A DNA stretch of 61,894 nucleotides, filler included. It is 12 parts of 12 records of this genome, joined end to end, with 100 filler letters (N's around TTAATTAATTAA, not from the genome) between each part and the next. Parts side by side here need not be neighbours in the genome. Positions count along the whole stretch, not along the records: positions 1 to 4,171 come from SRR15195285_8618; 11 more parts are not named here. One strand, written 5' to 3'. The position numbers were made by a program, and so were the translations under genes. Below the pieces are notes generated by a model. That model ran no database searches, had not been told where the DNA came from, and worked only from the letters and a program-made list of their open reading frames with translations. Below, in pieces: positions 1 through 61,894 of the stretch. How positions within the stretch are numbered: the stretch's first letter is position 1; each line of letters begins with the position of its first letter.

Positions 1-489
1 ATGACTTCTACTCGAATTCTCACTGATCCCCTTTAGATGGGCTCAAGATCGATTCGAAATGCCAATTCAGAATTTGTGAAGTCAAATGTGATGAAGTCAC
101 ATGCATTGATCTTGACCAGGAAGCCCTCCTGACATGCCTCGGATGCCTCCGACTGCATGGCCTCCTGAGATGCTGTCCAAGACAATCTGGGCACTGCATT
201 ACAATTCATGGATCTCAGGGCACAGGGGTCTGAGGTCCATGAATTGCCTGAGGAGTTGTGTATCATAGCCGCAAGGCTCATTTTTGGGCATAGGTCGCAG
301 CTATGGTGCACGTCCCAAGGTAGTGTATCGGGGAAAGACAACGGGAGGAGGGGGCCCCAATAGCAAACGCACACCATGGTGCCAAGCTAGTGTTAATCAC
401 ACGGCATAAGGCCCTTGTGCCTCGTGGTATGGCCACTGCGTACGTCTTTGGTCCACCCACATTAGACTAATCTCACGACACCCTCACTA

Positions 490-3400
490 TCACTCGCGGA
501 GCGTCGGCAAAGATGTTGCCTTCGCTAGTTCCGCCGAGGCTGCTCGGCCGCGATTCACCTGGGCTGCCAATCTGTCGGCCGTGCGCTCTCTGGGTTGCGT
601 TTGACTTTTGCCTCGTCGCCGTTGGGGTGACGCTCGCTTGGTTGTGCGATCGAACGAATGCTCTACGCTTCGTATCGGCCGCAATGGCCCTTCCGGTGTC
701 TTCGTAGTACTTTTGCCGCCAGCATCATCCGTTTCACCGACAACGAGCTCGTCCAAACCAGCGTCTGCAGTTGAGTAAAGCACATAAAGACATCAATCAC
801 CCACAAGTCAGTCACTAGGCCTGCCAGCAGCAACAGAACGCCGCAGCAGCAACAAACGCCCACGCCTGCAGCAACCGAGGACGAGAGAATCAAAGTCAAG
901 TGAACCCACAGGCAGTCCACGTCTCGTAGGCTGGCGCTTCCATGATGGAGGACGCGTTGCTTGCGCCCAGCTGCAATCCAGACCCTGCAAAACACAAGTG
1001 CCCCAAACATGAACTTCAGAAATTATACCACCCGAAACACAGCAGTAGGAAGTCGGGAACGCAGCTTCCACTACTACTCGAATGCTATAAACAGCTAGAG
1101 CTTCCTCGCGCGTATTGGGCGCACCCATCTCAGAAATGGCACTACGCGAAGGTCGGATTAGCACGGAAGGTACATCCTTTTCGACAGAATCATCGTCATA
1201 CCTGTTGTGCTCAACCACAATCACAGCACATAAAAATGCATGGACATCGGGTAGAATGATCAATTAGTTCTGCAAGATCAGTGTGAGAAACGTCTAAAGA
1301 AAGGTGTGATGTGTGCTCTGCGCACTTGATAGTATACTGGTTGTGAGAGTCAACCGACGCAACAACTCCACTGCGCAACATAGCATTATGAAGAGACAAT
1401 TGCAAAAAATGGTGCAGACCAATCGTACAGTTCCGTTCTTAGCCTCTGTTCGTTGTGCGTGCGTGCCCTTGCGTGCCCCTTGCGCGCTTAGCTGGACAGT
1501 CAACCTACCTGTACCAGTTGCCGAAGGAGTTCCAGTCCGCTTCAATTCGTTCACCCACCGCGAATGTTCGTTCTGCGAGCTGCGTACGTGTCGACAACAA
1601 CGATGCCACAATGCATTTGTACAGTACATTTGTCAATCATGTCAACCCACAATAGCACAAACACATTCTGATCTCCCCGAAGATGCGAACGCAGAAGAAT
1701 GCTGCATACCTTCTCAGGAAAATGATCCTTGAGGAATCTTTCGTCTGTGAGCAGACGTAGCGTTCGTGGTGTCGGAAGTGAGGTGGCCACCGCCGACTCA
1801 TTTACGTCATCGTCGTCTGACCTGGACGTACAGGGCACCCATCGAGAAAGGGGTTGAGGGTAGGCTGTGGTGTTGCTCACGGTTTATGAAAAGCATTTGA
1901 AGCACAGGACCGCGATCTAGCGCACAGACTGCCGAGCACCAAAGCACTGAACACACTCACCCTTCCCCCATCTTGCTTTCTGGGATTGGGATAGATAAGC
2001 TACTACCAAGGCCGATGTCATCTCCACTGGAAGGCGACTCGCTGTGGAACGAGTCTCGTTGTGCAAGCGGAGAGTAACCGCCGTCGCGAACATTACTGTT
2101 AGAAGGGGATTCATTGCTGGTTGTCACTGCGCATTCCATACAGATAATTTCTCATCAGTGTTCGGGCGTAGCTACAGGCAACAAAGACTATCCTCGCCAT
2201 ACCAACGAATGGGTGCCACACTCACGCAGTTTGTCCTTCAGGGAGTTGCGCACCAAGCCCCGACCCTTCGCAGCGGCGCGGCGGCGCATGGACGCGCCAG
2301 GCGAGGTGCCCTGCTCCGACTGAGTGCGGAATTTTGGCGCGGCGAGCACGTTGTTTGTCTGCATGAATTTTGCACGTTGGCAGCGTTCGAGCTCGAATGA
2401 AGCAGTGGTAGTCTTTCGCTTGGACGGCGCAGGCATCGCCGAGATCAATGTCATTCTTGTGGAGCCATAGCGCTGTCGCCGTGCAGCACCAAGATCATCA
2501 TTCATTCCTTGCGAGCGCGCGATACTCTCGGAGCGTGAGCGAGCCCGACTTTTCGCCGTCATGTTGTCGTCATCTTGAAGCAGCGGTTGTAACATTCCCA
2601 CCGGTGCCGGCGGCAGATCGTTGCTGTCTGGTTCAAGCAACGGCAGGAGCAGCACGTTTGGCTGCATCATAATACCAACACCCATGAAAAGGAGGTTCCT
2701 TGCCCAACACGGCCAGTACCCACTGCCACTCACGGGCATGCCTGCCGATGATCCTGGATACTCGTTGGGCTCGTGTGAGCAATCGACCCAGCCGGGGAAA
2801 AGCAGCGTGTCGTAGGTCTCCCAGAGACCAATGTTGTGAACTGCTCCTGCGAGTATTGCGAGAATCGAGCGCAAAATTAGTTCAGCTTGCTTTTGCTTCT
2901 CGTCGAGCTCCGTTGGCGGGGTGCTCGTCTTTGCTGAGGCTTCCTCGTCATCTTCCGGTGTGCTGATGAAAGACTCTGTGGCGTTGAGTAGCATATGGCC
3001 TATTGCCATGAGGAAGAAATTCTTCCACCAGTTGGCGGACTGATCTGCGCACCCTGAACCATCCAGGCATATTACCCAGTAAAGCGAACAAACGCCATAC
3101 CAAAGTAGCACTTGAGCCGAAATGGCAAACAATGTGCGAATGGACTCCCGCATGTGCTCTGTCCATGATGAGCTCCACGTGACCTCGTCGCGCGCAGACT
3201 CTACACCAGACGACTCGAAGAGCGTCCCCGTGGCCAGCATCATCGCGAAACCCAACACAATGAAACAGGCGTAAGCGTACGTGGAGTTTAGAATCGCCTT
3301 CGGGACATAATCGTCCACGATGTTGAAAATTCCGACCCAGAACAACGTCGAGCAGAGCAACGTGAGCAGCGTCGTGATCACGTATAGTAGCTTGCCCAGC

Positions 3401-3999
3401 AGGGAGGTGGATCGGATCGCCGGGGGGCGCCAGCGCCCACACAGTAGGCCCTGTTCGTCATACCAAATTGAGCCAGGCAACCCACCCTCCTCATACCACC
3501 GGTCTAAACCAACCAATCCGCCAATGCCTACAACTGTCATCAGGATATCCCGCAAGTGGTTTTCTAGGATGCCAGCAGCCACCACCATGTCGACATCCAC
3601 CGCTTCCCATGCCCCAAGCCAGAAAAGCTGGCCACCGTAGAGCGAGAAACTAGCAACCACGTACGGCTGCATGGTCTGCCACCGTGATGGTTTCTGCTGT
3701 GTGGGATCCTTCTCCTGACGAAAGTTGTTTGGCTTCTTCCCTTCTTTCTGTGTTTGCGGCAGTAGATTGTGTTGGTGTGGCTCCACACGATTGCGAGCGC
3801 CTGAGGAGAAACTCGAGCGTTTCTCAGCTCGAGACTCTGCACCCGGGAATGGCTCGATCCTGGGGAGAGGCTCGCTACCAGGGAACGGTTCCCGCGTAGC
3901 ACCGCCGGGAAACGGCTCGGATGACCCATTCCGCGGCTGCGCTGGCGCTCGCAGCGACTCTTTGCGGTGCGGCAGCTCCCTCGAAGTCTGGAGCGACAT
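490..3999 (-). CDS. Fuseless-like multi-pass membrane protein with C-terminal Tudor domain (8 exons, ~864 aa)
   Basis: Exons 3999-2226, 2126-1961, 1821-1710, 1579-1509, 1370-1326, 1201-1125, 984-910, 764-490. All introns are GT-AG and phase-consistent; the exons total 2595 nt. Four W/N-x-G-hydrophobic helix-pair repeats (LFWLGAWEAVD, LFWVGIFNIVD, LLWYGVCSLYW, HNIGLWETYD) resemble Fuseless. The spliced FAVGERIEADWNSFGNWYSGVVASVDSHNQYTIKYDDDSVEKDVPSVLIR fits a Tudor fold. The last two exons are the least certain. Confidence 0.7.
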
Positions 4000-4171
4000 G
4001 CACTACGGTACCTGTCCAGTGCAGCCGCCCGAGGCGCCGGTCACCTCGCTCGCGAACGATCTATCGAGGGAGCAGATAGCATACGCAGTGCATGTCGCGA
4101 CCGCCGGCGCGCGGCGGCATCGCAGGCAGTGTCGCGCGCGACCGCCGTCGGCGGCGCGGCGGCGGCGCGCG

Positions 4172-4271
4172 NNNNNNNNNNNNNNNNNNNNNNNNNNNNN
4201 NNNNNNNNNNNNNNNTTAATTAATTAANNNNNNNNNNNNNNNNNNNNNNNNNNNNNNNNNNNNNNNNNNNN
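4172..4271. other. Artificial contig linker
   Basis: 44 N + TTAATTAATTAA (stops in all six frames) + 44 N. Confidence 0.97.
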
Positions 4272-4497
4272 GGCTCCATTTAGAGTCTAAGTACGAGTGT
4301 TCCAACTCTGCGGCATGATATCGAGGATTCAGGATAATCTTCCGCGTGATCGATTGCCAGCCTTCCGCGAAGGGGGGAGGCTCTGCGAGGCTGGGAGGGA
4401 GCAGGGACGAAGAGGCGTGGGCAGGGCGGGTGTTGCTGGCTGACAACCTCAGCACTGGGCAGGGCGGGTGTTGCTCGCGTGAGGTTGTCAGCACGCG

Positions 4498-5514
4498 ATG
4501 CAGGACGGCGTGCAGCAGCCGGCGGCAGCGCCAGCGTCGAGCGAGAAGGGGCTGGCGGCGGTGGTGTCGCAGAAGATCCAAGCGGTCAAGGAACAGCCGC
4601 GGGTGCAGCAGGCCTTGCACAGCGCCGCCTGCACTCGTTTCAATTCCTGGTGGTCGGTGGAGAAGCATCGGGTCGCGCTGGCGAGATGTCTGATCTCGAC
4701 GTACTTCTTTAACGTCTGGGTCAGTGCACTGCAAATGTGGTGGATCGGTCGGGCGGGCTTTCCAATTCTCACGCTCGGGCTTGTGGTGCCCGCGGTGTTA
4801 CTCGTGGCGAATCAGTGGATGCACGTCACAGGCTGGGTGCTTCTGGCGGAAGTCGCGAAAGACTGCACATCGTTGCTCTGGGGAGTGTTTCTGACGTGGC
4901 TGTACCGTGGAACGTTCTACCTGAACGAACTCATGGTCAAGAAGCTGTCGATGCTCGGCGTGACCCTGCTGGTCATTTATCAACACTACAGCAGCGTCGG
5001 ACAGAAGAACCCGCTGGCCGGTCTGATTGGCCCAGATTCGAACAAAACTCCAACCAACAAAGAGTCGGTAGCGTTGCTCGTCAGCCGGCTCCTGCTCACG
5101 TCGCTATTCATCTGGGCAGGGCAGGCGGAGATAAGAAGACAACTAGCCAGTGTGCACGACGACGGCCAAGGTCACCAGGTCCATGACCGTCCAGCCGGTG
5201 ACGGGCACGATCAGCTGTGGGCGAAGGCGGCCCAATTTCTTTGTTCCTTGCCGCTCTGTCTAGGCTTCAAGACAAGGATCTTCTGCTCAACGCTCGCGAC
5301 CGTCTGCTTGCTCGAGGCACTCATTCAGTGGTCAGGTTTGCACTGGTATGGGTCGGGTTGGCTGTATGATTGGGCTGGGTTCGGGGCGTTCTACAAGATG
5401 CATGCCAGAGAACATTTCGTGGTGAACGTGGGAGTTGCAGGCGGATTGATGCTGCTTTGGATACATGGCGCTGGCAAGTATTCAATGGACGAATACCTCA
5501 AAAAGACCGATTGA
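4498..5514 (+). CDS. SURF4: SURF4/Erv29-like (DoxX clan) ER cargo receptor membrane protein
   Basis: 338-aa multi-TM ORF. The C-terminus HFVVNVGVAGGLMLLWIHGAGKYSMDEYLKKTD matches the SURF4 GG-L-LL...G-x-G..S-x-DE pattern and ends in a KKxx ER-retrieval signal. Confidence 0.75.
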   Translation: MQDGVQQPAAAPASSEKGLAAVVSQKIQAVKEQPRVQQALHSAACTRFNSWWSVEKHRVALARCLISTYFFNVWVSALQMWWIGRAGFPILTLGLVVPAVLLVANQWMHVTGWVLLAEVAKDCTSLLWGVFLTWLYRGTFYLNELMVKKLSMLGVTLLVIYQHYSSVGQKNPLAGLIGPDSNKTPTNKESVALLVSRLLLTSLFIWAGQAEIRRQLASVHDDGQGHQVHDRPAGDGHDQLWAKAAQFLCSLPLCLGFKTRIFCSTLATVCLLEALIQWSGLHWYGSGWLYDWAGFGAFYKMHAREHFVVNVGVAGGLMLLWIHGAGKYSMDEYLKKTD

Positions 5515-5637
5515 GTTAGTACCGGCTGAATGGCCGCCCGTGGCCGCGCTATAAATGAAACAAATTGATTGCTCGCATTCCTGTCAGCAGGGGTTGCCCA
5601 TTGCCCGCATTGAGAACCGAGCCTCCTGCCCGTGAGA

Positions 5638-8183
5638 TCAGCCAGCGACGTGCTGGAGCCCTTCGGCCAGTGATATGATGCCATGTCCCTCCGCCAGCGC
5701 GGTCTTCGCTAGCCGACAAGCCTCATCGAGAGACAGCTCTCCCCACTTGTCAACCTTGGGGAACATGATCGGAGCAATCAAGCCACCAGTCTGTTGTACA
5801 CTGTAGTCGTTTGGCGGGGTGACCGGGGGATCGAACTGGACCGGCTCAAGGGCATCATGCAGCGTTGACGGAGTCAAAAACTTGTCAGCACGTGCCCAAC
5901 TGTCGTCAATCTTCTTCTTGGGCGGGGTGTCCATTAGGGTCATGCAGAAGAAATCTGGAAACAACGTAGCGGCCTCCGGATGCACATCGGCATCATCGCG
6001 GAGGGCGGTGATGGTCGTGTATCGTACCACCCACTGCACAGCCGATCGCTGCATGGGGTCTTGGGGAACGTTGCACCACCAGTAAGCCCCCCCGAAAGGT
6101 ACTCTAGAATACATGGACCACTTGTCTAGGTACGCGCTGCATTCTGCTGTGCCTCGCTCACGCTGTATCTTCCACGGGAAGTTGCAATCACCATGCGCGG
6201 AATCTTCCCTGCAAAGAATCATTTCGTCCTTGTTTTTGTAGTACGTAAAGCCGTGATGCAAACCTGCCTGGAAGTAGACCCCGTCTACCCACGCGATGCC
6301 AGTGCCAGAGACGAGTACTGCCTTGGGTTTGTCCCCATTCTGCATGAGCATGCGCGTGAGGCGTCGTGGGTCCTGCCATGCATCCAGTATTGCATCGACG
6401 ATGGCTACTTTGGGTTGATCGAGGTCGTAATACTCTTCCAGCGTGTCTTCCTTGATTCCGGCAGAGATCGCACGCTTGCGAAGCTCAGACATCTTCAGTA
6501 CCTGTAAGGTCTCGCGCACTGGTCTGTGCTCCTCCTCAGCTGCGCGGACAGACTCGGCGTCCGCTATACGTTTGTCCGCGGTCTCTTTGCAGGTTCTCGC
6601 TGTTTGCCGTGCATTGACCACCTCAAGCTTTCTCTCGCGCAGCTCATGCACTGTGCACTCCTCTTCCTCGCCTCGGACTCCCCACCCCAAGAAAGCATGC
6701 AACTCGACTGCAGTGGGATGCTTCTTAAGGACTTCGGACAACGCCTCAGATACCTTCAGCAATCTCCGCCTCTCATTGTCGCTTTCCGATGGCTCCAAAG
6801 GCTTCAGGGAGTCTGTACCAGGATCGCCGTTCGTGCGGATGGCATCGACGAGGTTGTGGACCTGCTGCCACGTCCGCTCAATCGTGTGGCGAGCCCCTTC
6901 GTTATCGTTGCCTACAAGTGTGATCGTGTATCGTCGTTGTGGCAGGGCGGCGCCTCCGCTGCCTAGCTCGACAACGTCCAACACAGCTTTCGACAGTGAC
7001 TCAAAGGTTCCGAACGGCATTGGTGGTGCTCGCGTGAGAATATCCTCTGGATCGGTGTCCATCCAAGACAAGTCATCGGACAGGAACGGACCAAGTTGTG
7101 AACTACTGCCATTGCTGTACTGCTTGAAAACGCCGCCCGTCTTCGGTGGTTGATCTGGTGGCGGGAGTGATTGTTCTACTGGCGTCCACGCCGACTTTGC
7201 TCTGACTTCAAATTTGATTTGTCCGTCGACTGAGGTGCCAACGGTGCGGCCGTCAGCGGTACGCACTTGCGTGATATGCGGGGGCAGCGTGGTGGGATCC
7301 AGTGGGAAGATTTTGAGGCCGCTACCGGGTAACTCTACCGGCCCACTGCCCAGCCCCATGACTGGAATGGGTGCGCGGTGAACCTCATCTGAACCGGCGA
7401 CGTTAAACTCAATACCTGTCAGGGCCACGTCCCCTGCCGGTGTAGACGGTACGGAATACTCTGCACCGTCAATTGTTAGTTTGGTCATCCGACTTTCCCG
7501 AGCCGCGTTTGCTGCCAACTGAGCAGCGTCCGCAGGGGTCCCCGATGTACCGCCGCTTTTGACCACCTGGGTTGCAGGCGTCTTGCTTTGCGTGATTGTG
7601 AGCGCGTGTGTTACCCACGTGCTATCCTTTGCCCAGTGCCAGTGGCTCGGGCCGGTGCGCAAGTCATCGTTTTCAAAATAGGCGCTGCATATCTGCTTGT
7701 CCGGTGTGAAGCGGCTGCGAAGGAGCCACTGGCTCTTCCCGTCCGGTGCCCAGTAGATGTGCTGTGTAGACCCAGAGCCATGCTTCGACCAGTGCGGCTT
7801 GCCATTTGCTTGACCCTGGCACCGCAGCAGGTGCGAACTTTGGTAAATGTCCCCCGCCGCCCCCGACTAGCAAGCGGCAGCGAGCAGTGGGCAGGGGGAG
7901 CGCGCACCGCGTAATGGTAGCAGCCATCAAAAGTCGGGATGTATGCTTGATAGACCAAAATGTCGCGCGGCTCCACCTTCGGGTGCCCGCTCGGCGACGC
8001 GCGAAGCGTCGGCGCCGCCGTTCCGACCAGGCTGACCGCCGACTTGGCAGAGCCCTGGGCCGCAGACGCCGCGCTCCCCACCCCGCCCCCGCCCCCGCCC
8101 CCTCCTCCTCCTCCTCCTCCTCCTGCCCCTCCCCCTTTGCCCTTCTTCGCGCCCCCCTTGCTCTTCTTCTTCTTCTTCGGCAT
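5638..8183 (-). CDS. Uncharacterised multidomain protein (poly-Lys/Gly N-terminus, PX-like segment, HeH/SAP-like helix module), ~834 aa
   Basis: Exons 8183-7908 and 7866-5638, joined by a 41-nt GTGCGC...CTAG intron (7867-7907) that reconciles the two ORF frames. Segments RRYTITL...IERTWQQVHNL...ERRRLL...ELHAFLG (PX-like) and LKMSELRKRAISAGI...D.DQPKVAIVDAIL. Confidence 0.65.
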
Positions 8184-8588
8184 CGGACAGGCCCGCCAGC
8201 CCCTCGCTCACCCCGCCCCCCGCAGCGCTGCCAAGCCAAGCCGAAGGCGATCGCAAAACTGTCCGATTCCCTTTTCAGGTTTTGCGTGCGGTCTGTATTG
8301 GAAAATACTACCATTCTGGGTTGGTTCATGGAACCTTGAGGATTCTCAACTCGTCGTACAGTAGCCGCTCTGCCGGGAATACGCCATGCATTATTGTCTG
8401 CACGAAAATTGCGAATTGGCGCCACGGCGAATTCCGGACGCTGGACCGCCAGATCGTCACAGGCTGGGTCAGGATCCTCAGGATTCAATCCACACACCAC
8501 AGGGGGGGGCCCGGCTACATGTGCTAGCACATGTACAATCCGGAATGCTGGTGTGCGAAAGAAAACCAGCGGCTCGGGGCGGTCCGCG

Positions 8589-8688
8589 NNNNNNNNNNNN
8601 NNNNNNNNNNNNNNNNNNNNNNNNNNNNNNNNTTAATTAATTAANNNNNNNNNNNNNNNNNNNNNNNNNNNNNNNNNNNNNNNNNNNN
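8589..8688. other. Artificial contig linker
   Basis: 44 N + TTAATTAATTAA + 44 N. Confidence 0.97.
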
Positions 8689-8786
8689 ATGCATGCGTAG
8701 GCCGGATCGTTGCTGTGGCGCCCTGGCGGGTCTGTGTGGTTGGTCCATCGTCTCTTCGCGTTGCGAGCGCGCGCGCGAGCGCCGCC

Positions 8787-10692
8787 ATGCCAGTGGGCGC
8801 TGCTGCTCGCGGACCTCCGATTGGCGCGCTGTGCTGCGACTGGCTGCTCTTCCCGCTTGCTGTCCAGACGGCACGCCAGGCAACGCCAGCCGGCGACAGT
8901 ACGAGAGAGTCTGCTGCACGGCCACTCCTTGTAGGGAGTGGCTCAGACTCTCTCGTACGCCCTGGTGGGTGGCCCGACGGCACAACGGTGCACGCCAGAA
9001 ATGGCAATCTGTACGCCTAGGGCCCAGTTCCATGTTCACTGTCACTGCTTGTACCTGTCTCGGCACACCACCCCAGTGTTGCTCGGTGAACGCCTTCCTA
9101 ATGATCTGCGCCCACCACCAACCGACCACCATGTGACTTCTGTGAACTCGCAGGCCGTGGTGGTGGCTGCTTTTCGCGACGTCCCTGTGCATCCCGATTC
9201 AGATCACATTTGGCATTCTGGGAATCGTTCTCGTTCCCCACGACATTAAAAGCCTGGTCGGTGACGCACACAAAACTCGGTACCTAGGGATTACAGTCAC
9301 GATAATGATGATCGTGCAAATATGCCAGCCAGTCTTCGGTAGCATTTCCGACAAGACGCGCTCTAGATTTGGGCGGCGCCGTCCGTACATCATCCTCGGG
9401 CAGGTAATTTCCACCATAGCCCTCGTGATTATGCGGAGCGCGACGGGTTTCTGGGTCTATTGCTGGGGTTACCAGCTGTATCAGGTGGGCAACTGCGTTG
9501 TGTTTGCAACTTGGTGCGCGATCCAGCCCGGTCTGCACGACAGACAGAGGGGAATTTACGGTGGCTACATCAAGTTGTGTATGGGCATAGGCTTCCTTTT
9601 GGCTGCTCTGCTCGGGTTTGCGGACGGTAAGCAGTATCTGAGCCACGACCAGACGTGGGCAATTCTGATTGGTCTCCAGGTGCCGCTAATGCTCATTGGC
9701 ATCGCCTCTTTTTCGGAGAGTCCCGGATTTTTGAAGCCGGAGCTAGATGCACCAAACGAGGTTGAGGAGGAGGAGTCACTCAGCTTGCCTACGGGTGAAC
9801 CCATCCTCGGCATGTGTTCGAAGATGAAGGTGTTGGCGCTTGACGTGGTTGCGCCGTTTCAACAACCGATGTATCGTTCTCTCTTTGTCTACTGTGAGTT
9901 CCACGCTGGCCACAACAATTGGCTTGCCTTAACATCGCCACGGTGTAGCATTAGGACCAGACTCGCTTGCCGCTGAGATCGTAGAGCAGCGCAATCGTGT
10001 TCCCTGCTCAGAAATGCAGGCCTGATCGATCATTGCAATATGTTGCACCGTTGCTTGCAGACGTGATATGGGGCATCTTCTTCACAATTTTCAACAATTT
10101 CATCCAGTACTACTTGTCCGACGTGATCGGTCCAGACTTTTCGCTTCACCTGCCGGGAATGGACATCCGTGTGGCTAAGAATGCAGAGTCTGCAGTGTCG
10201 TTCTACAACCTGGTTTTCAATCTGGTCACCATTGTTGCATCTCCGCTTGGGGGCTGGCTGGCAGACCGTTACGATCGTTCGCTACTGTGTGGCATAACAC
10301 TGGTCGTCACCGCCGCTGCCACCTTCGTGACTGCGGCTGCGACATCGTACACGCTAGTGCTGTGCATGGCGGTTGTGACAGGCACCGCCAGTGCACTTGG
10401 TGGTGGCGCTACGTACGCATTGACGGCTGATGCGGTTGCCTCTACCGGCGACAGCAGCAATGGTGCACGTGACTTCACGATCTTGCTGACGCTCGGCTCG
10501 AACCTGCCGGGCATCATTGTACCGTCGCTCTTCGGGTTGCTGCTGACCCTGGCGCCTTCTCGCGCAGTGGGCTACCGAGTGTTGTGGGCAATCGCGGGCG
10601 TGTGCTGCCTGATCTCGGCGCCGATCCTGGTCTGCTGTGTCAAGCCGGAGCGAGCAGCGCGCAACGATCACAGAGAACACGAGCGGAGATGA
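8787..10692 (+). CDS. MFS transporter (sucrose/GPH-like, SLC45-type)
   Basis: Core exons 9154-9893 and 10061-10692 (intron 9894-10060, GTGAGT...GCAG). Motifs QPVFGSISDKTRSRFGRRRPY and GGWLADRYDR; about 12 hydrophobic helices. The 5' exon (GCCGCCATG at 8787) is uncertain. Confidence 0.8.
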
Positions 10693-10908
10693 CTCATGCG
10701 CTGTATGGCAAACAGAACATTCATTGGAATCCATTTGAGTCGGAACGGAATGCAAACCCATTTGAGTCGTTCGTGTTCGGAGGACTTGAACCCTTCAACA
10801 CACAGCAGCATGCATCCAATTGGAGCAAGGCCATTCAAATCATCTCTAAGAACAAGTCGACACGATATCACGTGTTCTTCCAGCAGCTCACTGAAGGCGA
10901 CCGCGCTG

Positions 10909-12643
10909 CTAGAGTCGAGGCGGCCAGCGCTCGAGCACATCTCCTGGGTGGTCAGGAAACCCAGTGACGCCGAGGTCTGCCGCCATTTGCATAATCCGGT
11001 GATAGGGTCGCGCGACGAATTCATGCTCTAGGAAGCCACTGTGGCTCGACGGGTCGAGGGCAGGAATACCGGCAGAAGACGCCTGCAGGAAAGCAACCCC
11101 GGCAGCACGCAAAATTGGAAGCAACTGAAGTGACCCTCCTCTCTCTGCGGTGTACTTGGTGCTGTTTTCCTCCGCGGTGAGCGCGCAGAGAGTCGTCATC
11201 TCGAATGGGTCTTGAACCAGGTCGAACAGAAGTTCCCTTCCTCCATTGGCCATGAAAACATACTTGTGTGTGTGCGATCGCACCATGATCTTAAATTGCT
11301 GAGAGCCTGGTTCTGAATACACACCAAAGAAGTACTCGCGCTCTGCGCCAGACCCATCATCGTTCGCGTCTGGGCGCGACAGCATAGTGAGAATCGACAC
11401 GCCGTCTCGGAGCTCCTCACTTCCTGCCGCTGCTGTCACAAGCCCGAATATATCTGCTTGACCAACCAGTCGATTCTCGACTGTTCCACACAGCTTCCCA
11501 AGGACTGGATGAACCGGCCACGAAACAAGGAACGGAATGCGACAGGCTTCCTCGAAGTAGTTCTCTTTTTGAAACATGCCATGGTCTCCTAGCCCATCAC
11601 CATGACTATTGTGCGATCAGACGAGCCAAACCAGCCGTGTCAGAGAAGCGCGTAAGAAAAGACTGACTCGTGGGCGACAGACTCACTCCGCCGTGAAGAT
11701 GATCAGGGTGTTTGCGCCACCATCTGGCCCGGCCTCGACCGTGTCCAAGATTTTCCCGAGGCATCTGTCGATGTAGCTCAACTCGCCATAGTAACGAGAC
11801 CGCACAGCGCGAACAGTCGCATCGGACAGGTCGTCTGCCCATATCGCATGGTTCATCCAGCCAATTTGCTCGTCCGCGCTATCGATCTTGTGGCTCCCAC
11901 GGCGAGGATTGGCCATTCGATCAGGATTGTACATACGATTGAATGGCACAGGGGGGGGCGCAGGGCGGATGGGGTCCGATGAACGACACGAAGCCATAGT
12001 AGGGCTTCGCATCTTGGTGCTGCCTGATCTGCTCGACAGCCCGTGCAGCAGCCCAAGCCTCGACTGTGGCATACGCTGGGAGAGGAGATGTCTGTGGCAT
12101 ATAGTACATCTCGGTTCGTTCACCTTGCAGCTGTTCAACGTAAGCGAATTCTGGGTGTTCGCGAGCCAGCCACGACGCGTAGGAGTCGGCCCGGCGCGCA
12201 CCCTCTGCTTGATATAGCTCTTCAGAGTGATATTGGACGTCATAGCCTACATCCTCATCTCTTGGACTGGTGTGAAACTTCCCGACCCCGAACGTGCGAT
12301 ATCCAAGTTGATTCATCGTGCGTGCAAGGTAGGATCCACAGCGGCCTTCCATGTCCTTGGCCTGCCCAGCTGCGACAATGTCTTGCAGCTTGGACCGCCC
12401 GTTCGAGAAACAACGTGTCGTCAGTGGCTCGCGCCCCGTGCGTATCGTGTACCGAGCGGCGACGCAGACGGGGCAGCTGGTATAGGCCTTCGTGAAGTTT
12501 ACACCCCGTCGAAGCAACCGGTCCATGTTCGGTGTGTGAAGGTGGCCAAACCCAGCCTCCGCCGAACCCGCGCGCCGAATTGTGTCAGCGCGCTGCTGGT
12601 CAGTCATTATGAGCAATATGTTGGGGGGGCCGGTGCAAGACAT
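10909..12643 (-). CDS. Formylglycine-dependent (S1) sulfatase, with apparent 1-nt frameshift
   Basis: Motifs PNILLIMTDQQR, CVAAR, GKFH, GPHPP, and FTADHGDGLGDHG across intron 11606-11686. The frame breaks at a G8 run (11951-11958); removing one base gives GPHPPCAPPVPFNRMY. Confidence 0.85.
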
Positions 12644-12870
12644 GGTCGCCTCGTGAGAAAGAGCCGCGAGACACGCAGGTGCCGCCGGGCGTGGTTCGTG
12701 CGCAGGAGACGGATCTCGGTATACCCGCGGCGCGGTACCGTTCGTTCGGCGCGACGCGCCGGTTTAGTGCAACTCGCGCGCGTACGCGATACGCCGCCGG
12801 CGCGCGCGCGCGCGCACGCGTCCCTGCTGTTAAAACACCAATGACTGAACACCGTACCAAGCACAGTGCC

Positions 12871-12970
12871 NNNNNNNNNNNNNNNNNNNNNNNNNNNNNN
12901 NNNNNNNNNNNNNNTTAATTAATTAANNNNNNNNNNNNNNNNNNNNNNNNNNNNNNNNNNNNNNNNNNNN
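12871..12970. other. Artificial contig linker
   Basis: 44 N + TTAATTAATTAA + 44 N. Confidence 0.97.
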
Positions 12971-13409
12971 GTCGTAATTGTAATAATAACTGAAATTAGT
13001 TTCATAAGGAATTTCAATTGATTGAGCTGCATGACTCGAATGACGGCCGCGCGGACTGCATGCCGCGCGTACGGACGCATTTGTCGGCAGAGTGAACGCA
13101 TTCGAGCGGTGAGCGGTGGGGTCTACACCGGACGGAGTATTATTTTGCATAGTACTGCAGTGAAGAAATGTGCACTGTGGCACAACGCTTAGCATTTGAT
13201 TGGGCATCTGTCTTGTCTCGTCCTGTCTTGTCTTTTTTTACAAAAAATAACGTGCCGCCCAGATAGTCTAACTATTCGAATACGACTCCTACCTCAACTG
13301 CTATGGTGAGCAACAACGAATCACAATGTATCACCACACACAAAACGACCATGTAACACGCAGTGCTGGCACACCGGGCGCATAATACATTATCCCCCAG
13401 GCTAAGCTG

Positions 13410-16400
13410 TCAAAATTCAACGTGATCCACGCCTGTGAATTGGGCAGCAGATCGGGCAGCTGCTGGCCGTGGGGTGCCCGGCCCGAGCGATCCTTCACTG
13501 GGCGGCAAGTGTTGCTTCTCTATGAGTAGCCCAGCCTTCTCCAACTCATGCTTTTTCGCTACCCATCGCGCACGCTCTGCCAAATTTTCCGCGGTCTTCT
13601 TTGCCTTTGCGGCTTTGAGTAGCTCGCCGCCGGACGTCAAAAAGCCGTATTCAAGCAGCGCCAGAGTTAGTTTGTCATCGTGCCCTCTCGCTGCTCTATC
13701 CTGCCCCAGTCGCTGCGCAGCGGCCGCCTTCTCCTTGCGCGATAGCTTCTGGCCTTCCTCCACCAGGTTCAGAGCGAATAAGTCTTCAGGGATGACACCG
13801 TCCTCCAACGCGTCGCTAACAAGCATTGACACATCCTTCACCGCAGCCATCGTCTCTTCATCTCTCACCTTCGCTGTAGCTCTACGGGCGGCTAGGCGCT
13901 TGGCTGTCTTGTCTCGCCACTCGATTTCCGTCAGATTTTCCTCTTCTCCACTCTCCTTCTGTTGCAAACATCAACACATGAGAGCATTCGGGAGGGGAAT
14001 GGGAGAGTAAGGGGGTATACGGATGTAAACATGTTGTCCCAAGCAAAACAGAGGATGCCTGTAACCCGTACCTGCATTTGGGCCTCAAGCTTCGCGGCGC
14101 GTCGTGCCGTTTCGGATGAATGCGCTCGCTTGGCAAGCTCCTCAATCTTTTTGTCATGTTCTATCAGTGCCTTCACGTGATTAGCCTTTCGACGTCGGGC
14201 ATCGTCTCGTTTTTTTGCACGAGCCTTGCCGTAACGAAACGCATCAGTCTGCCGTTGCACTTCTGCCTGTAAGGCAGCGTCTTGTTCGGTTTTCTCCACG
14301 CGTTTTTGCCTCTCACGTTGTCGCGCACGGTCAGCCAACTTTTCGCATTTGTTTATCCGACGAAGTTCAATCTCTTTAAGCTCTAGTACAGCCTGCAGGT
14401 CTGCAACATCATTGTGAATCGAATTGTCGTACGGAGATGCGCTGCTGCGATCTCGTACGGTACTGCATGCAGGAGCACTTGCAGGACGACCAGCCTGCAC
14501 GCGCCTGCGTCTCCCAACTTCTGCAGCATGCTTTCGCTCTGCTAGGGCTTGAGCCTCACGTTCAAGCTGACGCCTGAGCCACCCACCAAACGCGGTACCC
14601 TTTAGTGGCTTCGTCGCGCACTGCACTTTCATATCTGCAACAATTTGTGCTCCCAGCGAGGCGATCGTTGCACCATAGCGGACAAGAGTTACGCAAACAT
14701 CCACCCAGTTGCGTCCAGCGGCTGCACTGTGGTCTATCAGGCCTACTGATATCGCCATCGCCAGTGGTGTCTCACCTTTGCAGTCGGCTAGGGTTACCGC
14801 GTGCTGTGCTACTGACGATTCAAGCGGTGCGAGTAGCCTTAGCAGCAGGTCGTTTCTTTCAATCTTGTCATTTTTTGCGTTTACTGAGGCCACTGGAGAA
14901 AGAATGCACAGATGGACTCCGTTTCTTCCTTCAGAATCCACTAAATTTGCAATCCACCGGCCGCCGTCCATCTGCGCTGCATGCAAGTTGGCTCGGGCAT
15001 TAACCACTATGTCCTTAGAGACAGCTCGCGCTGGTAGCATCCCGCTCATATCTATGCGAGATGTCCTCACACCTAGTTGTTGTAAGCGCAACGCATATTC
15101 TGACTCTGCCTGGCATCGAGCATGGCGCTCTTCCGCTGCGGAATTCATGGCTATCTTTTTCTTGCTTATGCTGTTTCCGAGCAGGCCACCTAGCTTATGG
15201 CCTACGTCAACCTGTGCTTGTGTCACGCCGCCTGCACCGTACGTGTCCTCGTTGCCCCCAAGTGCCTCGAACATTGACTTATCTCTCTCTATCTGCGCTT
15301 GTTTTTCAGCGTTAATCCGGGCTTGTTTCTCAGTTCGCCATTTGCTTTCTTCTTCTTCGCGACGCTGCTGCTCTACAAACGCAACCTCGACCTCATGCAA
15401 TGAGACCAACTCCTCACGCTTAGCGCTCTCTGCTTGGTTGGCAGCCTCAACTTCTGCCTTAGCGTCCGTGCACTCCTGAACTACATCACGGACGTTCAAT
15501 CCAGTAGCAAATTGATTGAAGAGGGCAACATCAATGCGTGCACCAACGCCATCACCGCCCAGCTCATCTCCAGACTTGTCGCCGAAAAGCCACGCATCAA
15601 ACTCGTGTAATTCCATTCTTCCATCGCCATCCTTATCCATCCAACGCCAGGCAGCGTTGAGCTGCCGGACGTTGATTCCAATACCGAGTTCCTGACACAA
15701 GATTTTGAGTTCCGTCTTATCTATCGTACCAGAGCCATCAATATCGACCCTACGGAACGCTTCAGCTGCAGATCGCGCTAGTTCCTCTCTGGCTTCTCGC
15801 AACTTCTTCCTTGCTGCTACGCCTATCTCTTCACAGCTTGTGACGTCAGCTTGCATCCGTGCTAGCCGTGACTCCGATTCCAATACATACGCAGGTGGTG
15901 GCTCTGGTGCCAGCTCTTCAATCTCTTCTTCAGCTTGTACAGGGAATGCTGTTCGAAGTTCTGCGTCGAATTTGCGCGCCACACTGCTCATTGGGTTCCA
16001 ATGGCTTTCCTCGGCCGTCAAGGGAATGATACCGCCAGGTGCCAACAGTGCCACGAGCTCGATTTTCCAGCTGAACAACGCCGCGAGCAATGGAGGCCGT
16101 CCCATCTCCCCTTTGTACCTGACTTGTTCGTCGAGAGCAGCATCAGGCTTTGGGGCTAGGGTGGGGTCCGCCCCGAATTGCAGAAGGACTTTGGCGGCGG
16201 AGTATGCGGTGCTGCGGAGGTGACCTTCCCAGCGCACTATGAGGCCCAGCGCTGTACAACCAAGCTGGCCACCAGCAGCATCCACTTCAACACCATAGTC
16301 ACACAGCAACTGGACCAGCGCGGCAAGCGTATCAGACGAGTGGCCTGAAGTAACAGCCGTCATCAGTGGAGTTGCTCCTTGTGCGTCACGAAATGATCCC

Positions 16401-17746
16401 TGAGCACTCCGTGGTGCAGCTGCTAGTAGAGCAGCCGCAGTCTGCACGTAACCGTTCAAGCACGCCAAGTGTAGTGCTGTCTGCGCCGTGTGACGGTCAC
16501 ATGGCCACCCACTACCAAGCGTGCCAGCATCACGTCGCGCGCCCGCGCGCAGCTGCCGCGCTGAGACCTCTGGCCAGCTGACTGCATCGATTAGCGATCC
16601 ATACTTTTCGCACAGCCATCGCGTCAGTGCCACGTGGCCATGTGCAGCCGCGAGATGCAGAGCTGTGCGCCCACCTAGATCGCACACTTCACGTACTTTA
16701 GCTTGGTTGCTTGATTCCTCAGTTAGCCACTTCACAACGTCCATGAAACCGTGTCGCGCCGCCAGGAGCAGCGCATTTCGCCCGTGTGTATCTGTTCTGC
16801 GGTAATCTGCCCATTCATCCGCGTCTGTGTCCAGAATTTGCTGCTTTACGCCCTCAAGGTCGCCAGACGCAGCTGCAGCCAGCAGTGGGTCAGTTCCACC
16901 GTTATCTCCAGCAGCTATGAGCTCAGCACCAGAACGCAATTGCAAAAGCCAGTACGCAACGCCTCGATGCATCCGAGAAGAAAGCGGCGAAGAGAGCACA
17001 GTACCGAACGAAAACACGCGGCTTGAACCCGCCAGCTTTGCCAGCGCCGGGTCTGGTACATCGTACGCAGGTGCCCCTAACGGCGCGACAGCGACTAACC
17101 TATTTCCCGGGAGCCGTTTCCAAGGCGCCCCGTCCATCCCTTGTGCCGCAGTCTCTGGCGCAGCGTGGAGCTGCAGGGCGGGACAGAACCATGGCTGCAG
17201 GTCTGGGTGCAAGTGATTTCCCTGTAAGCATACCTCGCGCAGCTTGCGGTGCTGATCGTAGGCATCTGGGTTGGTGATAGCAACATTGCGCCACTCACTG
17301 CCGCTGCGGCGCCGGGCCTGGTGTCCTGTACCAGGGCCCCACCTGCTCAAATGCCGGTGACCTGCAGCGCTCGCGCCAGGACCTGATGGCGCGGAGCTCG
17401 GCCGCTGCCGACTCTTTCGGGCACCCGGGGCAGACTGAGGACGTCCATACGCAGCAGATTCTGCAGTAGCTGCCCCCGTCGTCGCCGACTGAGGACGTGC
17501 TCGAGGAGCGGATCCTGCAGCAGCTGCCCCTGTCGCCGACTGGCGTCTTGCACGCGTAGCGGAGCCCGCAGCTGCCCGTGACGCCGACTGTGGCCGCTTG
17601 GCACTGCCCGTCACGATCTGTCGGAACCAGTCCAGCTCAGTCCGCCGGGCCGCAGCCGAGCTGGGCCGCCTTGTTGCCCTGCTCTCTGAGCGCCCTTGGC
17701 TCGGCGTGGCAGACGCTGGGCGACGGCTGCGCTGGTGGCTCTCCAT
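13410..17746 (-). CDS. Large ankyrin-repeat, EF-hand and coiled-coil protein
   Basis: Start in GCCACCATGG context at 17746; intron 13959-14071 (GTACGG...ACAG). Ankyrin motifs GRNALLLAARHG, GRTALHLAAAHG, TALHLACLNG, GATPLMTA, GETPLAMA. EF-hand pair DIDGSGTIDKTE and DKDGDGRMELHE. Confidence 0.85.
17400..17660 (-). repeat. Coding minisatellite encoding repeated RP(Q/S)SA units
   Basis: Degenerate ~42-nt units (+ strand GCAGCTGCCCC..GTCGCCGACTG) encoding RPQSA/RRQSA/RPSSA. Confidence 0.55.
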
Positions 17747-17968
17747 GGTGGCCCCGATGCAGACGAGAGCGACGGAGCCAACAACGGCCGGCAAGTTCAT
17801 TCGAAATTCAGAATGAATCCCGGATCCCGGGTAGTGGGAATGGCACAGGCCGGAATTCTCAGCTCGAGATCTGGAGCAATGTAGTCGCCTGTTGCTGTTC
17901 CTGTTCCTGTACAGTATCCGTCGATCGATTCCTGTTTGGGACCTAAAAAGCGCATAACACTAAATTCC

Positions 17969-18068
17969 NNNNNNNNNNNNNNNNNNNNNNNNNNNNNNNN
18001 NNNNNNNNNNNNTTAATTAATTAANNNNNNNNNNNNNNNNNNNNNNNNNNNNNNNNNNNNNNNNNNNN
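17969..18068. other. Artificial contig linker
   Basis: 44 N + TTAATTAATTAA + 44 N. Confidence 0.97.
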
Positions 18069-21000
18069 AGCCTGAGCCTGAGCCTGAACCTGAGCCTGAC
18101 CCTGCGCTGGGATCACCTGAGTCTCATAGCGCAGTGCGGCGCGACCCGGTTACAGGGGCTGCGTCTTACCTGGGAAAACTATGGGTGCATTGCAACGATC
18201 CATTTGATAGCACGAAACTGGTGCCAGTCAAGATTCAGGTCGGGAGGCCTAAACTTTGCTTTGACGAACAGGCACTGTCTGCCCGGCTGGAAGGTCCAGG
18301 TCTGAACGAGCCAGGAGCATTTGTTGAGAAGGTATTGCACCTCACCAACGAAGGTACATGGGACGCAAAGATCGCGGCCTTAGATGTCGATTCCAACTCC
18401 GCAGGCTGGGCGACAGTCTTTATTCGAGATGATACAACAAATGAGTTGCTGCGAGGGAGCGACCTACCGCATGGATTTGTGTTGACGCCGGGTAGGCCGG
18501 CGCTGGAGGTGATTGTGCGCTTCACAAAACCCATTACACCGCAAGACCAAGACCGTCGTGCTATGAACGCTAGTAGAGTAGGCGGGGAGGCACAAGACTC
18601 ATCGCTGACGAGCCGACCTGCTGACGAGCTGGAACATTTTGTCGTGGATTGCCCAACACCTGGTTGCGAGGAGACGTTGACTCTTACTGCTAAGACAGAT
18701 CGTTTATTGAGATGTAGGCACTGCCAACAAGAGGTGTCTTCGCTCGTCGACAAGATACTGCAGCATGCGACAGACAACATCAGCAGTTTGGAGCTTGATC
18801 TACCCGGTGTTGGCGCTCTGACCTCCTGTCGCTGTCCAGCGCCGTGCGGTGCCTTTGTAACATTCCCGATTGCCAACACGATCTATTGCCCTGTGTGCGT
18901 TGAGCAGGTTTTCGAGCCTGGTGAGACTCCAGACGGCGACCCCGTTGTCAACGCATACACGGCACCAAATGTGGACGCTGGCCTCACGGATGTGCATCAG
19001 CAGGTACTGCCAGTAACTGCTGGATCGCTTCCTGCTAGTCAGTCAGACGCTTTCACTAGCAATGACCACGGTCTTTTTGACAACAACTTCCCCGATGATG
19101 TACCCAGCGAGTTCAGTGGCTTTGTTGAGGTGTTCGAAGACTCCTCAAGGAGGAAGCCGGCCTTGCGTCTTCCTATCGCAATGGAGCTCCAGGCGCCTCT
19201 GCTTGTGATCGACCCCTCGTCTATCACTGCAGAGATCGCCAGAGGCGAACACTCCTGTAAGACGTTGAGTCTGCGTAATGACGGTGATGCAACCCTGACG
19301 CTACGCAATCTGGAGGCGGTGGACGCACAGGGCCGGCAGCTGGCCTGGGCGACTCCGGAATTGACGTCTGCTGTCGCCAATGAGCACACTTTGCTCGAAC
19401 CTGGTAATGCGATGCCAGTTGCTGTACGATTTCACTCAGACGACGGCGGTGAACACGTCGGATTTCTGCGGCTAGGCGATTTCGCCAACCGACAGACTGT
19501 GAATGTGCCGATGGCACTGAAGGTAGTACCCCCGAAGCTGCTGTGGGAGTGGAAAATTGACGACAGAGTAGATGACGCTGGAGTATCAGTACTGTGGAGT
19601 TCACAGCCTGTTGTCGTGCAGATTATCAAGGATTCAAATCAATCTGTATATGTGCGCGTTCGTGCTGGTGGCCGGGCAGATTTGCTCCTGCACAGCGTGG
19701 GCTCCACGGCGAAATGGGCCTCGTTGCATCTTCTCGACGACAATCTCAAGGACATCTCACCGCGGGACGACGTCATACATGCTACAAACTCTTACATGAC
19801 ACACCTTGTCACTGTGGGTCAGACGCTGAAACCTGGTCCGGTCGCGGACTCTAGTGCCACCCTTCGGATCGACATGAACAGTGAGGGCATGGGCGTTGGC
19901 GAGCACATAGCACAGCTTGTGATCAACTCGAATGACCCTACACATCCGACTACACTAATTTCGTTGCGAATGAATGTTCTTGGACCTCGGATCCACATCG
20001 ACAAATCTGAACTCGAGTTGAAGTCTGACGCCGCTGTGGGTTTGGCATCGGCGAACTCATTTTACATAAAGAATACAGGACACGCACCGCTTATCATCAA
20101 GAAAGTTGAGCGTTCGGAAAGCTGCAAGCTGTGGACTACACTGCATATCGGTGGATCCCACAATGGAGACAGTCGGAGCGGACCGTGGACACTGCAACCG
20201 GCGTCAGAACCGCTGGAAGTAGTAGTGCAAGCGCACAATCAAGACCCCCACGCATCGGTGGCGCTACACCAGGGCGCCGAAGCTGCAAGGACTGGATGGC
20301 TGACAATAGTTTCTGACGACAGCAGCTCCCCGACTCGGTTTGTCAAGGTGAATGCGAATATCGACTCACCAAAACTCAGAATCGAGCAAGAGCTTATCAT
20401 TTTAGAGCGACCGGCAAGTGCGACCCCACGGGAAATTCGACTGTTCAATGACGGCACAGTGCCGTTGGAAGTCCTGGCGGTCACACCAAGTGACGACTGT
20501 GCAGGTTGGTGCATGGTGAAACCGACCGGTGAGTGTTCACGTGTCGTGCTGCGTGTCTAGAGTACCAGACTGTTGGACAGACTAGCACTCCTATTGATGT
20601 GTTGACTATGTTCTAATGCTACTGTCTGCTAGCACTCACAGTCTTGCTTGTCGATTGCCTTCTGTACATGGACCAATGCAGTACAACTGCCGTACACCGT
20701 TGAAACTGATGACGGGGAACCCGATGGTGGAGAAGGGGAGCGTAGCTGCGTGAATTCGCTAGGCGAGATTTCCATCGACGTCGTGATCGTCACAAAGGAG
20801 CCTTCGCGCAAGAAAATTATCGCAAGAGTTTCTCTAGACATCACGAACGCGCCCGCTGAAGCAGCCGGCAGTCTCACGGTGCGATCAAACGACAGCTCCA
20901 TGGCGTCGTTGAAAATTCCGATCGCAATCAAGGAGGCACGCTTACGGCCCTCGCGCGACAAAATCATTGCAAGAGTTGGCGCCGGCACACAGGCCATGTT

Positions 21001-21371
21001 ATCACTGCGTGGGAGCGGTGGTGCAAGCATGTTGACCGACGAGCACATTTCGCTGTACAACGAGGGACAGGCACCGCTGAAGATCCGGGACATTGCGATC
21101 CACGATGCTGACTGGGCCAGCGTACACCCTGTCCAAGAAGACCTTTCACTGGAGGGCAGGACAGTCCTCCCGATGTCACCTCCTGCTTCTCTTGATCTTA
21201 TCGTCCGCATTGACGCTAGCGTCCGGGGTGCACACAACCTCACTGGTACCATGTGCATCAGCAGCAACGACCCGCGTCCAGACGTTTTAATTCCGATTGA
21301 GGCGAGCCTCAGCCTGCCAGCTGATTGCCCGCCCGCCTGTTGCACACTTCAAATTGCCATCCATCGGCATT
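18069..21371 (+). CDS. Partial protein with tandem Ig-like ASH / choice-of-anchor-D-like domains and two Cys-pair zinc ribbons
   Basis: Frame is open from the contig start (PE repeats) to the contig end; intron 20529-20681 (GTGAGT...GCAG). Repeated L.L.N.G.A.L.I ... L.I.SNDP..P...I.L units. Inserts CPTPGC...CRHC and CPAPC...CPVC. Confidence 0.7.
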
Positions 21372-21471
21372 NNNNNNNNNNNNNNNNNNNNNNNNNNNNN
21401 NNNNNNNNNNNNNNNTTAATTAATTAANNNNNNNNNNNNNNNNNNNNNNNNNNNNNNNNNNNNNNNNNNNN
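21372..21471. other. Artificial contig linker
   Basis: 44 N + TTAATTAATTAA + 44 N. Confidence 0.97.
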
Positions 21472-21726
21472 GTCCCTTTTGACCGTCTCGGCTGGCTGCG
21501 ATGCGGACAACAGCGCCGTGTCCCCGCAACGATCGCGTTCCTCAACAAGGGCCCGAACGGCATCGTCTCCGCCTTCTTCGCGACGTGTCCGGAGCAGTGC
21601 CTTCACATCCATGTGTCGGCCCTCGAACGCTGCGCATTGCAATGGGTACTTCAAGGCATCCCTATGTTGTACCCCATTTCCCTGAAGCTCAGTCTCGTAC
21701 AGACTAGCATGCCCCGCTGCCATCAT
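21472..21726 (-). CDS. N-terminal fragment of an ankyrin-repeat protein (runs off contig)
   Basis: YPLQCAAFEGRHMDVKALL and RDRCGDTALLSAS are ankyrin-like. Confidence 0.6.
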
Positions 21727-22393
21727 GGCAGGAACCAAGTGTCGGAACCGGCTGTTTCGCCACGGACACCTACTCGTACCTACCCCTCACGGTGTCTCGG
21801 ACACGTGGAGCCATGCGCCTGGCTCCAGCGAGGTGTCCGCCCATGAGGGCTGGCTACATACGTGTGTACACACTGTAGGCGTCGCAGTCCGATGAGCAAC
21901 ACCGGCAACACACCCAACGAACACAGATCGCGGCGACACCGCGCGGCGAGCATGCACCGCCCTTGGTCGACTTGGCATCACCGGGTTGCTTGTACTGGTA
22001 CCGTCGCGCGAGCCGATGCGATCGCGAGCGCCGAGCGGGTAAGGCAAGGGCCCCCGCATTCCGTAGATCTATAGTACTGTACTGTACTGTACGGTACTCT
22101 GGAGCAGTGTCGAGTGTGGTTGCCCGGGAAGCGGGATATCAGATTGGCATACCATATATTAGAATAGAATCCCGAATAACTCGCGCCTTGACCCGCCGGC
22201 CGCGACGACGACGCTCGACGGAGTCGCCGCGGGAGTGCTACCTGGGCGTACCCACGCCAAGTCGGACCGGGGCGCCGGGTACCACCCCTGGCTCCTGGAT
22301 TGCTGGGTAGCCAGGATCCGTCCCGACCACGCAGCAGCAAGCCAGGCCCGGCGGCGCACGTACGTACGGGAGTAGAGCTCGCGCACCTCGGCG

Positions 22394-24321
22394 ATGCGGC
22401 TGTGCTTCAGCGTGTTGGTTAGCCTGGTGCTGCTGCTGGCCCTCCCGCCGGTCGTGCAGCCGCGCTCGCAGCGCACGAGGCGGCAGCCGGGCGCGCCAGT
22501 AGATGCAGCGCAGGAGGCCTGGGTGCAGCGGCTGTCGACGTTCGACGCGACGAGTGGCGAGCGCATGTGGGAAGCCAACAACGTGCTGCAGCAGGGTGGT
22601 CTTCGCGAGGCTTGCGCGTCGTACGATTACCTCCATCGTGGTATGCGCGGTCAGCCAGTCTCGCTGGATAGGCAACGCGCCGACGTGATCGCAGAACGAC
22701 GCGCGCTGGCCTCGCCTGTCACAATGAAGCGCGACACGGTACGAGACCTGCTGGCTCAAAAAGAGCAGCTGGAGCGCCGCGCTGCCGAGGTGGCTGGACA
22801 GCAGGGCCACGCCATGGGAGAATATAAGCTGGAGGTGACCGCGGAGCAGCATCGGCTGTTCGGAACGCCGTCGGAGTCTGCGGCGCTGCGCGAGATCCTG
22901 TCCAACTCGTCGCGGGCGTGGTGGACTGGTTTCTGTGATTACTGCCACCCGAGTCACATCGGACAGCTTGGCAACCGGCATGTCACGTCGCCGCTGAAAC
23001 TCAGGCACGACGCCGAACAGCTTGCCTACCTTCTGGTGGAGGGGAAGCTTCCGAGCTACTTCTGGACAGTTGTCACAGCCTTCCTGTCTCTGGCAGAGAT
23101 CATCGCCGGCGAGAACCCACGCTCGTCCGCGGCGGCTTTTGAGGAATCCAGACGTCTTGACGGACAGCTTTACCCCATTCCATTTGATGCACGCGAGGAG
23201 ATAATCTTGTACTACAACACCTTCATCTACTCGCCGGTGCCGGTGGTGGACCTGGAGAATGTGGCACAGGCTGCCGGTGCCATCTCGTCTACATTCGACT
23301 TCGCGCTGGCAAGGGAACGCTACCGTGCACATGCCGCGGCGCAGGGCAACGATGCTGGGCTTGTGGTTGCGGACAATTTCTTATCACCGACTGCACTGAA
23401 GGCACTACGCACTGTGGCGCTGGAGTCGACAATATTCTACGATGCTAGAGCTACCTACCTCGGCGCGTGCGTGGCGCCCGCTAACATTCAGACAGTCAAA
23501 TCGTCAGATGTTGAGCTGTCCACCAGTCGTGTCAGGAACCGCAGGCGTCGCGTTCTGTTCGTGTTGTGCGTTTGCATCTTGCATTTTGCATGATTCCGCT
23601 GCAATGGTGGAGGGCACAGGTACCTTCACAATGGGCTGGGTGGGGCTCTCCAAGGCGTTCTGCCCCAGTTGGTCGCGGAGCTCCGTGCTGGCTTTCCTGA
23701 CATCATTGGCAACTTGACTCTGCAGAACTTTTGGTGCTACAAGTACGAGAGTGGTGAAAGCGGCATCCAGGTCCACGCTGACGACGCTGAAGTAAATTTA
23801 AACTTCTGGGTGACACCTGATGAGAGCAACACTGACCTCAATCGTGGTGGATTAGTCGTGTGGCACCAAGAGCCGGAGCGGACTTTAGAGGAGGATGGTG
23901 GTGCGTATGCTCAAACCTTATTATTTCGCTCGTCCAAGGAAGATGTTAGATCTGAGACGGAAAATGTTGGCACCTGCGAAACGCAGAGAAGAAGTGGCAG
24001 TTTGGGGACTACAACCGCCACGATCCGGGCGCGCACAGCGACCCCGATGGTGTGGTCGGGGCGGCAGAGCGGCAACATCCCTTTCTGAAAGCCTCTACGC
24101 GCACGTCAGTCGGGTATCGTCAAAACCGGTTGACAATGTTCAAGAGCACGCTGCTCCATGCGTCAGACGGAGCGCAGACTTTTAGATCAGGCTACGAGCA
24201 CCGGCGCATCAACTTCACGCTGCTGTTTGGCAGCAGAAGTGCGGCACAAGACGACTGGGGCGGCGTTGGCACGCCACCAGGGACCGACGCGCATCGGCAT
24301 CGAAACGACGAGCTCAGATAA
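22394..24321 (+). CDS. Signal/anchor-bearing Fe(II)/2-oxoglutarate oxygenase-superfamily protein
   Basis: Exons 22394-23466, 23620-23900, 23987-24321 (introns GTGCGT...CAG). Facial triad GIQVHADD...LLHASD and the 2OG-binding RRINFTLLFG; hydrophobic N-terminus. Confidence 0.8.
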
Positions 24322-24426
24322 CGGGAGGGTCAGACTGAGAAAAAAGAAACATAGCTACACTGGTGTAGCGGCTGGATGGTCGTGACCATCACACAGCCAC
24401 GTTATCATCGCAAACTCCTGACGCTG

Positions 24427-25392
24427 CTACCAGTAGCCGAGACCACTGCCTTGCTGCTCTATCGTCGACTTCTTGCGCTCGATGCCACCGAACTGTTTCG
24501 GCCAATCTAAGCTGTGGCCTGCTACGAGCTCTTTGCTATGTCCCCCCTGCCACGATTCATTCCGCAGTGTGTTGTATTCTCGTAGTGTAGACTTTTTGTA
24601 AAACCGATCGTCTATCCAGCCAAGATTGCTGTCGCGTCGAGGGTTGTTCTGCTGCACGACCTTGGCGACCGCCGGTTGCTTGAAATATTTCCGCAGCTGC
24701 GGGTCTTTCTCGGCTGCGTTGTGGACGTTGTACGCCTCCAAACCGAGGTTGTGAAACACATGGCAGTCGGTGATGAACCCACGTTCCTTGTTCGAATTAA
24801 CGTTAGCAGCACCGATTTGTCTCGAGAAGGACGGCACAGCACCCTCTGATAGCAGCATCGGCGCGCCCAATTCGTTCGAAAAACTCCGGCCTCGAATTTT
24901 CTGCCTCGGAGCTGAGCCTCCACGCATCACCGCACTGCGTTCCTGAGCAAGCCTGGCCTGGCGTGCAGCGCGCCGCGCCACAGGTGTGTCAGCGGCCAGC
25001 GATGGTGCAGACCTAGATGCCATCACGCCCCCAGCCTTAGGCTCAGGTGCCGTCTGCGGGCGGGACGCCGAGCGGAAGAACACGGCCCGCTTTTCCGCAA
25101 GAACCTTCTTCGCTCGCTTCATCAGCCGGAACGGCTCGGGCCCAACGTGCTTCTTTTTGAGCTCCCCCACCTGCATAATCAACGAGTCCAGTGCTGCAAA
25201 CTCGCGCGGGTCGCCCGGTGAGCCAGCCAGTTCCTCTGTTGCCCGCCTCAGCCGCTCAACTAGCGCCAACTCCTGGTCAAGCTTGTCCCGGCGTTGCTTC
25301 ACCTGGTTGTGCACGGCGCTGTAGGACCGCACATCGTAGCCGTCGCGCACCAAGCGGTTCTCACGCTGCAGGTCCGTCTCACGCCGAGGCAT
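24427..25392 (-). CDS. Uncharacterised basic coiled-coil protein
   Basis: ~321-aa ORF from ATG 25392 with coding-like composition; contains YN..N...DPQLRKYF and RPQTA motifs. Confidence 0.6.
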   Translation of the reverse strand: MPRRETDLQRENRLVRDGYDVRSYSAVHNQVKQRRDKLDQELALVERLRRATEELAGSPGDPREFAALDSLIMQVGELKKKHVGPEPFRLMKRAKKVLAEKRAVFFRSASRPQTAPEPKAGGVMASRSAPSLAADTPVARRAARQARLAQERSAVMRGGSAPRQKIRGRSFSNELGAPMLLSEGAVPSFSRQIGAANVNSNKERGFITDCHVFHNLGLEAYNVHNAAEKDPQLRKYFKQPAVAKVVQQNNPRRDSNLGWIDDRFYKKSTLREYNTLRNESWQGGHSKELVAGHSLDWPKQFGGIERKKSTIEQQGSGLGYW

Positions 25393-25807
25393 CCCGCGCC
25401 CGCCACCACCTCCGCGCACGCAGCGTACCCTGTCCCGCAGTTCACCTCACCCGCCCATCGCCACCCCAACGCGCCGCTGCAAAAGAACTGCACGCGAGGG
25501 TGTCTTCGTGCTGCTCTGCAACCACCCCACCTCAGCCAGACCCTCAGGCCAGAACGAGAACCACTGGTAATATCAATGCTCAATACTGGTATGACAAAAA
25601 AAAACTGTGGCTCGGGGCGGTCCGTGGAGTCCGCTGCATTTATCAGTGAGTTCTTTATACTCCGCAAGCGTCCAACCCAGCCTGTGAACTGTCGTGCGTG
25701 GACTGAGCGCTCGCGCACATTCGCAACGTGCCGCCAACCAGCATTCAGCATTGGCCATTGAGCGGTCTCCGTCAAAAAGTGAATCATGTGTATTAATCAC
25801 AATTGTC

Positions 25808-25907
25808 NNNNNNNNNNNNNNNNNNNNNNNNNNNNNNNNNNNNNNNNNNNNTTAATTAATTAANNNNNNNNNNNNNNNNNNNNNNNNNNNNNNNNNNNNN
25901 NNNNNNN
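25808..25907. other. Artificial contig linker
   Basis: 44 N + TTAATTAATTAA + 44 N. Confidence 0.97.
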
Positions 25908-26421
25908 GGGTCAATACACATATCTTCAGCTTCAGCGTCACAAAGCGCAGAGTGCGCCTTGCTCAATGGCGAGAGGTCGCCGACGATCGCGTACGTATAA
26001 TATACCAGGTAATACTACACCCTGCGGATACAATATTGTACATTAATACACGCAGTTTCGCATGTATTCGGGTGCGTAGCATTTTCGATCCTACAATTCT
26101 GCCCGGCGTCCCACCACCACGCGCATGCGAATGCGATTTGAGGCGTGGCCGACTCCAGCTCCAAGCTAGGCGAGGGCAGCGAGCGACGTGGCGAGGCTGG
26201 GTGCGCTGGCGTGCTGCAACGTCACAAGCGGTGGCTACTACCAGCCCCTCGGCAGAGAGTGGGACGGCTGAGCCGCTGCTCGATGTTGGTGTGTGTAACC
26301 GTACACGGTCGTAATCAGCCGACGTGAGAAATCGTCGTGTGCAAAGATGTTAGATTCAGAGAACCACAACCCTCCCGTGCAATATCAACCCCTCAGCCCT
26401 GCCTACTAGGCAGCAGCGGCC

Positions 26422-27495
26422 TCAGCCCCCTTGCCCCTCCTCGTCTAGCCCTCTCCCCACATCCGGCACGCCGTCCACCTTCACAAACATCAGGTCATGC
26501 GCCTTCTTCATCGACCCAATCGACGCCGGCCGCCACGGTGCTGTGAAGACGCGCTCCACCTCATAACCGTGGCCATCCATGAACTGCCGCAGCTCCGCCT
26601 CGGTGCTGCTGGAGGGGTCGGGGTCCAGCCGGGCGTTGTGGAACTGACGCATCACCTCGACCTGCACGATGGTCGGCGGTGTGCGCGCCCAGTCGAGGGA
26701 AGCGAGCACCTCCAGCTCGGAGCCTTCGGTGTCGACCGAGAGGTAATCGACGTGGCTGACGCCAGCGGTAGCGAGGATGCTGCCGAGGGTCTTGCAGGGG
26801 ACCTGCGAACGGACGGAGGTGCTGCCGCGCTCGCGGTCCTGCGTCCCCGCCCCGCTCAGTGACAGAGCGCCACAAGCAGCAGCAGCGCAGGCTAGCAGTG
26901 GGGCGGCGCACCCGGAGCAGCTTGGGCTCGTAGGTGTCCACCCAGCCCGTGAAGCCCGTGTCCGGTGCCCGAAAGGCAACCAGCGTCCGCTCCGGCCCGG
27001 GGCACTTGTCCCCCACGCCGGCGAAAACATTCGTGCAGCGCGGCCGGTTGAGCTGCAGCCGCTCGAAGTTTTCGTGGAAGGGCTCGATGCAGACGCCGGA
27101 GAAGCCGGCGACATCGTCGAACCAGGCGGTGTTGGAGCCGGCGTGGCCGTCGTTGGCGCCGAGCTCCACGTAGACGCCACTGGAGCCGAGGTGGCCCAGC
27201 CGCGACGCCACCCACCGGTCCTGCCGTGCGACACAAGCACACAGGGTTTCGGAGGCCGCAGTGGGCAGTAAAGGGGAATTGGAAGCCCCGGGGGGCGGGG
27301 GGGTAGCGGTCGCACCTGGCCCCACTGCGAGCGGAAGCCGCCGATTTGCCCGGCGGTGATTCCGTGCAGGTCGAGGAACTGCACGACGCTGTGGCGCTGC
27401 TCGAAGCTCAGCGTCGCGCCCAGCACGACGCAGGCGGCGCATAGCGCGGCCGAGCCGCAGATCGCGAGCCGCCGCACCGTCGTGCGCCGCACCAT
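26422..27495 (-). CDS. FkbM-family (Methyltransf_21) SAM methyltransferase with N-terminal membrane anchor
   Basis: Exons 27495-27316, 27220-26912, 26838-26422 (introns of 95 and 73 nt, GTGCG...CAG). Motifs SQWGQD, YVELGANDG...SNT, CIEP, VDYLSVDTEGSELEVL. Confidence 0.88.
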   Translation of the reverse strand: MVRRTTVRRLAICGSAALCAACVVLGATLSFEQRHSVVQFLDLHGITAGQIGGFRSQWGQVRPLPPRPPGLPIPLYCPLRPPKPCVLVSHGRTGGWRRGWATSAPVASTWSSAPTTATPAPTPPGSTMSPASPASASSPSTKTSSGCSSTGRAARMFSPAWGTSAPGRSGRWLPFGHRTRASRAGWTPTSPSCSGCAAPLLACAAAACGALSLSGAGTQDRERGSTSVRSQVPCKTLGSILATAGVSHVDYLSVDTEGSELEVLASLDWARTPPTIVQVEVMRQFHNARLDPDPSSSTEAELRQFMDGHGYEVERVFTAPWRPASIGSMKKAHDLMFVKVDGVPDVGRGLDEEGQGG

Positions 27496-27974
27496 CCTGC
27501 GACCCGAGCGCTCCGTGCGCACCGCGCGCCGGGCGCCCAGTCGTATCCGGCGTCGTTCGTTCCCACCGGCGGCGCGCACGCACGGCGTGCGCATGCATTA
27601 GGCGGCTACGACACCGAACTACCGGTCTCGAGAGCTCTCTAGAAAGGGTAGAGACGCTTTCGCGTCGCGTCATCAATCAGACTCTTCCAGCACTGAGCAG
27701 TGCCCAGATTGTACATAGTAGTACTAGATCTAGTATGGAGTATGCATTCGACTACCTGAAACGTGAAGGTATATATGTATGTCGCGCGTGGAGCCACGCG
27801 CCGGCCGCCGCGCCGGCCGGCGAGACGCGTCCGAGGGGACCGCGCTCGCGTGCGTGCGCGAGAGACTCACCCCCGCGCGCCGCGACCCAAGCGACGACAG
27901 GCTCGCGGCGCCGGACACTGGCATCGGCGTGCGGCGGGATCGCAGCGCGCGAGTCTACAGAAGATTTTGCCAGG

Positions 27975-30900
27975 ATGCTACCGTCGCTCGTGCTACTGGC
28001 AGTCGCCAGTTCAACCACAGCAGCTCCTCAGGCGGCGCAAGGCGTGACTGGCAGTGGCGCCGAATGGCCACACGCCTGCCAGGTGATCTTGGCTGCCTGC
28101 AACGCGTCAGATGCGGCGCAGACGTGGACATTCTCCAAATATTCGTCTGCGCACGAAAACAGTCTTGCCCTGTCAAAGACAGACGCCAGCGGGCACCCCT
28201 ACTGCCTGAACGTGGCACGCAGTGGCACGAAGAAAGGCTCCGATGTGTGGGTCACTCCGTGCGTCCCTGAGCACCCGGACACAGCCAATCGTGACTGGGA
28301 GTTTAGCACTGCGAGTTTAGCAGACAGCAGTACTATGACGGGTAAGCTACAAAATGTTCGAAGCAAGTTCTGCGCGTTTGAGACCCCGCCGCAGCACTCG
28401 CCGGAAGCGCCCGGTCACACCGTGCTAGCAGACTGTGCCACGTCTCCTTCGTGGAGCATGGACACGAGCACGGGGCTGATCCACAGCGAACACGACTCCA
28501 CCAAGTGTCTCGCAGCTGACTATGCAGGGTCAGTTCCGGGACCGGCACCACCTGCACCCCCACCGCACTTTGGCGACGTCCGGGACCGTATGGGCTGTCA
28601 GATGCCAAACCACACCCACTACCCGTTCTGTGACACGTCGAAAAGCATCGACGTGCGTGCTGCTGATCTGGTAGCGCGAATACAAGACGCAGATAAGCCC
28701 GGCCTGCTGACAGCACGGGCGAACAAAGCTCTGCCATATCTTGGGGTGCCTGGGTACTACTACGGCACAAATTGCCTGCACTCAGCCATTACCGAGTGTG
28801 CGGGTAGCCAGTGTCCAACGAGCTTCCCCGCAGCACCGAACTGGGCAGCCACATTCGATGTGGCGACAATGACCAATATGGCTGCCACTGTTGGCAGGGA
28901 GCTACGCGCAGCTTTTGCTATTGGCAGTCCCGACAATACATACAAACCTGCAAACGTCGGCCTGCAATGCTGGGGGCCTGTTGTCGCGCTGAACCGGGAT
29001 GCACGGTGAGTACTTGTGTAGCATAGGATGTGTTTCCATGCTCTCGTCAGCCCCTAAGGACTGCCTGCATCAATATCTTGGGATTGCCCGCAACTAGGTG
29101 GGGACGCAATGGTGAAGGTGGAGTCGGTGAGGACTAGTACAGCACGCGCATGTGTTTCCATGCTCTTGTCGGCCTCTAACAATTGTCTGCATCAGAGGAT
29201 CCGCGTCTGGCTGGGGCCTACGGAGCGGCATGGAGCCAGGGCTTGCAGCAAGGACCACCTACGGCTGATGGCCGAGGTCACCAGCTGCAGGCAGTTGTCA
29301 CTCTCAAGCACTTTGATGCGCAAACTGTAGAAGATTCTAACGGATGGGGTCGGCACAATGTGTCAGCCAACGTCTCACGCTACATGCTTATGGATTCGTA
29401 CCTGCCAGCATTCGAGATCGCCATTCGTGCTGGTGCAAAAGGCGTGATGGTGAGCAACTGGTTGTTGTCTTTTGGCAGTGTGCAGTCTCTGTGCGCTCAC
29501 TACGTGTGCTCCGCTGGTGATGCAGTGCTCATACAATGCTGTGAATATGACGCCCACATGCCTGTCACCCTTGCTGCGGCAAGCTCGTGTTCAGTGGGGA
29601 TTCGAGAAGAATGGTGGGTATGTTACTTCTGATACAGATGCTGTCGGAGACGCCTACAAGACGCATCATTTTGTTGACTCAGCGGCAGCCGCTTCATGCC
29701 AGGCAATCACGAAGGGCGGTGACCAGGTGAACTCTGGAAGTACCTTCAGCCACGGGCTGCTCGATGGCGTGAAACAGGGATTGTGCACCATGTCAGATGT
29801 TGACGCGGCACTCATGGTGGTCATGAAAATGCGGTTGGAGCTGGGACTGTTCGACCCGGTGGATGGACAGCCTATGCTCAAGTATGGGACGGGGGATATT
29901 GGCAATACTGAGGCCCAGGCACTTAACCTGCTGGCTACACAGCGCTCGTTGGTGTTGCTGAAGGACGGCACGAGGATGGCCACTGGTGGCGCAGGCACAA
30001 GCCACGGCACACCCGCCGGCATTTTGCCCTTTGCTGCCGGTGTCCCCACGGCTGTTCTGGGCCCTCATTACAATGCAAGCTGGGTCATGATACAGCCCGA
30101 TTCCGGTGATGTGTGCCCTTCGGGCGGCTTGGACTGCATCCCCTCCCCAGTCGACGAGATTCGGCGCGCCAACAAAGGAGCGCAGACAACTGGTTCCCTC
30201 GGGTCCTACTTGTTTGCCAACGACAATGCCACTGCGCCGACGCTGCTTGAGGAAGCGGTTGCCCAAGCTCGCGTCGCGAAGCAAGTAGTGCTTGTCCTCG
30301 GAATTCGCTCGTCGACGTATGGGCCGTTCAGCTGCTCAAGGAAGGATCCGCGCCCAGGCCATGGCAAGCCTATTTGTAAGGAGAGCAGTGGGCGGGCTGG
30401 AGCTCTGAAAAACTTCACGGATCTGCTCGGCCCGTATGGCGATATTCAGCACATGACTCAGACAGGATCTATGGAAGATGGTGACGCATACGTGGAGGCA
30501 GAGACTCATGACCGCCGCAGGATTGACTTGCCGATGCCACAGCAGCAGCTCGCCAACGATGTGGTCGCGCTCGGAAAGCCAACTACGATTGTCCTATTGA
30601 ACGGTGGTGCCGTCGCTCTGCCCTCTAATATCCTGAGTGCGAGCAATGTTGCAATTATCGAGGCGGGATACCCGGGAACGCGTGGAAGCGAGGCTATTGC
30701 GTCGGCTATTTTTGCAGCGACCACCCCGCAGGTAGCTGCGTCTAGCGGAACTCTATATGTGGATCGCTTCGGTCGGCTTCCGTATTCAATCTTCCCGCAG
30801 TCGTGGACGCTCGACAACCGTATGGATGAAATGGATCTGGCTGCACCACCAGGCCGAACGTACAAGTACTCACACGATCCGTCACTAATCCAGTTCGAAT

Positions 30901-31468
30901 TCGGTGCAGGGCTTCAGCTATCCAGACTTTCGCTCTCGCTAGTCCACCAGCCTAGAACGAGGGCGATGACGGACGATGACAATTACACGTACAGCCTCAA
31001 CCTCACAAATGTTGGCCGTTACCACACTGAAGCCGTGGTTTCGATGTTCATGTCGCCCAAGACGCTGCCGACGCAACCGAAAGATCACCCACTGCTTGGG
31101 AAACGCCAGCTCATGAGCTTCCAACGGCTAGGCACTGCTGCTGGAGGCCTAGCCCCGGGTGAATCTACCACAGTGACGTTTGTGGTGGGTGGGTACGATC
31201 TGTCTATCGTGGACTTTGGTAAGTTCTATTGCAGCTTGCGCGTGTCTCTACACTCTTGTCGGTCGCTCTTGTCAGCTTTAAGCCTTGTCTACGTCAATTA
31301 CTTTGCGACTGCTCGCAACCAGGTGGACAAGGGGATCGAATCATTGCGCCTGGAGACTACGGGCTCAGCTGGGAGACGGGCAGTGTCGAGGCAGCAGTCG
31401 GTGGCGTTGGCTTGAGCCTGAGCGGGGAAGAGGTGGTTGTCGAGCCGTACCCAGAACCCACACAATGA
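27975..31468 (+). CDS. Secreted GH3 beta-xylosidase-like glycosidase with N-terminal ricin-B (CBM13-like) domain and C-terminal Fn3-like domain
   Basis: Exons 27975-29005, 29098-29126, 29196-29449, 29526-31218, 31323-31468. Signal peptide; QTW/DWEF ricin repeats; TSFP, RWGRNGE...EDP, LKHF, VMCSYN, nucleophile GYVTSD, ETHDR, GYPG..G. Confidence 0.9.
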
Positions 31469-31592
31469 ATGACAGTGCAAATCCCAAACATGGTGATTGT
31501 GGGCAATCAAACCCCACTGTTTGTGGCTGCTACATTTCTAGCCCAGTTGCTGGAAATGGTACACAAATGAGTAGGTACTGACAAGATAGTGC

Positions 31593-33053
31593 TTATCCCA
31601 AAACCTGGAGCCGCGCGAAGCCAAGATTGTAGCCGCCACCCTCTGTGTGTGGGTCAGGCGGGTCAAACGTTTTCTGGAACACAGTGCCTAGCCACCCACC
31701 AGGAAGCAAATGGATGTCACTGTAGCCCGCGCCGCCTCCGAATACTACATCCACAAATTGCCAACTAGCTCCACCATCCACCGATCGATGCACCGTATAG
31801 TTGGCTCGTGGTAGATTCGTGTCATTGGCCGCACCGGGATGACCGAAGAACAGCATGCCTGTCGGGTTCGGGCCACTCACATCGGAGGCAATGCTCTCGA
31901 AGTTTGTTCCGACCATGATCTCTGGCTGTCGATCCTCCAAGTACCTGGCGTGCGTGCAAGAGGTGCGCAAGACGTCAGACAGAAGGGCCGCGATTGGACG
32001 GGCTCAATTCTGTTTCGTACCACCATTCTGCCCATGTGGCACCACCGTCATCGCTGCGTGCAAAGCCGCGTCGACGGTCTGATTGAGGGTGCGCTTTCGA
32101 AAGAAAGGGTGGACCGGCCATTCGCGCTGTGAGCAACAGCGAGCCGTTGAGAAGCTCTGCTGTCTGACATTCTGTCCATCCGTGTGGCAGCAGCTGCCCC
32201 GCTTCCCAGGACTCGCCCTCGTCGTCTGAGTAGAGAACAAAATCGTGGAGGAAGTTTGACTTTCCACCATTCGCCTTGCAGTCGTACCGCCGAGCGGCAC
32301 AAAGTCTCCCCTTATACTTGCCACGCTGCAACACAATGCCATGGCCAAGGCCAGATCCACCGGCGTAATTTAAGCCCATCGTGCCGTTGACCTTGGCCAG
32401 TGTCGGGGTTGTCCAGGTGATCCCATCTGCAATGTAGGAGCCGGACAAGTTCTCAACGAGGTCCCCCGAGCGATTGCAAACTCGTGCATATTTTACGGCT
32501 AGTCACGCGTACCATCAGTGCTCCTGGAGATGGCAGTGTTGCAGCTGGCGATCGCCTTTGCCGGCAACTTGGGCAAGTCTTTCGCCCACACCGGCTGTGT
32601 AGGATCCAGACCAGGTCCCATTGGTGGCGTGCCCGTCCCACCATCATCGGAAACGGCGGTATCAGCGGTGGTGGTGCTTGTTGACGACGTGGAGTGTGTG
32701 GACCTGAGCATCAGGATGGTGTCTGACTCGCGGGAGTAGAGAAACTGTGGAGCCGCCTCGTACCAGTGGGCGATAGTGAGTGGCTGGCTGAACGACTGCC
32801 CCAAATCTGTGCTGGTAACCATTCTCTCGCCAAACGGTCCCTTGCGAGCACGGGCCGCAAGCGTGTCGGCCTGGGCGAATACAAGGGTCTTGTTGGACCG
32901 TGTGTGCACGATGGCGGGGCTCCAGTATGAGGTGAATGGGGCGTCACCTCCGTGGCTTTGTGCCTTCATTACCTCAAGAACCACCGGTGGTCTAGCTGCA
33001 GAGCCTGCCACCGCGGCTGCTGCTATCACCACCCCAAGCCCGGCGAGGAGCAT
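31593..33053 (-). CDS. Secreted BNR/Asp-box beta-propeller, GH33 sialidase-like
   Basis: Exons 33053-32513, 32426-32021, 31944-31593. Five Asp-boxes (STDLGQSF, STDDGITW, SDDEGESW, SDDGGATW, SVDGGASW), ECQTAELLNGSLLLTAR, AGYSD; signal peptide. Confidence 0.85.
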
Positions 33054-33639
33054 TGCCCGAGTCTTCGGCCCACCAGAACCCAGCAAGCCAGGCGCCCGAG
33101 TGGAATCCCCTGATCCCGTCCTGACAACCCAGGTACGTCCGCACTGGCGTAGTGGATAATTCAAGTCGAGCGTGACAACGGCCGCGGGTGTACCAGTACC
33201 CAGTCCAGTCGATTATGCCCCGCGCGTCCGCCCGCAGATACACTCATACAGTCGCACGCGCGTCGCCGGTACAGTGCGACCGGCAGGTCGAAGTCTCTTC
33301 TCGATCAATGAACAAGTCGTACTTGTTTCCTGTCCGGATGTTTGACTTTTCAATAGTGTATACATCTCTAGAGTGTTGTTCAAAATCCTCTGTTGATTAT
33401 ATACGAGTGTTTAGTGCCTCTCCGGGCGATGGATGCATGCGCCAGACGAGTCGATGAGACTGCAGCAGTGCCCAGATTCGAGATTGTAAGAATCGCAAAT
33501 TGAGTTCTCCGATACATGTACAGTACTGTATGGGCTCAACCTGGGTAGTGCGCGAGCAGGGTACATGTACTTAAAACTCGTATAATCAATGGAGGAGTTA
33601 GATTAGAACTATGAATACAGTATGAAAAAGTCAAACATA

Positions 33640-33739
33640 NNNNNNNNNNNNNNNNNNNNNNNNNNNNNNNNNNNNNNNNNNNNTTAATTAATTAANNNNN
33701 NNNNNNNNNNNNNNNNNNNNNNNNNNNNNNNNNNNNNNN
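33640..33739. other. Artificial contig linker
   Basis: 44 N + TTAATTAATTAA + 44 N. Confidence 0.97.
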
Positions 33740-33951
33740 TTCGTCGACGCCATCGACGCCTTGGAGGTCTATCTTGGGCGGCGGGCTAGCTACCAGGTCC
33801 ATTCACCTACGAGCTGTTCGAGAAGGGGTCGGAAAGAGCCGCATGTCGCAGAGGTAGACAACAACGAGAGAGCGCGAGTCTGACCTTGATGTGCCTCACG
33901 AATCCAAACGCTACACCCGTCGACCTCGCGGGCGCAAGTTGCTGACTTCGT

Positions 33952-34032
33952 GACTTGTCGTATAATTATACACAGTGTGTATGGTACAATTCGAAAATGT
34001 AGGACGTGTCGTATAATTATACGCAGTGTGTA
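33952..34032. repeat. Two 30-bp direct repeats with palindromic core
   Basis: GACTTGTCGTATAATTATACACAGTGTGTA (33952-33981) and GACGTGTCGTATAATTATACGCAGTGTGTA (34003-34032); 28/30 identical. Confidence 0.85.
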
Positions 34033-34216
34033 CTACCTGGTAGTATGATAATTATGATAGCACTATGTGAGCACATATGATTGGTATGCATATCTGTTTC
34101 ACTAGTGGGCCACTAGACTTAACTAAACTCAGTGTCGGCCGGCTCTTTCTCCGCCATTTCCCCCAACATAGAAATACCTGGTCATGAAATGACCAACAAA
34201 ATTATCGCATGAAAAT

Positions 34217-37200
34217 TCACTCCCGTCCAGCAGGCGGTCGCGCCGGGAGCTGTGGCGATGCCGATCGTGAGGCTGGCCGACTCGCTCCGTCCTCCTCAGC
34301 CACAGGGTTTAGCACGCCTGCTGCGCCGCCTCGCAGCGACCTTGAGCCGCTTCGGGAATGGCTCACCGTAGATCCGAGAGCATCATCAGTGCCCCTGACG
34401 AGATCATCTAATCGACGGACGACAACAGAAAAGCTTGGCCGGCTCTCGGCATCCTGTACCCAACAATCTTGGATTAGCTCGGCGATCTGCGCGTCTACCG
34501 GGCGATCCGTGGTGCCTGTCACCTGCATTCGAGGGCGTTCGCCCTGCGTGACCTTGTGAGGTACCTCCGCACCACCCGCAATACCACTCCATGGCAGCTT
34601 TCCACTCACCAGCTCTGCCAAGCACATGGCGAAGCTGTAAACATCTACCTTCTCGTTGTATGTATTGCCCAGCAAGATCTCTGGTGCCATCCAAAGCACA
34701 GACCCACAGCCGGTCATCATCACGGTCTGTGCATGGTTCTGGCTTTCTAAGTCTAAGCCTTTGTCGCGGGACAGCCCGAAATCGGTCACCTTGACCACCA
34801 CCCGCCCTGTTTCTGTCGGAGGAGCAACCAGCAGAAGGTTTGGGGACTTCAGGTCGCGGTGAATAATCGGCTGCGCGTGCCGGTTGTCAGGAGTGTTGTA
34901 GCGCGTGTGCAGGTACTCCATGCCCTTTGCTACATCAGTCGCCGCCTTCAGTATCTGTGCATGGGTCGGGCGCCACCCTTCGACGTACAGCTGGTGGTCG
35001 AGCGAGTTGCCTTGGCACAGTTCTTGAACGATCATCAGTCTTGGTGTGTCCGCGTAGCCCAGCAAACGGACCAAGTTTGGATGATTCAAATCCGCGCACA
35101 CCTCGACCTCTGTCACAAAGTCCTGGGTAATCCCGTCGACCAACTCCTTCAGCCTGGCGTTTGCTGCTGCGGTAGCATGCGACGTGCGCTCCGGCAACTT
35201 CAAGACCTTGACCGCCACCTCCCGCCCACGCCATGTCGCCTTGTACACCATGCCGTATGAGCCTGTGCCAAGCGGGTCCTTCATCCACTCCGCCGGCTGG
35301 AGCTCACGGACGTGCTCACCAGTGAACATGACATGGATCACATTGTCGGAGCCCTTCGCACGCCGACGGCGTGTTGCGCTGGCGTCGCTCGAGGATGAAC
35401 TTAGCTGCACGGAGGAGCTCGTCGACGAGCTAGAGCCAGCCACATCTGACCAGTCGTCCACAAGACGGTCGGCAGAGGCCGCTTTGTTCCACCGCGCAGG
35501 GATGTCGAGAGCCGTCATCTTCGCGGCTGGGAGCTTCTCGACCCCGAGAAAACTTTCGCGCAAGACCCCAGCAGGCTCCACGGCATTACTTGCTCGTCTT
35601 TTTGCCAGACACGCGCACACCAATGCTACGATAGCAGCCACCATCACAACAACCTCAGCGACCGTAGTGGGTTCGTTTTCACGGCTGAACCAGTCCTCCA
35701 CAGTCTGACCGATGGAGCTGGGTGGCGACCTTGGCTGGCACTGGCCGCCAACCCACACGCCATCCGGACCGCAGGCGATGCATCTGATACCGGCGGAGTG
35801 CAGGCCTGCTGCGCACGTGACGCACTGAACAGGGTCGGTCGCGTTTGGCTCCTGCCCCTCCGAACAATCCCTCGCGCAGACGAGCGCCTGTCCAGCCTCG
35901 AACGGCCCCCACAGCCCTGAAACTGGATCGCAGGTGTAGTCGCCCATGCCGCCCACCGGCCGGTAGCCTGGTGTGCACGTGGCCACGCATAGTGCCACTG
36001 CGTGCGTCGCTGCTTCCTTACAGCTGGCGGTGAACTCTGCATGCTCCGATGGGTGCCGGTCGTGCGAACACAGCTTCGCGCAGCTCAATGGTGTGTTCGT
36101 GGTTGGGATCCACTTCCCATGGTCCCGACGGGTGTCGTTGTTGACGCATTTGTACTCCAGGTCGGTATTAGGCATCGGCACAGTGCCGTCGGTGCACTTG
36201 GCCACGCAAGTGCGGTTCAGCTCTCGGACGCACTTTTGGGCGTCCGGGTCAATCTTGATGTGGTCAGACGCCACGCCTGGGTCGCCGAGGCAGAAGTCCG
36301 GGATCGCCGTGCATGTGAAAGCACGTGTCGCGTCGTCCGCCTTCCATGCGCCGTCACTTGCGCATGTGAAGTTCGCTGAGCCACCGTCGGCTCGAAAGCC
36401 CAACTCGCATCTCGCGACGCACGTGCCACCTTGCTGGGCCGACTCGCAGGGTTCAGCATGCGGGGTGAGGACCTTTTCCGCGCACCCGTGCAGCTGACAG
36501 GCCAGTGCGTGGGTGTCCGGCTTCCACCCATCAACCTCGCTGCACGTGTACCTCATCGAAGGATCTGCAGAGATAGATGCGTAACCCGGATCGCACTGGG
36601 CGTCGCACTGCGAGCCGACCGTGTGGCTACAGCCGCTGCGGAAGCCCGCATGCGGCTCCGGGTCGGTCGGGCACACGCGCTCACACTGGAGCGCGCTCGA
36701 GCCAACCACCGTCCACGACTTATCTGCTTCACACTTGTATTGATTGCTGCCGGTGCCGTCCCACCTGAACTCGTCTGCGCAGGTGGCGCTGCACGTGTCG
36801 CCAATGCGACGCAAGCAGTCCTCATCCTGTGGCACCACCACTCCGGTCTCACTGTCCGGATCCCCGCCGCACCAGCCTTCGATTGGCTGGCAGTCCAGGG
36901 CGTGGGTCTTGCCGTCGGTAGCCTGTGGCCGCCACACATTATCGCTGCCGCACACGAAGCCTCGGGTGATTGTGCCCAAAATCGTGCTTGTTTTCCAGGT
37001 TTCTTGAGCATCGTAGCCTGCTGCACAGGTGATCGGGCAGTGTTTATTCTTCCCTTTGTAGTGGCACTTCCCATCCTTTGTAATCCAGGTCGTAAGCCCG
37101 TTCTCGGCTCTGTTCAGGATGCAGTGTGGGCATGGTGGCCCAGTATCCGGGCAGTTCGCCCGCGTGAGGGACACGGCCTGCGCCAGCGCCAACAGCAGCG

Positions 37201-37219
37201 CCAGCGGCCTCGCCGCCAT
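34217..37219 (-). CDS. Single-pass receptor kinase: six sushi/CCP-like modules, Cys-rich juxtamembrane segment, TKL-group kinase
   Basis: Intronless ~1000 aa. Signal peptide MAARPLALLLALAQA; TM VVVMVAAIVALVCACLA; kinase motifs LGTGSYGMVY, VAVK, HRDLKSPNLL, DFGLSR, GSVLWMAPE, DVYSF. Confidence 0.92.
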   Translation of the reverse strand: MAARPLALLLALAQAVSLTRANCPDTGPPCPHCILNRAENGLTTWITKDGKCHYKGKNKHCPITCAAGYDAQETWKTSTILGTITRGFVCGSDNVWRPQATDGKTHALDCQPIEGWCGGDPDSETGVVVPQDEDCLRRIGDTCSATCADEFRWDGTGSNQYKCEADKSWTVVGSSALQCERVCPTDPEPHAGFRSGCSHTVGSQCDAQCDPGYASISADPSMRYTCSEVDGWKPDTHALACQLHGCAEKVLTPHAEPCESAQQGGTCVARCELGFRADGGSANFTCASDGAWKADDATRAFTCTAIPDFCLGDPGVASDHIKIDPDAQKCVRELNRTCVAKCTDGTVPMPNTDLEYKCVNNDTRRDHGKWIPTTNTPLSCAKLCSHDRHPSEHAEFTASCKEAATHAVALCVATCTPGYRPVGGMGDYTCDPVSGLWGPFEAGQALVCARDCSEGQEPNATDPVQCVTCAAGLHSAGIRCIACGPDGVWVGGQCQPRSPPSSIGQTVEDWFSRENEPTTVAEVVVMVAAIVALVCACLAKRRASNAVEPAGVLRESFLGVEKLPAAKMTALDIPARWNKAASADRLVDDWSDVAGSSSSTSSSVQLSSSSSDASATRRRRAKGSDNVIHVMFTGEHVRELQPAEWMKDPLGTGSYGMVYKATWRGREVAVKVLKLPERTSHATAAANARLKELVDGITQDFVTEVEVCADLNHPNLVRLLGYADTPRLMIVQELCQGNSLDHQLYVEGWRPTHAQILKAATDVAKGMEYLHTRYNTPDNRHAQPIIHRDLKSPNLLLVAPPTETGRVVVKVTDFGLSRDKGLDLESQNHAQTVMMTGCGSVLWMAPEILLGNTYNEKVDVYSFAMCLAELVSGKLPWSGIAGGAEVPHKVTQGERPRMQVTGTTDRPVDAQIAELIQDCWVQDAESRPSFSVVVRRLDDLVRGTDDALGSTVSHSRSGSRSLRGGAAGVLNPVAEEDGASRPASRSASPQLPARPPAGRE

Positions 37220-37300
37220 CTCTCTGCCTCGGATCCCCTCGATCGATCCCCCACCCCCGCCGCCACCGGCGCGCATCTTGGAGTCAATCAATAAGCGCCG

Positions 37301-37400
37301 NNNNNNNNNNNNNNNNNNNNNNNNNNNNNNNNNNNNNNNNNNNNTTAATTAATTAANNNNNNNNNNNNNNNNNNNNNNNNNNNNNNNNNNNNNNNNNNNN
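37301..37400. other. Artificial contig linker
   Basis: 44 N + TTAATTAATTAA + 44 N. Confidence 0.97.
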
Positions 37401-37718
37401 TAACAATCATAATAGACAATAGAACAAGTTACTCTCCCACGATCCGCCCGGGGAGTAGACAGATGAAACCGAGATCCGACATTCCTGCGATATAAACTCG
37501 CATTAATACGTATACAGTAGTATGAGAGTTAATTCCTAAATTTATGCGCGCACCCCCGTATCCGGAATACATGTACCGTACCGTAGACTATATCATGATG
37601 CGCGATAGACTATATATTCGATGTTTGGCCGCGCGCGCGCGCGCGCGTCGTCCGTCCCGCGGGCGCGGCGCCGCGATCACGCGCGACGCACGCGGATCTG
37701 ACGCTCGGAGGCTGAGCG

Positions 37719-39419
37719 ATGCAAGCAGCTGCAGCCGCTAGCGGGACCCCAAGCTCTGCGCAGTTGCTCAGCCATGCAGCTGTCGCGGCCGCCGCCTTTG
37801 CTGCGGGCGGCTTGTGCTGCCAGAGACAACAGCAGCTGGACGAGCACATGTCTGCCAGCGGCGGCGGCGGCCGGCGAGAGCCTGGTTTGAACAAAGAGCC
37901 GCAGCCGTCGTCACCTCGACCAGTGCCGACCGAAGCTTCGCCGCTGCGTACGCGGAGCAGCGAGGGCGCCGTGACTTCGCGGACCGGGCATCGGAACAAA
38001 AACAGCCGCAAGCTCTTCAAAGGCGAAGAGAGCGCCACCAAGGTGTACTGCGCTGGCACGCTCGGCGAGTTCCAAGGAACAATCCCAAAGGTACTTGGGC
38101 AGGACGACCACGTGCTGGAGATCGGGGTGAGTGGCGGCGGTACTAGTGCACTGCTTCGGCTTGCGTGCCCGAACGTCCTCAGCATCGACATCGAACGCAA
38201 GGACTGGGCGGCGGCTGTGTCTGAGGCTGGCGGCTCCCTCACGCTCCTCGACGCGGTGACGGACATCGCAGGTCTCCGCGCGCTTCCCATTGAGCCCACG
38301 GTCCTCTACGTCGATCTGTCTACGATCCTGGGACACGACCCGTCTTTCGATGGAATAGCGCTGCTGCGCCAACTGGGGCGAGTGTTCCGCAACTCTCTGA
38401 CGAAGATCGTGGTCCGGAGCCGCGCGCTGCGCGCCCATGCAACCCAGTTCCTCGATCCGCATGCGCTACCAGAGTACACAGCTGATGCGCCGCCGTTGGA
38501 CACACTCCGCACTGCCCCAGCATTGCGCGGTGCATCCAAGGTCTACTGCTGCGTTGGCGTGACCGAGTACCGCAAGACGATCAGCTGGCTCGTGCACGGG
38601 GATGACTGCGTGCTGGAGATAGGGTGCCAGGGTGGCATCACTACCGACCTAATCGCGAAGCGCGTCCGCCAGATTCGTGCCAGCACAGATTATGACCAGT
38701 TTACAGCTGCAGGCGATTCAGTGGTTGGTGTGGTTGGTGTGGACGTGGCGAAAAAGAGCATTGCTCACGCACGAAAGAACTTTCCTGACACGGTCTCAAA
38801 CTTCGAAACGTGCGACGGGTGGGACTCCGCGGGGATCATAGAGCTTGGCCAGCTGGAAGCCCAGCGCTTCAACAATGTTGTTGACGTTGGCATGCTCAAG
38901 AAGCGGAATTGGACTGTGGTATATGTGGATGTATCTGGGCTGTCAGGCCGAGCGGCGCTGCTGGACGCGCTGGCTTTGGTCCAGCAGCTGCGCCGCTGTC
39001 TTAAGCCTAGTTTGCGTGCGGTCGTCATCAAGTCTCGCTGCCTGCGCGACTTTGCGGTGGGGTTTGTGGACGCGCAGTTGCTCTTGGAGGAGGAGAAGCA
39101 TCAGAAGCCCCTGCAGGCGTCGACTGAATTTGCAGACTCTCCACTTCCAGTGCCACCGCTTAGGCGCCGACACGCACAGGCAGCAGAGTCTGCCCAGTCT
39201 GGGAAACAAATGCAACATCTGGCTGCAGACCGAGAGGAAGAGATATGCGAGTTTGAGGTTGTTGAAGACGGCGCCGGGGAAGACGCGCTCCCTCCTATTC
39301 CTGTAGGGCGGGGACTCAGGTTTGCAGGGGCAGCAACAGCAGTTGTCGCTGATCAGAAGCTTACACGCAATATTGGTTGGCTAAGCTGGGCTCTTGGCGA
39401 CGGCGGCACTGGAGAGTAG
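37719..39419 (+). CDS. Protein with two tandem class I SAM-methyltransferase-like domains
   Basis: Internal duplication: KVYC...DDHVLEIGVSGGGT...VLYVDLS...IVVRSRALR and KVYC...DDCVLEIGCQGGIT...VVYVDVS...VVIKSRCLR. Confidence 0.75.
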   Translation: MQAAAAASGTPSSAQLLSHAAVAAAAFAAGGLCCQRQQQLDEHMSASGGGGRREPGLNKEPQPSSPRPVPTEASPLRTRSSEGAVTSRTGHRNKNSRKLFKGEESATKVYCAGTLGEFQGTIPKVLGQDDHVLEIGVSGGGTSALLRLACPNVLSIDIERKDWAAAVSEAGGSLTLLDAVTDIAGLRALPIEPTVLYVDLSTILGHDPSFDGIALLRQLGRVFRNSLTKIVVRSRALRAHATQFLDPHALPEYTADAPPLDTLRTAPALRGASKVYCCVGVTEYRKTISWLVHGDDCVLEIGCQGGITTDLIAKRVRQIRASTDYDQFTAAGDSVVGVVGVDVAKKSIAHARKNFPDTVSNFETCDGWDSAGIIELGQLEAQRFNNVVDVGMLKKRNWTVVYVDVSGLSGRAALLDALALVQQLRRCLKPSLRAVVIKSRCLRDFAVGFVDAQLLLEEEKHQKPLQASTEFADSPLPVPPLRRRHAQAAESAQSGKQMQHLAADREEEICEFEVVEDGAGEDALPPIPVGRGLRFAGAATAVVADQKLTRNIGWLSWALGDGGTGE

Positions 39420-39562
39420 TGTGAGATAGCCGAGGTGGGCACTGGGCGACGGCGGCAGCAAGTAGACCATACAATCGATTCTTTTTGCCACCATTTCGTT
39501 GTTTTTGACTCGCCAACTCAACACGCATCATCGCACGAGCACACCCTGCGGGCGTGTTAAGT

Positions 39563-41960
39563 TCAATTAACTTTAATCAGACTATCGCAGAACTCAACCA
39601 CACTGCTAGTGTGTGTGCTGATGCCGCAGCGTCGCCCATCCTGCCATACAGCACCCAGGATCTTTTGGCCAGCTACTGCATCCAGTGCTGCGTACTCGAT
39701 CTGCTCCACGCTCAGTATCGGCGCCCGCCAGTCGCCGCAGCGAAGAGACTTCGTCTTTCGAAGGTCACTTTGTAGCATGAGTCGTGTCAATGACGCCAGT
39801 CCGACGCCATGTTGGCTTTGCACCAAACCAACAGCCTGAGCTAGAGAAGGTAACTCAACCGTCGATCGGCAAGGCAGGCTCCATTCAGTTTCCAGCAGCG
39901 CAGCGTCTTTGCCAACACCAACTCCAGCTTTTGCAACGGTTGCATCCGCAAGCAATTCCTTCAACGCTGGACATCGGTCTCGCAGCAGCGAGCGACTGCC
40001 ATTGCCCACTATGTCCTCAAGCCTCACCAAGACGCAGTGACTTTCACTGGCCAGCTGTAGCAGCACGCATGTTGGGCGGTCACCAGAGCTGTCTCCCCAC
40101 TCAGTGTCAAGGCCAATTGCGCGTAGGCCACCTGCCGCAGGAAGCGAAGCAGCAAGTGCTTGCACTGCCGCCTCGCACTGTGCAGCCGTTTGCACCAGTG
40201 TCACTGGAATAGACAGCATAAGCCAGGGTAACGTTTCGAAGGTCTTACCACCATGGTCGCTCTGACCAGAGTTGAGGCTCCGGGCAGAGGTAGTGTCACT
40301 GCAACTGGTCACTTTGTGGTGCTGTGAAGGGGTCTGAACACCAAGAGCAGCTGCCAACCGCTGGGCCGACTTCGGTGGTGCCGTTGTCAGTAACTCGTTG
40401 GTCAAACGTTGTCCAGCTGCAGCATCTTCGTCGCAGAGTCTCTGAGTCAGCAAAGCCAGGAGCTTGAATGACCCACGTTTGAGCAGTGCTAATGCTGCAT
40501 CACATACCAGTGCCGATGGAATAGCAACTGCGATGCCTGGTTTTGTGGCAAGCCGGGCACCAGCTTCGAAGGCAGTCGCGCTGCCGACCAGCAACAAAGA
40601 ACTCGCGACTGCCGCGACACGCTCAGGGCCACCAGCCTGAGAAAGTACCGAAAGCCACCGTAGTTTTGCCTTCTCATTTGCTGTTTCAGCCTCAGATACT
40701 CGACCGACCGCCTCAGCACTGGCTGGGAAGCCTATTCTGAGGTAGCCAGCAGCCTCGTCAGTCTCGCCGATAATTGCCAGAGCAAAGCGTACACGTATTG
40801 ATCGGGCCCAACTGCGATCAGTGTCGAGTGGCTTCAGTGACATCTCCGACAAGTCGTGGAGACACTCACCAGCCAAGTCCGGTTTGCCCAAGCTACCTGT
40901 GTTTACATTTGCATCTCCACTCTTCATTGGTTCACAATCTGGTGCGAGCAACAAAGCAAGGATGGTATCGCTCAGCGCATCCAACAGTAGGCCGGCGACT
41001 GCTCTCTCTTCTTTACCCGCCGAGGCGTCCAATGAACATAGGCAGTTCCAAACCCTGCATGCCCAAAGTGTGGTCGGTCAATCTGGACTGAAAAGGCTAG
41101 ATGCAGACAATGCAGCGGAGTGGGCCGCCCGTACCATCGTCCTGCCTCCTCACCACCGCCGGACAATCCTGACAAAAGAGCCTTCAACTGCTGCCGCCAG
41201 AGCTCCCGATTGCTACGAAGGGCCCTCGCAGCTTTCACTCCCTTCTTCTTCTTTAATTTCAGTCCATCATCTACACTATCAGCACCTGGTAGATGCTGTT
41301 GTTGATCCAGTAGTCCATGTCGAAGTATAGCGATAACATCGGCTCCACCACTCATGCCTATCAGGGCTTCCGGCGGCCCTAGTGGCTTGGGGACTGGCTT
41401 AGGCTTCTTCGATTTTCGTTCTCTCTTCAAACGATGCACAACCACTCCACCAGCAGCATCTGGAGCAACCATCGTATCGTGGTGCCCGTCTCTTTCCTTT
41501 CGGACGAGTGGAGCACCGTCTGAAACCATTGGCGCCGCCTGTGCCGACCAGCCTCTGACCACGACAAATCCACGAGTGTCCTCAAACCAGCTTTCATGTC
41601 TATCACAATCCTTCTTGTCCTCGCCTTCGTCCTGCTGCTGTAGTAGGCATGCAAGCAACATCGGCTGTGGCCGAGCTTTCGGATTGCTTTCGATGGCCTC
41701 AAAGTGTGGTTGCAGCTGCTCCACAAGCTCTGCAGTAGTAAACGTCGGCAGCATTTCGATCCCGACTGCTGTGTCGCCCTCCACACTGCGTACGGCCGAC
41801 ACGCCGACAGCATCGGAATGCAAGAAAGGAAGTTGATATTCAAAATTGGTTTGACCCGTAAGCCGGTCATGCAAACGGATTGGCAGCTCACCATATGCTT
41901 CCGAGCTCAGTGGTTCGCGCCACAGCGGAAGCGAGCCAATGTCGCTTCGTCAGCACAGCC
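39563..41960 (-). CDS. DEDDy 3'-5' exonuclease (WRN/EXD2/Mut-7-like) with long N-terminal extension, 5' partial
   Basis: ExoI AIGLDTEW, LLQLA, ExoII KAGVGVGKD, ExoIII DWRAPILSVEQIEYAALDA. Intron 41055-41134 (GTACGG...GCAG) joins the upstream ORF in frame. The start is not resolved before the contig end. Confidence 0.8.
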
Positions 41961-42027
41961 CAACGTACTACCGGGGTGTTTTTTGACTCAACGCTGCGTA
42001 TCGACTCGAAGCGTTGCTTCAGTTCGG

Positions 42028-42127
42028 NNNNNNNNNNNNNNNNNNNNNNNNNNNNNNNNNNNNNNNNNNNNTTAATTAATTAANNNNNNNNNNNNNNNNN
42101 NNNNNNNNNNNNNNNNNNNNNNNNNNN
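42028..42127. other. Artificial contig linker
   Basis: 44 N + TTAATTAATTAA + 44 N. Confidence 0.97.
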
Positions 42128-42445
42128 ACCGCTCGTGCACTGAAATTAGCCGCTGTGGGCGGTTAATTAGTCAAGAAGGCCCTCCCGCCTCCCCGCGGCC
42201 GCCCACTTACAGAGGCACCATTGTGGGCCTCCTTGGCGGTTCGGCAGAGCACTTCTGAAGGTTTGCCAGTACGCCCCGCCCCGCCCCCTGGGGTACCTCT
42301 ACTTGGCAGAGCCGCGTGGTGCAGTGGGAGCATTGTGCCCCCCCCCCGCCTGTTTCGGCAAGGCGCAGGCAGAGACCGAGATCGCGTAGCGGTGCGCGTA
42401 GCCGAAAGCGGCTGGGCGGCAGCGGCGTCGGGGCGCGGTGAGGTG

Positions 42446-43216
42446 ATGCAGTCGCATGGGCAGCTGCCCCAAAATCTGGCGTCGAACGGCAGGGAGTGTA
42501 TCGGTTCCGAGCAGGTGGTGGAGACCGCCACGGGGTCTTTCCACGGGGGGCCGGAGGACACCATCACCTCGTACCAATGGACCGGCGATCGGATCTGGCC
42601 GAGCGGTGCGTTCCTCGCGCAGGATACGGCGACCCGTGTCCACGCCGCCGCTGCGAAGGGCTCGGAGAGTCTGTTGGGCCGCCACCTGTCAGCCCGCCCG
42701 CCGCTCACGCACCGGATCAAGGGCACAACGCCACTCATGGTGGCCGCCGTGCGGGGGAGCGTGAACTGCCTGGCCAGGTTGCTCGCTGCGGGTGCGCCGC
42801 CGAACGAGGCCACGAGCAAAATGTACTCGCCCGCACAGGAGCGCGGCGTGACGGCACTCATGTGCTCGTGCTCGTGCAAGGCAGAGACCGCACCCGAGTG
42901 TGCGGAGATGATGCTGCGCGCCGGAGCCGAGATAGACATGCAGGACAGTGCGGGGCTCACGGCGCTTGCGCACGCCGTGCTTGCAGAAAATCCTGAGGTG
43001 GTGGAGCTCTTAATGCGTTACGGCGCTGACACATCTATCCAAGACCGCACAGGCCGAGCTGCCGTGGACCATGCCATTGAGCTGAAGACCCGTCACCGAG
43101 AGGAGGAGCGGGCTGCCGCAGCAGCTGGCGAAGCCTATGAACCGCCGTACAAAGGGCGATCAATTTCTGATATGCTGCTTTACAGCGACTCGTTTACACT
43201 CTCAGCACTTTCGTGA
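42446..43216 (+). CDS. Ankyrin-repeat protein
   Basis: GTTPLMVAAVRG, GVTALMCS, GLTALAHAV...VVELLMRYGAD, GRAAVDHA. Confidence 0.85.
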   Translation: MQSHGQLPQNLASNGRECIGSEQVVETATGSFHGGPEDTITSYQWTGDRIWPSGAFLAQDTATRVHAAAAKGSESLLGRHLSARPPLTHRIKGTTPLMVAAVRGSVNCLARLLAAGAPPNEATSKMYSPAQERGVTALMCSCSCKAETAPECAEMMLRAGAEIDMQDSAGLTALAHAVLAENPEVVELLMRYGADTSIQDRTGRAAVDHAIELKTRHREEERAAAAAGEAYEPPYKGRSISDMLLYSDSFTLSALS

Positions 43217-43291
43217 AACGGCACTCGTGCTCGGGAGCTTCTGAGCGGGTGCTAAGGATTGTGTGCAACATGAATTCGTCGTGACATTTGA

Positions 43292-44857
43292 CTAAAACGG
43301 TTCGTCTGCCTCTAACGTGTCAGGGAATCCACGCCCAGCGTGTGTTCTCGACCAGTCGGGAGGCGGGGCTCGATCGTCCTCACCACCTCGCGCCACAGCC
43401 GATCGTCCATATCCTGCCGCCTGTGGGTCCACCCCGAGCGCAACGCGTGACCTGTCGCCAAACGATAGTCGTGGCCCAGCCTGCCGTGACGCGGCCATAC
43501 TTTCGGACACTTCGTCCTGTTCGGTGAACTTCCGAGCCCCACGCTGAGCTCCGGCATGTGCTCCACCGTGCGTATACTGATCGACATTTCCGCGAGCATC
43601 TGTGGCTGAGTGTGCAGCACCTTGCTCTGCAGCCAGTGCACGTCGATTCATGGGTAAGACATCTTCGTGGGAGTACCATGACCCATGATCAGGCACAAGG
43701 CTCGACTTGGAATACCCGTGACTATTCCCCTGTAACCTCTGCGCCGGGGGCGCCCGAACAGGCGCAGCAGGTGACAAGACTAGATCGTCTGCGCCATCGC
43801 CATCTTCCTCGTGCTGCCACCACCGCTGCTTGTGTTCATGCTGGTATGTGTACTGCTGCTGCCGGTGTTGTTGCTCTTCCACTGCCCACTTGCCACGAGC
43901 ATCTCCACCGTTCCCAGTGTCGCGAGGGGCTGTCGAAAGTCCCCACTTGGGGCTGCTGCGGGCCTTCCCACTCGTCGTGCCTGCATTGAAGCCGTGATTC
44001 CAAGAGTCTGCAGCCTGTAATGCTGCGGCTGGGCGCGATGGCTCCGCGCGGTGCGTTTGTCGCACCGTATCTGCTGGCCGGTGTCGCTGCTGTCGCTGTT
44101 GGCTGCGACGGTCGACATCATCTCGCGCAGATCGGGAAGACAACCGAGACGGGCCACGAGAAAGACTGCCAGCTGCAAGCCGACCGCGTTGTGCACGTGA
44201 CCCAGCGCGGTGGCCATCGTCGTCGCTGTCACTACTAGAGGAAGACGCTCCGGAATATCGCGTGCCTACCGGAGCGATACTTGAGTATCGCTGTGGCCTA
44301 CGATCTGTCGCACCCACTGGCGCAGTGTGCGAAACAGATTGATGCTTGGGGCTCGGTTTCGTTCTCTGCTGTGCTGGGTCCCACCAGGCGCCGCTCATCA
44401 CACGCTGCCATGCAGTTTCGGCTTCGACCTGGCGCGTTCCAGCGCCGAATGCTGCACCTGACAGCGCTGCATCGTCGCTCGCATAGCCAGCTCTCGCAGG
44501 CGCCGGACCCGCATTAGACGGCAGCTGCGTCGACGGTGGTGGCGGCGGAACCCCGCCGAGCGGCAGCTGCGGCGCAGGCAGGTCGTCGGGTGGCAGCTGC
44601 GGCGGAGGCGCGGACCGCGTGATCGGCGCGACGCGGACCTCGAGATCAAACGGCCCAGGAGCTCCCGATTCCACCGCCGCATGGATCGCCGCCGCCCCGA
44701 AGACCCGCTCGCCGTTTACGCCGACGATCTGACCGCCCAGCGGGAGGCCCGAAGTCTCCGCCTCGCTGCCTCGGTGCGTGAAGGCGCTCACCGTGCCGTC
44801 CGCATCAATCTCGATGCCCAGGCTGCCAAACTCGTCCGCCCCGAGCTGCACGTGCAT
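43292..44857 (-). CDS. PDZ-domain protein with disordered C-terminus
   Basis: N-terminal GSLGIEI...GSEAETSGL.LGGQIVGVNG is a PDZ signature, followed by Pro/Ser/Arg-rich low-complexity sequence. Confidence 0.75.
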   Translation of the reverse strand: MHVQLGADEFGSLGIEIDADGTVSAFTHRGSEAETSGLPLGGQIVGVNGERVFGAAAIHAAVESGAPGPFDLEVRVAPITRSAPPPQLPPDDLPAPQLPLGGVPPPPPSTQLPSNAGPAPARAGYASDDAALSGAAFGAGTRQVEAETAWQRVMSGAWWDPAQQRTKPSPKHQSVSHTAPVGATDRRPQRYSSIAPVGTRYSGASSSSSDSDDDGHRAGSRAQRGRLAAGSLSRGPSRLSSRSARDDVDRRSQQRQQRHRPADTVRQTHRAEPSRPAAALQAADSWNHGFNAGTTSGKARSSPKWGLSTAPRDTGNGGDARGKWAVEEQQHRQQQYTYQHEHKQRWWQHEEDGDGADDLVLSPAAPVRAPPAQRLQGNSHGYSKSSLVPDHGSWYSHEDVLPMNRRALAAEQGAAHSATDARGNVDQYTHGGAHAGAQRGARKFTEQDEVSESMAASRQAGPRLSFGDRSRVALGVDPQAAGYGRSAVARGGEDDRAPPPDWSRTHAGRGFPDTLEADEPF

Positions 44858-45369
44858 TTCTCAGCACTCAGCCGACTGCAGTACACGCGAGCGCTACGCC
44901 CTTATCGCTGCCTCCACCCGATGCCATACAATTTCTCAGTGAGTTCTCAGGGCCCACTCTCGAGAGTGCAGCGTCCAATCAATCATGGCGCCGCAGCCAG
45001 CTGGAGCTGCTCCGTCAGCGAAACCCTCGGTGGCGTCAAATCGCTGCAGCCGCTCCCCCCAGCCACCCAAAAGACCACGTGTCTGACAGCCAGTGAATCC
45101 GTCCAGTGCCGCTCTCTGCGGCGTCAAACCACGCGCATGCCACAGAAATGAGTATGGATGATAGGCAGGAAAGCCTCCCCGTCGTTGTGGAGTGGCTGAA
45201 GGATACGCCGGTGACTGCAGCGATGAGACGCAATATCACGTGTGTACACACAGAGAGAGCTGATGCGACGCAGTCCGATCACGGATGATCAACTAACTGG
45301 CTCGTGGGTGGCGGCTGCGCAGGGGAGACGGACGTGAGTGGTGACGTATAGTCCAGTATAGTATCTCCT

Positions 45370-45406
45370 AGAAGTCAGTAGCTAGAGGAGAAGTCAGTAG
45401 CTAGAG
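45370..45406. repeat. Perfect 18-bp tandem duplication
   Basis: AGAAGTCAGTAGCTAGAG at 45370-45387 and 45389-45406. Confidence 0.85.
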
Positions 45407-45712
45407 ACCCTGCCACGCAGTGAGACCACGCCTTCCAGCCTTCCACGCGCCAACGGCCGGGAACTCAACCTGGGCACTGCGGACACAACCAGCCGGGCGG
45501 CTGCCGCCGTACGCAGTGATATACGCACGCGCGCGCACGCGCGCGCGCGGCCTTGACGCGACGACGCGTTCGCGATACAACGCGCCGAATGTACTAGTAG
45601 CGCTAATATCGATGTACATGTATACATCGCGACGGACGCGATGTAGCTAATAGTAGCGAGATCGTGGTCCGTCCGTGCCCTTCGTACGTGCAGCAGACAC
45701 CCGTATCGATCG

Positions 45713-47383
45713 ATGGACGCTGGTCATGGCCAGCAGCAGCAGCAGCAGCAGCAGCGCGTGATACTGCACCTCGACGCCGACTGCTTCTTTGTGCAGGTGC
45801 ACCTGCTGCACGATACCTCCCTGCGAGGCGGGCGGGCGGTGGCGGTACAGCAGCACGACGATGTGATCGCTGCTAACTATCCGGCCAAGGCACTCGGGAT
45901 CAAGAAGCACATGGCGCCGCCCGCGGCGAAGCGGCTGCTCGAGGCAGCCGGAGGGCGCCTCGTCCACGTCCCCGACGAAGGGCGGCCACCACGCACGAGT
46001 TACAGAATCTATCGCGAGGCCTCCGATAGCGTCGAAGACGCACTGCGCGCGGCCATCGACGGTCACAGCGAAGTTTTCGAGCGTGGCCACGGCATGGATG
46101 AATGGTTTATTGACGCGTCGCACGAGTGTGAGGGCAGCCTCGAAGTAGGGGCAAAGCTTGCGGTCTCGCTGCGCCAGCAAGTGCGCCAATGCTGTGGCAT
46201 AATTATCTCTGTGGGCGTTGCTCGCAACAAGTTCATAGCAAAACTCGTCGCCTCGTGTCATAAGCCTGACGGGCTGACAGTGGCTTTCCCAACTGGCACC
46301 CGTCTGCCAGGTCAGCGCCACCAATCCCTGTCCAGTGCTGGTTCTGTAGGCGAGGGTTTCTGCAGCAGTAGTGGCAGCGCTTCCGATGGCGATGTGGGCA
46401 GCTGGCCCGCCGAAGCCCACGCCATCGATGCAGAGGAAGCAGTGCGCGATGCGTCCTCCAGCAAGCTGCCTGGGCTAGGCCCTTCCAGCACCCACTCGAG
46501 CACGCTGAAGAGCAACGGTATTGCAACCATCGGGCAGCTACAGGACCTCGGGGCAGACGGCATCTCTCATCTTCTCGGCGTGACACCCACGCGCGCCATG
46601 GCGCTGTGGCAGCTCGCCATGGGCATCGATGATAGCGACGTGGTGGACAGGCCGCCGCAGTCAATGGTCGAGCAAATGAGCCTCGCGACAGAGGAGGTCG
46701 GTCACATTCGTCTGGTCACTGTGAGCAGTGACGCAGCGGTGGCGCGGCTGATGGAGATGGGGAGCTGCATTGCGCACCGGGTGGCTAGTCACTTGGCCAG
46801 ACACGCTCAAGCGCCAACGACGCTGACGCTCAGCGCATCCGCGGCAAGAAGTGGCGAGGTTCGACAAAAGGCCAACAAGGGGGCCGCCGTCCAACAGGCA
46901 AAGCAAAGCAGCGCACCGATGCCACAGCCGCCCTCCAATGCGACCGCCAAAGCTATTGGGCGCATGGCGTGCAGCCTGCTGCAGCGAGTGGCGGCCACAC
47001 AGGGCTGGCGATCTGACTTTATCTTGAACAAGCTCACGTTGACCGCGAGTTCAATGAGAAAGTACCATAAAGCCTCGCGGTCGCAGCCAAGCGTCTCCAG
47101 CCATTTCAGCCCAGCAAAAACAGGTCGCGCTGTTGTTCCGGCCTCAGAAACAGTGCCCAAAGGGGTTGCTGCACCTACGTCTCTTTCTGCTGATGTTGTG
47201 GACACAGATACACCTGTGGTGGCATGCAACAGTGGTAGACAAAAACGTGGGCGCGATGTCGCTGCCAGTACAGACGACGGGAGTACCACTGGTGCTACAT
47301 GCGACGCCACGTTGCTTGAGGCATGGGTGGCCTCGCGCGTGCGACAATCGACGTTGTGGGGCATGGCACGACCAGGTTCTTAA
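45713..47383 (+). CDS. Y-family translesion DNA polymerase (Pol iota/eta-like)
   Basis: VILHLDADCFFVQV, AVQQH...ANYPAKALGIKK, YREAS, catalytic GMDEWFID, SVGVARNKFIAKL...KPDG, HhH LPGLG; PIP-like QPSVSSHF. Confidence 0.9.
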   Translation: MDAGHGQQQQQQQQRVILHLDADCFFVQVHLLHDTSLRGGRAVAVQQHDDVIAANYPAKALGIKKHMAPPAAKRLLEAAGGRLVHVPDEGRPPRTSYRIYREASDSVEDALRAAIDGHSEVFERGHGMDEWFIDASHECEGSLEVGAKLAVSLRQQVRQCCGIIISVGVARNKFIAKLVASCHKPDGLTVAFPTGTRLPGQRHQSLSSAGSVGEGFCSSSGSASDGDVGSWPAEAHAIDAEEAVRDASSSKLPGLGPSSTHSSTLKSNGIATIGQLQDLGADGISHLLGVTPTRAMALWQLAMGIDDSDVVDRPPQSMVEQMSLATEEVGHIRLVTVSSDAAVARLMEMGSCIAHRVASHLARHAQAPTTLTLSASAARSGEVRQKANKGAAVQQAKQSSAPMPQPPSNATAKAIGRMACSLLQRVAATQGWRSDFILNKLTLTASSMRKYHKASRSQPSVSSHFSPAKTGRAVVPASETVPKGVAAPTSLSADVVDTDTPVVACNSGRQKRGRDVAASTDDGSTTGATCDATLLEAWVASRVRQSTLWGMARPGS

Positions 47384-48206
47384 CATACATGGATCCTAAC
47401 GGTCCTAGCTACATACGAGCTGTGGCGTCATGAATGACTTGCCTCTCTCCCTACCGGCAATGCCCAGATAATTGCAGTGTGAAGCAAGACCAGTGGTTGA
47501 CTCCTGTGGGGCTGCAGAGTGGCAAACAACGACGGAGATGGGGTGCATCCAGCAGCCAGAACAGCATCATGTTGAATATTGATAGATGCCACATTGTTTG
47601 TGCATGTGCACAAGTCGTGATGTTGTGCGATGACAGGCTACGCCATTCGAAGAACGGCCGCAGTATTACCACATCGGCTACCACGAGTCTCGAGGCAAGC
47701 TTGAAGGTCCACCGCAACTTTGAGCCCCGACCCTATCTTCTAGCCTATCCAGCAGATTGACACGAGCTGGAACGATCACCGTCCTCACCATTACTTGCTA
47801 TGCTGGACGTAGCATGTGTGGTAGTGTCAACTAAGATAGAAAACATCATTTTTCGTGCATGCGTTGATCACTCTACCGTTGAGGCCGACTCTCGAGACTC
47901 CCGCTTGCGCATGGCTCTTTTTTGCGAGGAATGAAAATCGGACCGAGAACGTGCGATGTTTGATGAGGGATGTGGCAGAATTCAATTAGAGCGAATGACA
48001 GTAATTTCACTTATGCGATTAGGAATTAGTGAGCCGCACACGCAGCGACGAGGCGGTCAGCCGGGCGCCACTCGATTTCTCAGTGCGATTCTCTAGAGGG
48101 TGTGAACGCACCTCCGCCACTGTCGCTCATCCCACGGTGTATACAGGGACAGTGTCGGCCACATACCGTGTTAGGAATAGCGCTGTGGGCGGGCAGGACG
48201 GGGGCG

Positions 48207-49139
48207 ATGGATGAGGTGGCGGCGCTCGAGCAGCTCAAGTCGCTGCACCAGCGGAAGACGCAGCAGATTGAGCACGTGAAGACGCTGACCGCTGAGTTCC
48301 GGCAGTGGCGAGGCGACTTTACGGGGCAGCTCGGGGCGCAGCGCGAGGACATGCAGAACATGCGCAAGCAGCTGCATGAGGATGCGTTGAAGCAGCGCGC
48401 CGAGTTCCAGGAGATGCAGGCCGAGCTTCAGCGCCAGCTTGAAGATCTCATTAGCTCTAATCTCTCGGCGTTCCCAGTTCTCGAACCCGCCGCCGGGCAA
48501 CCGCGTCCCGGGCAGCCGCCGGATCCCCCAGAGCCGCACGAGCCCGAGCCGCCGCCGCCACTGTCGTCGTCGTCGCGGCACCCACCGGCGCACTCTGGCA
48601 CCGAACGGCGAGCGTCGTCTAGCCGGCGCAAGGGGAGCGGGCAGCAGGTCGGATCGCGCACGGCGCCTGTCGCAGGCGCGCAAGACTCGTCGCTGGCCGT
48701 CAAGCTCAGCCACGAGCTTGGGATCCCCGTGGAGCTTCTGGCGGCCTCGTCGTCCAGCAGACCTGCGCCGCTGCCTGCGGAACCAGAACCGCGCCGCGCG
48801 CCGTTGCAACGAGAGACGGCCGCAGACGCCCCGCCCCGCACTGGCACTGCGACGCGGCGGATACGAAGCCGGGACACGGACGACGAGTCTACGGCATCGT
48901 CACGTTACTCTGGTGATCATCGCAGCGCGAGAAGCGACTCCGGTAGTTCTACAAGCTCTGCCTACAGCGATGAGGACGATGATGACGCCAGTGACTACTC
49001 GGACTACAGCAGTGGAACGAGCGGAGCGAGTGATAGGAGCTACTCTTCCTACTCTGACAGCGATGCGTCGAGCTACTCTGGTAGTGTCAGGTCAAGCCAC
49101 AGCAGGCGCGGCAGTGGCAGCCGTACCGGAAGAAGATGA
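48207..49139 (+). CDS. Coiled-coil protein with Ser/Asp/Tyr-rich tail
   Basis: Heptad-rich N-terminus from ATG 48207, Pro-rich linker, SDYS/SSYS repeats. Confidence 0.6.
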   Translation: MDEVAALEQLKSLHQRKTQQIEHVKTLTAEFRQWRGDFTGQLGAQREDMQNMRKQLHEDALKQRAEFQEMQAELQRQLEDLISSNLSAFPVLEPAAGQPRPGQPPDPPEPHEPEPPPPLSSSSRHPPAHSGTERRASSSRRKGSGQQVGSRTAPVAGAQDSSLAVKLSHELGIPVELLAASSSSRPAPLPAEPEPRRAPLQRETAADAPPRTGTATRRIRSRDTDDESTASSRYSGDHRSARSDSGSSTSSAYSDEDDDDASDYSDYSSGTSGASDRSYSSYSDSDASSYSGSVRSSHSRRGSGSRTGRR

Positions 49140-49203
49140 CAAGTCGGTCCATTTGAGAAAGTTAGAAAAACGCTGACCATGGCCACATGTGTGTCCGATT
49201 AAT

Positions 49204-52200
49204 CTATTCGTCTTGACGCGTCTGCGAACCTGCTTGCATGTCTTCCACCACCTGCGCTGAAGCCGATACCAGCGCAGCTAGTTCTTTGGACGGAAGCGTC
49301 TCCGTGCGCAGAGCTTTGGCCAATTGGCTCAGCAACCGTCTAGCTGCCTCACAGCTGCGCGCGGCAGTCCATGCCTGGAGATTCGACGCCTGGATGGCAG
49401 CGGCATCCACCAGACTGGGTGGTAGCTCGGCTAGCCGCGCGACGTTGAGACCGAAAGAGCTGTGCGCAGTGCCTCGGACGAGCTTGTACAAAAACAGCAC
49501 GCGCCGCGAGGCTGTCGCACTCGCTGCTGCACATACTTTTGAATCGCTCAAGTCTGTCGAAGAGCCTGGCACTACGTCTGCACCTTCGTCGCAGCCCTCC
49601 GTAGTTTCCTCCTCCAGAAACGCCATATGGTAGTTCGCTACACCAGGCTGCTCGTGAGCGAGCCGTGCAAGCAGCGGGTAATGTGTCACAAAAAGAGTGG
49701 GGACCCGAGCCAGCGCCAAGTGCCTGACCATCACGCCGAAAGAAGACCCAAGCGAATCAGGCTATCCGCAGATGAGAGAGGAGTGGCAACAAAACGAGCT
49801 GACTCACCGCAACGTCGCGTACGCGATCGCGAGACCATCGTGCGTTGAAGTACCGCGACCAACCTCATCGAGAATGACCATAGAGCGCTGCGTTGCCTCT
49901 CGGAGGATGATGGCTGTCTCTTCCATCTCAACAAAAAACGTGGAGCGCCCAGTCGCGAGTGAATCGCCGGCACCCATTCGCGTATGGATCGCATCAAACA
50001 GCCGCAGCGTCACCGTATCTGCAGGTACGAAGCTTCCTATCTGCGCCATAATCACGATGAGGGCAGCCTGGCGCATATAGGAAGACTTTCCTCCCATGTT
50101 TGGCCCAGTAATGATCAGACAATGCTCGCCTAGGTTGGCTGATTTGATCTCAGCGGCACATTGCCCCAGGGCGATATCGTTCGGTACGAATGACTCGCCA
50201 GAGGGCAAAAGCCCCTCAACCATTGGGTGGCGCGCGCCAACTGCTTTCAAGGAAGCACCGCCATGCCCACCGTCGTCGATAATGGTTGGTCTGCAATAGC
50301 CTGGCAACTTGGCTACCTGTGCCAACGCCAGCAGGCAGTCAAATGTAGCAAGCGATGTTGCCAGTCTTCGCCATGCTATGTAGCCGTTTCCACTCAGAAT
50401 TCGACCCATGAAGTCGTGCCATGCAGCATGTGCTGCTGCGGTTAAGCGCTCGCGAGCCTCATTCAGAATCTGCAGAAGCTGCGCAACCCGAGGCGGCCGG
50501 AAGCGGCTCATAGCTTTGGTCTTGTTCACCAACATCCAGTCACGTGGCACCTCTTTTAGCCGCGTATTCGGAACCTCGACAAGGAACTCTTCAACGAGCA
50601 CTTTCTTGTACTGCGTCACGCCACGAAAGAGTGGCTGTATCGTCTCAGCGCGATATGACTCCAGCGCCATCTCAGCATCAGCAATCGCTTTCTGACAGTC
50701 TCGGACCGCGTCCGGGCGTGCATCGCCTCGCAGCACCATCGTTTTGTCGTCTGATAGCGCTGCACGCTCATCAATTGCTTCGGATACTTCATGTAGCCAC
50801 GCGCCTAGGGTGTCAGTGGCCTGTGCGGGAAACAGTTCGTGCAGCAATTTACACGGTGCTTCCTCTCCCTGAGTGCCAGCAGCAGACGGCATAGCATCAC
50901 ATGCAGCACGGAGGCCCTGCAACATTCCTACAAACGCCACCGGCTGCATTTTCTTGTAGTGCACGGCGTTGAGGCCGCGCTCTAGATCTGGAAGCGCCTT
51001 GGACTGTAGCAGCTGAGCGATCGGGACGACCTGCGCTGGCACCCCAGCGTGAGACGACAACTCAAAGATGGCTTCTTGCCTTGCTATCACGTCGGACGGC
51101 TTCAACAGCGGCTGTAGAAGCCATTGCCGTAACATGCGCCCACCCATGCTCGTGTTGGCACGGCTAAGCAGCCACAGTAGTGAACCTTTCGTTCCTCCAT
51201 CCGTCGCATTCAGAATCTCAAGGTTTCTCAATGTGTTCGCGTCGAGTCTCATCTTGCGCTCAGGAGCGAACGGGCTGAACTGCTCCGGTTTTGCAAGAGC
51301 AGCTTCCAGTCCAAACTCTTCCAAATAGCGCAGCAGCACAGCCAAACATACGACGACAGGTTCCGGCAGCCCCAAGACAGCTACACCTCCAGACACCTCA
51401 GCCTCGGCGGATGCTTTTGGCTGGCTCTCGTAAAAGTCCACGACAGATGTCATAGCTCTCGGATAATCCCAGTGTGCTCTTGGTCGGCGCTCCAGGCGAC
51501 AACCCTGTGCAACTAGCAGGGCGATGATTTGCTCTGATGCCGACGTCATTACTCCTTCTGGTGGGAGCAGCAGCTCTTTCGGCTGCAGCTGCGCGAGGCG
51601 AGTCTCGAGCGCCGGTCGTCCGGCACAGTCCTCAAAACAGTCATGGATTACGGAAGCAGTCGCGGCGTCCACCGCGACGAGGGACACCCGAACTTCAGGG
51701 GGCGGCGCGGAGCCGGCCGAAGGTCCAGGCAACGCGCCCGAGGGTGGTGAGATCGCAGTTTCGCACAAACATACGAGGAAGTTGGTGAGCGTTGGCAGGC
51801 TTGAGTGGTGCTGCTCCACCTCCGTGCCTTCTCCCGCCGTCGCCAGCTCATCGACGAGGGTGGACTTGGTGAAGAGATCCGTTAACGCACGAGTGAACAT
51901 CTTCGAGCGTGTAGAACTCGCACGTTTGAGGGCGGCTGTCTCTGTCTGACGCACCACACCGACTTTGTGCCCCGCCTCGACCAGTCTACGCAGATGGATT
52001 TTCAGGCGGTCCGTGGGCACACCAGCCTGAATCATGTGATTCTTTGGGTAAGCTACGATGCTGAGCACCTCGGCAGCGATCTTCGCGTCCTCGCCGTAGA
52101 ACATGAATTTGTAGCCGACCTCTACCGCCAGCAAGATTCCTTCGTGCCGCTCCTTAAGTGCGATGACTTGCTTCTCCAGAGGCGTGTAGTCTCCACCGGA

Positions 52201-52614
52201 GGCGCCTGACGTGGGCGCCGGCGCAGCGCGCCGCTCGCGCTCCGAGTGCATGCGTTCGAGCGCCTGCCCGAACTGTGCCTGTCGCTCCGGATCCGGCGCC
52301 AGGTGGTCGAAGCAGCCCGCGCCTCGTGCGCTCGGTTGCTGCACCGCCGAGGCGCTTGCTCCTGTGCGTGCATCAGAGGAGTGCGACGCAGCCGCCGGCC
52401 GCCGGTCCTCGTCAAAGTCATCCGAGTCCGAGCCCGCCGCGACTGTGCGAGCTCGCGGGCGTTTACGCTGCGCCACCGTCTCCTCCGGCGGCTTCGCAGC
52501 CTTGCGCTTGCCGCCTCCGACACTTGCCGCCTCCGACACTGACGGCGTCGCCACCTGTGCAGCAGCAGGCCGCGATTTCGCGAAAAAAGACGACAGCACC
52601 TGCTGCCTCCCCAT
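49204..52614 (-). CDS. MSH3: DNA mismatch repair protein MSH3
   Basis: N-terminal PIP box QQVLSSFF; YTPLEKQV and VEVGYK (MSH3-type, lacks the F-X-E of MSH6/MutS); Walker A GPNMGGKS; DEVGRGTSTHDG; TLFVTHY; intron 49724-49807. Confidence 0.93.
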
Positions 52615-53073
52615 GCACGCCGCACCAACCAAACCCCGCCGCCCCTAGCCAAGCCTCCACTCCCGGAGGGGGAGCTCGGCAGCAGCTCGCCAGCAGCTTG
52701 GCAGTAGCAGCAGCTGTCACTGTGGCGGCACGCTGCGGCGCCCCGCCCCAGCAGCGCACTGTGGCGTAATGACCTCAGGAGCTCAGGAGCACTGGTGCCA
52801 CCACTGTGCGCGGCTCACGTCCTCACGACTCAGCAGGTCCAGAGGTCCTTGAAAATTCAATTCAATTTGACAATTTCTCCAATCCGGCCGGGAAGCCCCC
52901 CGGATGGAGACTCACCACTCAGACTCACGCACACTCGACACTGCCGGAGCTGACTCTCCCCTTGCTGCGTGTAAATACACGTACGGTCGTAGGATCCTAA
53001 TGAGTGCTAACCGGTACGGTAACGGGTAAGCGGCAACGGGTAATGGCAGCTGGGAGTATGCAGTGGAGATCAG

Positions 53074-53173
53074 NNNNNNNNNNNNNNNNNNNNNNNNNNN
53101 NNNNNNNNNNNNNNNNNTTAATTAATTAANNNNNNNNNNNNNNNNNNNNNNNNNNNNNNNNNNNNNNNNNNNN
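53074..53173. other. Artificial contig linker
   Basis: 44 N + TTAATTAATTAA + 44 N. Confidence 0.97.
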
Positions 53174-53997
53174 GGGACCGGGCGGGTGTGAGTAGCGTCG
53201 ACTCTAGCTAGGTGGGGTTCTGGGGTATTTGGCGTGACGGCTTGGCCCCACACCGACGCCCACGACTACTGCGCGCTGGCACCAACCATTCAAGCGTCAC
53301 GTTCGGGGAGGGAGCTGTGGTTCGAGGGCCAGATGCTACAGTGCGTGTGCTCAGCCGCCTTGGGTTCACCTCGCCACAATGGCCCTCATCGTGCATTCCC
53401 GCATCCCCACGTCTGCCCGGCTCGTGTGCTGGTCAGTGCACAATGACTTGTCCACCAACGCCACCTGCCCCGTCCACCAACAAGGCAGCGTGGTTCCGTC
53501 TGTTTGAGCCAGGCCAAGCAGGCTGCGCCGACACCGCCGGCTGCTTGGAATTTGAGCGCTTAGATGATGTGCCTGGCGGACAGTGCAAGATGGCGATCAT
53601 GTTTGACGAGCCCTCCCATACCTACTGGCAGCTGGGCAATCACATCACGACACCACAGGCACCCACTGCGCATGGAGTACACTGGTGGTTCATGCGCAAC
53701 AACCTTACACTGTCATTCTCGAAAGATCTTGAAGACTGGACCATCGCTAAACGCATTTTGTGGGACGATACCGGGCTCTCTGCAGAGCAAAGTCTCATCC
53801 AAACGGGCTTTCATTACCCCGACTGGGTAGTGGATGGCGACGACTTGCTGTGCTTGGTGCGTACAGCCTATCGTGGGGCGGTCAACACGCACGACAGTAA
53901 CCGCATCACACTCAAGCGCGTCACAAACTTCAGACAGCTAGTTACCAGCGAGAGCGTGGGCGAGGAGAAACAAGCCGTCGATGCGATGCTGGTGTGA
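53174..53997 (+). CDS. C-terminal part of a sialidase-like beta-propeller protein (5' partial)
   Basis: GGQCK...YWQLGN, RNNLTLSFSKDLEDW, GFHYPDW.VDGDDLL..VRTAYRGA...HDSNRIT...VTNFR resemble a bacterial BNR/sialidase-like family. Confidence 0.65.
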
Positions 53998-54187
53998 AGG
54001 CAATCGTGTGCTTCGATAATCATGGAAGCCTGCGCTTTATAAATTCAACTTGCGAGGATTCTCGAATAGTGCTATGCATCTGGGTGCTTCGCCCCTGGCT
54101 CTTCCGAATCGGAACATCGATCGAAACACTTGCAGCCACACTACCTCATTTAAGATAGACCCGCGCGTTGCCGAATATATCAAATTT

Positions 54188-57100
54188 TTATGGGTAGGGC
54201 TTGAAGCCCTCTGCTACTGCACCCCAGCTCTCAGGAAAGCCCACCTCTACAGGCTTCCCTTGGGCATCGAAGAACCCCCCCGCCATCATCGCGACCGCAG
54301 AGAGCAGCCCACCGTTGCCAGGCAGGTACACAGGCAGCGAAGGTGTCTCGTAATCATGACCGTTGGTCCAATAGAAATTCTTGGTCTCGTTGCGAAGGAG
54401 CATGTCAACCACCGCAGAAGAGTCCCAGCCCATGCGCATTTGTGCGAAGGCCCACAGTGGGTAGTCCCACCCCCACGTGCCACTCCAGTCCCATCCCACG
54501 ATGGAGTACCGCAGCGTAGAGTTGAAGGTCTGCGGGTCCAGTGGCGGCTGCACGGCAGCGCCGTTGATCATGCCCAAGGCACCAAGAAACAGCGGGTGCG
54601 ACTGGTAGGCACCAGAGCACTTGTGCTGGCCGGGCTTGGCCGCTGCTGAGTGAGGGAAGCCGTAGCAGTTTCCGTTGATTGCATAGGCTGAGCTGTAGTT
54701 GCCTCGGCTTGGGATCGTCGTTGGCTGAGCCAACCGCTTGAGCGTGTCTTCCCATTCAGGCTTCAGTGGTAAATGAGCGCGCGCCCGCCACTCACTTGCA
54801 ATTTTCAGTCCAAGCCGCCAGTACGTCAGCTCGAACCTGCGACGCAACAAAGATCGCCATTGGCACGATAGCACCAGCATGCAGACAACCAAATCACAGC
54901 AGCACACCGTTCAAGTCAGAAGAGCTCTTGCAGACATGATAACTATTACGCTTGCTCCCCTTCCCCTCTCCCTCTGTGCATGTACGGCGCACGTTGGATT
55001 CCAGGTTTCGTTCTGTGGATTTCCTTCCTCTCCACCATCAGTAGGTGGACCAAGCCACAGCATGTCGCCATTAGTCAATACATCAGACTGCTGCCCACTC
55101 GCTGGTGGCACAGACGGATAAGATGCCATAAAGTCGGCGGTCGCCTCCACAACTTGAGACATTCGTCGAACGACGGCCGCGGCGGCGGTTGGGCTCGGGG
55201 CGTGGAGCCGCTGCAAGGCACACAGCAATGGACCTCGACGTTACAATTTGCATGGACGCTGTCCAGGCCTCGACAAACAGACGTTCGCAGCAGTCATGTT
55301 GCTCCAGTTTCTGCGGTGAGTGTCTTAGTGCTCGTACACACCTGCTGCTCTGACATCCAGATGATATGTGGCTGCTGCCAGATCAACATCGGACCAGTAG
55401 CTGACGGCCCGGTGTGGTAAAGCAGCGAGAAGGTGGAGTTGGAGTAGTCGGTCTGGCCCATAGATGGCGCATTAAACGCTCCGCTACTGCGCGGATTACA
55501 ACGGAGAGTTGTCTCCGGCCCCACCATCTTTGGCCAGCGCGCACCCTTGTAACCTTGGTTGGCTGCATACGCAGTGGCATTGGGTAGCATCTCAACATAC
55601 CAACCATCGCTTCGCTGCAGCAACTCCGGCCGCTGCCAGAGCCCGAAGTGGGCCTGATGCCACCACCGCATCTCATGGTGGTACTTGCCGTACCTGGTTG
55701 AGTGCACACAAATGCACGTGCATTGGTTACCTGAACAGGTCTCTCGCTGTCACATTGCATTGTACAAGCGCCAGACAGATGCAAGTTGGACATAGAAACA
55801 TAGTGGGAGTTGGACAGAATGGACGTATTGCAATGGACGTATTGCTTTACCAGCTGTTCAGAGTATACCCAGTTTCCTGTGGTGGTAGGGAGCCTGCGGA
55901 CTGTGAACGCGTCAGGTACTGTGACAGTACTATCCGCCTCTCGAGCTCAATCGCCCGCGGGTCATCTTTCCCTAGGTCGACGAATGCACCACTTAGCCAA
56001 AATTTGGACCAGCCTTCGGCGGAAGCCGCAGCTACCTCGTTATATAGTGGCAGCAACGATGCTTCGGCCTGGAGATCGCTTGCGCTGGTGCGCATCGCAG
56101 TGGCAAGCAGAGCGCTTGTATGTGAGTGCTTCTGCACAAGCCAGTCAGCAGAAGGATCGATGGGGTAGCGAGCTCCAGGTGGGGACAACAAGCACGACAG
56201 CTCAATTGAGCTAGACTTCGTATTGCCACCAGCATGGGTCCATGGAGTGGACGTAGTGGAGCTGGGTTTCAGAACGAATGCGTGCGGCCCATCTTGTGTC
56301 CACGTGTAGTTTGCGTCGCTCCATCGACACAGCACCTCATAGCTATCGAAATCAAGCACGCGCTTCAGCAATGCGGAGTCAGCTGTCGTCTTCACAACAG
56401 TGGTGCTGTGCTTGGAGTCTGAGGTCCAGTCGTGCCCTGGGCCCATCGACTGTTCTGAGCCGTAAGGAAAAGCCACGCGAATCGCAAGTGCCTCTGGTGC
56501 TGTGTTTCGCTGGTTCTCGCCCTTTGCCGACAACGAGTACCGCCATTGCAGCTTCCATGAAATCACGTCAAGGTCCATCATCATCGCCGTGCGACTGAAG
56601 TACGATACCCTGCCCCCACCGATCGTGAACGTTGACGACAGCTCACCTGTCCATGGGTTCAATTCTTGCGCCGCCCCGGCGCCCAGGTCGAGATCGGCAG
56701 GCACTAGTGGCGTAGATGGGGCCGACGGTTTGCGTAGCGCTACCTGGATTAGATCCAGACGATGCGGATTGGAGCGCAACCATGCCCCACCAGGCTGTTG
56801 CTGGTTGAGCGGATACGGCACATTCCGCCCGGACGAAACTTGGAAGTCGGTGTACTGGAAGATGTCGAACGGGGATGGCCCCTGGTACGGCGACGAATGC
56901 CAACCCCAATCCGAGAGCGTAGTGAGCGGAAGTGTGGTGTATGTACCGTTCAGCGTCTGGAAACCGGTCATGTCAGCATTGAATCCGACAGCGCCGTTCC
57001 CAAGCGTCAGGGTCTGGGGCGCCTTCGGTTGCGTCGGGCCGGTCGGATGGGATGGTGGCCCTGAGGAGCAGCTGCTAGTACCAGGCTCTCGACACCAGCG

Positions 57101-57556
57101 ATACTGTGCAGTCAGCGGCCGCGGATCACTCCACGTCAGAGAAACACAGCTGGGATCCATCTGTCCAATTTGGTATGCAGCGTGTGGGCCGGTACGTCCG
57201 ATCCACAGCGATCGGTTTGCGTATACACAGAGCGGAACATTCTTCCAAGCGTGTTGCGTCGACACGTTGTAGCTATGGACGAGACCTGCGGCTGGGCAGA
57301 ACGACGAGAACGCTGTATCCACGTCAACACTGAATTCGTCGTGATGGTGGACATCGTGCGCATCCCACCAATGGCCCTCGACGCTGCAAGTACCTGGACC
57401 CTCCACCTCAACATGCTGCTCATGATTCCCGGTGGACGACAGCCTGAGCCCACCGACACCGTTCAGCCGCACAAGGTGTCGTTCGATCACCTGCTTGCGA
57501 TCAATCAGCCCTGGTAGCCCCGCAATGCTGAGCACGGCAGCGAGCAGCAGTACCAT
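54188..57556 (-). CDS. Secreted six-hairpin glycosidase (GH65/GH95-like)
   Basis: Exons 57556-55851, 55693-55342, 55210-54993, 54836-54188. Motifs LGNG, SDWGWH, ELERRIVLSQY, PPQETG, WYGKYHHEM, QGYKGARWPKM, IWQQPH, NPTFEL.YW, TWGWD, YLPGNGGLL; signal peptide. Confidence 0.85.
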
Positions 57557-57615
57557 CCGTCACCTCCCCGCCGCTGCGCAGGCGGTGCACCCCCCGCCGC
57601 GAGCTGCACCCCCCG

Positions 57616-57715
57616 NNNNNNNNNNNNNNNNNNNNNNNNNNNNNNNNNNNNNNNNNNNNTTAATTAATTAANNNNNNNNNNNNNNNNNNNNNNNNNNNNN
57701 NNNNNNNNNNNNNNN
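57616..57715. other. Artificial contig linker
   Basis: 44 N + TTAATTAATTAA + 44 N. Confidence 0.97.
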
Positions 57716-58045
57716 TGCGAGCGTGGGATTGGATGTTTTGGGTACCGAGTTCAAGTTAATGTTACCATATGATACCTGGGGCACCCCACGATCTGCCCGC
57801 CTGGTGGTCCATCCGTCTGCTGCGTGGCCGCGGGATCGGTCAGCGCTGGGTGCGTGAGTGGTGGCTGGTGAGGCCTGCAGTGCAGAGCTGATATCACCGC
57901 TGGTGACACCAGCGCCGAACCGCCGATGCTGGCACGGGAAGACCGGATGTGAGGCAGTGAGCGTGGGACCGTGGGGCGGAAATTGCATCGCAGTGAAACC
58001 TTCTCAGCGAAGCTAGTTGCGCAGCCGGTACAGTAGCGATAGTAG

Positions 58046-58839
58046 ATGGTGCAGAAAGCGGCTGCAATCAGCTTCTACAGTCTGGCTGCTGCATACATCG
58101 CTCTGCTTCCACCCGTAGCCGGCCTAGACAATGGCGTCGGGACGCGCCCGCCCATGGGCTTTCTTTCGTGGGAGAAGTTTCGCTGCAATCTCCACTGCCC
58201 GTTCCGTTTCGGTCGTTGGCTCGACACTGTAATCTCTGGCGAAACTATCTTGATGTGCAAGATAACTGGGATAGCGTTGCTGGCATCATCGATTTCTTCC
58301 ACAGCCGCTACGATTACGATCTGCGACGCCAGTCTGGCGATCCTTCTGAGTTCGCAGCTGTGGCTGCGCCTGGGAGCTTCAATGATGCCGACATGCTCGT
58401 GATAGGGAATTCTCTCACTGCAGTCGAAGAAGAAACCCAGATGGCCATGTGGTCAATTTTTGCTTCGCCTCTGTACATATCTACCGACCTTCGCAGCATA
58501 AGTAACGAATCTCGAGCGATCCTTCTCAATCCAGAAGCCATCGCTATCAACCAGGATATTTTAGGGCGACAAGGCAGCCGAGTATGGCAGAGGGCCGACG
58601 TGCAGCTGTGGCGTCGCTCGCTATCCGGCGGTGCAGTGGCAGCTGTTTTGTACAACTCTGGAAATCGGCAGGCGACAGAGCAACTGGCTTTGGAGAGCGT
58701 CGGCTTTGCAGCAGACACGGCAGTGGAGGCGCGGGAAGTCTTCGGCGACGAAAACATAACGCAGCATGCCGGTGGGAGTACCATTGGTCTTCAGGTGGCA
58801 CCACATGGTGTCCGCATGTTTCGTCTGCGTGCTATGTGA
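58046..58839 (+). pseudogene. GH27 alpha-galactosidase/alpha-N-acetylgalactosaminidase with large internal deletion and frameshift
   Basis: Signal peptide + LDNGVGTRPPMGFLSWEKFRC abuts CNLWRNYLDVQDNW...PGSFNDADMLVIGN...AINQD.LG.QG in a different frame. The IDDxW and KxD segments are absent. Confidence 0.75.
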
Positions 58840-58946
58840 GAACCTGCTGCGGTAGATGCGATTGCAATTGTTTTTTGAAAAGTCTTTCGGGGCGTCTATC
58901 AACGTCGTACCGGTACATTATCGTGGGACCATAACCTATGTGGCTG

Positions 58947-60917
58947 TCACAGCTTGCTGTCGAAGCTGCCATTTGTTGAGGGGTGCATTCTGTTGAAGCC
59001 TTTGCTCATCACGGCGCGCCGCTCAGACTCGCCCCGCCATCCCCATACACCGTGGGCAAGGTGATTGAAATAGATCACAACGGAGCCTGCCGTGACCTGC
59101 AAGTGTCTGATTGCGTCAAGGTCCATCGAAGTGTGCGTTGGTCGTGGCACTGGGTACAGCTGCTTGTGACTGCCTGGGACCAGAACAAAACCGCCGTCAT
59201 TAGGTCCAACGTCTTTCAACTGCCATGCGTAGTTGCACATGCTCGTGTGTGGCCGAGCGGTCGTTGTGAATTGCGAGAATTCATCGAACGAGCCACCATG
59301 CAAGTAGTTGCCCACACAGCCAGGTGGATTAACTGACACGGAGCCAATGTTGATGCTCATATACCAGCCTTCTCCCAAGATCCAGTTGAATCGGGAGGTG
59401 ATCGCCGGATGGCCAATCATCCGCTTGAACGGATCGGAGTACTCAGGCTCCATTTCCAGCAGCACCTTGCCCACAATTCCGCGTGATGGCTTGTCACCCA
59501 TCAGCCGTTCAGAGCACCCAGGCATTTTGAGCTCGTCCGGTGGTACAAAGCACTCCCTCACAGATCCGGGCTGGTAATCTACCTGCTCCGTTCGACACCA
59601 TCAGTGTGACAGACCTCCTGGACGCAAGTAAGACAGTATTGGAATCGAGAGTTCTTTCGTTGATTGATAGTTTCCAGTAGATTGGTTACTCCGATTCCAC
59701 CAGAGTTGAACTCGTTGTATCCATCGGAAGCCAGAGCAACATCCACCGCCACATTAGCTTGCCCAAGCCACTCCTCATCCATCACATCGGGAATCACCAG
59801 ATCTGTGTTGCAGTTAAACGTGCTATGAGTCAGCCACTGCCAGTCGACAGTCGATCAGCAAAGTACGTATTCAACGATACGATCCAATGGACTCACAGCC
59901 GTGGGTATCAAAGAACCAACGCTCAGCTTCCTCCCGTGTGCTCGCCTGTGCCACCCTCGCTGGCTCTTTCAGCCGCGCGTGGACACCATCAGAATGGACT
60001 GCGCCCATTCCTGGATGACCGCCAACAGTCGCTTGCTGCTCTGGCGAAAGCTCATAAAACCATGGTGGCATTGGTGGCGGCGGTGGTTCCACAAAGTGAT
60101 GGCCTTTCAAATGCCACTCCGGGTTGATCAGGTACCTGATACAGACAAAATTGACAGAAGTCGTCAGTGCCCCCGTTATGCCGCAGGGCAATCGGTGATG
60201 CATTGTGTGGCCTTGGTCTCACCGATCATCGGCAAAGGTCCAGTCATCGTTCGTTAGATTGTCTGCGAGCGTCGTTGATTTTGGCGAAGCTGCAGGACCT
60301 TCTTGCCCAATCTTTGTGTCCCGACAAAAAATTAGCTCTAGAATCCGCGGCGCCGTAGCTTTGGAATTTGATCCATCATTTGTCCAAGACAGGAGAGTTG
60401 TAGCAGCAGCAATGACCAGATCACCAGCACGCAGTGGTCCGACTGGCACAAGCGCTTTCATTTGGGCTGCCACCTTCGGGCTAGGAGCAGGCAACGAACT
60501 CTTGTGTGAAGCTGTGACGGTGCCGAGACCGCTGCAGTCATCCAGGACCCACAGAACTCGGAATCCGCGGACCTCTGCGCGACGAAACGAGTAGTCACCG
60601 GTAGGCTGGCCGACAACGATGTCGTACCCCAGCCGCTTCATATCTTCGATGGCGTCGGAGTTGAGCCATGCGCCATTGACGGAGGGTAGCAGCCGTGGTG
60701 GCTGATCCAGGTGGTATTTGGTCTCTCCGCACGCGAGTACTGGCAACAAGTCCAGCAGCGCTGGGTGCGCGCGAAGTGGGTTTGCCGCCGCGGAGATTGA
60801 AGACACTGTGTGAGCCTGCTGCTGCGCCTCCGCGAGCTGTCCAGCAGATAGGGCGGCAGGCAGGTGGACCAAGCCCATCACATCGAAGGTCCACGCATGC
60901 TCACATGGTGCGTCCAT
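58947..60917 (-). CDS. Two-domain phytanoyl-CoA dioxygenase (PhyH)-family Fe/2OG enzyme
   Basis: Exons 60917-60223, 60135-59897, 59802-59690 (donor uncertain), 59582-58947. Domain 1 (WTFDVMG...ASHKS...AGDLV) is degenerate. Domain 2 has WFFDTHGYLVI, LHGG, WQLKDV...GGFVLVPGSHK, AGSVVI, AHG, ERR. Confidence 0.8.
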
Positions 60918-61436
60918 CGCGCCCCCCTCAGCCTCCTAGCCTTGCCACACTGCCAAAATAGTCCTAAAATCGCTCGGGTGCGGTGTCCCGCCACCCTGCG
61001 ACCGTCCGGCGCGTCGCGCCCGCGGCGCGCGCCGGGCGGTCGCGCGGGGCCCGCCACTGTGTGCGCCCGCGCGGTGCGTCGATCAGACCCAAGCGCGCGG
61101 CCCAAGGCCCTGAGTCAGTGCCCAGGTTCTATACTAGTAGGCTCAATACTAATTAGTTATCTGCCACCCAGTGAGTGCCATGCATGCTGATCGGTGTAGT
61201 CGATGCGGACATTGATTTCATAGGGAGTTCCTATACTGAGCGCGATCCCCCGGAGCACGCACGCCCGACAACAGACCAACGGCAAGAGCAACAGAAGGAG
61301 TATGTTGCATCATGCAAAACAGACTACAAGAAGTGGTTCGATGACACGGTGGAGGAGCTAGCGGATCTGGTCGAAACTCACCGGTGACCCCCCTACTGTG
61401 AAATCCAGGTTGCATTTCCTCGCATGTGATTGATCG

Positions 61437-61724
61437 TGGTGCTCGCTTGAAAGCATGAACACGCTTCGTCTCAGGCGCACTATAGTCTAGTGCGGCTCCA
61501 AAGTCCGCTGGGCCTCGAGGCTCGGTCCGCTTGGTGCTGAGAAGCAATTCCTCGCGGGTTGAATAAGATGGAGCACGGGCATAAGCCTTGCGAATGAACC
61601 AGCTTGGCCATCCTCGTGCACGTAGACGGGAAGATAACAGAGAGATCATCCGTACAAAAGCTGCATGAGTAGAACAGCGCTTGATGTACCTTATGATCTC
61701 GCCAATAGCTAGGATGCGTAGATC
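61437..61724 (-). mobile_element. Degenerate Penelope-like retroelement RT C-terminal (thumb) fragment
   Basis: Frame reads IGEIIRYIKRCSTHAAFVRMISLLSSRLRARGWPSWFIRKAY...REELL...LDYS...HAFKRAP, matching the PLE GE..RY.R.CS...F...RL..RG(Y/W)P pattern; in-frame stop immediately upstream. Confidence 0.7.
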
Positions 61725-61894
61725 TCAGCGGGCGCTACCCTGTGATAGCGCCACAGCTGTTCGTGTCGAAGTCGGGGGCGTTGTTCACGCCTGTGTCTAT
61801 CGAGACGCCAGATTGCTGTGCGGCCGTAGCACGCACGGAGAGACACAACTATAAACACTAGATCTACACTGACACTTCACACAGTTTGCCGGAG

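Follow-up and report, generated by a model that had tools for sequence, protein, structure and literature searches.

The window analyzed here (the whole stretch of 61,894 nucleotides [nt], made up of 12 joined parts) holds an eight-exon gene on the minus strand, running from position 3999 to position 490. A hidden gene of this extent, with seven phase-consistent GT-AG introns and an 864-amino-acid (aa) product, had been proposed in a first-pass annotation, and our spliced-model check agreed with it to the base. The spliced coding sequence (CDS) is 2595 nt long and encodes 864 aa plus a stop codon. All seven introns are of the GT...AG type, are 99 to 145 nt long, and have compatible phases. An in-frame TAG lies two codons 5′ of the ATG at 3999. 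The GTGAGT donor that had been noted just before the end of a 603-aa open reading frame (ORF; positions 2188 to 3999) was found on the minus strand at 2225-2220, and the stop of that ORF follows 37 nt later. Likewise, the three micro-exons of 71, 45, and 77 nt among which the Tudor domain was said to be divided are exons 4, 5, and 6 (Table 1). Because the domain is split in this way, it is hidden from ORF-based gene calls. The core of the SLPTPRTLRLL motif, which precedes the Tudor domain, is invariant in 9 of 9 rows of family alignment A6. The C-terminal end of the product, ...SLPTLRE, resembles this motif.

Table 1 Features of the eight-exon gene, in positions of the window
Feature	Positions	Strand	Length (nt)	Description and evidence
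Exon 1	2226..3999	-	1774	Phase 1 end; ATG at 3999-3997, N-terminal tail, entire membrane domain, first part of linker
EPFPG-type short N-terminal repeats	3838..3921	-		aa 27-54, read from translation; motif also repeated in P0001, P0006, P0014
Membrane domain	2635..3678	-		aa ~108-455; hydropathy, P0004 AlphaFold helices, hhalign, family alignment
Intron 1	2127..2225	-	99	GTGAGT...CAG; holds stop (2190-2188) of 603-aa ORF; donor and acceptor kept in L001
Exon 2	1961..2126	-	166	Ser-rich linker; spliced model, tblastn with P0004, conservation in L001
Exon 3	1710..1821	-	112	Linker with pre-Tudor motif SLPTPRTLRLL at 1749-1781
Exon 4	1509..1579	-	71	Tudor strands 1-2; spliced model, tblastn, P0004 AlphaFold, repeat HMM
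Exon 5	1326..1370	-	45	Tudor strands 2-3; conserved in L001
Exon 6	1125..1201	-	77	Tudor strands 3-5 (YDDD...E..V....IRP); spliced model, tblastn, P0004 AlphaFold, repeat HMM
Exon 7	910..984	-	75	Conserved MEAPAYE.W segment; matches P0004 residues 590-620
Exon 8	490..764	-	275	Includes stop TGA at 492-490; basic tail; P0004 residues 653-720

Sequence comparison confirmed the predicted gene model as real and as more than a product of chance: the product is collinear with a relative's continuous ORF, the splice sites recur in a relative's genomic contig, and exons are better conserved than introns. The continuous ORF, P0004 (720 aa on a 2536-nt contig), contains the membrane part, the linker, and the Tudor domain. 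The window product is 67% identical to it in an alignment of 740 columns that starts at residue 153, reaches the last residue, and has no gap at any of the seven exon junctions; the last residues of the exon 8 product are the last residues of P0004, and tblastn with P0004 found a match on every exon. In the covered part of the genomic contig, L001, all 6 donors and all 5 acceptors are at the same aligned positions as in the window, and the identity between the two is 70 to 83% in exons versus 42 to 60% in introns. A scan for related loci with family alignment A8 gave 1 locus from 473 pattern matches. Over its full length, exon 1 is 76% identical to P0001 and 74% identical to P0002, and the ORFs of these two and of the window diverge directly after SLKDKL.

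The membrane part, linker, and Tudor domain are also present in single continuous ORFs in P0005/P0158, P0008, P0018, and P0035, and in P0020, which has a 663-aa continuous ORF on a 19-kb contig. Among the relatives collected, the architecture occurs in 16 proteins that fall into six 90%-identity clusters; thus, it is not unique to the window, as might have been supposed from the first-pass annotation, which knew of it from nowhere else. All 16 are unnamed or called just "hypothetical protein" and are without a functional name. Three relatives, P0153, P0139, and P0057, lack a Tudor domain but have the membrane domain. Fuseless and Tudor in one protein were not found in the main texts of the literature searched. 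Among the papers listed, none on Fuseless transmembrane proteins or on oomycete or stramenopile multi-pass Tudor proteins described such a protein, judged by title or listing, and Pfam family PF15993 (Fuseless) appeared just as a table row. The host is a marine, probably flagellated, eukaryote.

Junctions in RNA across 2225/2127 and the later introns had been suggested as a check of the gene model, and they did not appear. Comparing 16 records from 4 RNA-labelled metatranscriptome runs with the window gave spliced joints at 0 of the 7 predicted introns. The RNA-library contigs, which are 95 to 100% identical to the window, are unspliced through introns 2, 3, and 4 and most of intron 7 (X2 record 10, at 1435-2138; X1 records 4 and 5; X3 record 12); in X1 record 5, just the outer 10 nt of intron 3 are absent. 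Such contigs could be DNA carry-over or pre-mRNA, and they give no support for splicing. The sole two joints listed in the RNA runs, 82/183 and 3714/3871, are away from the predicted introns.

That all of the RNA-library contigs over the region are unspliced would fit a locus with two genes, in which a membrane-protein gene ends at 2188, a separate small gene farther downstream encodes the Tudor domain, and the fusion is an artifact of frame chaining. ORF callers on relatives' genomic contigs (P0001, P0002, and P0003) also end just past SLKDKL, as two genes would predict. However, in the six clusters one ORF runs from the last membrane helix through the linker into the Tudor domain; the 663-aa ORF of P0020 is an example. 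In addition, conservation is continuous from exon 1 into exon 2 across a gap-free junction, the splice sites are kept in L001, and exon 2 is without a conserved start codon context of its own. We therefore consider two genes highly improbable.

The membrane domain consists of four tandem two-helix hairpins, each of which starts with a motif of the W-x-G / G-x-W...D type. Comparing the four hairpin segments with hhalign gave probabilities of 84 to 95% for 5 of the 6 pairs, and in the family alignment the loops that follow helices 5 and 7 carry conserved pairs of Cys. Hydropathy of the window product gave six segments above 1.3; in the count of eight helices, helices 2 and 6 come from the repeat alignment and from the low-confidence AlphaFold model of P0004. 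Because the mean pLDDT of that full-length model is 53.6, we make no claim about the fold of the membrane domain. A wide VIA-align search with the P0004 model had a best Z of 7.0, and all matches were generic helical hairpins at residues 150-255.

The first-pass annotation called this domain Fuseless-like. A multi-pass membrane domain fused to a Tudor domain is present, but the Fuseless part of the claim is a lead only. Window exon 1 had no match to PF15993 at E ≤ 1. Fuseless is the Pfam family with matches in the largest number of members (5 of 22 relatives at E ≤ 1), all sub-threshold; the best match had an E of 0.0025 and 17.7 bits versus a cut-off of 25. All of these matches lie on HMM positions 236-291, and the hairpin involved differs from one protein to the next, so they may reflect the repeat motif only. 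In a language-model Atlas, a Fuseless cluster came first for one family member, sharing 206 of 256 features (0.90), and of the 30 matches listed for that query, 16 were in the Fuseless family set. Fuseless clusters were also first for P0153, at 0.89 and 0.87, with a low "recognition" value of 1590; P0153 is 28% identical to the window protein. In word-indexed sequence searches for a bridge to true Fuseless, alignment A3 recovered only P0005 and P0153, and P0153 recovered only itself.

Overall, the membrane domain is probably a distant relative of Fuseless, by a link that is suggestive and below threshold. Like Fuseless (PF15993; Drosophila fusl), the window protein has multiple membrane helices and repeats of a hairpin motif of the W-G-W...D type, but no member of the window family reaches the Pfam cut-off. 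Fly Fuseless has eight membrane passes. It is said, in the title of a 2008 paper by Long et al., to be presynaptic.

We modeled the Tudor fold on the ortholog P0004 and carried it to the window by the identity of 45 of 52 positions between the window Tudor core and the modeled core. The AlphaFold model of a 125-aa segment of P0004 has five strands, with pLDDT values of 93 to 97 over residues 40-90. A Foldseek search of the PDB with this model gave 9 matches at E ≤ 0.001; the top matches were all Tudor domains, the best being PHF20 Tudor 2, the PHF1 Tudor, and the LBR Tudor, with root mean square deviations (rmsd) of 1.1 to 1.6 Å over 52 to 54 columns. In a PDB sequence search, the LBR Tudor (2dig_A) was first (E of 0.0098) and 22 of the 26 rows were known Tudor proteins; in a PDB profile search, 53BP1 was first (E of 0.0012) and known Tudor proteins made up 17 of the 18 rows. 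The window's spliced product scored 68 bits against an HMM of 20 Tudor repeats taken from other proteins. On these grounds, the modeled domain is solidly a canonical five-strand Tudor barrel, in line with the Tudor domain of the first-pass annotation.

The Pfam scores for the domain lie close to the cut-offs. The isolated 125-aa P0004 segment scored 27.5 bits for Agenet, just over the cut-off of 27, and 27.3 bits for Tudor_5, under the cut-off of 31. Whole P0004 was under the cut-off of every Pfam Tudor-type family (24.3 to 24.9 bits versus 27 to 31), with 24.9 bits for Agenet (cut-off, 27) and 24.3 bits for Tudor_5 (cut-off, 31). Tudor_5 was matched at E ≤ 0.01 by 23 of 26 aligned segments.

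The cage residues of 53BP1 given in PMC5974088 include W1495, Y1502, F1519, D1521, and Y1523. We mapped the cage columns onto these residues through the PDB sequence-search alignment. The window Tudor retains residues equivalent to W1495, Y1502, F1519, and D1521, but has Val at the position of Y1523, a column that is aromatic in 0 of the 26 aligned domains. Across those domains, the other cage columns are aromatic in 25, aromatic in 26, Tyr in 26, and Asp in 25. Thus, the cage that had been read as W...WY...Y.I.YDD retains three aromatics and the Asp and, by comparison with the four aromatics and acidic residue listed for 53BP1, is incomplete because its fourth aromatic is Val. The Tudor domain is a candidate reader of methyl marks.

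The nearest known arrangement is that of LBR, in which one Tudor barrel is likewise joined to a multi-pass membrane protein (eight helices, as predicted here). Among solved sequences, the Tudor of LBR is the best match, and it superposes at an rmsd of 1.1 Å (2l8d) or 1.9 Å (2dig). However, the Tudor domain is N-terminal in LBR and C-terminal here, and no RS domain was identified here. We found no sterol-reductase (ERG4/ERG24-type) match in exon 1, P0004, P0005, or P0008. Both results agree with the earlier statement that LBR has a different membrane domain and the opposite order. Membership of the LBR family was rejected on the C-terminal position of the Tudor domain and the absence of a sterol C14-reductase match in those four sequences.

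The Tudor domains of PHF1/PHF19/MTF2, PHF20, and 53BP1 are similar five-strand barrels (rmsd of 1.3 to 1.6 Å; up to 35% identity), but those proteins are soluble and nuclear, whereas the window protein is of membrane type. TDRKH/Papi and AKAP1 are membrane-anchored Tudor proteins with a single-pass anchor, KH domains, and an extended Tudor. The window protein resembles them in having a Tudor domain at a membrane; unlike in those proteins, no KH match was found here, and extended-Tudor structures align at an rmsd of 9 to 10 Å, on which the extended-Tudor (TDRD/SND1) class was rejected. Few membrane-anchored methyl-mark readers are known, among them LBR, TDRKH, and AKAP1. LBR ties heterochromatin to the membrane, and TDRKH ties the piRNA machinery. 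The window protein appears to belong among such membrane-tethered Tudor readers, on a different scaffold.

We think it likely that the locus is one real gene of a marine eukaryote, encoding a membrane-anchored Tudor protein that docks onto a methylated partner and is distantly related to Fuseless. Along the protein, about 105 N-terminal residues with EPFPG repeats are followed by the membrane domain, with its four hairpins and a predicted eight helices; then by a basic, Ser-rich, mostly disordered linker of about 200 residues with the conserved motifs RTQSE, SLKDKL, and SLPTPRTLRLL; then by one five-strand Tudor barrel; and finally by a tail of about 120 residues. Because the predicted number of helices is even, both ends of the protein would be on the same side of the membrane. 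A basic tail at the N terminus, and Cys pairs conserved in the loops of the opposite face, point to the cytoplasm or nucleoplasm as the side in question. With its three aromatics and the Asp, the residue that contacts dimethyl-lysine in 53BP1, the Tudor pocket would most likely dock on a partner marked by methyl-lysine or methyl-arginine; alternatively, it may recruit the methylated partner to the membrane. Either way, the protein probably holds a methylated partner at a membrane. The membrane body may act as Fuseless-type proteins do, possibly in transport or channel organization.

A more specific location for this docking would be the inner nuclear membrane, with the Tudor domain on methylated histone tails and the protein an analogue of LBR that evolved independently outside animals. 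The best structural matches (PHF20, PHF1, LBR, 53BP1, and RDM15) include histone methyl-lysine readers, the LBR Tudor 2dig_A is the closest solved sequence, and there are basic clusters in the linker and tail. The LBR Tudor binds H4K20me2, according to PMC5617974. As given in PMC5630835, the Tudor-LBR fusion is restricted to Metazoa, so that outside animals some other tether would be required. However, the membrane domain has no relation to the sterol reductase of LBR, the two domains come in the opposite order, and the aromatic cage is incomplete. Also at odds with a nuclear location is that the best lead for the membrane part, fly Fuseless, is reportedly presynaptic (by paper title). A tether of this kind is unlikely. 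That the protein is a true non-animal counterpart of LBR, its C-terminal Tudor holding methylated chromatin at the nuclear envelope of an LBR-less lineage of marine protists, is quite doubtful.

The Tudor domain could instead bind an unmodified protein, nucleic acid, or its own tail; given that the ...SLPTLRE end is similar to the motif ahead of the Tudor domain, it could be a regulatory or oligomerizing module of a Fuseless-type transporter. The fourth cage aromatic is missing in all 26 aligned domains, and the conserved motifs that flank the Tudor are specific to this family. Because P0153, P0139, and P0057 have the membrane domain alone, the Tudor is an add-on. But the three aromatics and the Asp are each conserved in 25 or 26 of 26 domains and so fit a constrained ligand pocket, which makes a nonmethyl ligand rather unlikely.

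On the reading that we prefer, docking onto a methylated partner, this conserved protist family has a candidate Tudor reader on a different membrane scaffold, one about which little is known. Such a combination suggests that protein methylation can position or regulate proteins of the Fuseless type, and it makes the family a candidate tether of chromatin or RNPs where LBR is absent. Standard annotation flags neither domain and the micro-exons hide the Tudor, so that current catalogues of metagenome proteins do not reveal the family.

The same Tudor subtype, with the consensus F.VG.kVEA.Y.G.G.WYpG.v.....G.Y.I.YDDGd.E..Vp...iR, occurs in multi-Tudor arrays such as P0010 (Pythium insidiosum GLD98134.1, a "hypothetical protein"). 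Array proteins account for most of the 974 matches in the Tudor profile search, and the three that were scanned (P0098, P0099, and P0121) pass the Pfam cut-offs for both Tudor_5 and Agenet. Within the collected set, no array protein matched the membrane-domain profile. The arrays have 3 to 33 tandem Tudor copies, whereas the window protein has one copy with flanking motifs of its own.

The first-pass annotation had proposed that a 603-aa open reading frame (ORF; 3999-2188, minus strand) is part of a hidden eight-exon gene, entered through a GTGAGT donor just before the apparent stop, and this structure was borne out. The donor lies at 2225-2220; all seven introns are GT...AG, 99 to 145 nucleotides (nt) long, and phase consistent down to position 490. 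The three predicted micro-exons are 71, 45, and 77 nt, and the joined exons form a 2595-nt frame of the expected 864 codons plus TGA, with a TAG stop two codons before the ATG closing it on the 5' side. We consider it very likely that the eight-exon model is correct.

Features of the stretch: exons of the membrane-Tudor gene, linkers (each 44 N, TTAATTAATTAA, and 44 N), and long ORFs on other pieces
Feature	Position	Strand	Content
Exon 1	3999-2226	-	
Exon 2	2126-1961	-	
Exon 3	1821-1710	-	
Exon 4	1579-1509	-	
Exon 5	1370-1326	-	
Exon 6	1201-1125	-	
Exon 7	984-910	-	
Exon 8	764-490	-	
Linker	4172-4271		
Linker	8589-8688		
Linker	12871-12970		
Linker	17969-18068		
Linker	21372-21471		
Linker	25808-25907		
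Linker	33640-33739		
Linker	37301-37400		
Linker	42028-42127		
Linker	53074-53173		
Linker	57616-57715		
Long ORF	4498-5514	+	SURF4 match, 27.9 bits vs cut-off 27
Long ORF	13931-17800	-	Ankyrin + EF-hand
Long ORF	18134-20560	+	HYDIN/CFA65-type Ig domain
Long ORF	29472-31415	+	GH3 C-terminal domain
Long ORF	34217-37291	-	Sushi + protein kinase
Long ORF	49804-52632	-	MutS domains I, II, III, V

Comparison with related sequences provides what we judge to be strong evidence for the model. Nine relatives were retrieved with exon 1 as the query. Two relatives, P0001 and P0002 (74 to 76% identical, from contigs of 6.5 to 7 kb), stop a few residues past the linker motif SLKDKL, exactly where intron 1 starts here, and their end tails differ and are unconserved. 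A single uninterrupted ORF encodes membrane part, linker, and Tudor domain together in the relatives P0004 (720 aa), P0005 (826 aa), and P0008 (370 aa); the same holds for P0018, P0020, and P0035 from the profile search. The alignment of the spliced model with P0004 starts at residue 153, reaches the final residue, and is gap-free at all seven junctions; by tblastn, P0004 maps onto every exon. The ORF of P0020 is continuous over 663 aa on a contig of 19 kb; thus, the fusion appears to be intronless in at least one organism. Scanning metagenome contigs gave a 1348-nt genomic fragment (L001) from a P0001-like organism, spanning the end of exon 1 and exons 2 to 6, in which 6 of 6 GT donors and 5 of 5 AG acceptors are at the same aligned positions. 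Exons are 70 to 83% identical to this fragment, with gaps in multiples of three, and introns 42 to 60%, with many gaps. The collinear continuous relatives and the splice sites of L001 support a hidden gene that fuses a multi-pass membrane domain to a Tudor domain.

RNA junctions, to which the first-pass annotation had looked for verification, did not appear: parts of 1-4171 are present in 15 public runs, and among the 16 contig records from four RNA-labelled metatranscriptome runs compared with this piece, none of the seven predicted splices was found. One record of run X2 is unspliced over 1435-2138 (introns 2 and 3 in full, introns 1 and 4 in part), two of run X1 through intron 4 and the greater part of intron 3, and one of run X3 across most of intron 7. 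Because RNA-labelled metatranscriptome libraries can contain DNA, the unspliced contigs give no support to the gene model and call for mild caution but do not refute it. One X1 contig omits 156 nt (52 codons, in frame) at 3714-3871, within the N-terminal repeat region; the shorter flank of this gap is only 22 letters, and the gap is not bounded by GT-AG on the strand of the gene. A length variant may account for it, or the contig may come from a relative.

In whole P0004, seven Tudor-type Pfam families match residues 538 to 587, every one under its cut-off (e.g., Tudor_5, 24.3 bits versus 31; Agenet, 24.9 versus 27); an isolated 125-residue segment narrowly exceeds the Agenet cut-off (27.5 versus 27). 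Searching 1.84 billion representatives with a profile yielded 974 matches at an E of ≤0.001, and the best 150 of these were mostly proteins with tandem arrays of the same Tudor domain, with up to 33 copies per protein by our own HMM. Such huge arrays of this subtype occur in P0025 (7637 aa, 33 copies), P0010 (a Pythium insidiosum hypothetical protein, GLD98134.1, 29 copies), and P0011, among others. Three array proteins score far above the cut-offs of both Tudor_5 and Agenet, and an HMM built from 20 array repeats only gives the window's spliced product 68 bits (residues 683 to 745). Among solved structures, a single-sequence search placed the lamin B receptor (LBR) Tudor first (2dig_A, E 0.0098), with 22 of 26 rows being known Tudor proteins, 3 subtilisin-type proteases, and 1 unnamed; the family profile placed 53BP1 first (E 0.0012), with known Tudor proteins in 17 of 18 rows. 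The P0004 segment, modelled with AlphaFold from a 26-row alignment, has the five expected strands at a pLDDT of 93 to 97 over residues 40 to 90, and 45 of 52 core positions are identical in the window's protein. The top Foldseek matches were PHF20 Tudor 2, the Tudor of PHF1 (rmsd 1.3 Å at 35% identity), and that of LBR (rmsd 1.1 Å). Extended-Tudor structures aligned only at 9 to 10 Å.

The aromatic cage claimed for this domain was upheld in part. PMC5974088 lists W1495, Y1502, F1519, D1521, and Y1523 as the 53BP1 cage for H4K20me2. Against that list, the W, Y, Y, and D of the window's family align with the first four residues, and across 26 aligned domains the first and second columns are aromatic in 25 and 26, respectively, the third is Tyr in 26, and the fourth is Asp in 25. 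The position of Y1523, however, is Val here and is aromatic in none of the 26, which leaves a conserved but partial cage made of three aromatic residues and the Asp. By analogy with 53BP1, the conserved Asp hints at a preference for a lower methylation state.

The membrane domain has six clear hydrophobic segments by hydropathy and two weaker ones (about 150 to 172 and 326 to 345) that are helical in a low-confidence full-length model. It divides into four similar two-helix units, with hhalign probabilities between family sub-alignments of 84 to 95% in five of six pairs and 14% in the sixth, values that may be raised by shared hydrophobic composition. The N-terminal tail is basic, and the loops following helices 5 and 7 contain conserved Cys pairs. 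Together with the even helix count, these features would place both tails, and hence the Tudor domain, on the cytoplasmic or nucleoplasmic side.

The claim that this domain is Fuseless-like stands as a lead. Fuseless clusters rank first in Atlas, a language-model feature comparison, both for the window's membrane domain (0.90, 206/256 features) and for P0153 (0.89 and 0.87), a relative 28% identical to the window's protein. The Fuseless family PF15993 is matched at an E of ≤1 by 5 of 22 members of the window's family, more than any other Pfam family, and the four matches with positions given all fall within HMM positions 236 to 291. However, the window's exon 1 has no PF15993 match in Pfam at an E of ≤1, and the best score among the 22 members (E 0.0025, 17.7 bits) is under the cut-off of 25, which leaves the domain short of Fuseless membership as Pfam defines it. 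On balance, we favor a distant homology to Fuseless, with some reservation.

Among 172 proteins collected in the searches, the membrane-domain profile matches 42, of which 16 also have the Tudor domain; these 16 form six 90%-identity clusters, and the sole name given to them is "hypothetical protein." The membrane domain occurs without Tudor in P0153 (398 aa, a complete ORF according to its source), P0139, and P0057; thus, the Tudor is an addition within the family. In P0057 (866 aa, on a 3012-nt contig), a single ORF combines the four-hairpin membrane domain with an MFS transporter domain and an RRM, which points to either a further fusion in this family or a contig chimera.

Tudor proteins with a single-pass membrane anchor include TDRKH/Papi and AKAP1. 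LBR is the obvious parallel, yet the domain order is reversed here and the membrane domain is unrelated; we therefore rejected an identity as LBR. The Tudor-LBR fusion is limited to Metazoa (PMC5630835) and the LBR Tudor binds H4K20me2 (review, PMC5617974). A pairing of Fuseless with Tudor was not found in the literature searched. Of the membrane-tethered methyl-mark reader originally proposed, the membrane-Tudor pairing stands and the Fuseless-like label is probable: this is a conserved unannotated family with a four-hairpin membrane domain, probably Fuseless-like, and one putative Tudor reader. What it binds, where in the cell it resides, and what it does are inferred; by analogy, the protein may work much as a membrane-tethered Tudor reader does.

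The Tudor domain is flanked by family-specific motifs: SLPTPRTLRLL (1749-1781, minus strand) about 20 residues upstream, with a core invariant in the nine rows of family alignment A6, and RTQSE and SLKDKL in the linker. The protein's end, ...SLPTLRE (490-560, minus strand), resembles the pre-Tudor motif, has RGR just upstream in the tail, and is identical to the C terminus of P0004; it may be an internal pseudo-ligand. The N-terminal tail (3838-3921, minus strand) has three EPFPG motifs and one EPLP variant, and the motif is also repeated in P0001, P0006, and P0014. It is a possible short linear motif for binding.

The 61,894-base window consists of twelve short contigs chained by eleven linkers, and the membrane-Tudor gene is entirely within the first (1-4171), so genes adjacent across linkers are uninformative about it. 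The other pieces have ordinary eukaryotic gene content, and the HYDIN-like match suggests that the source organism may be a flagellate.
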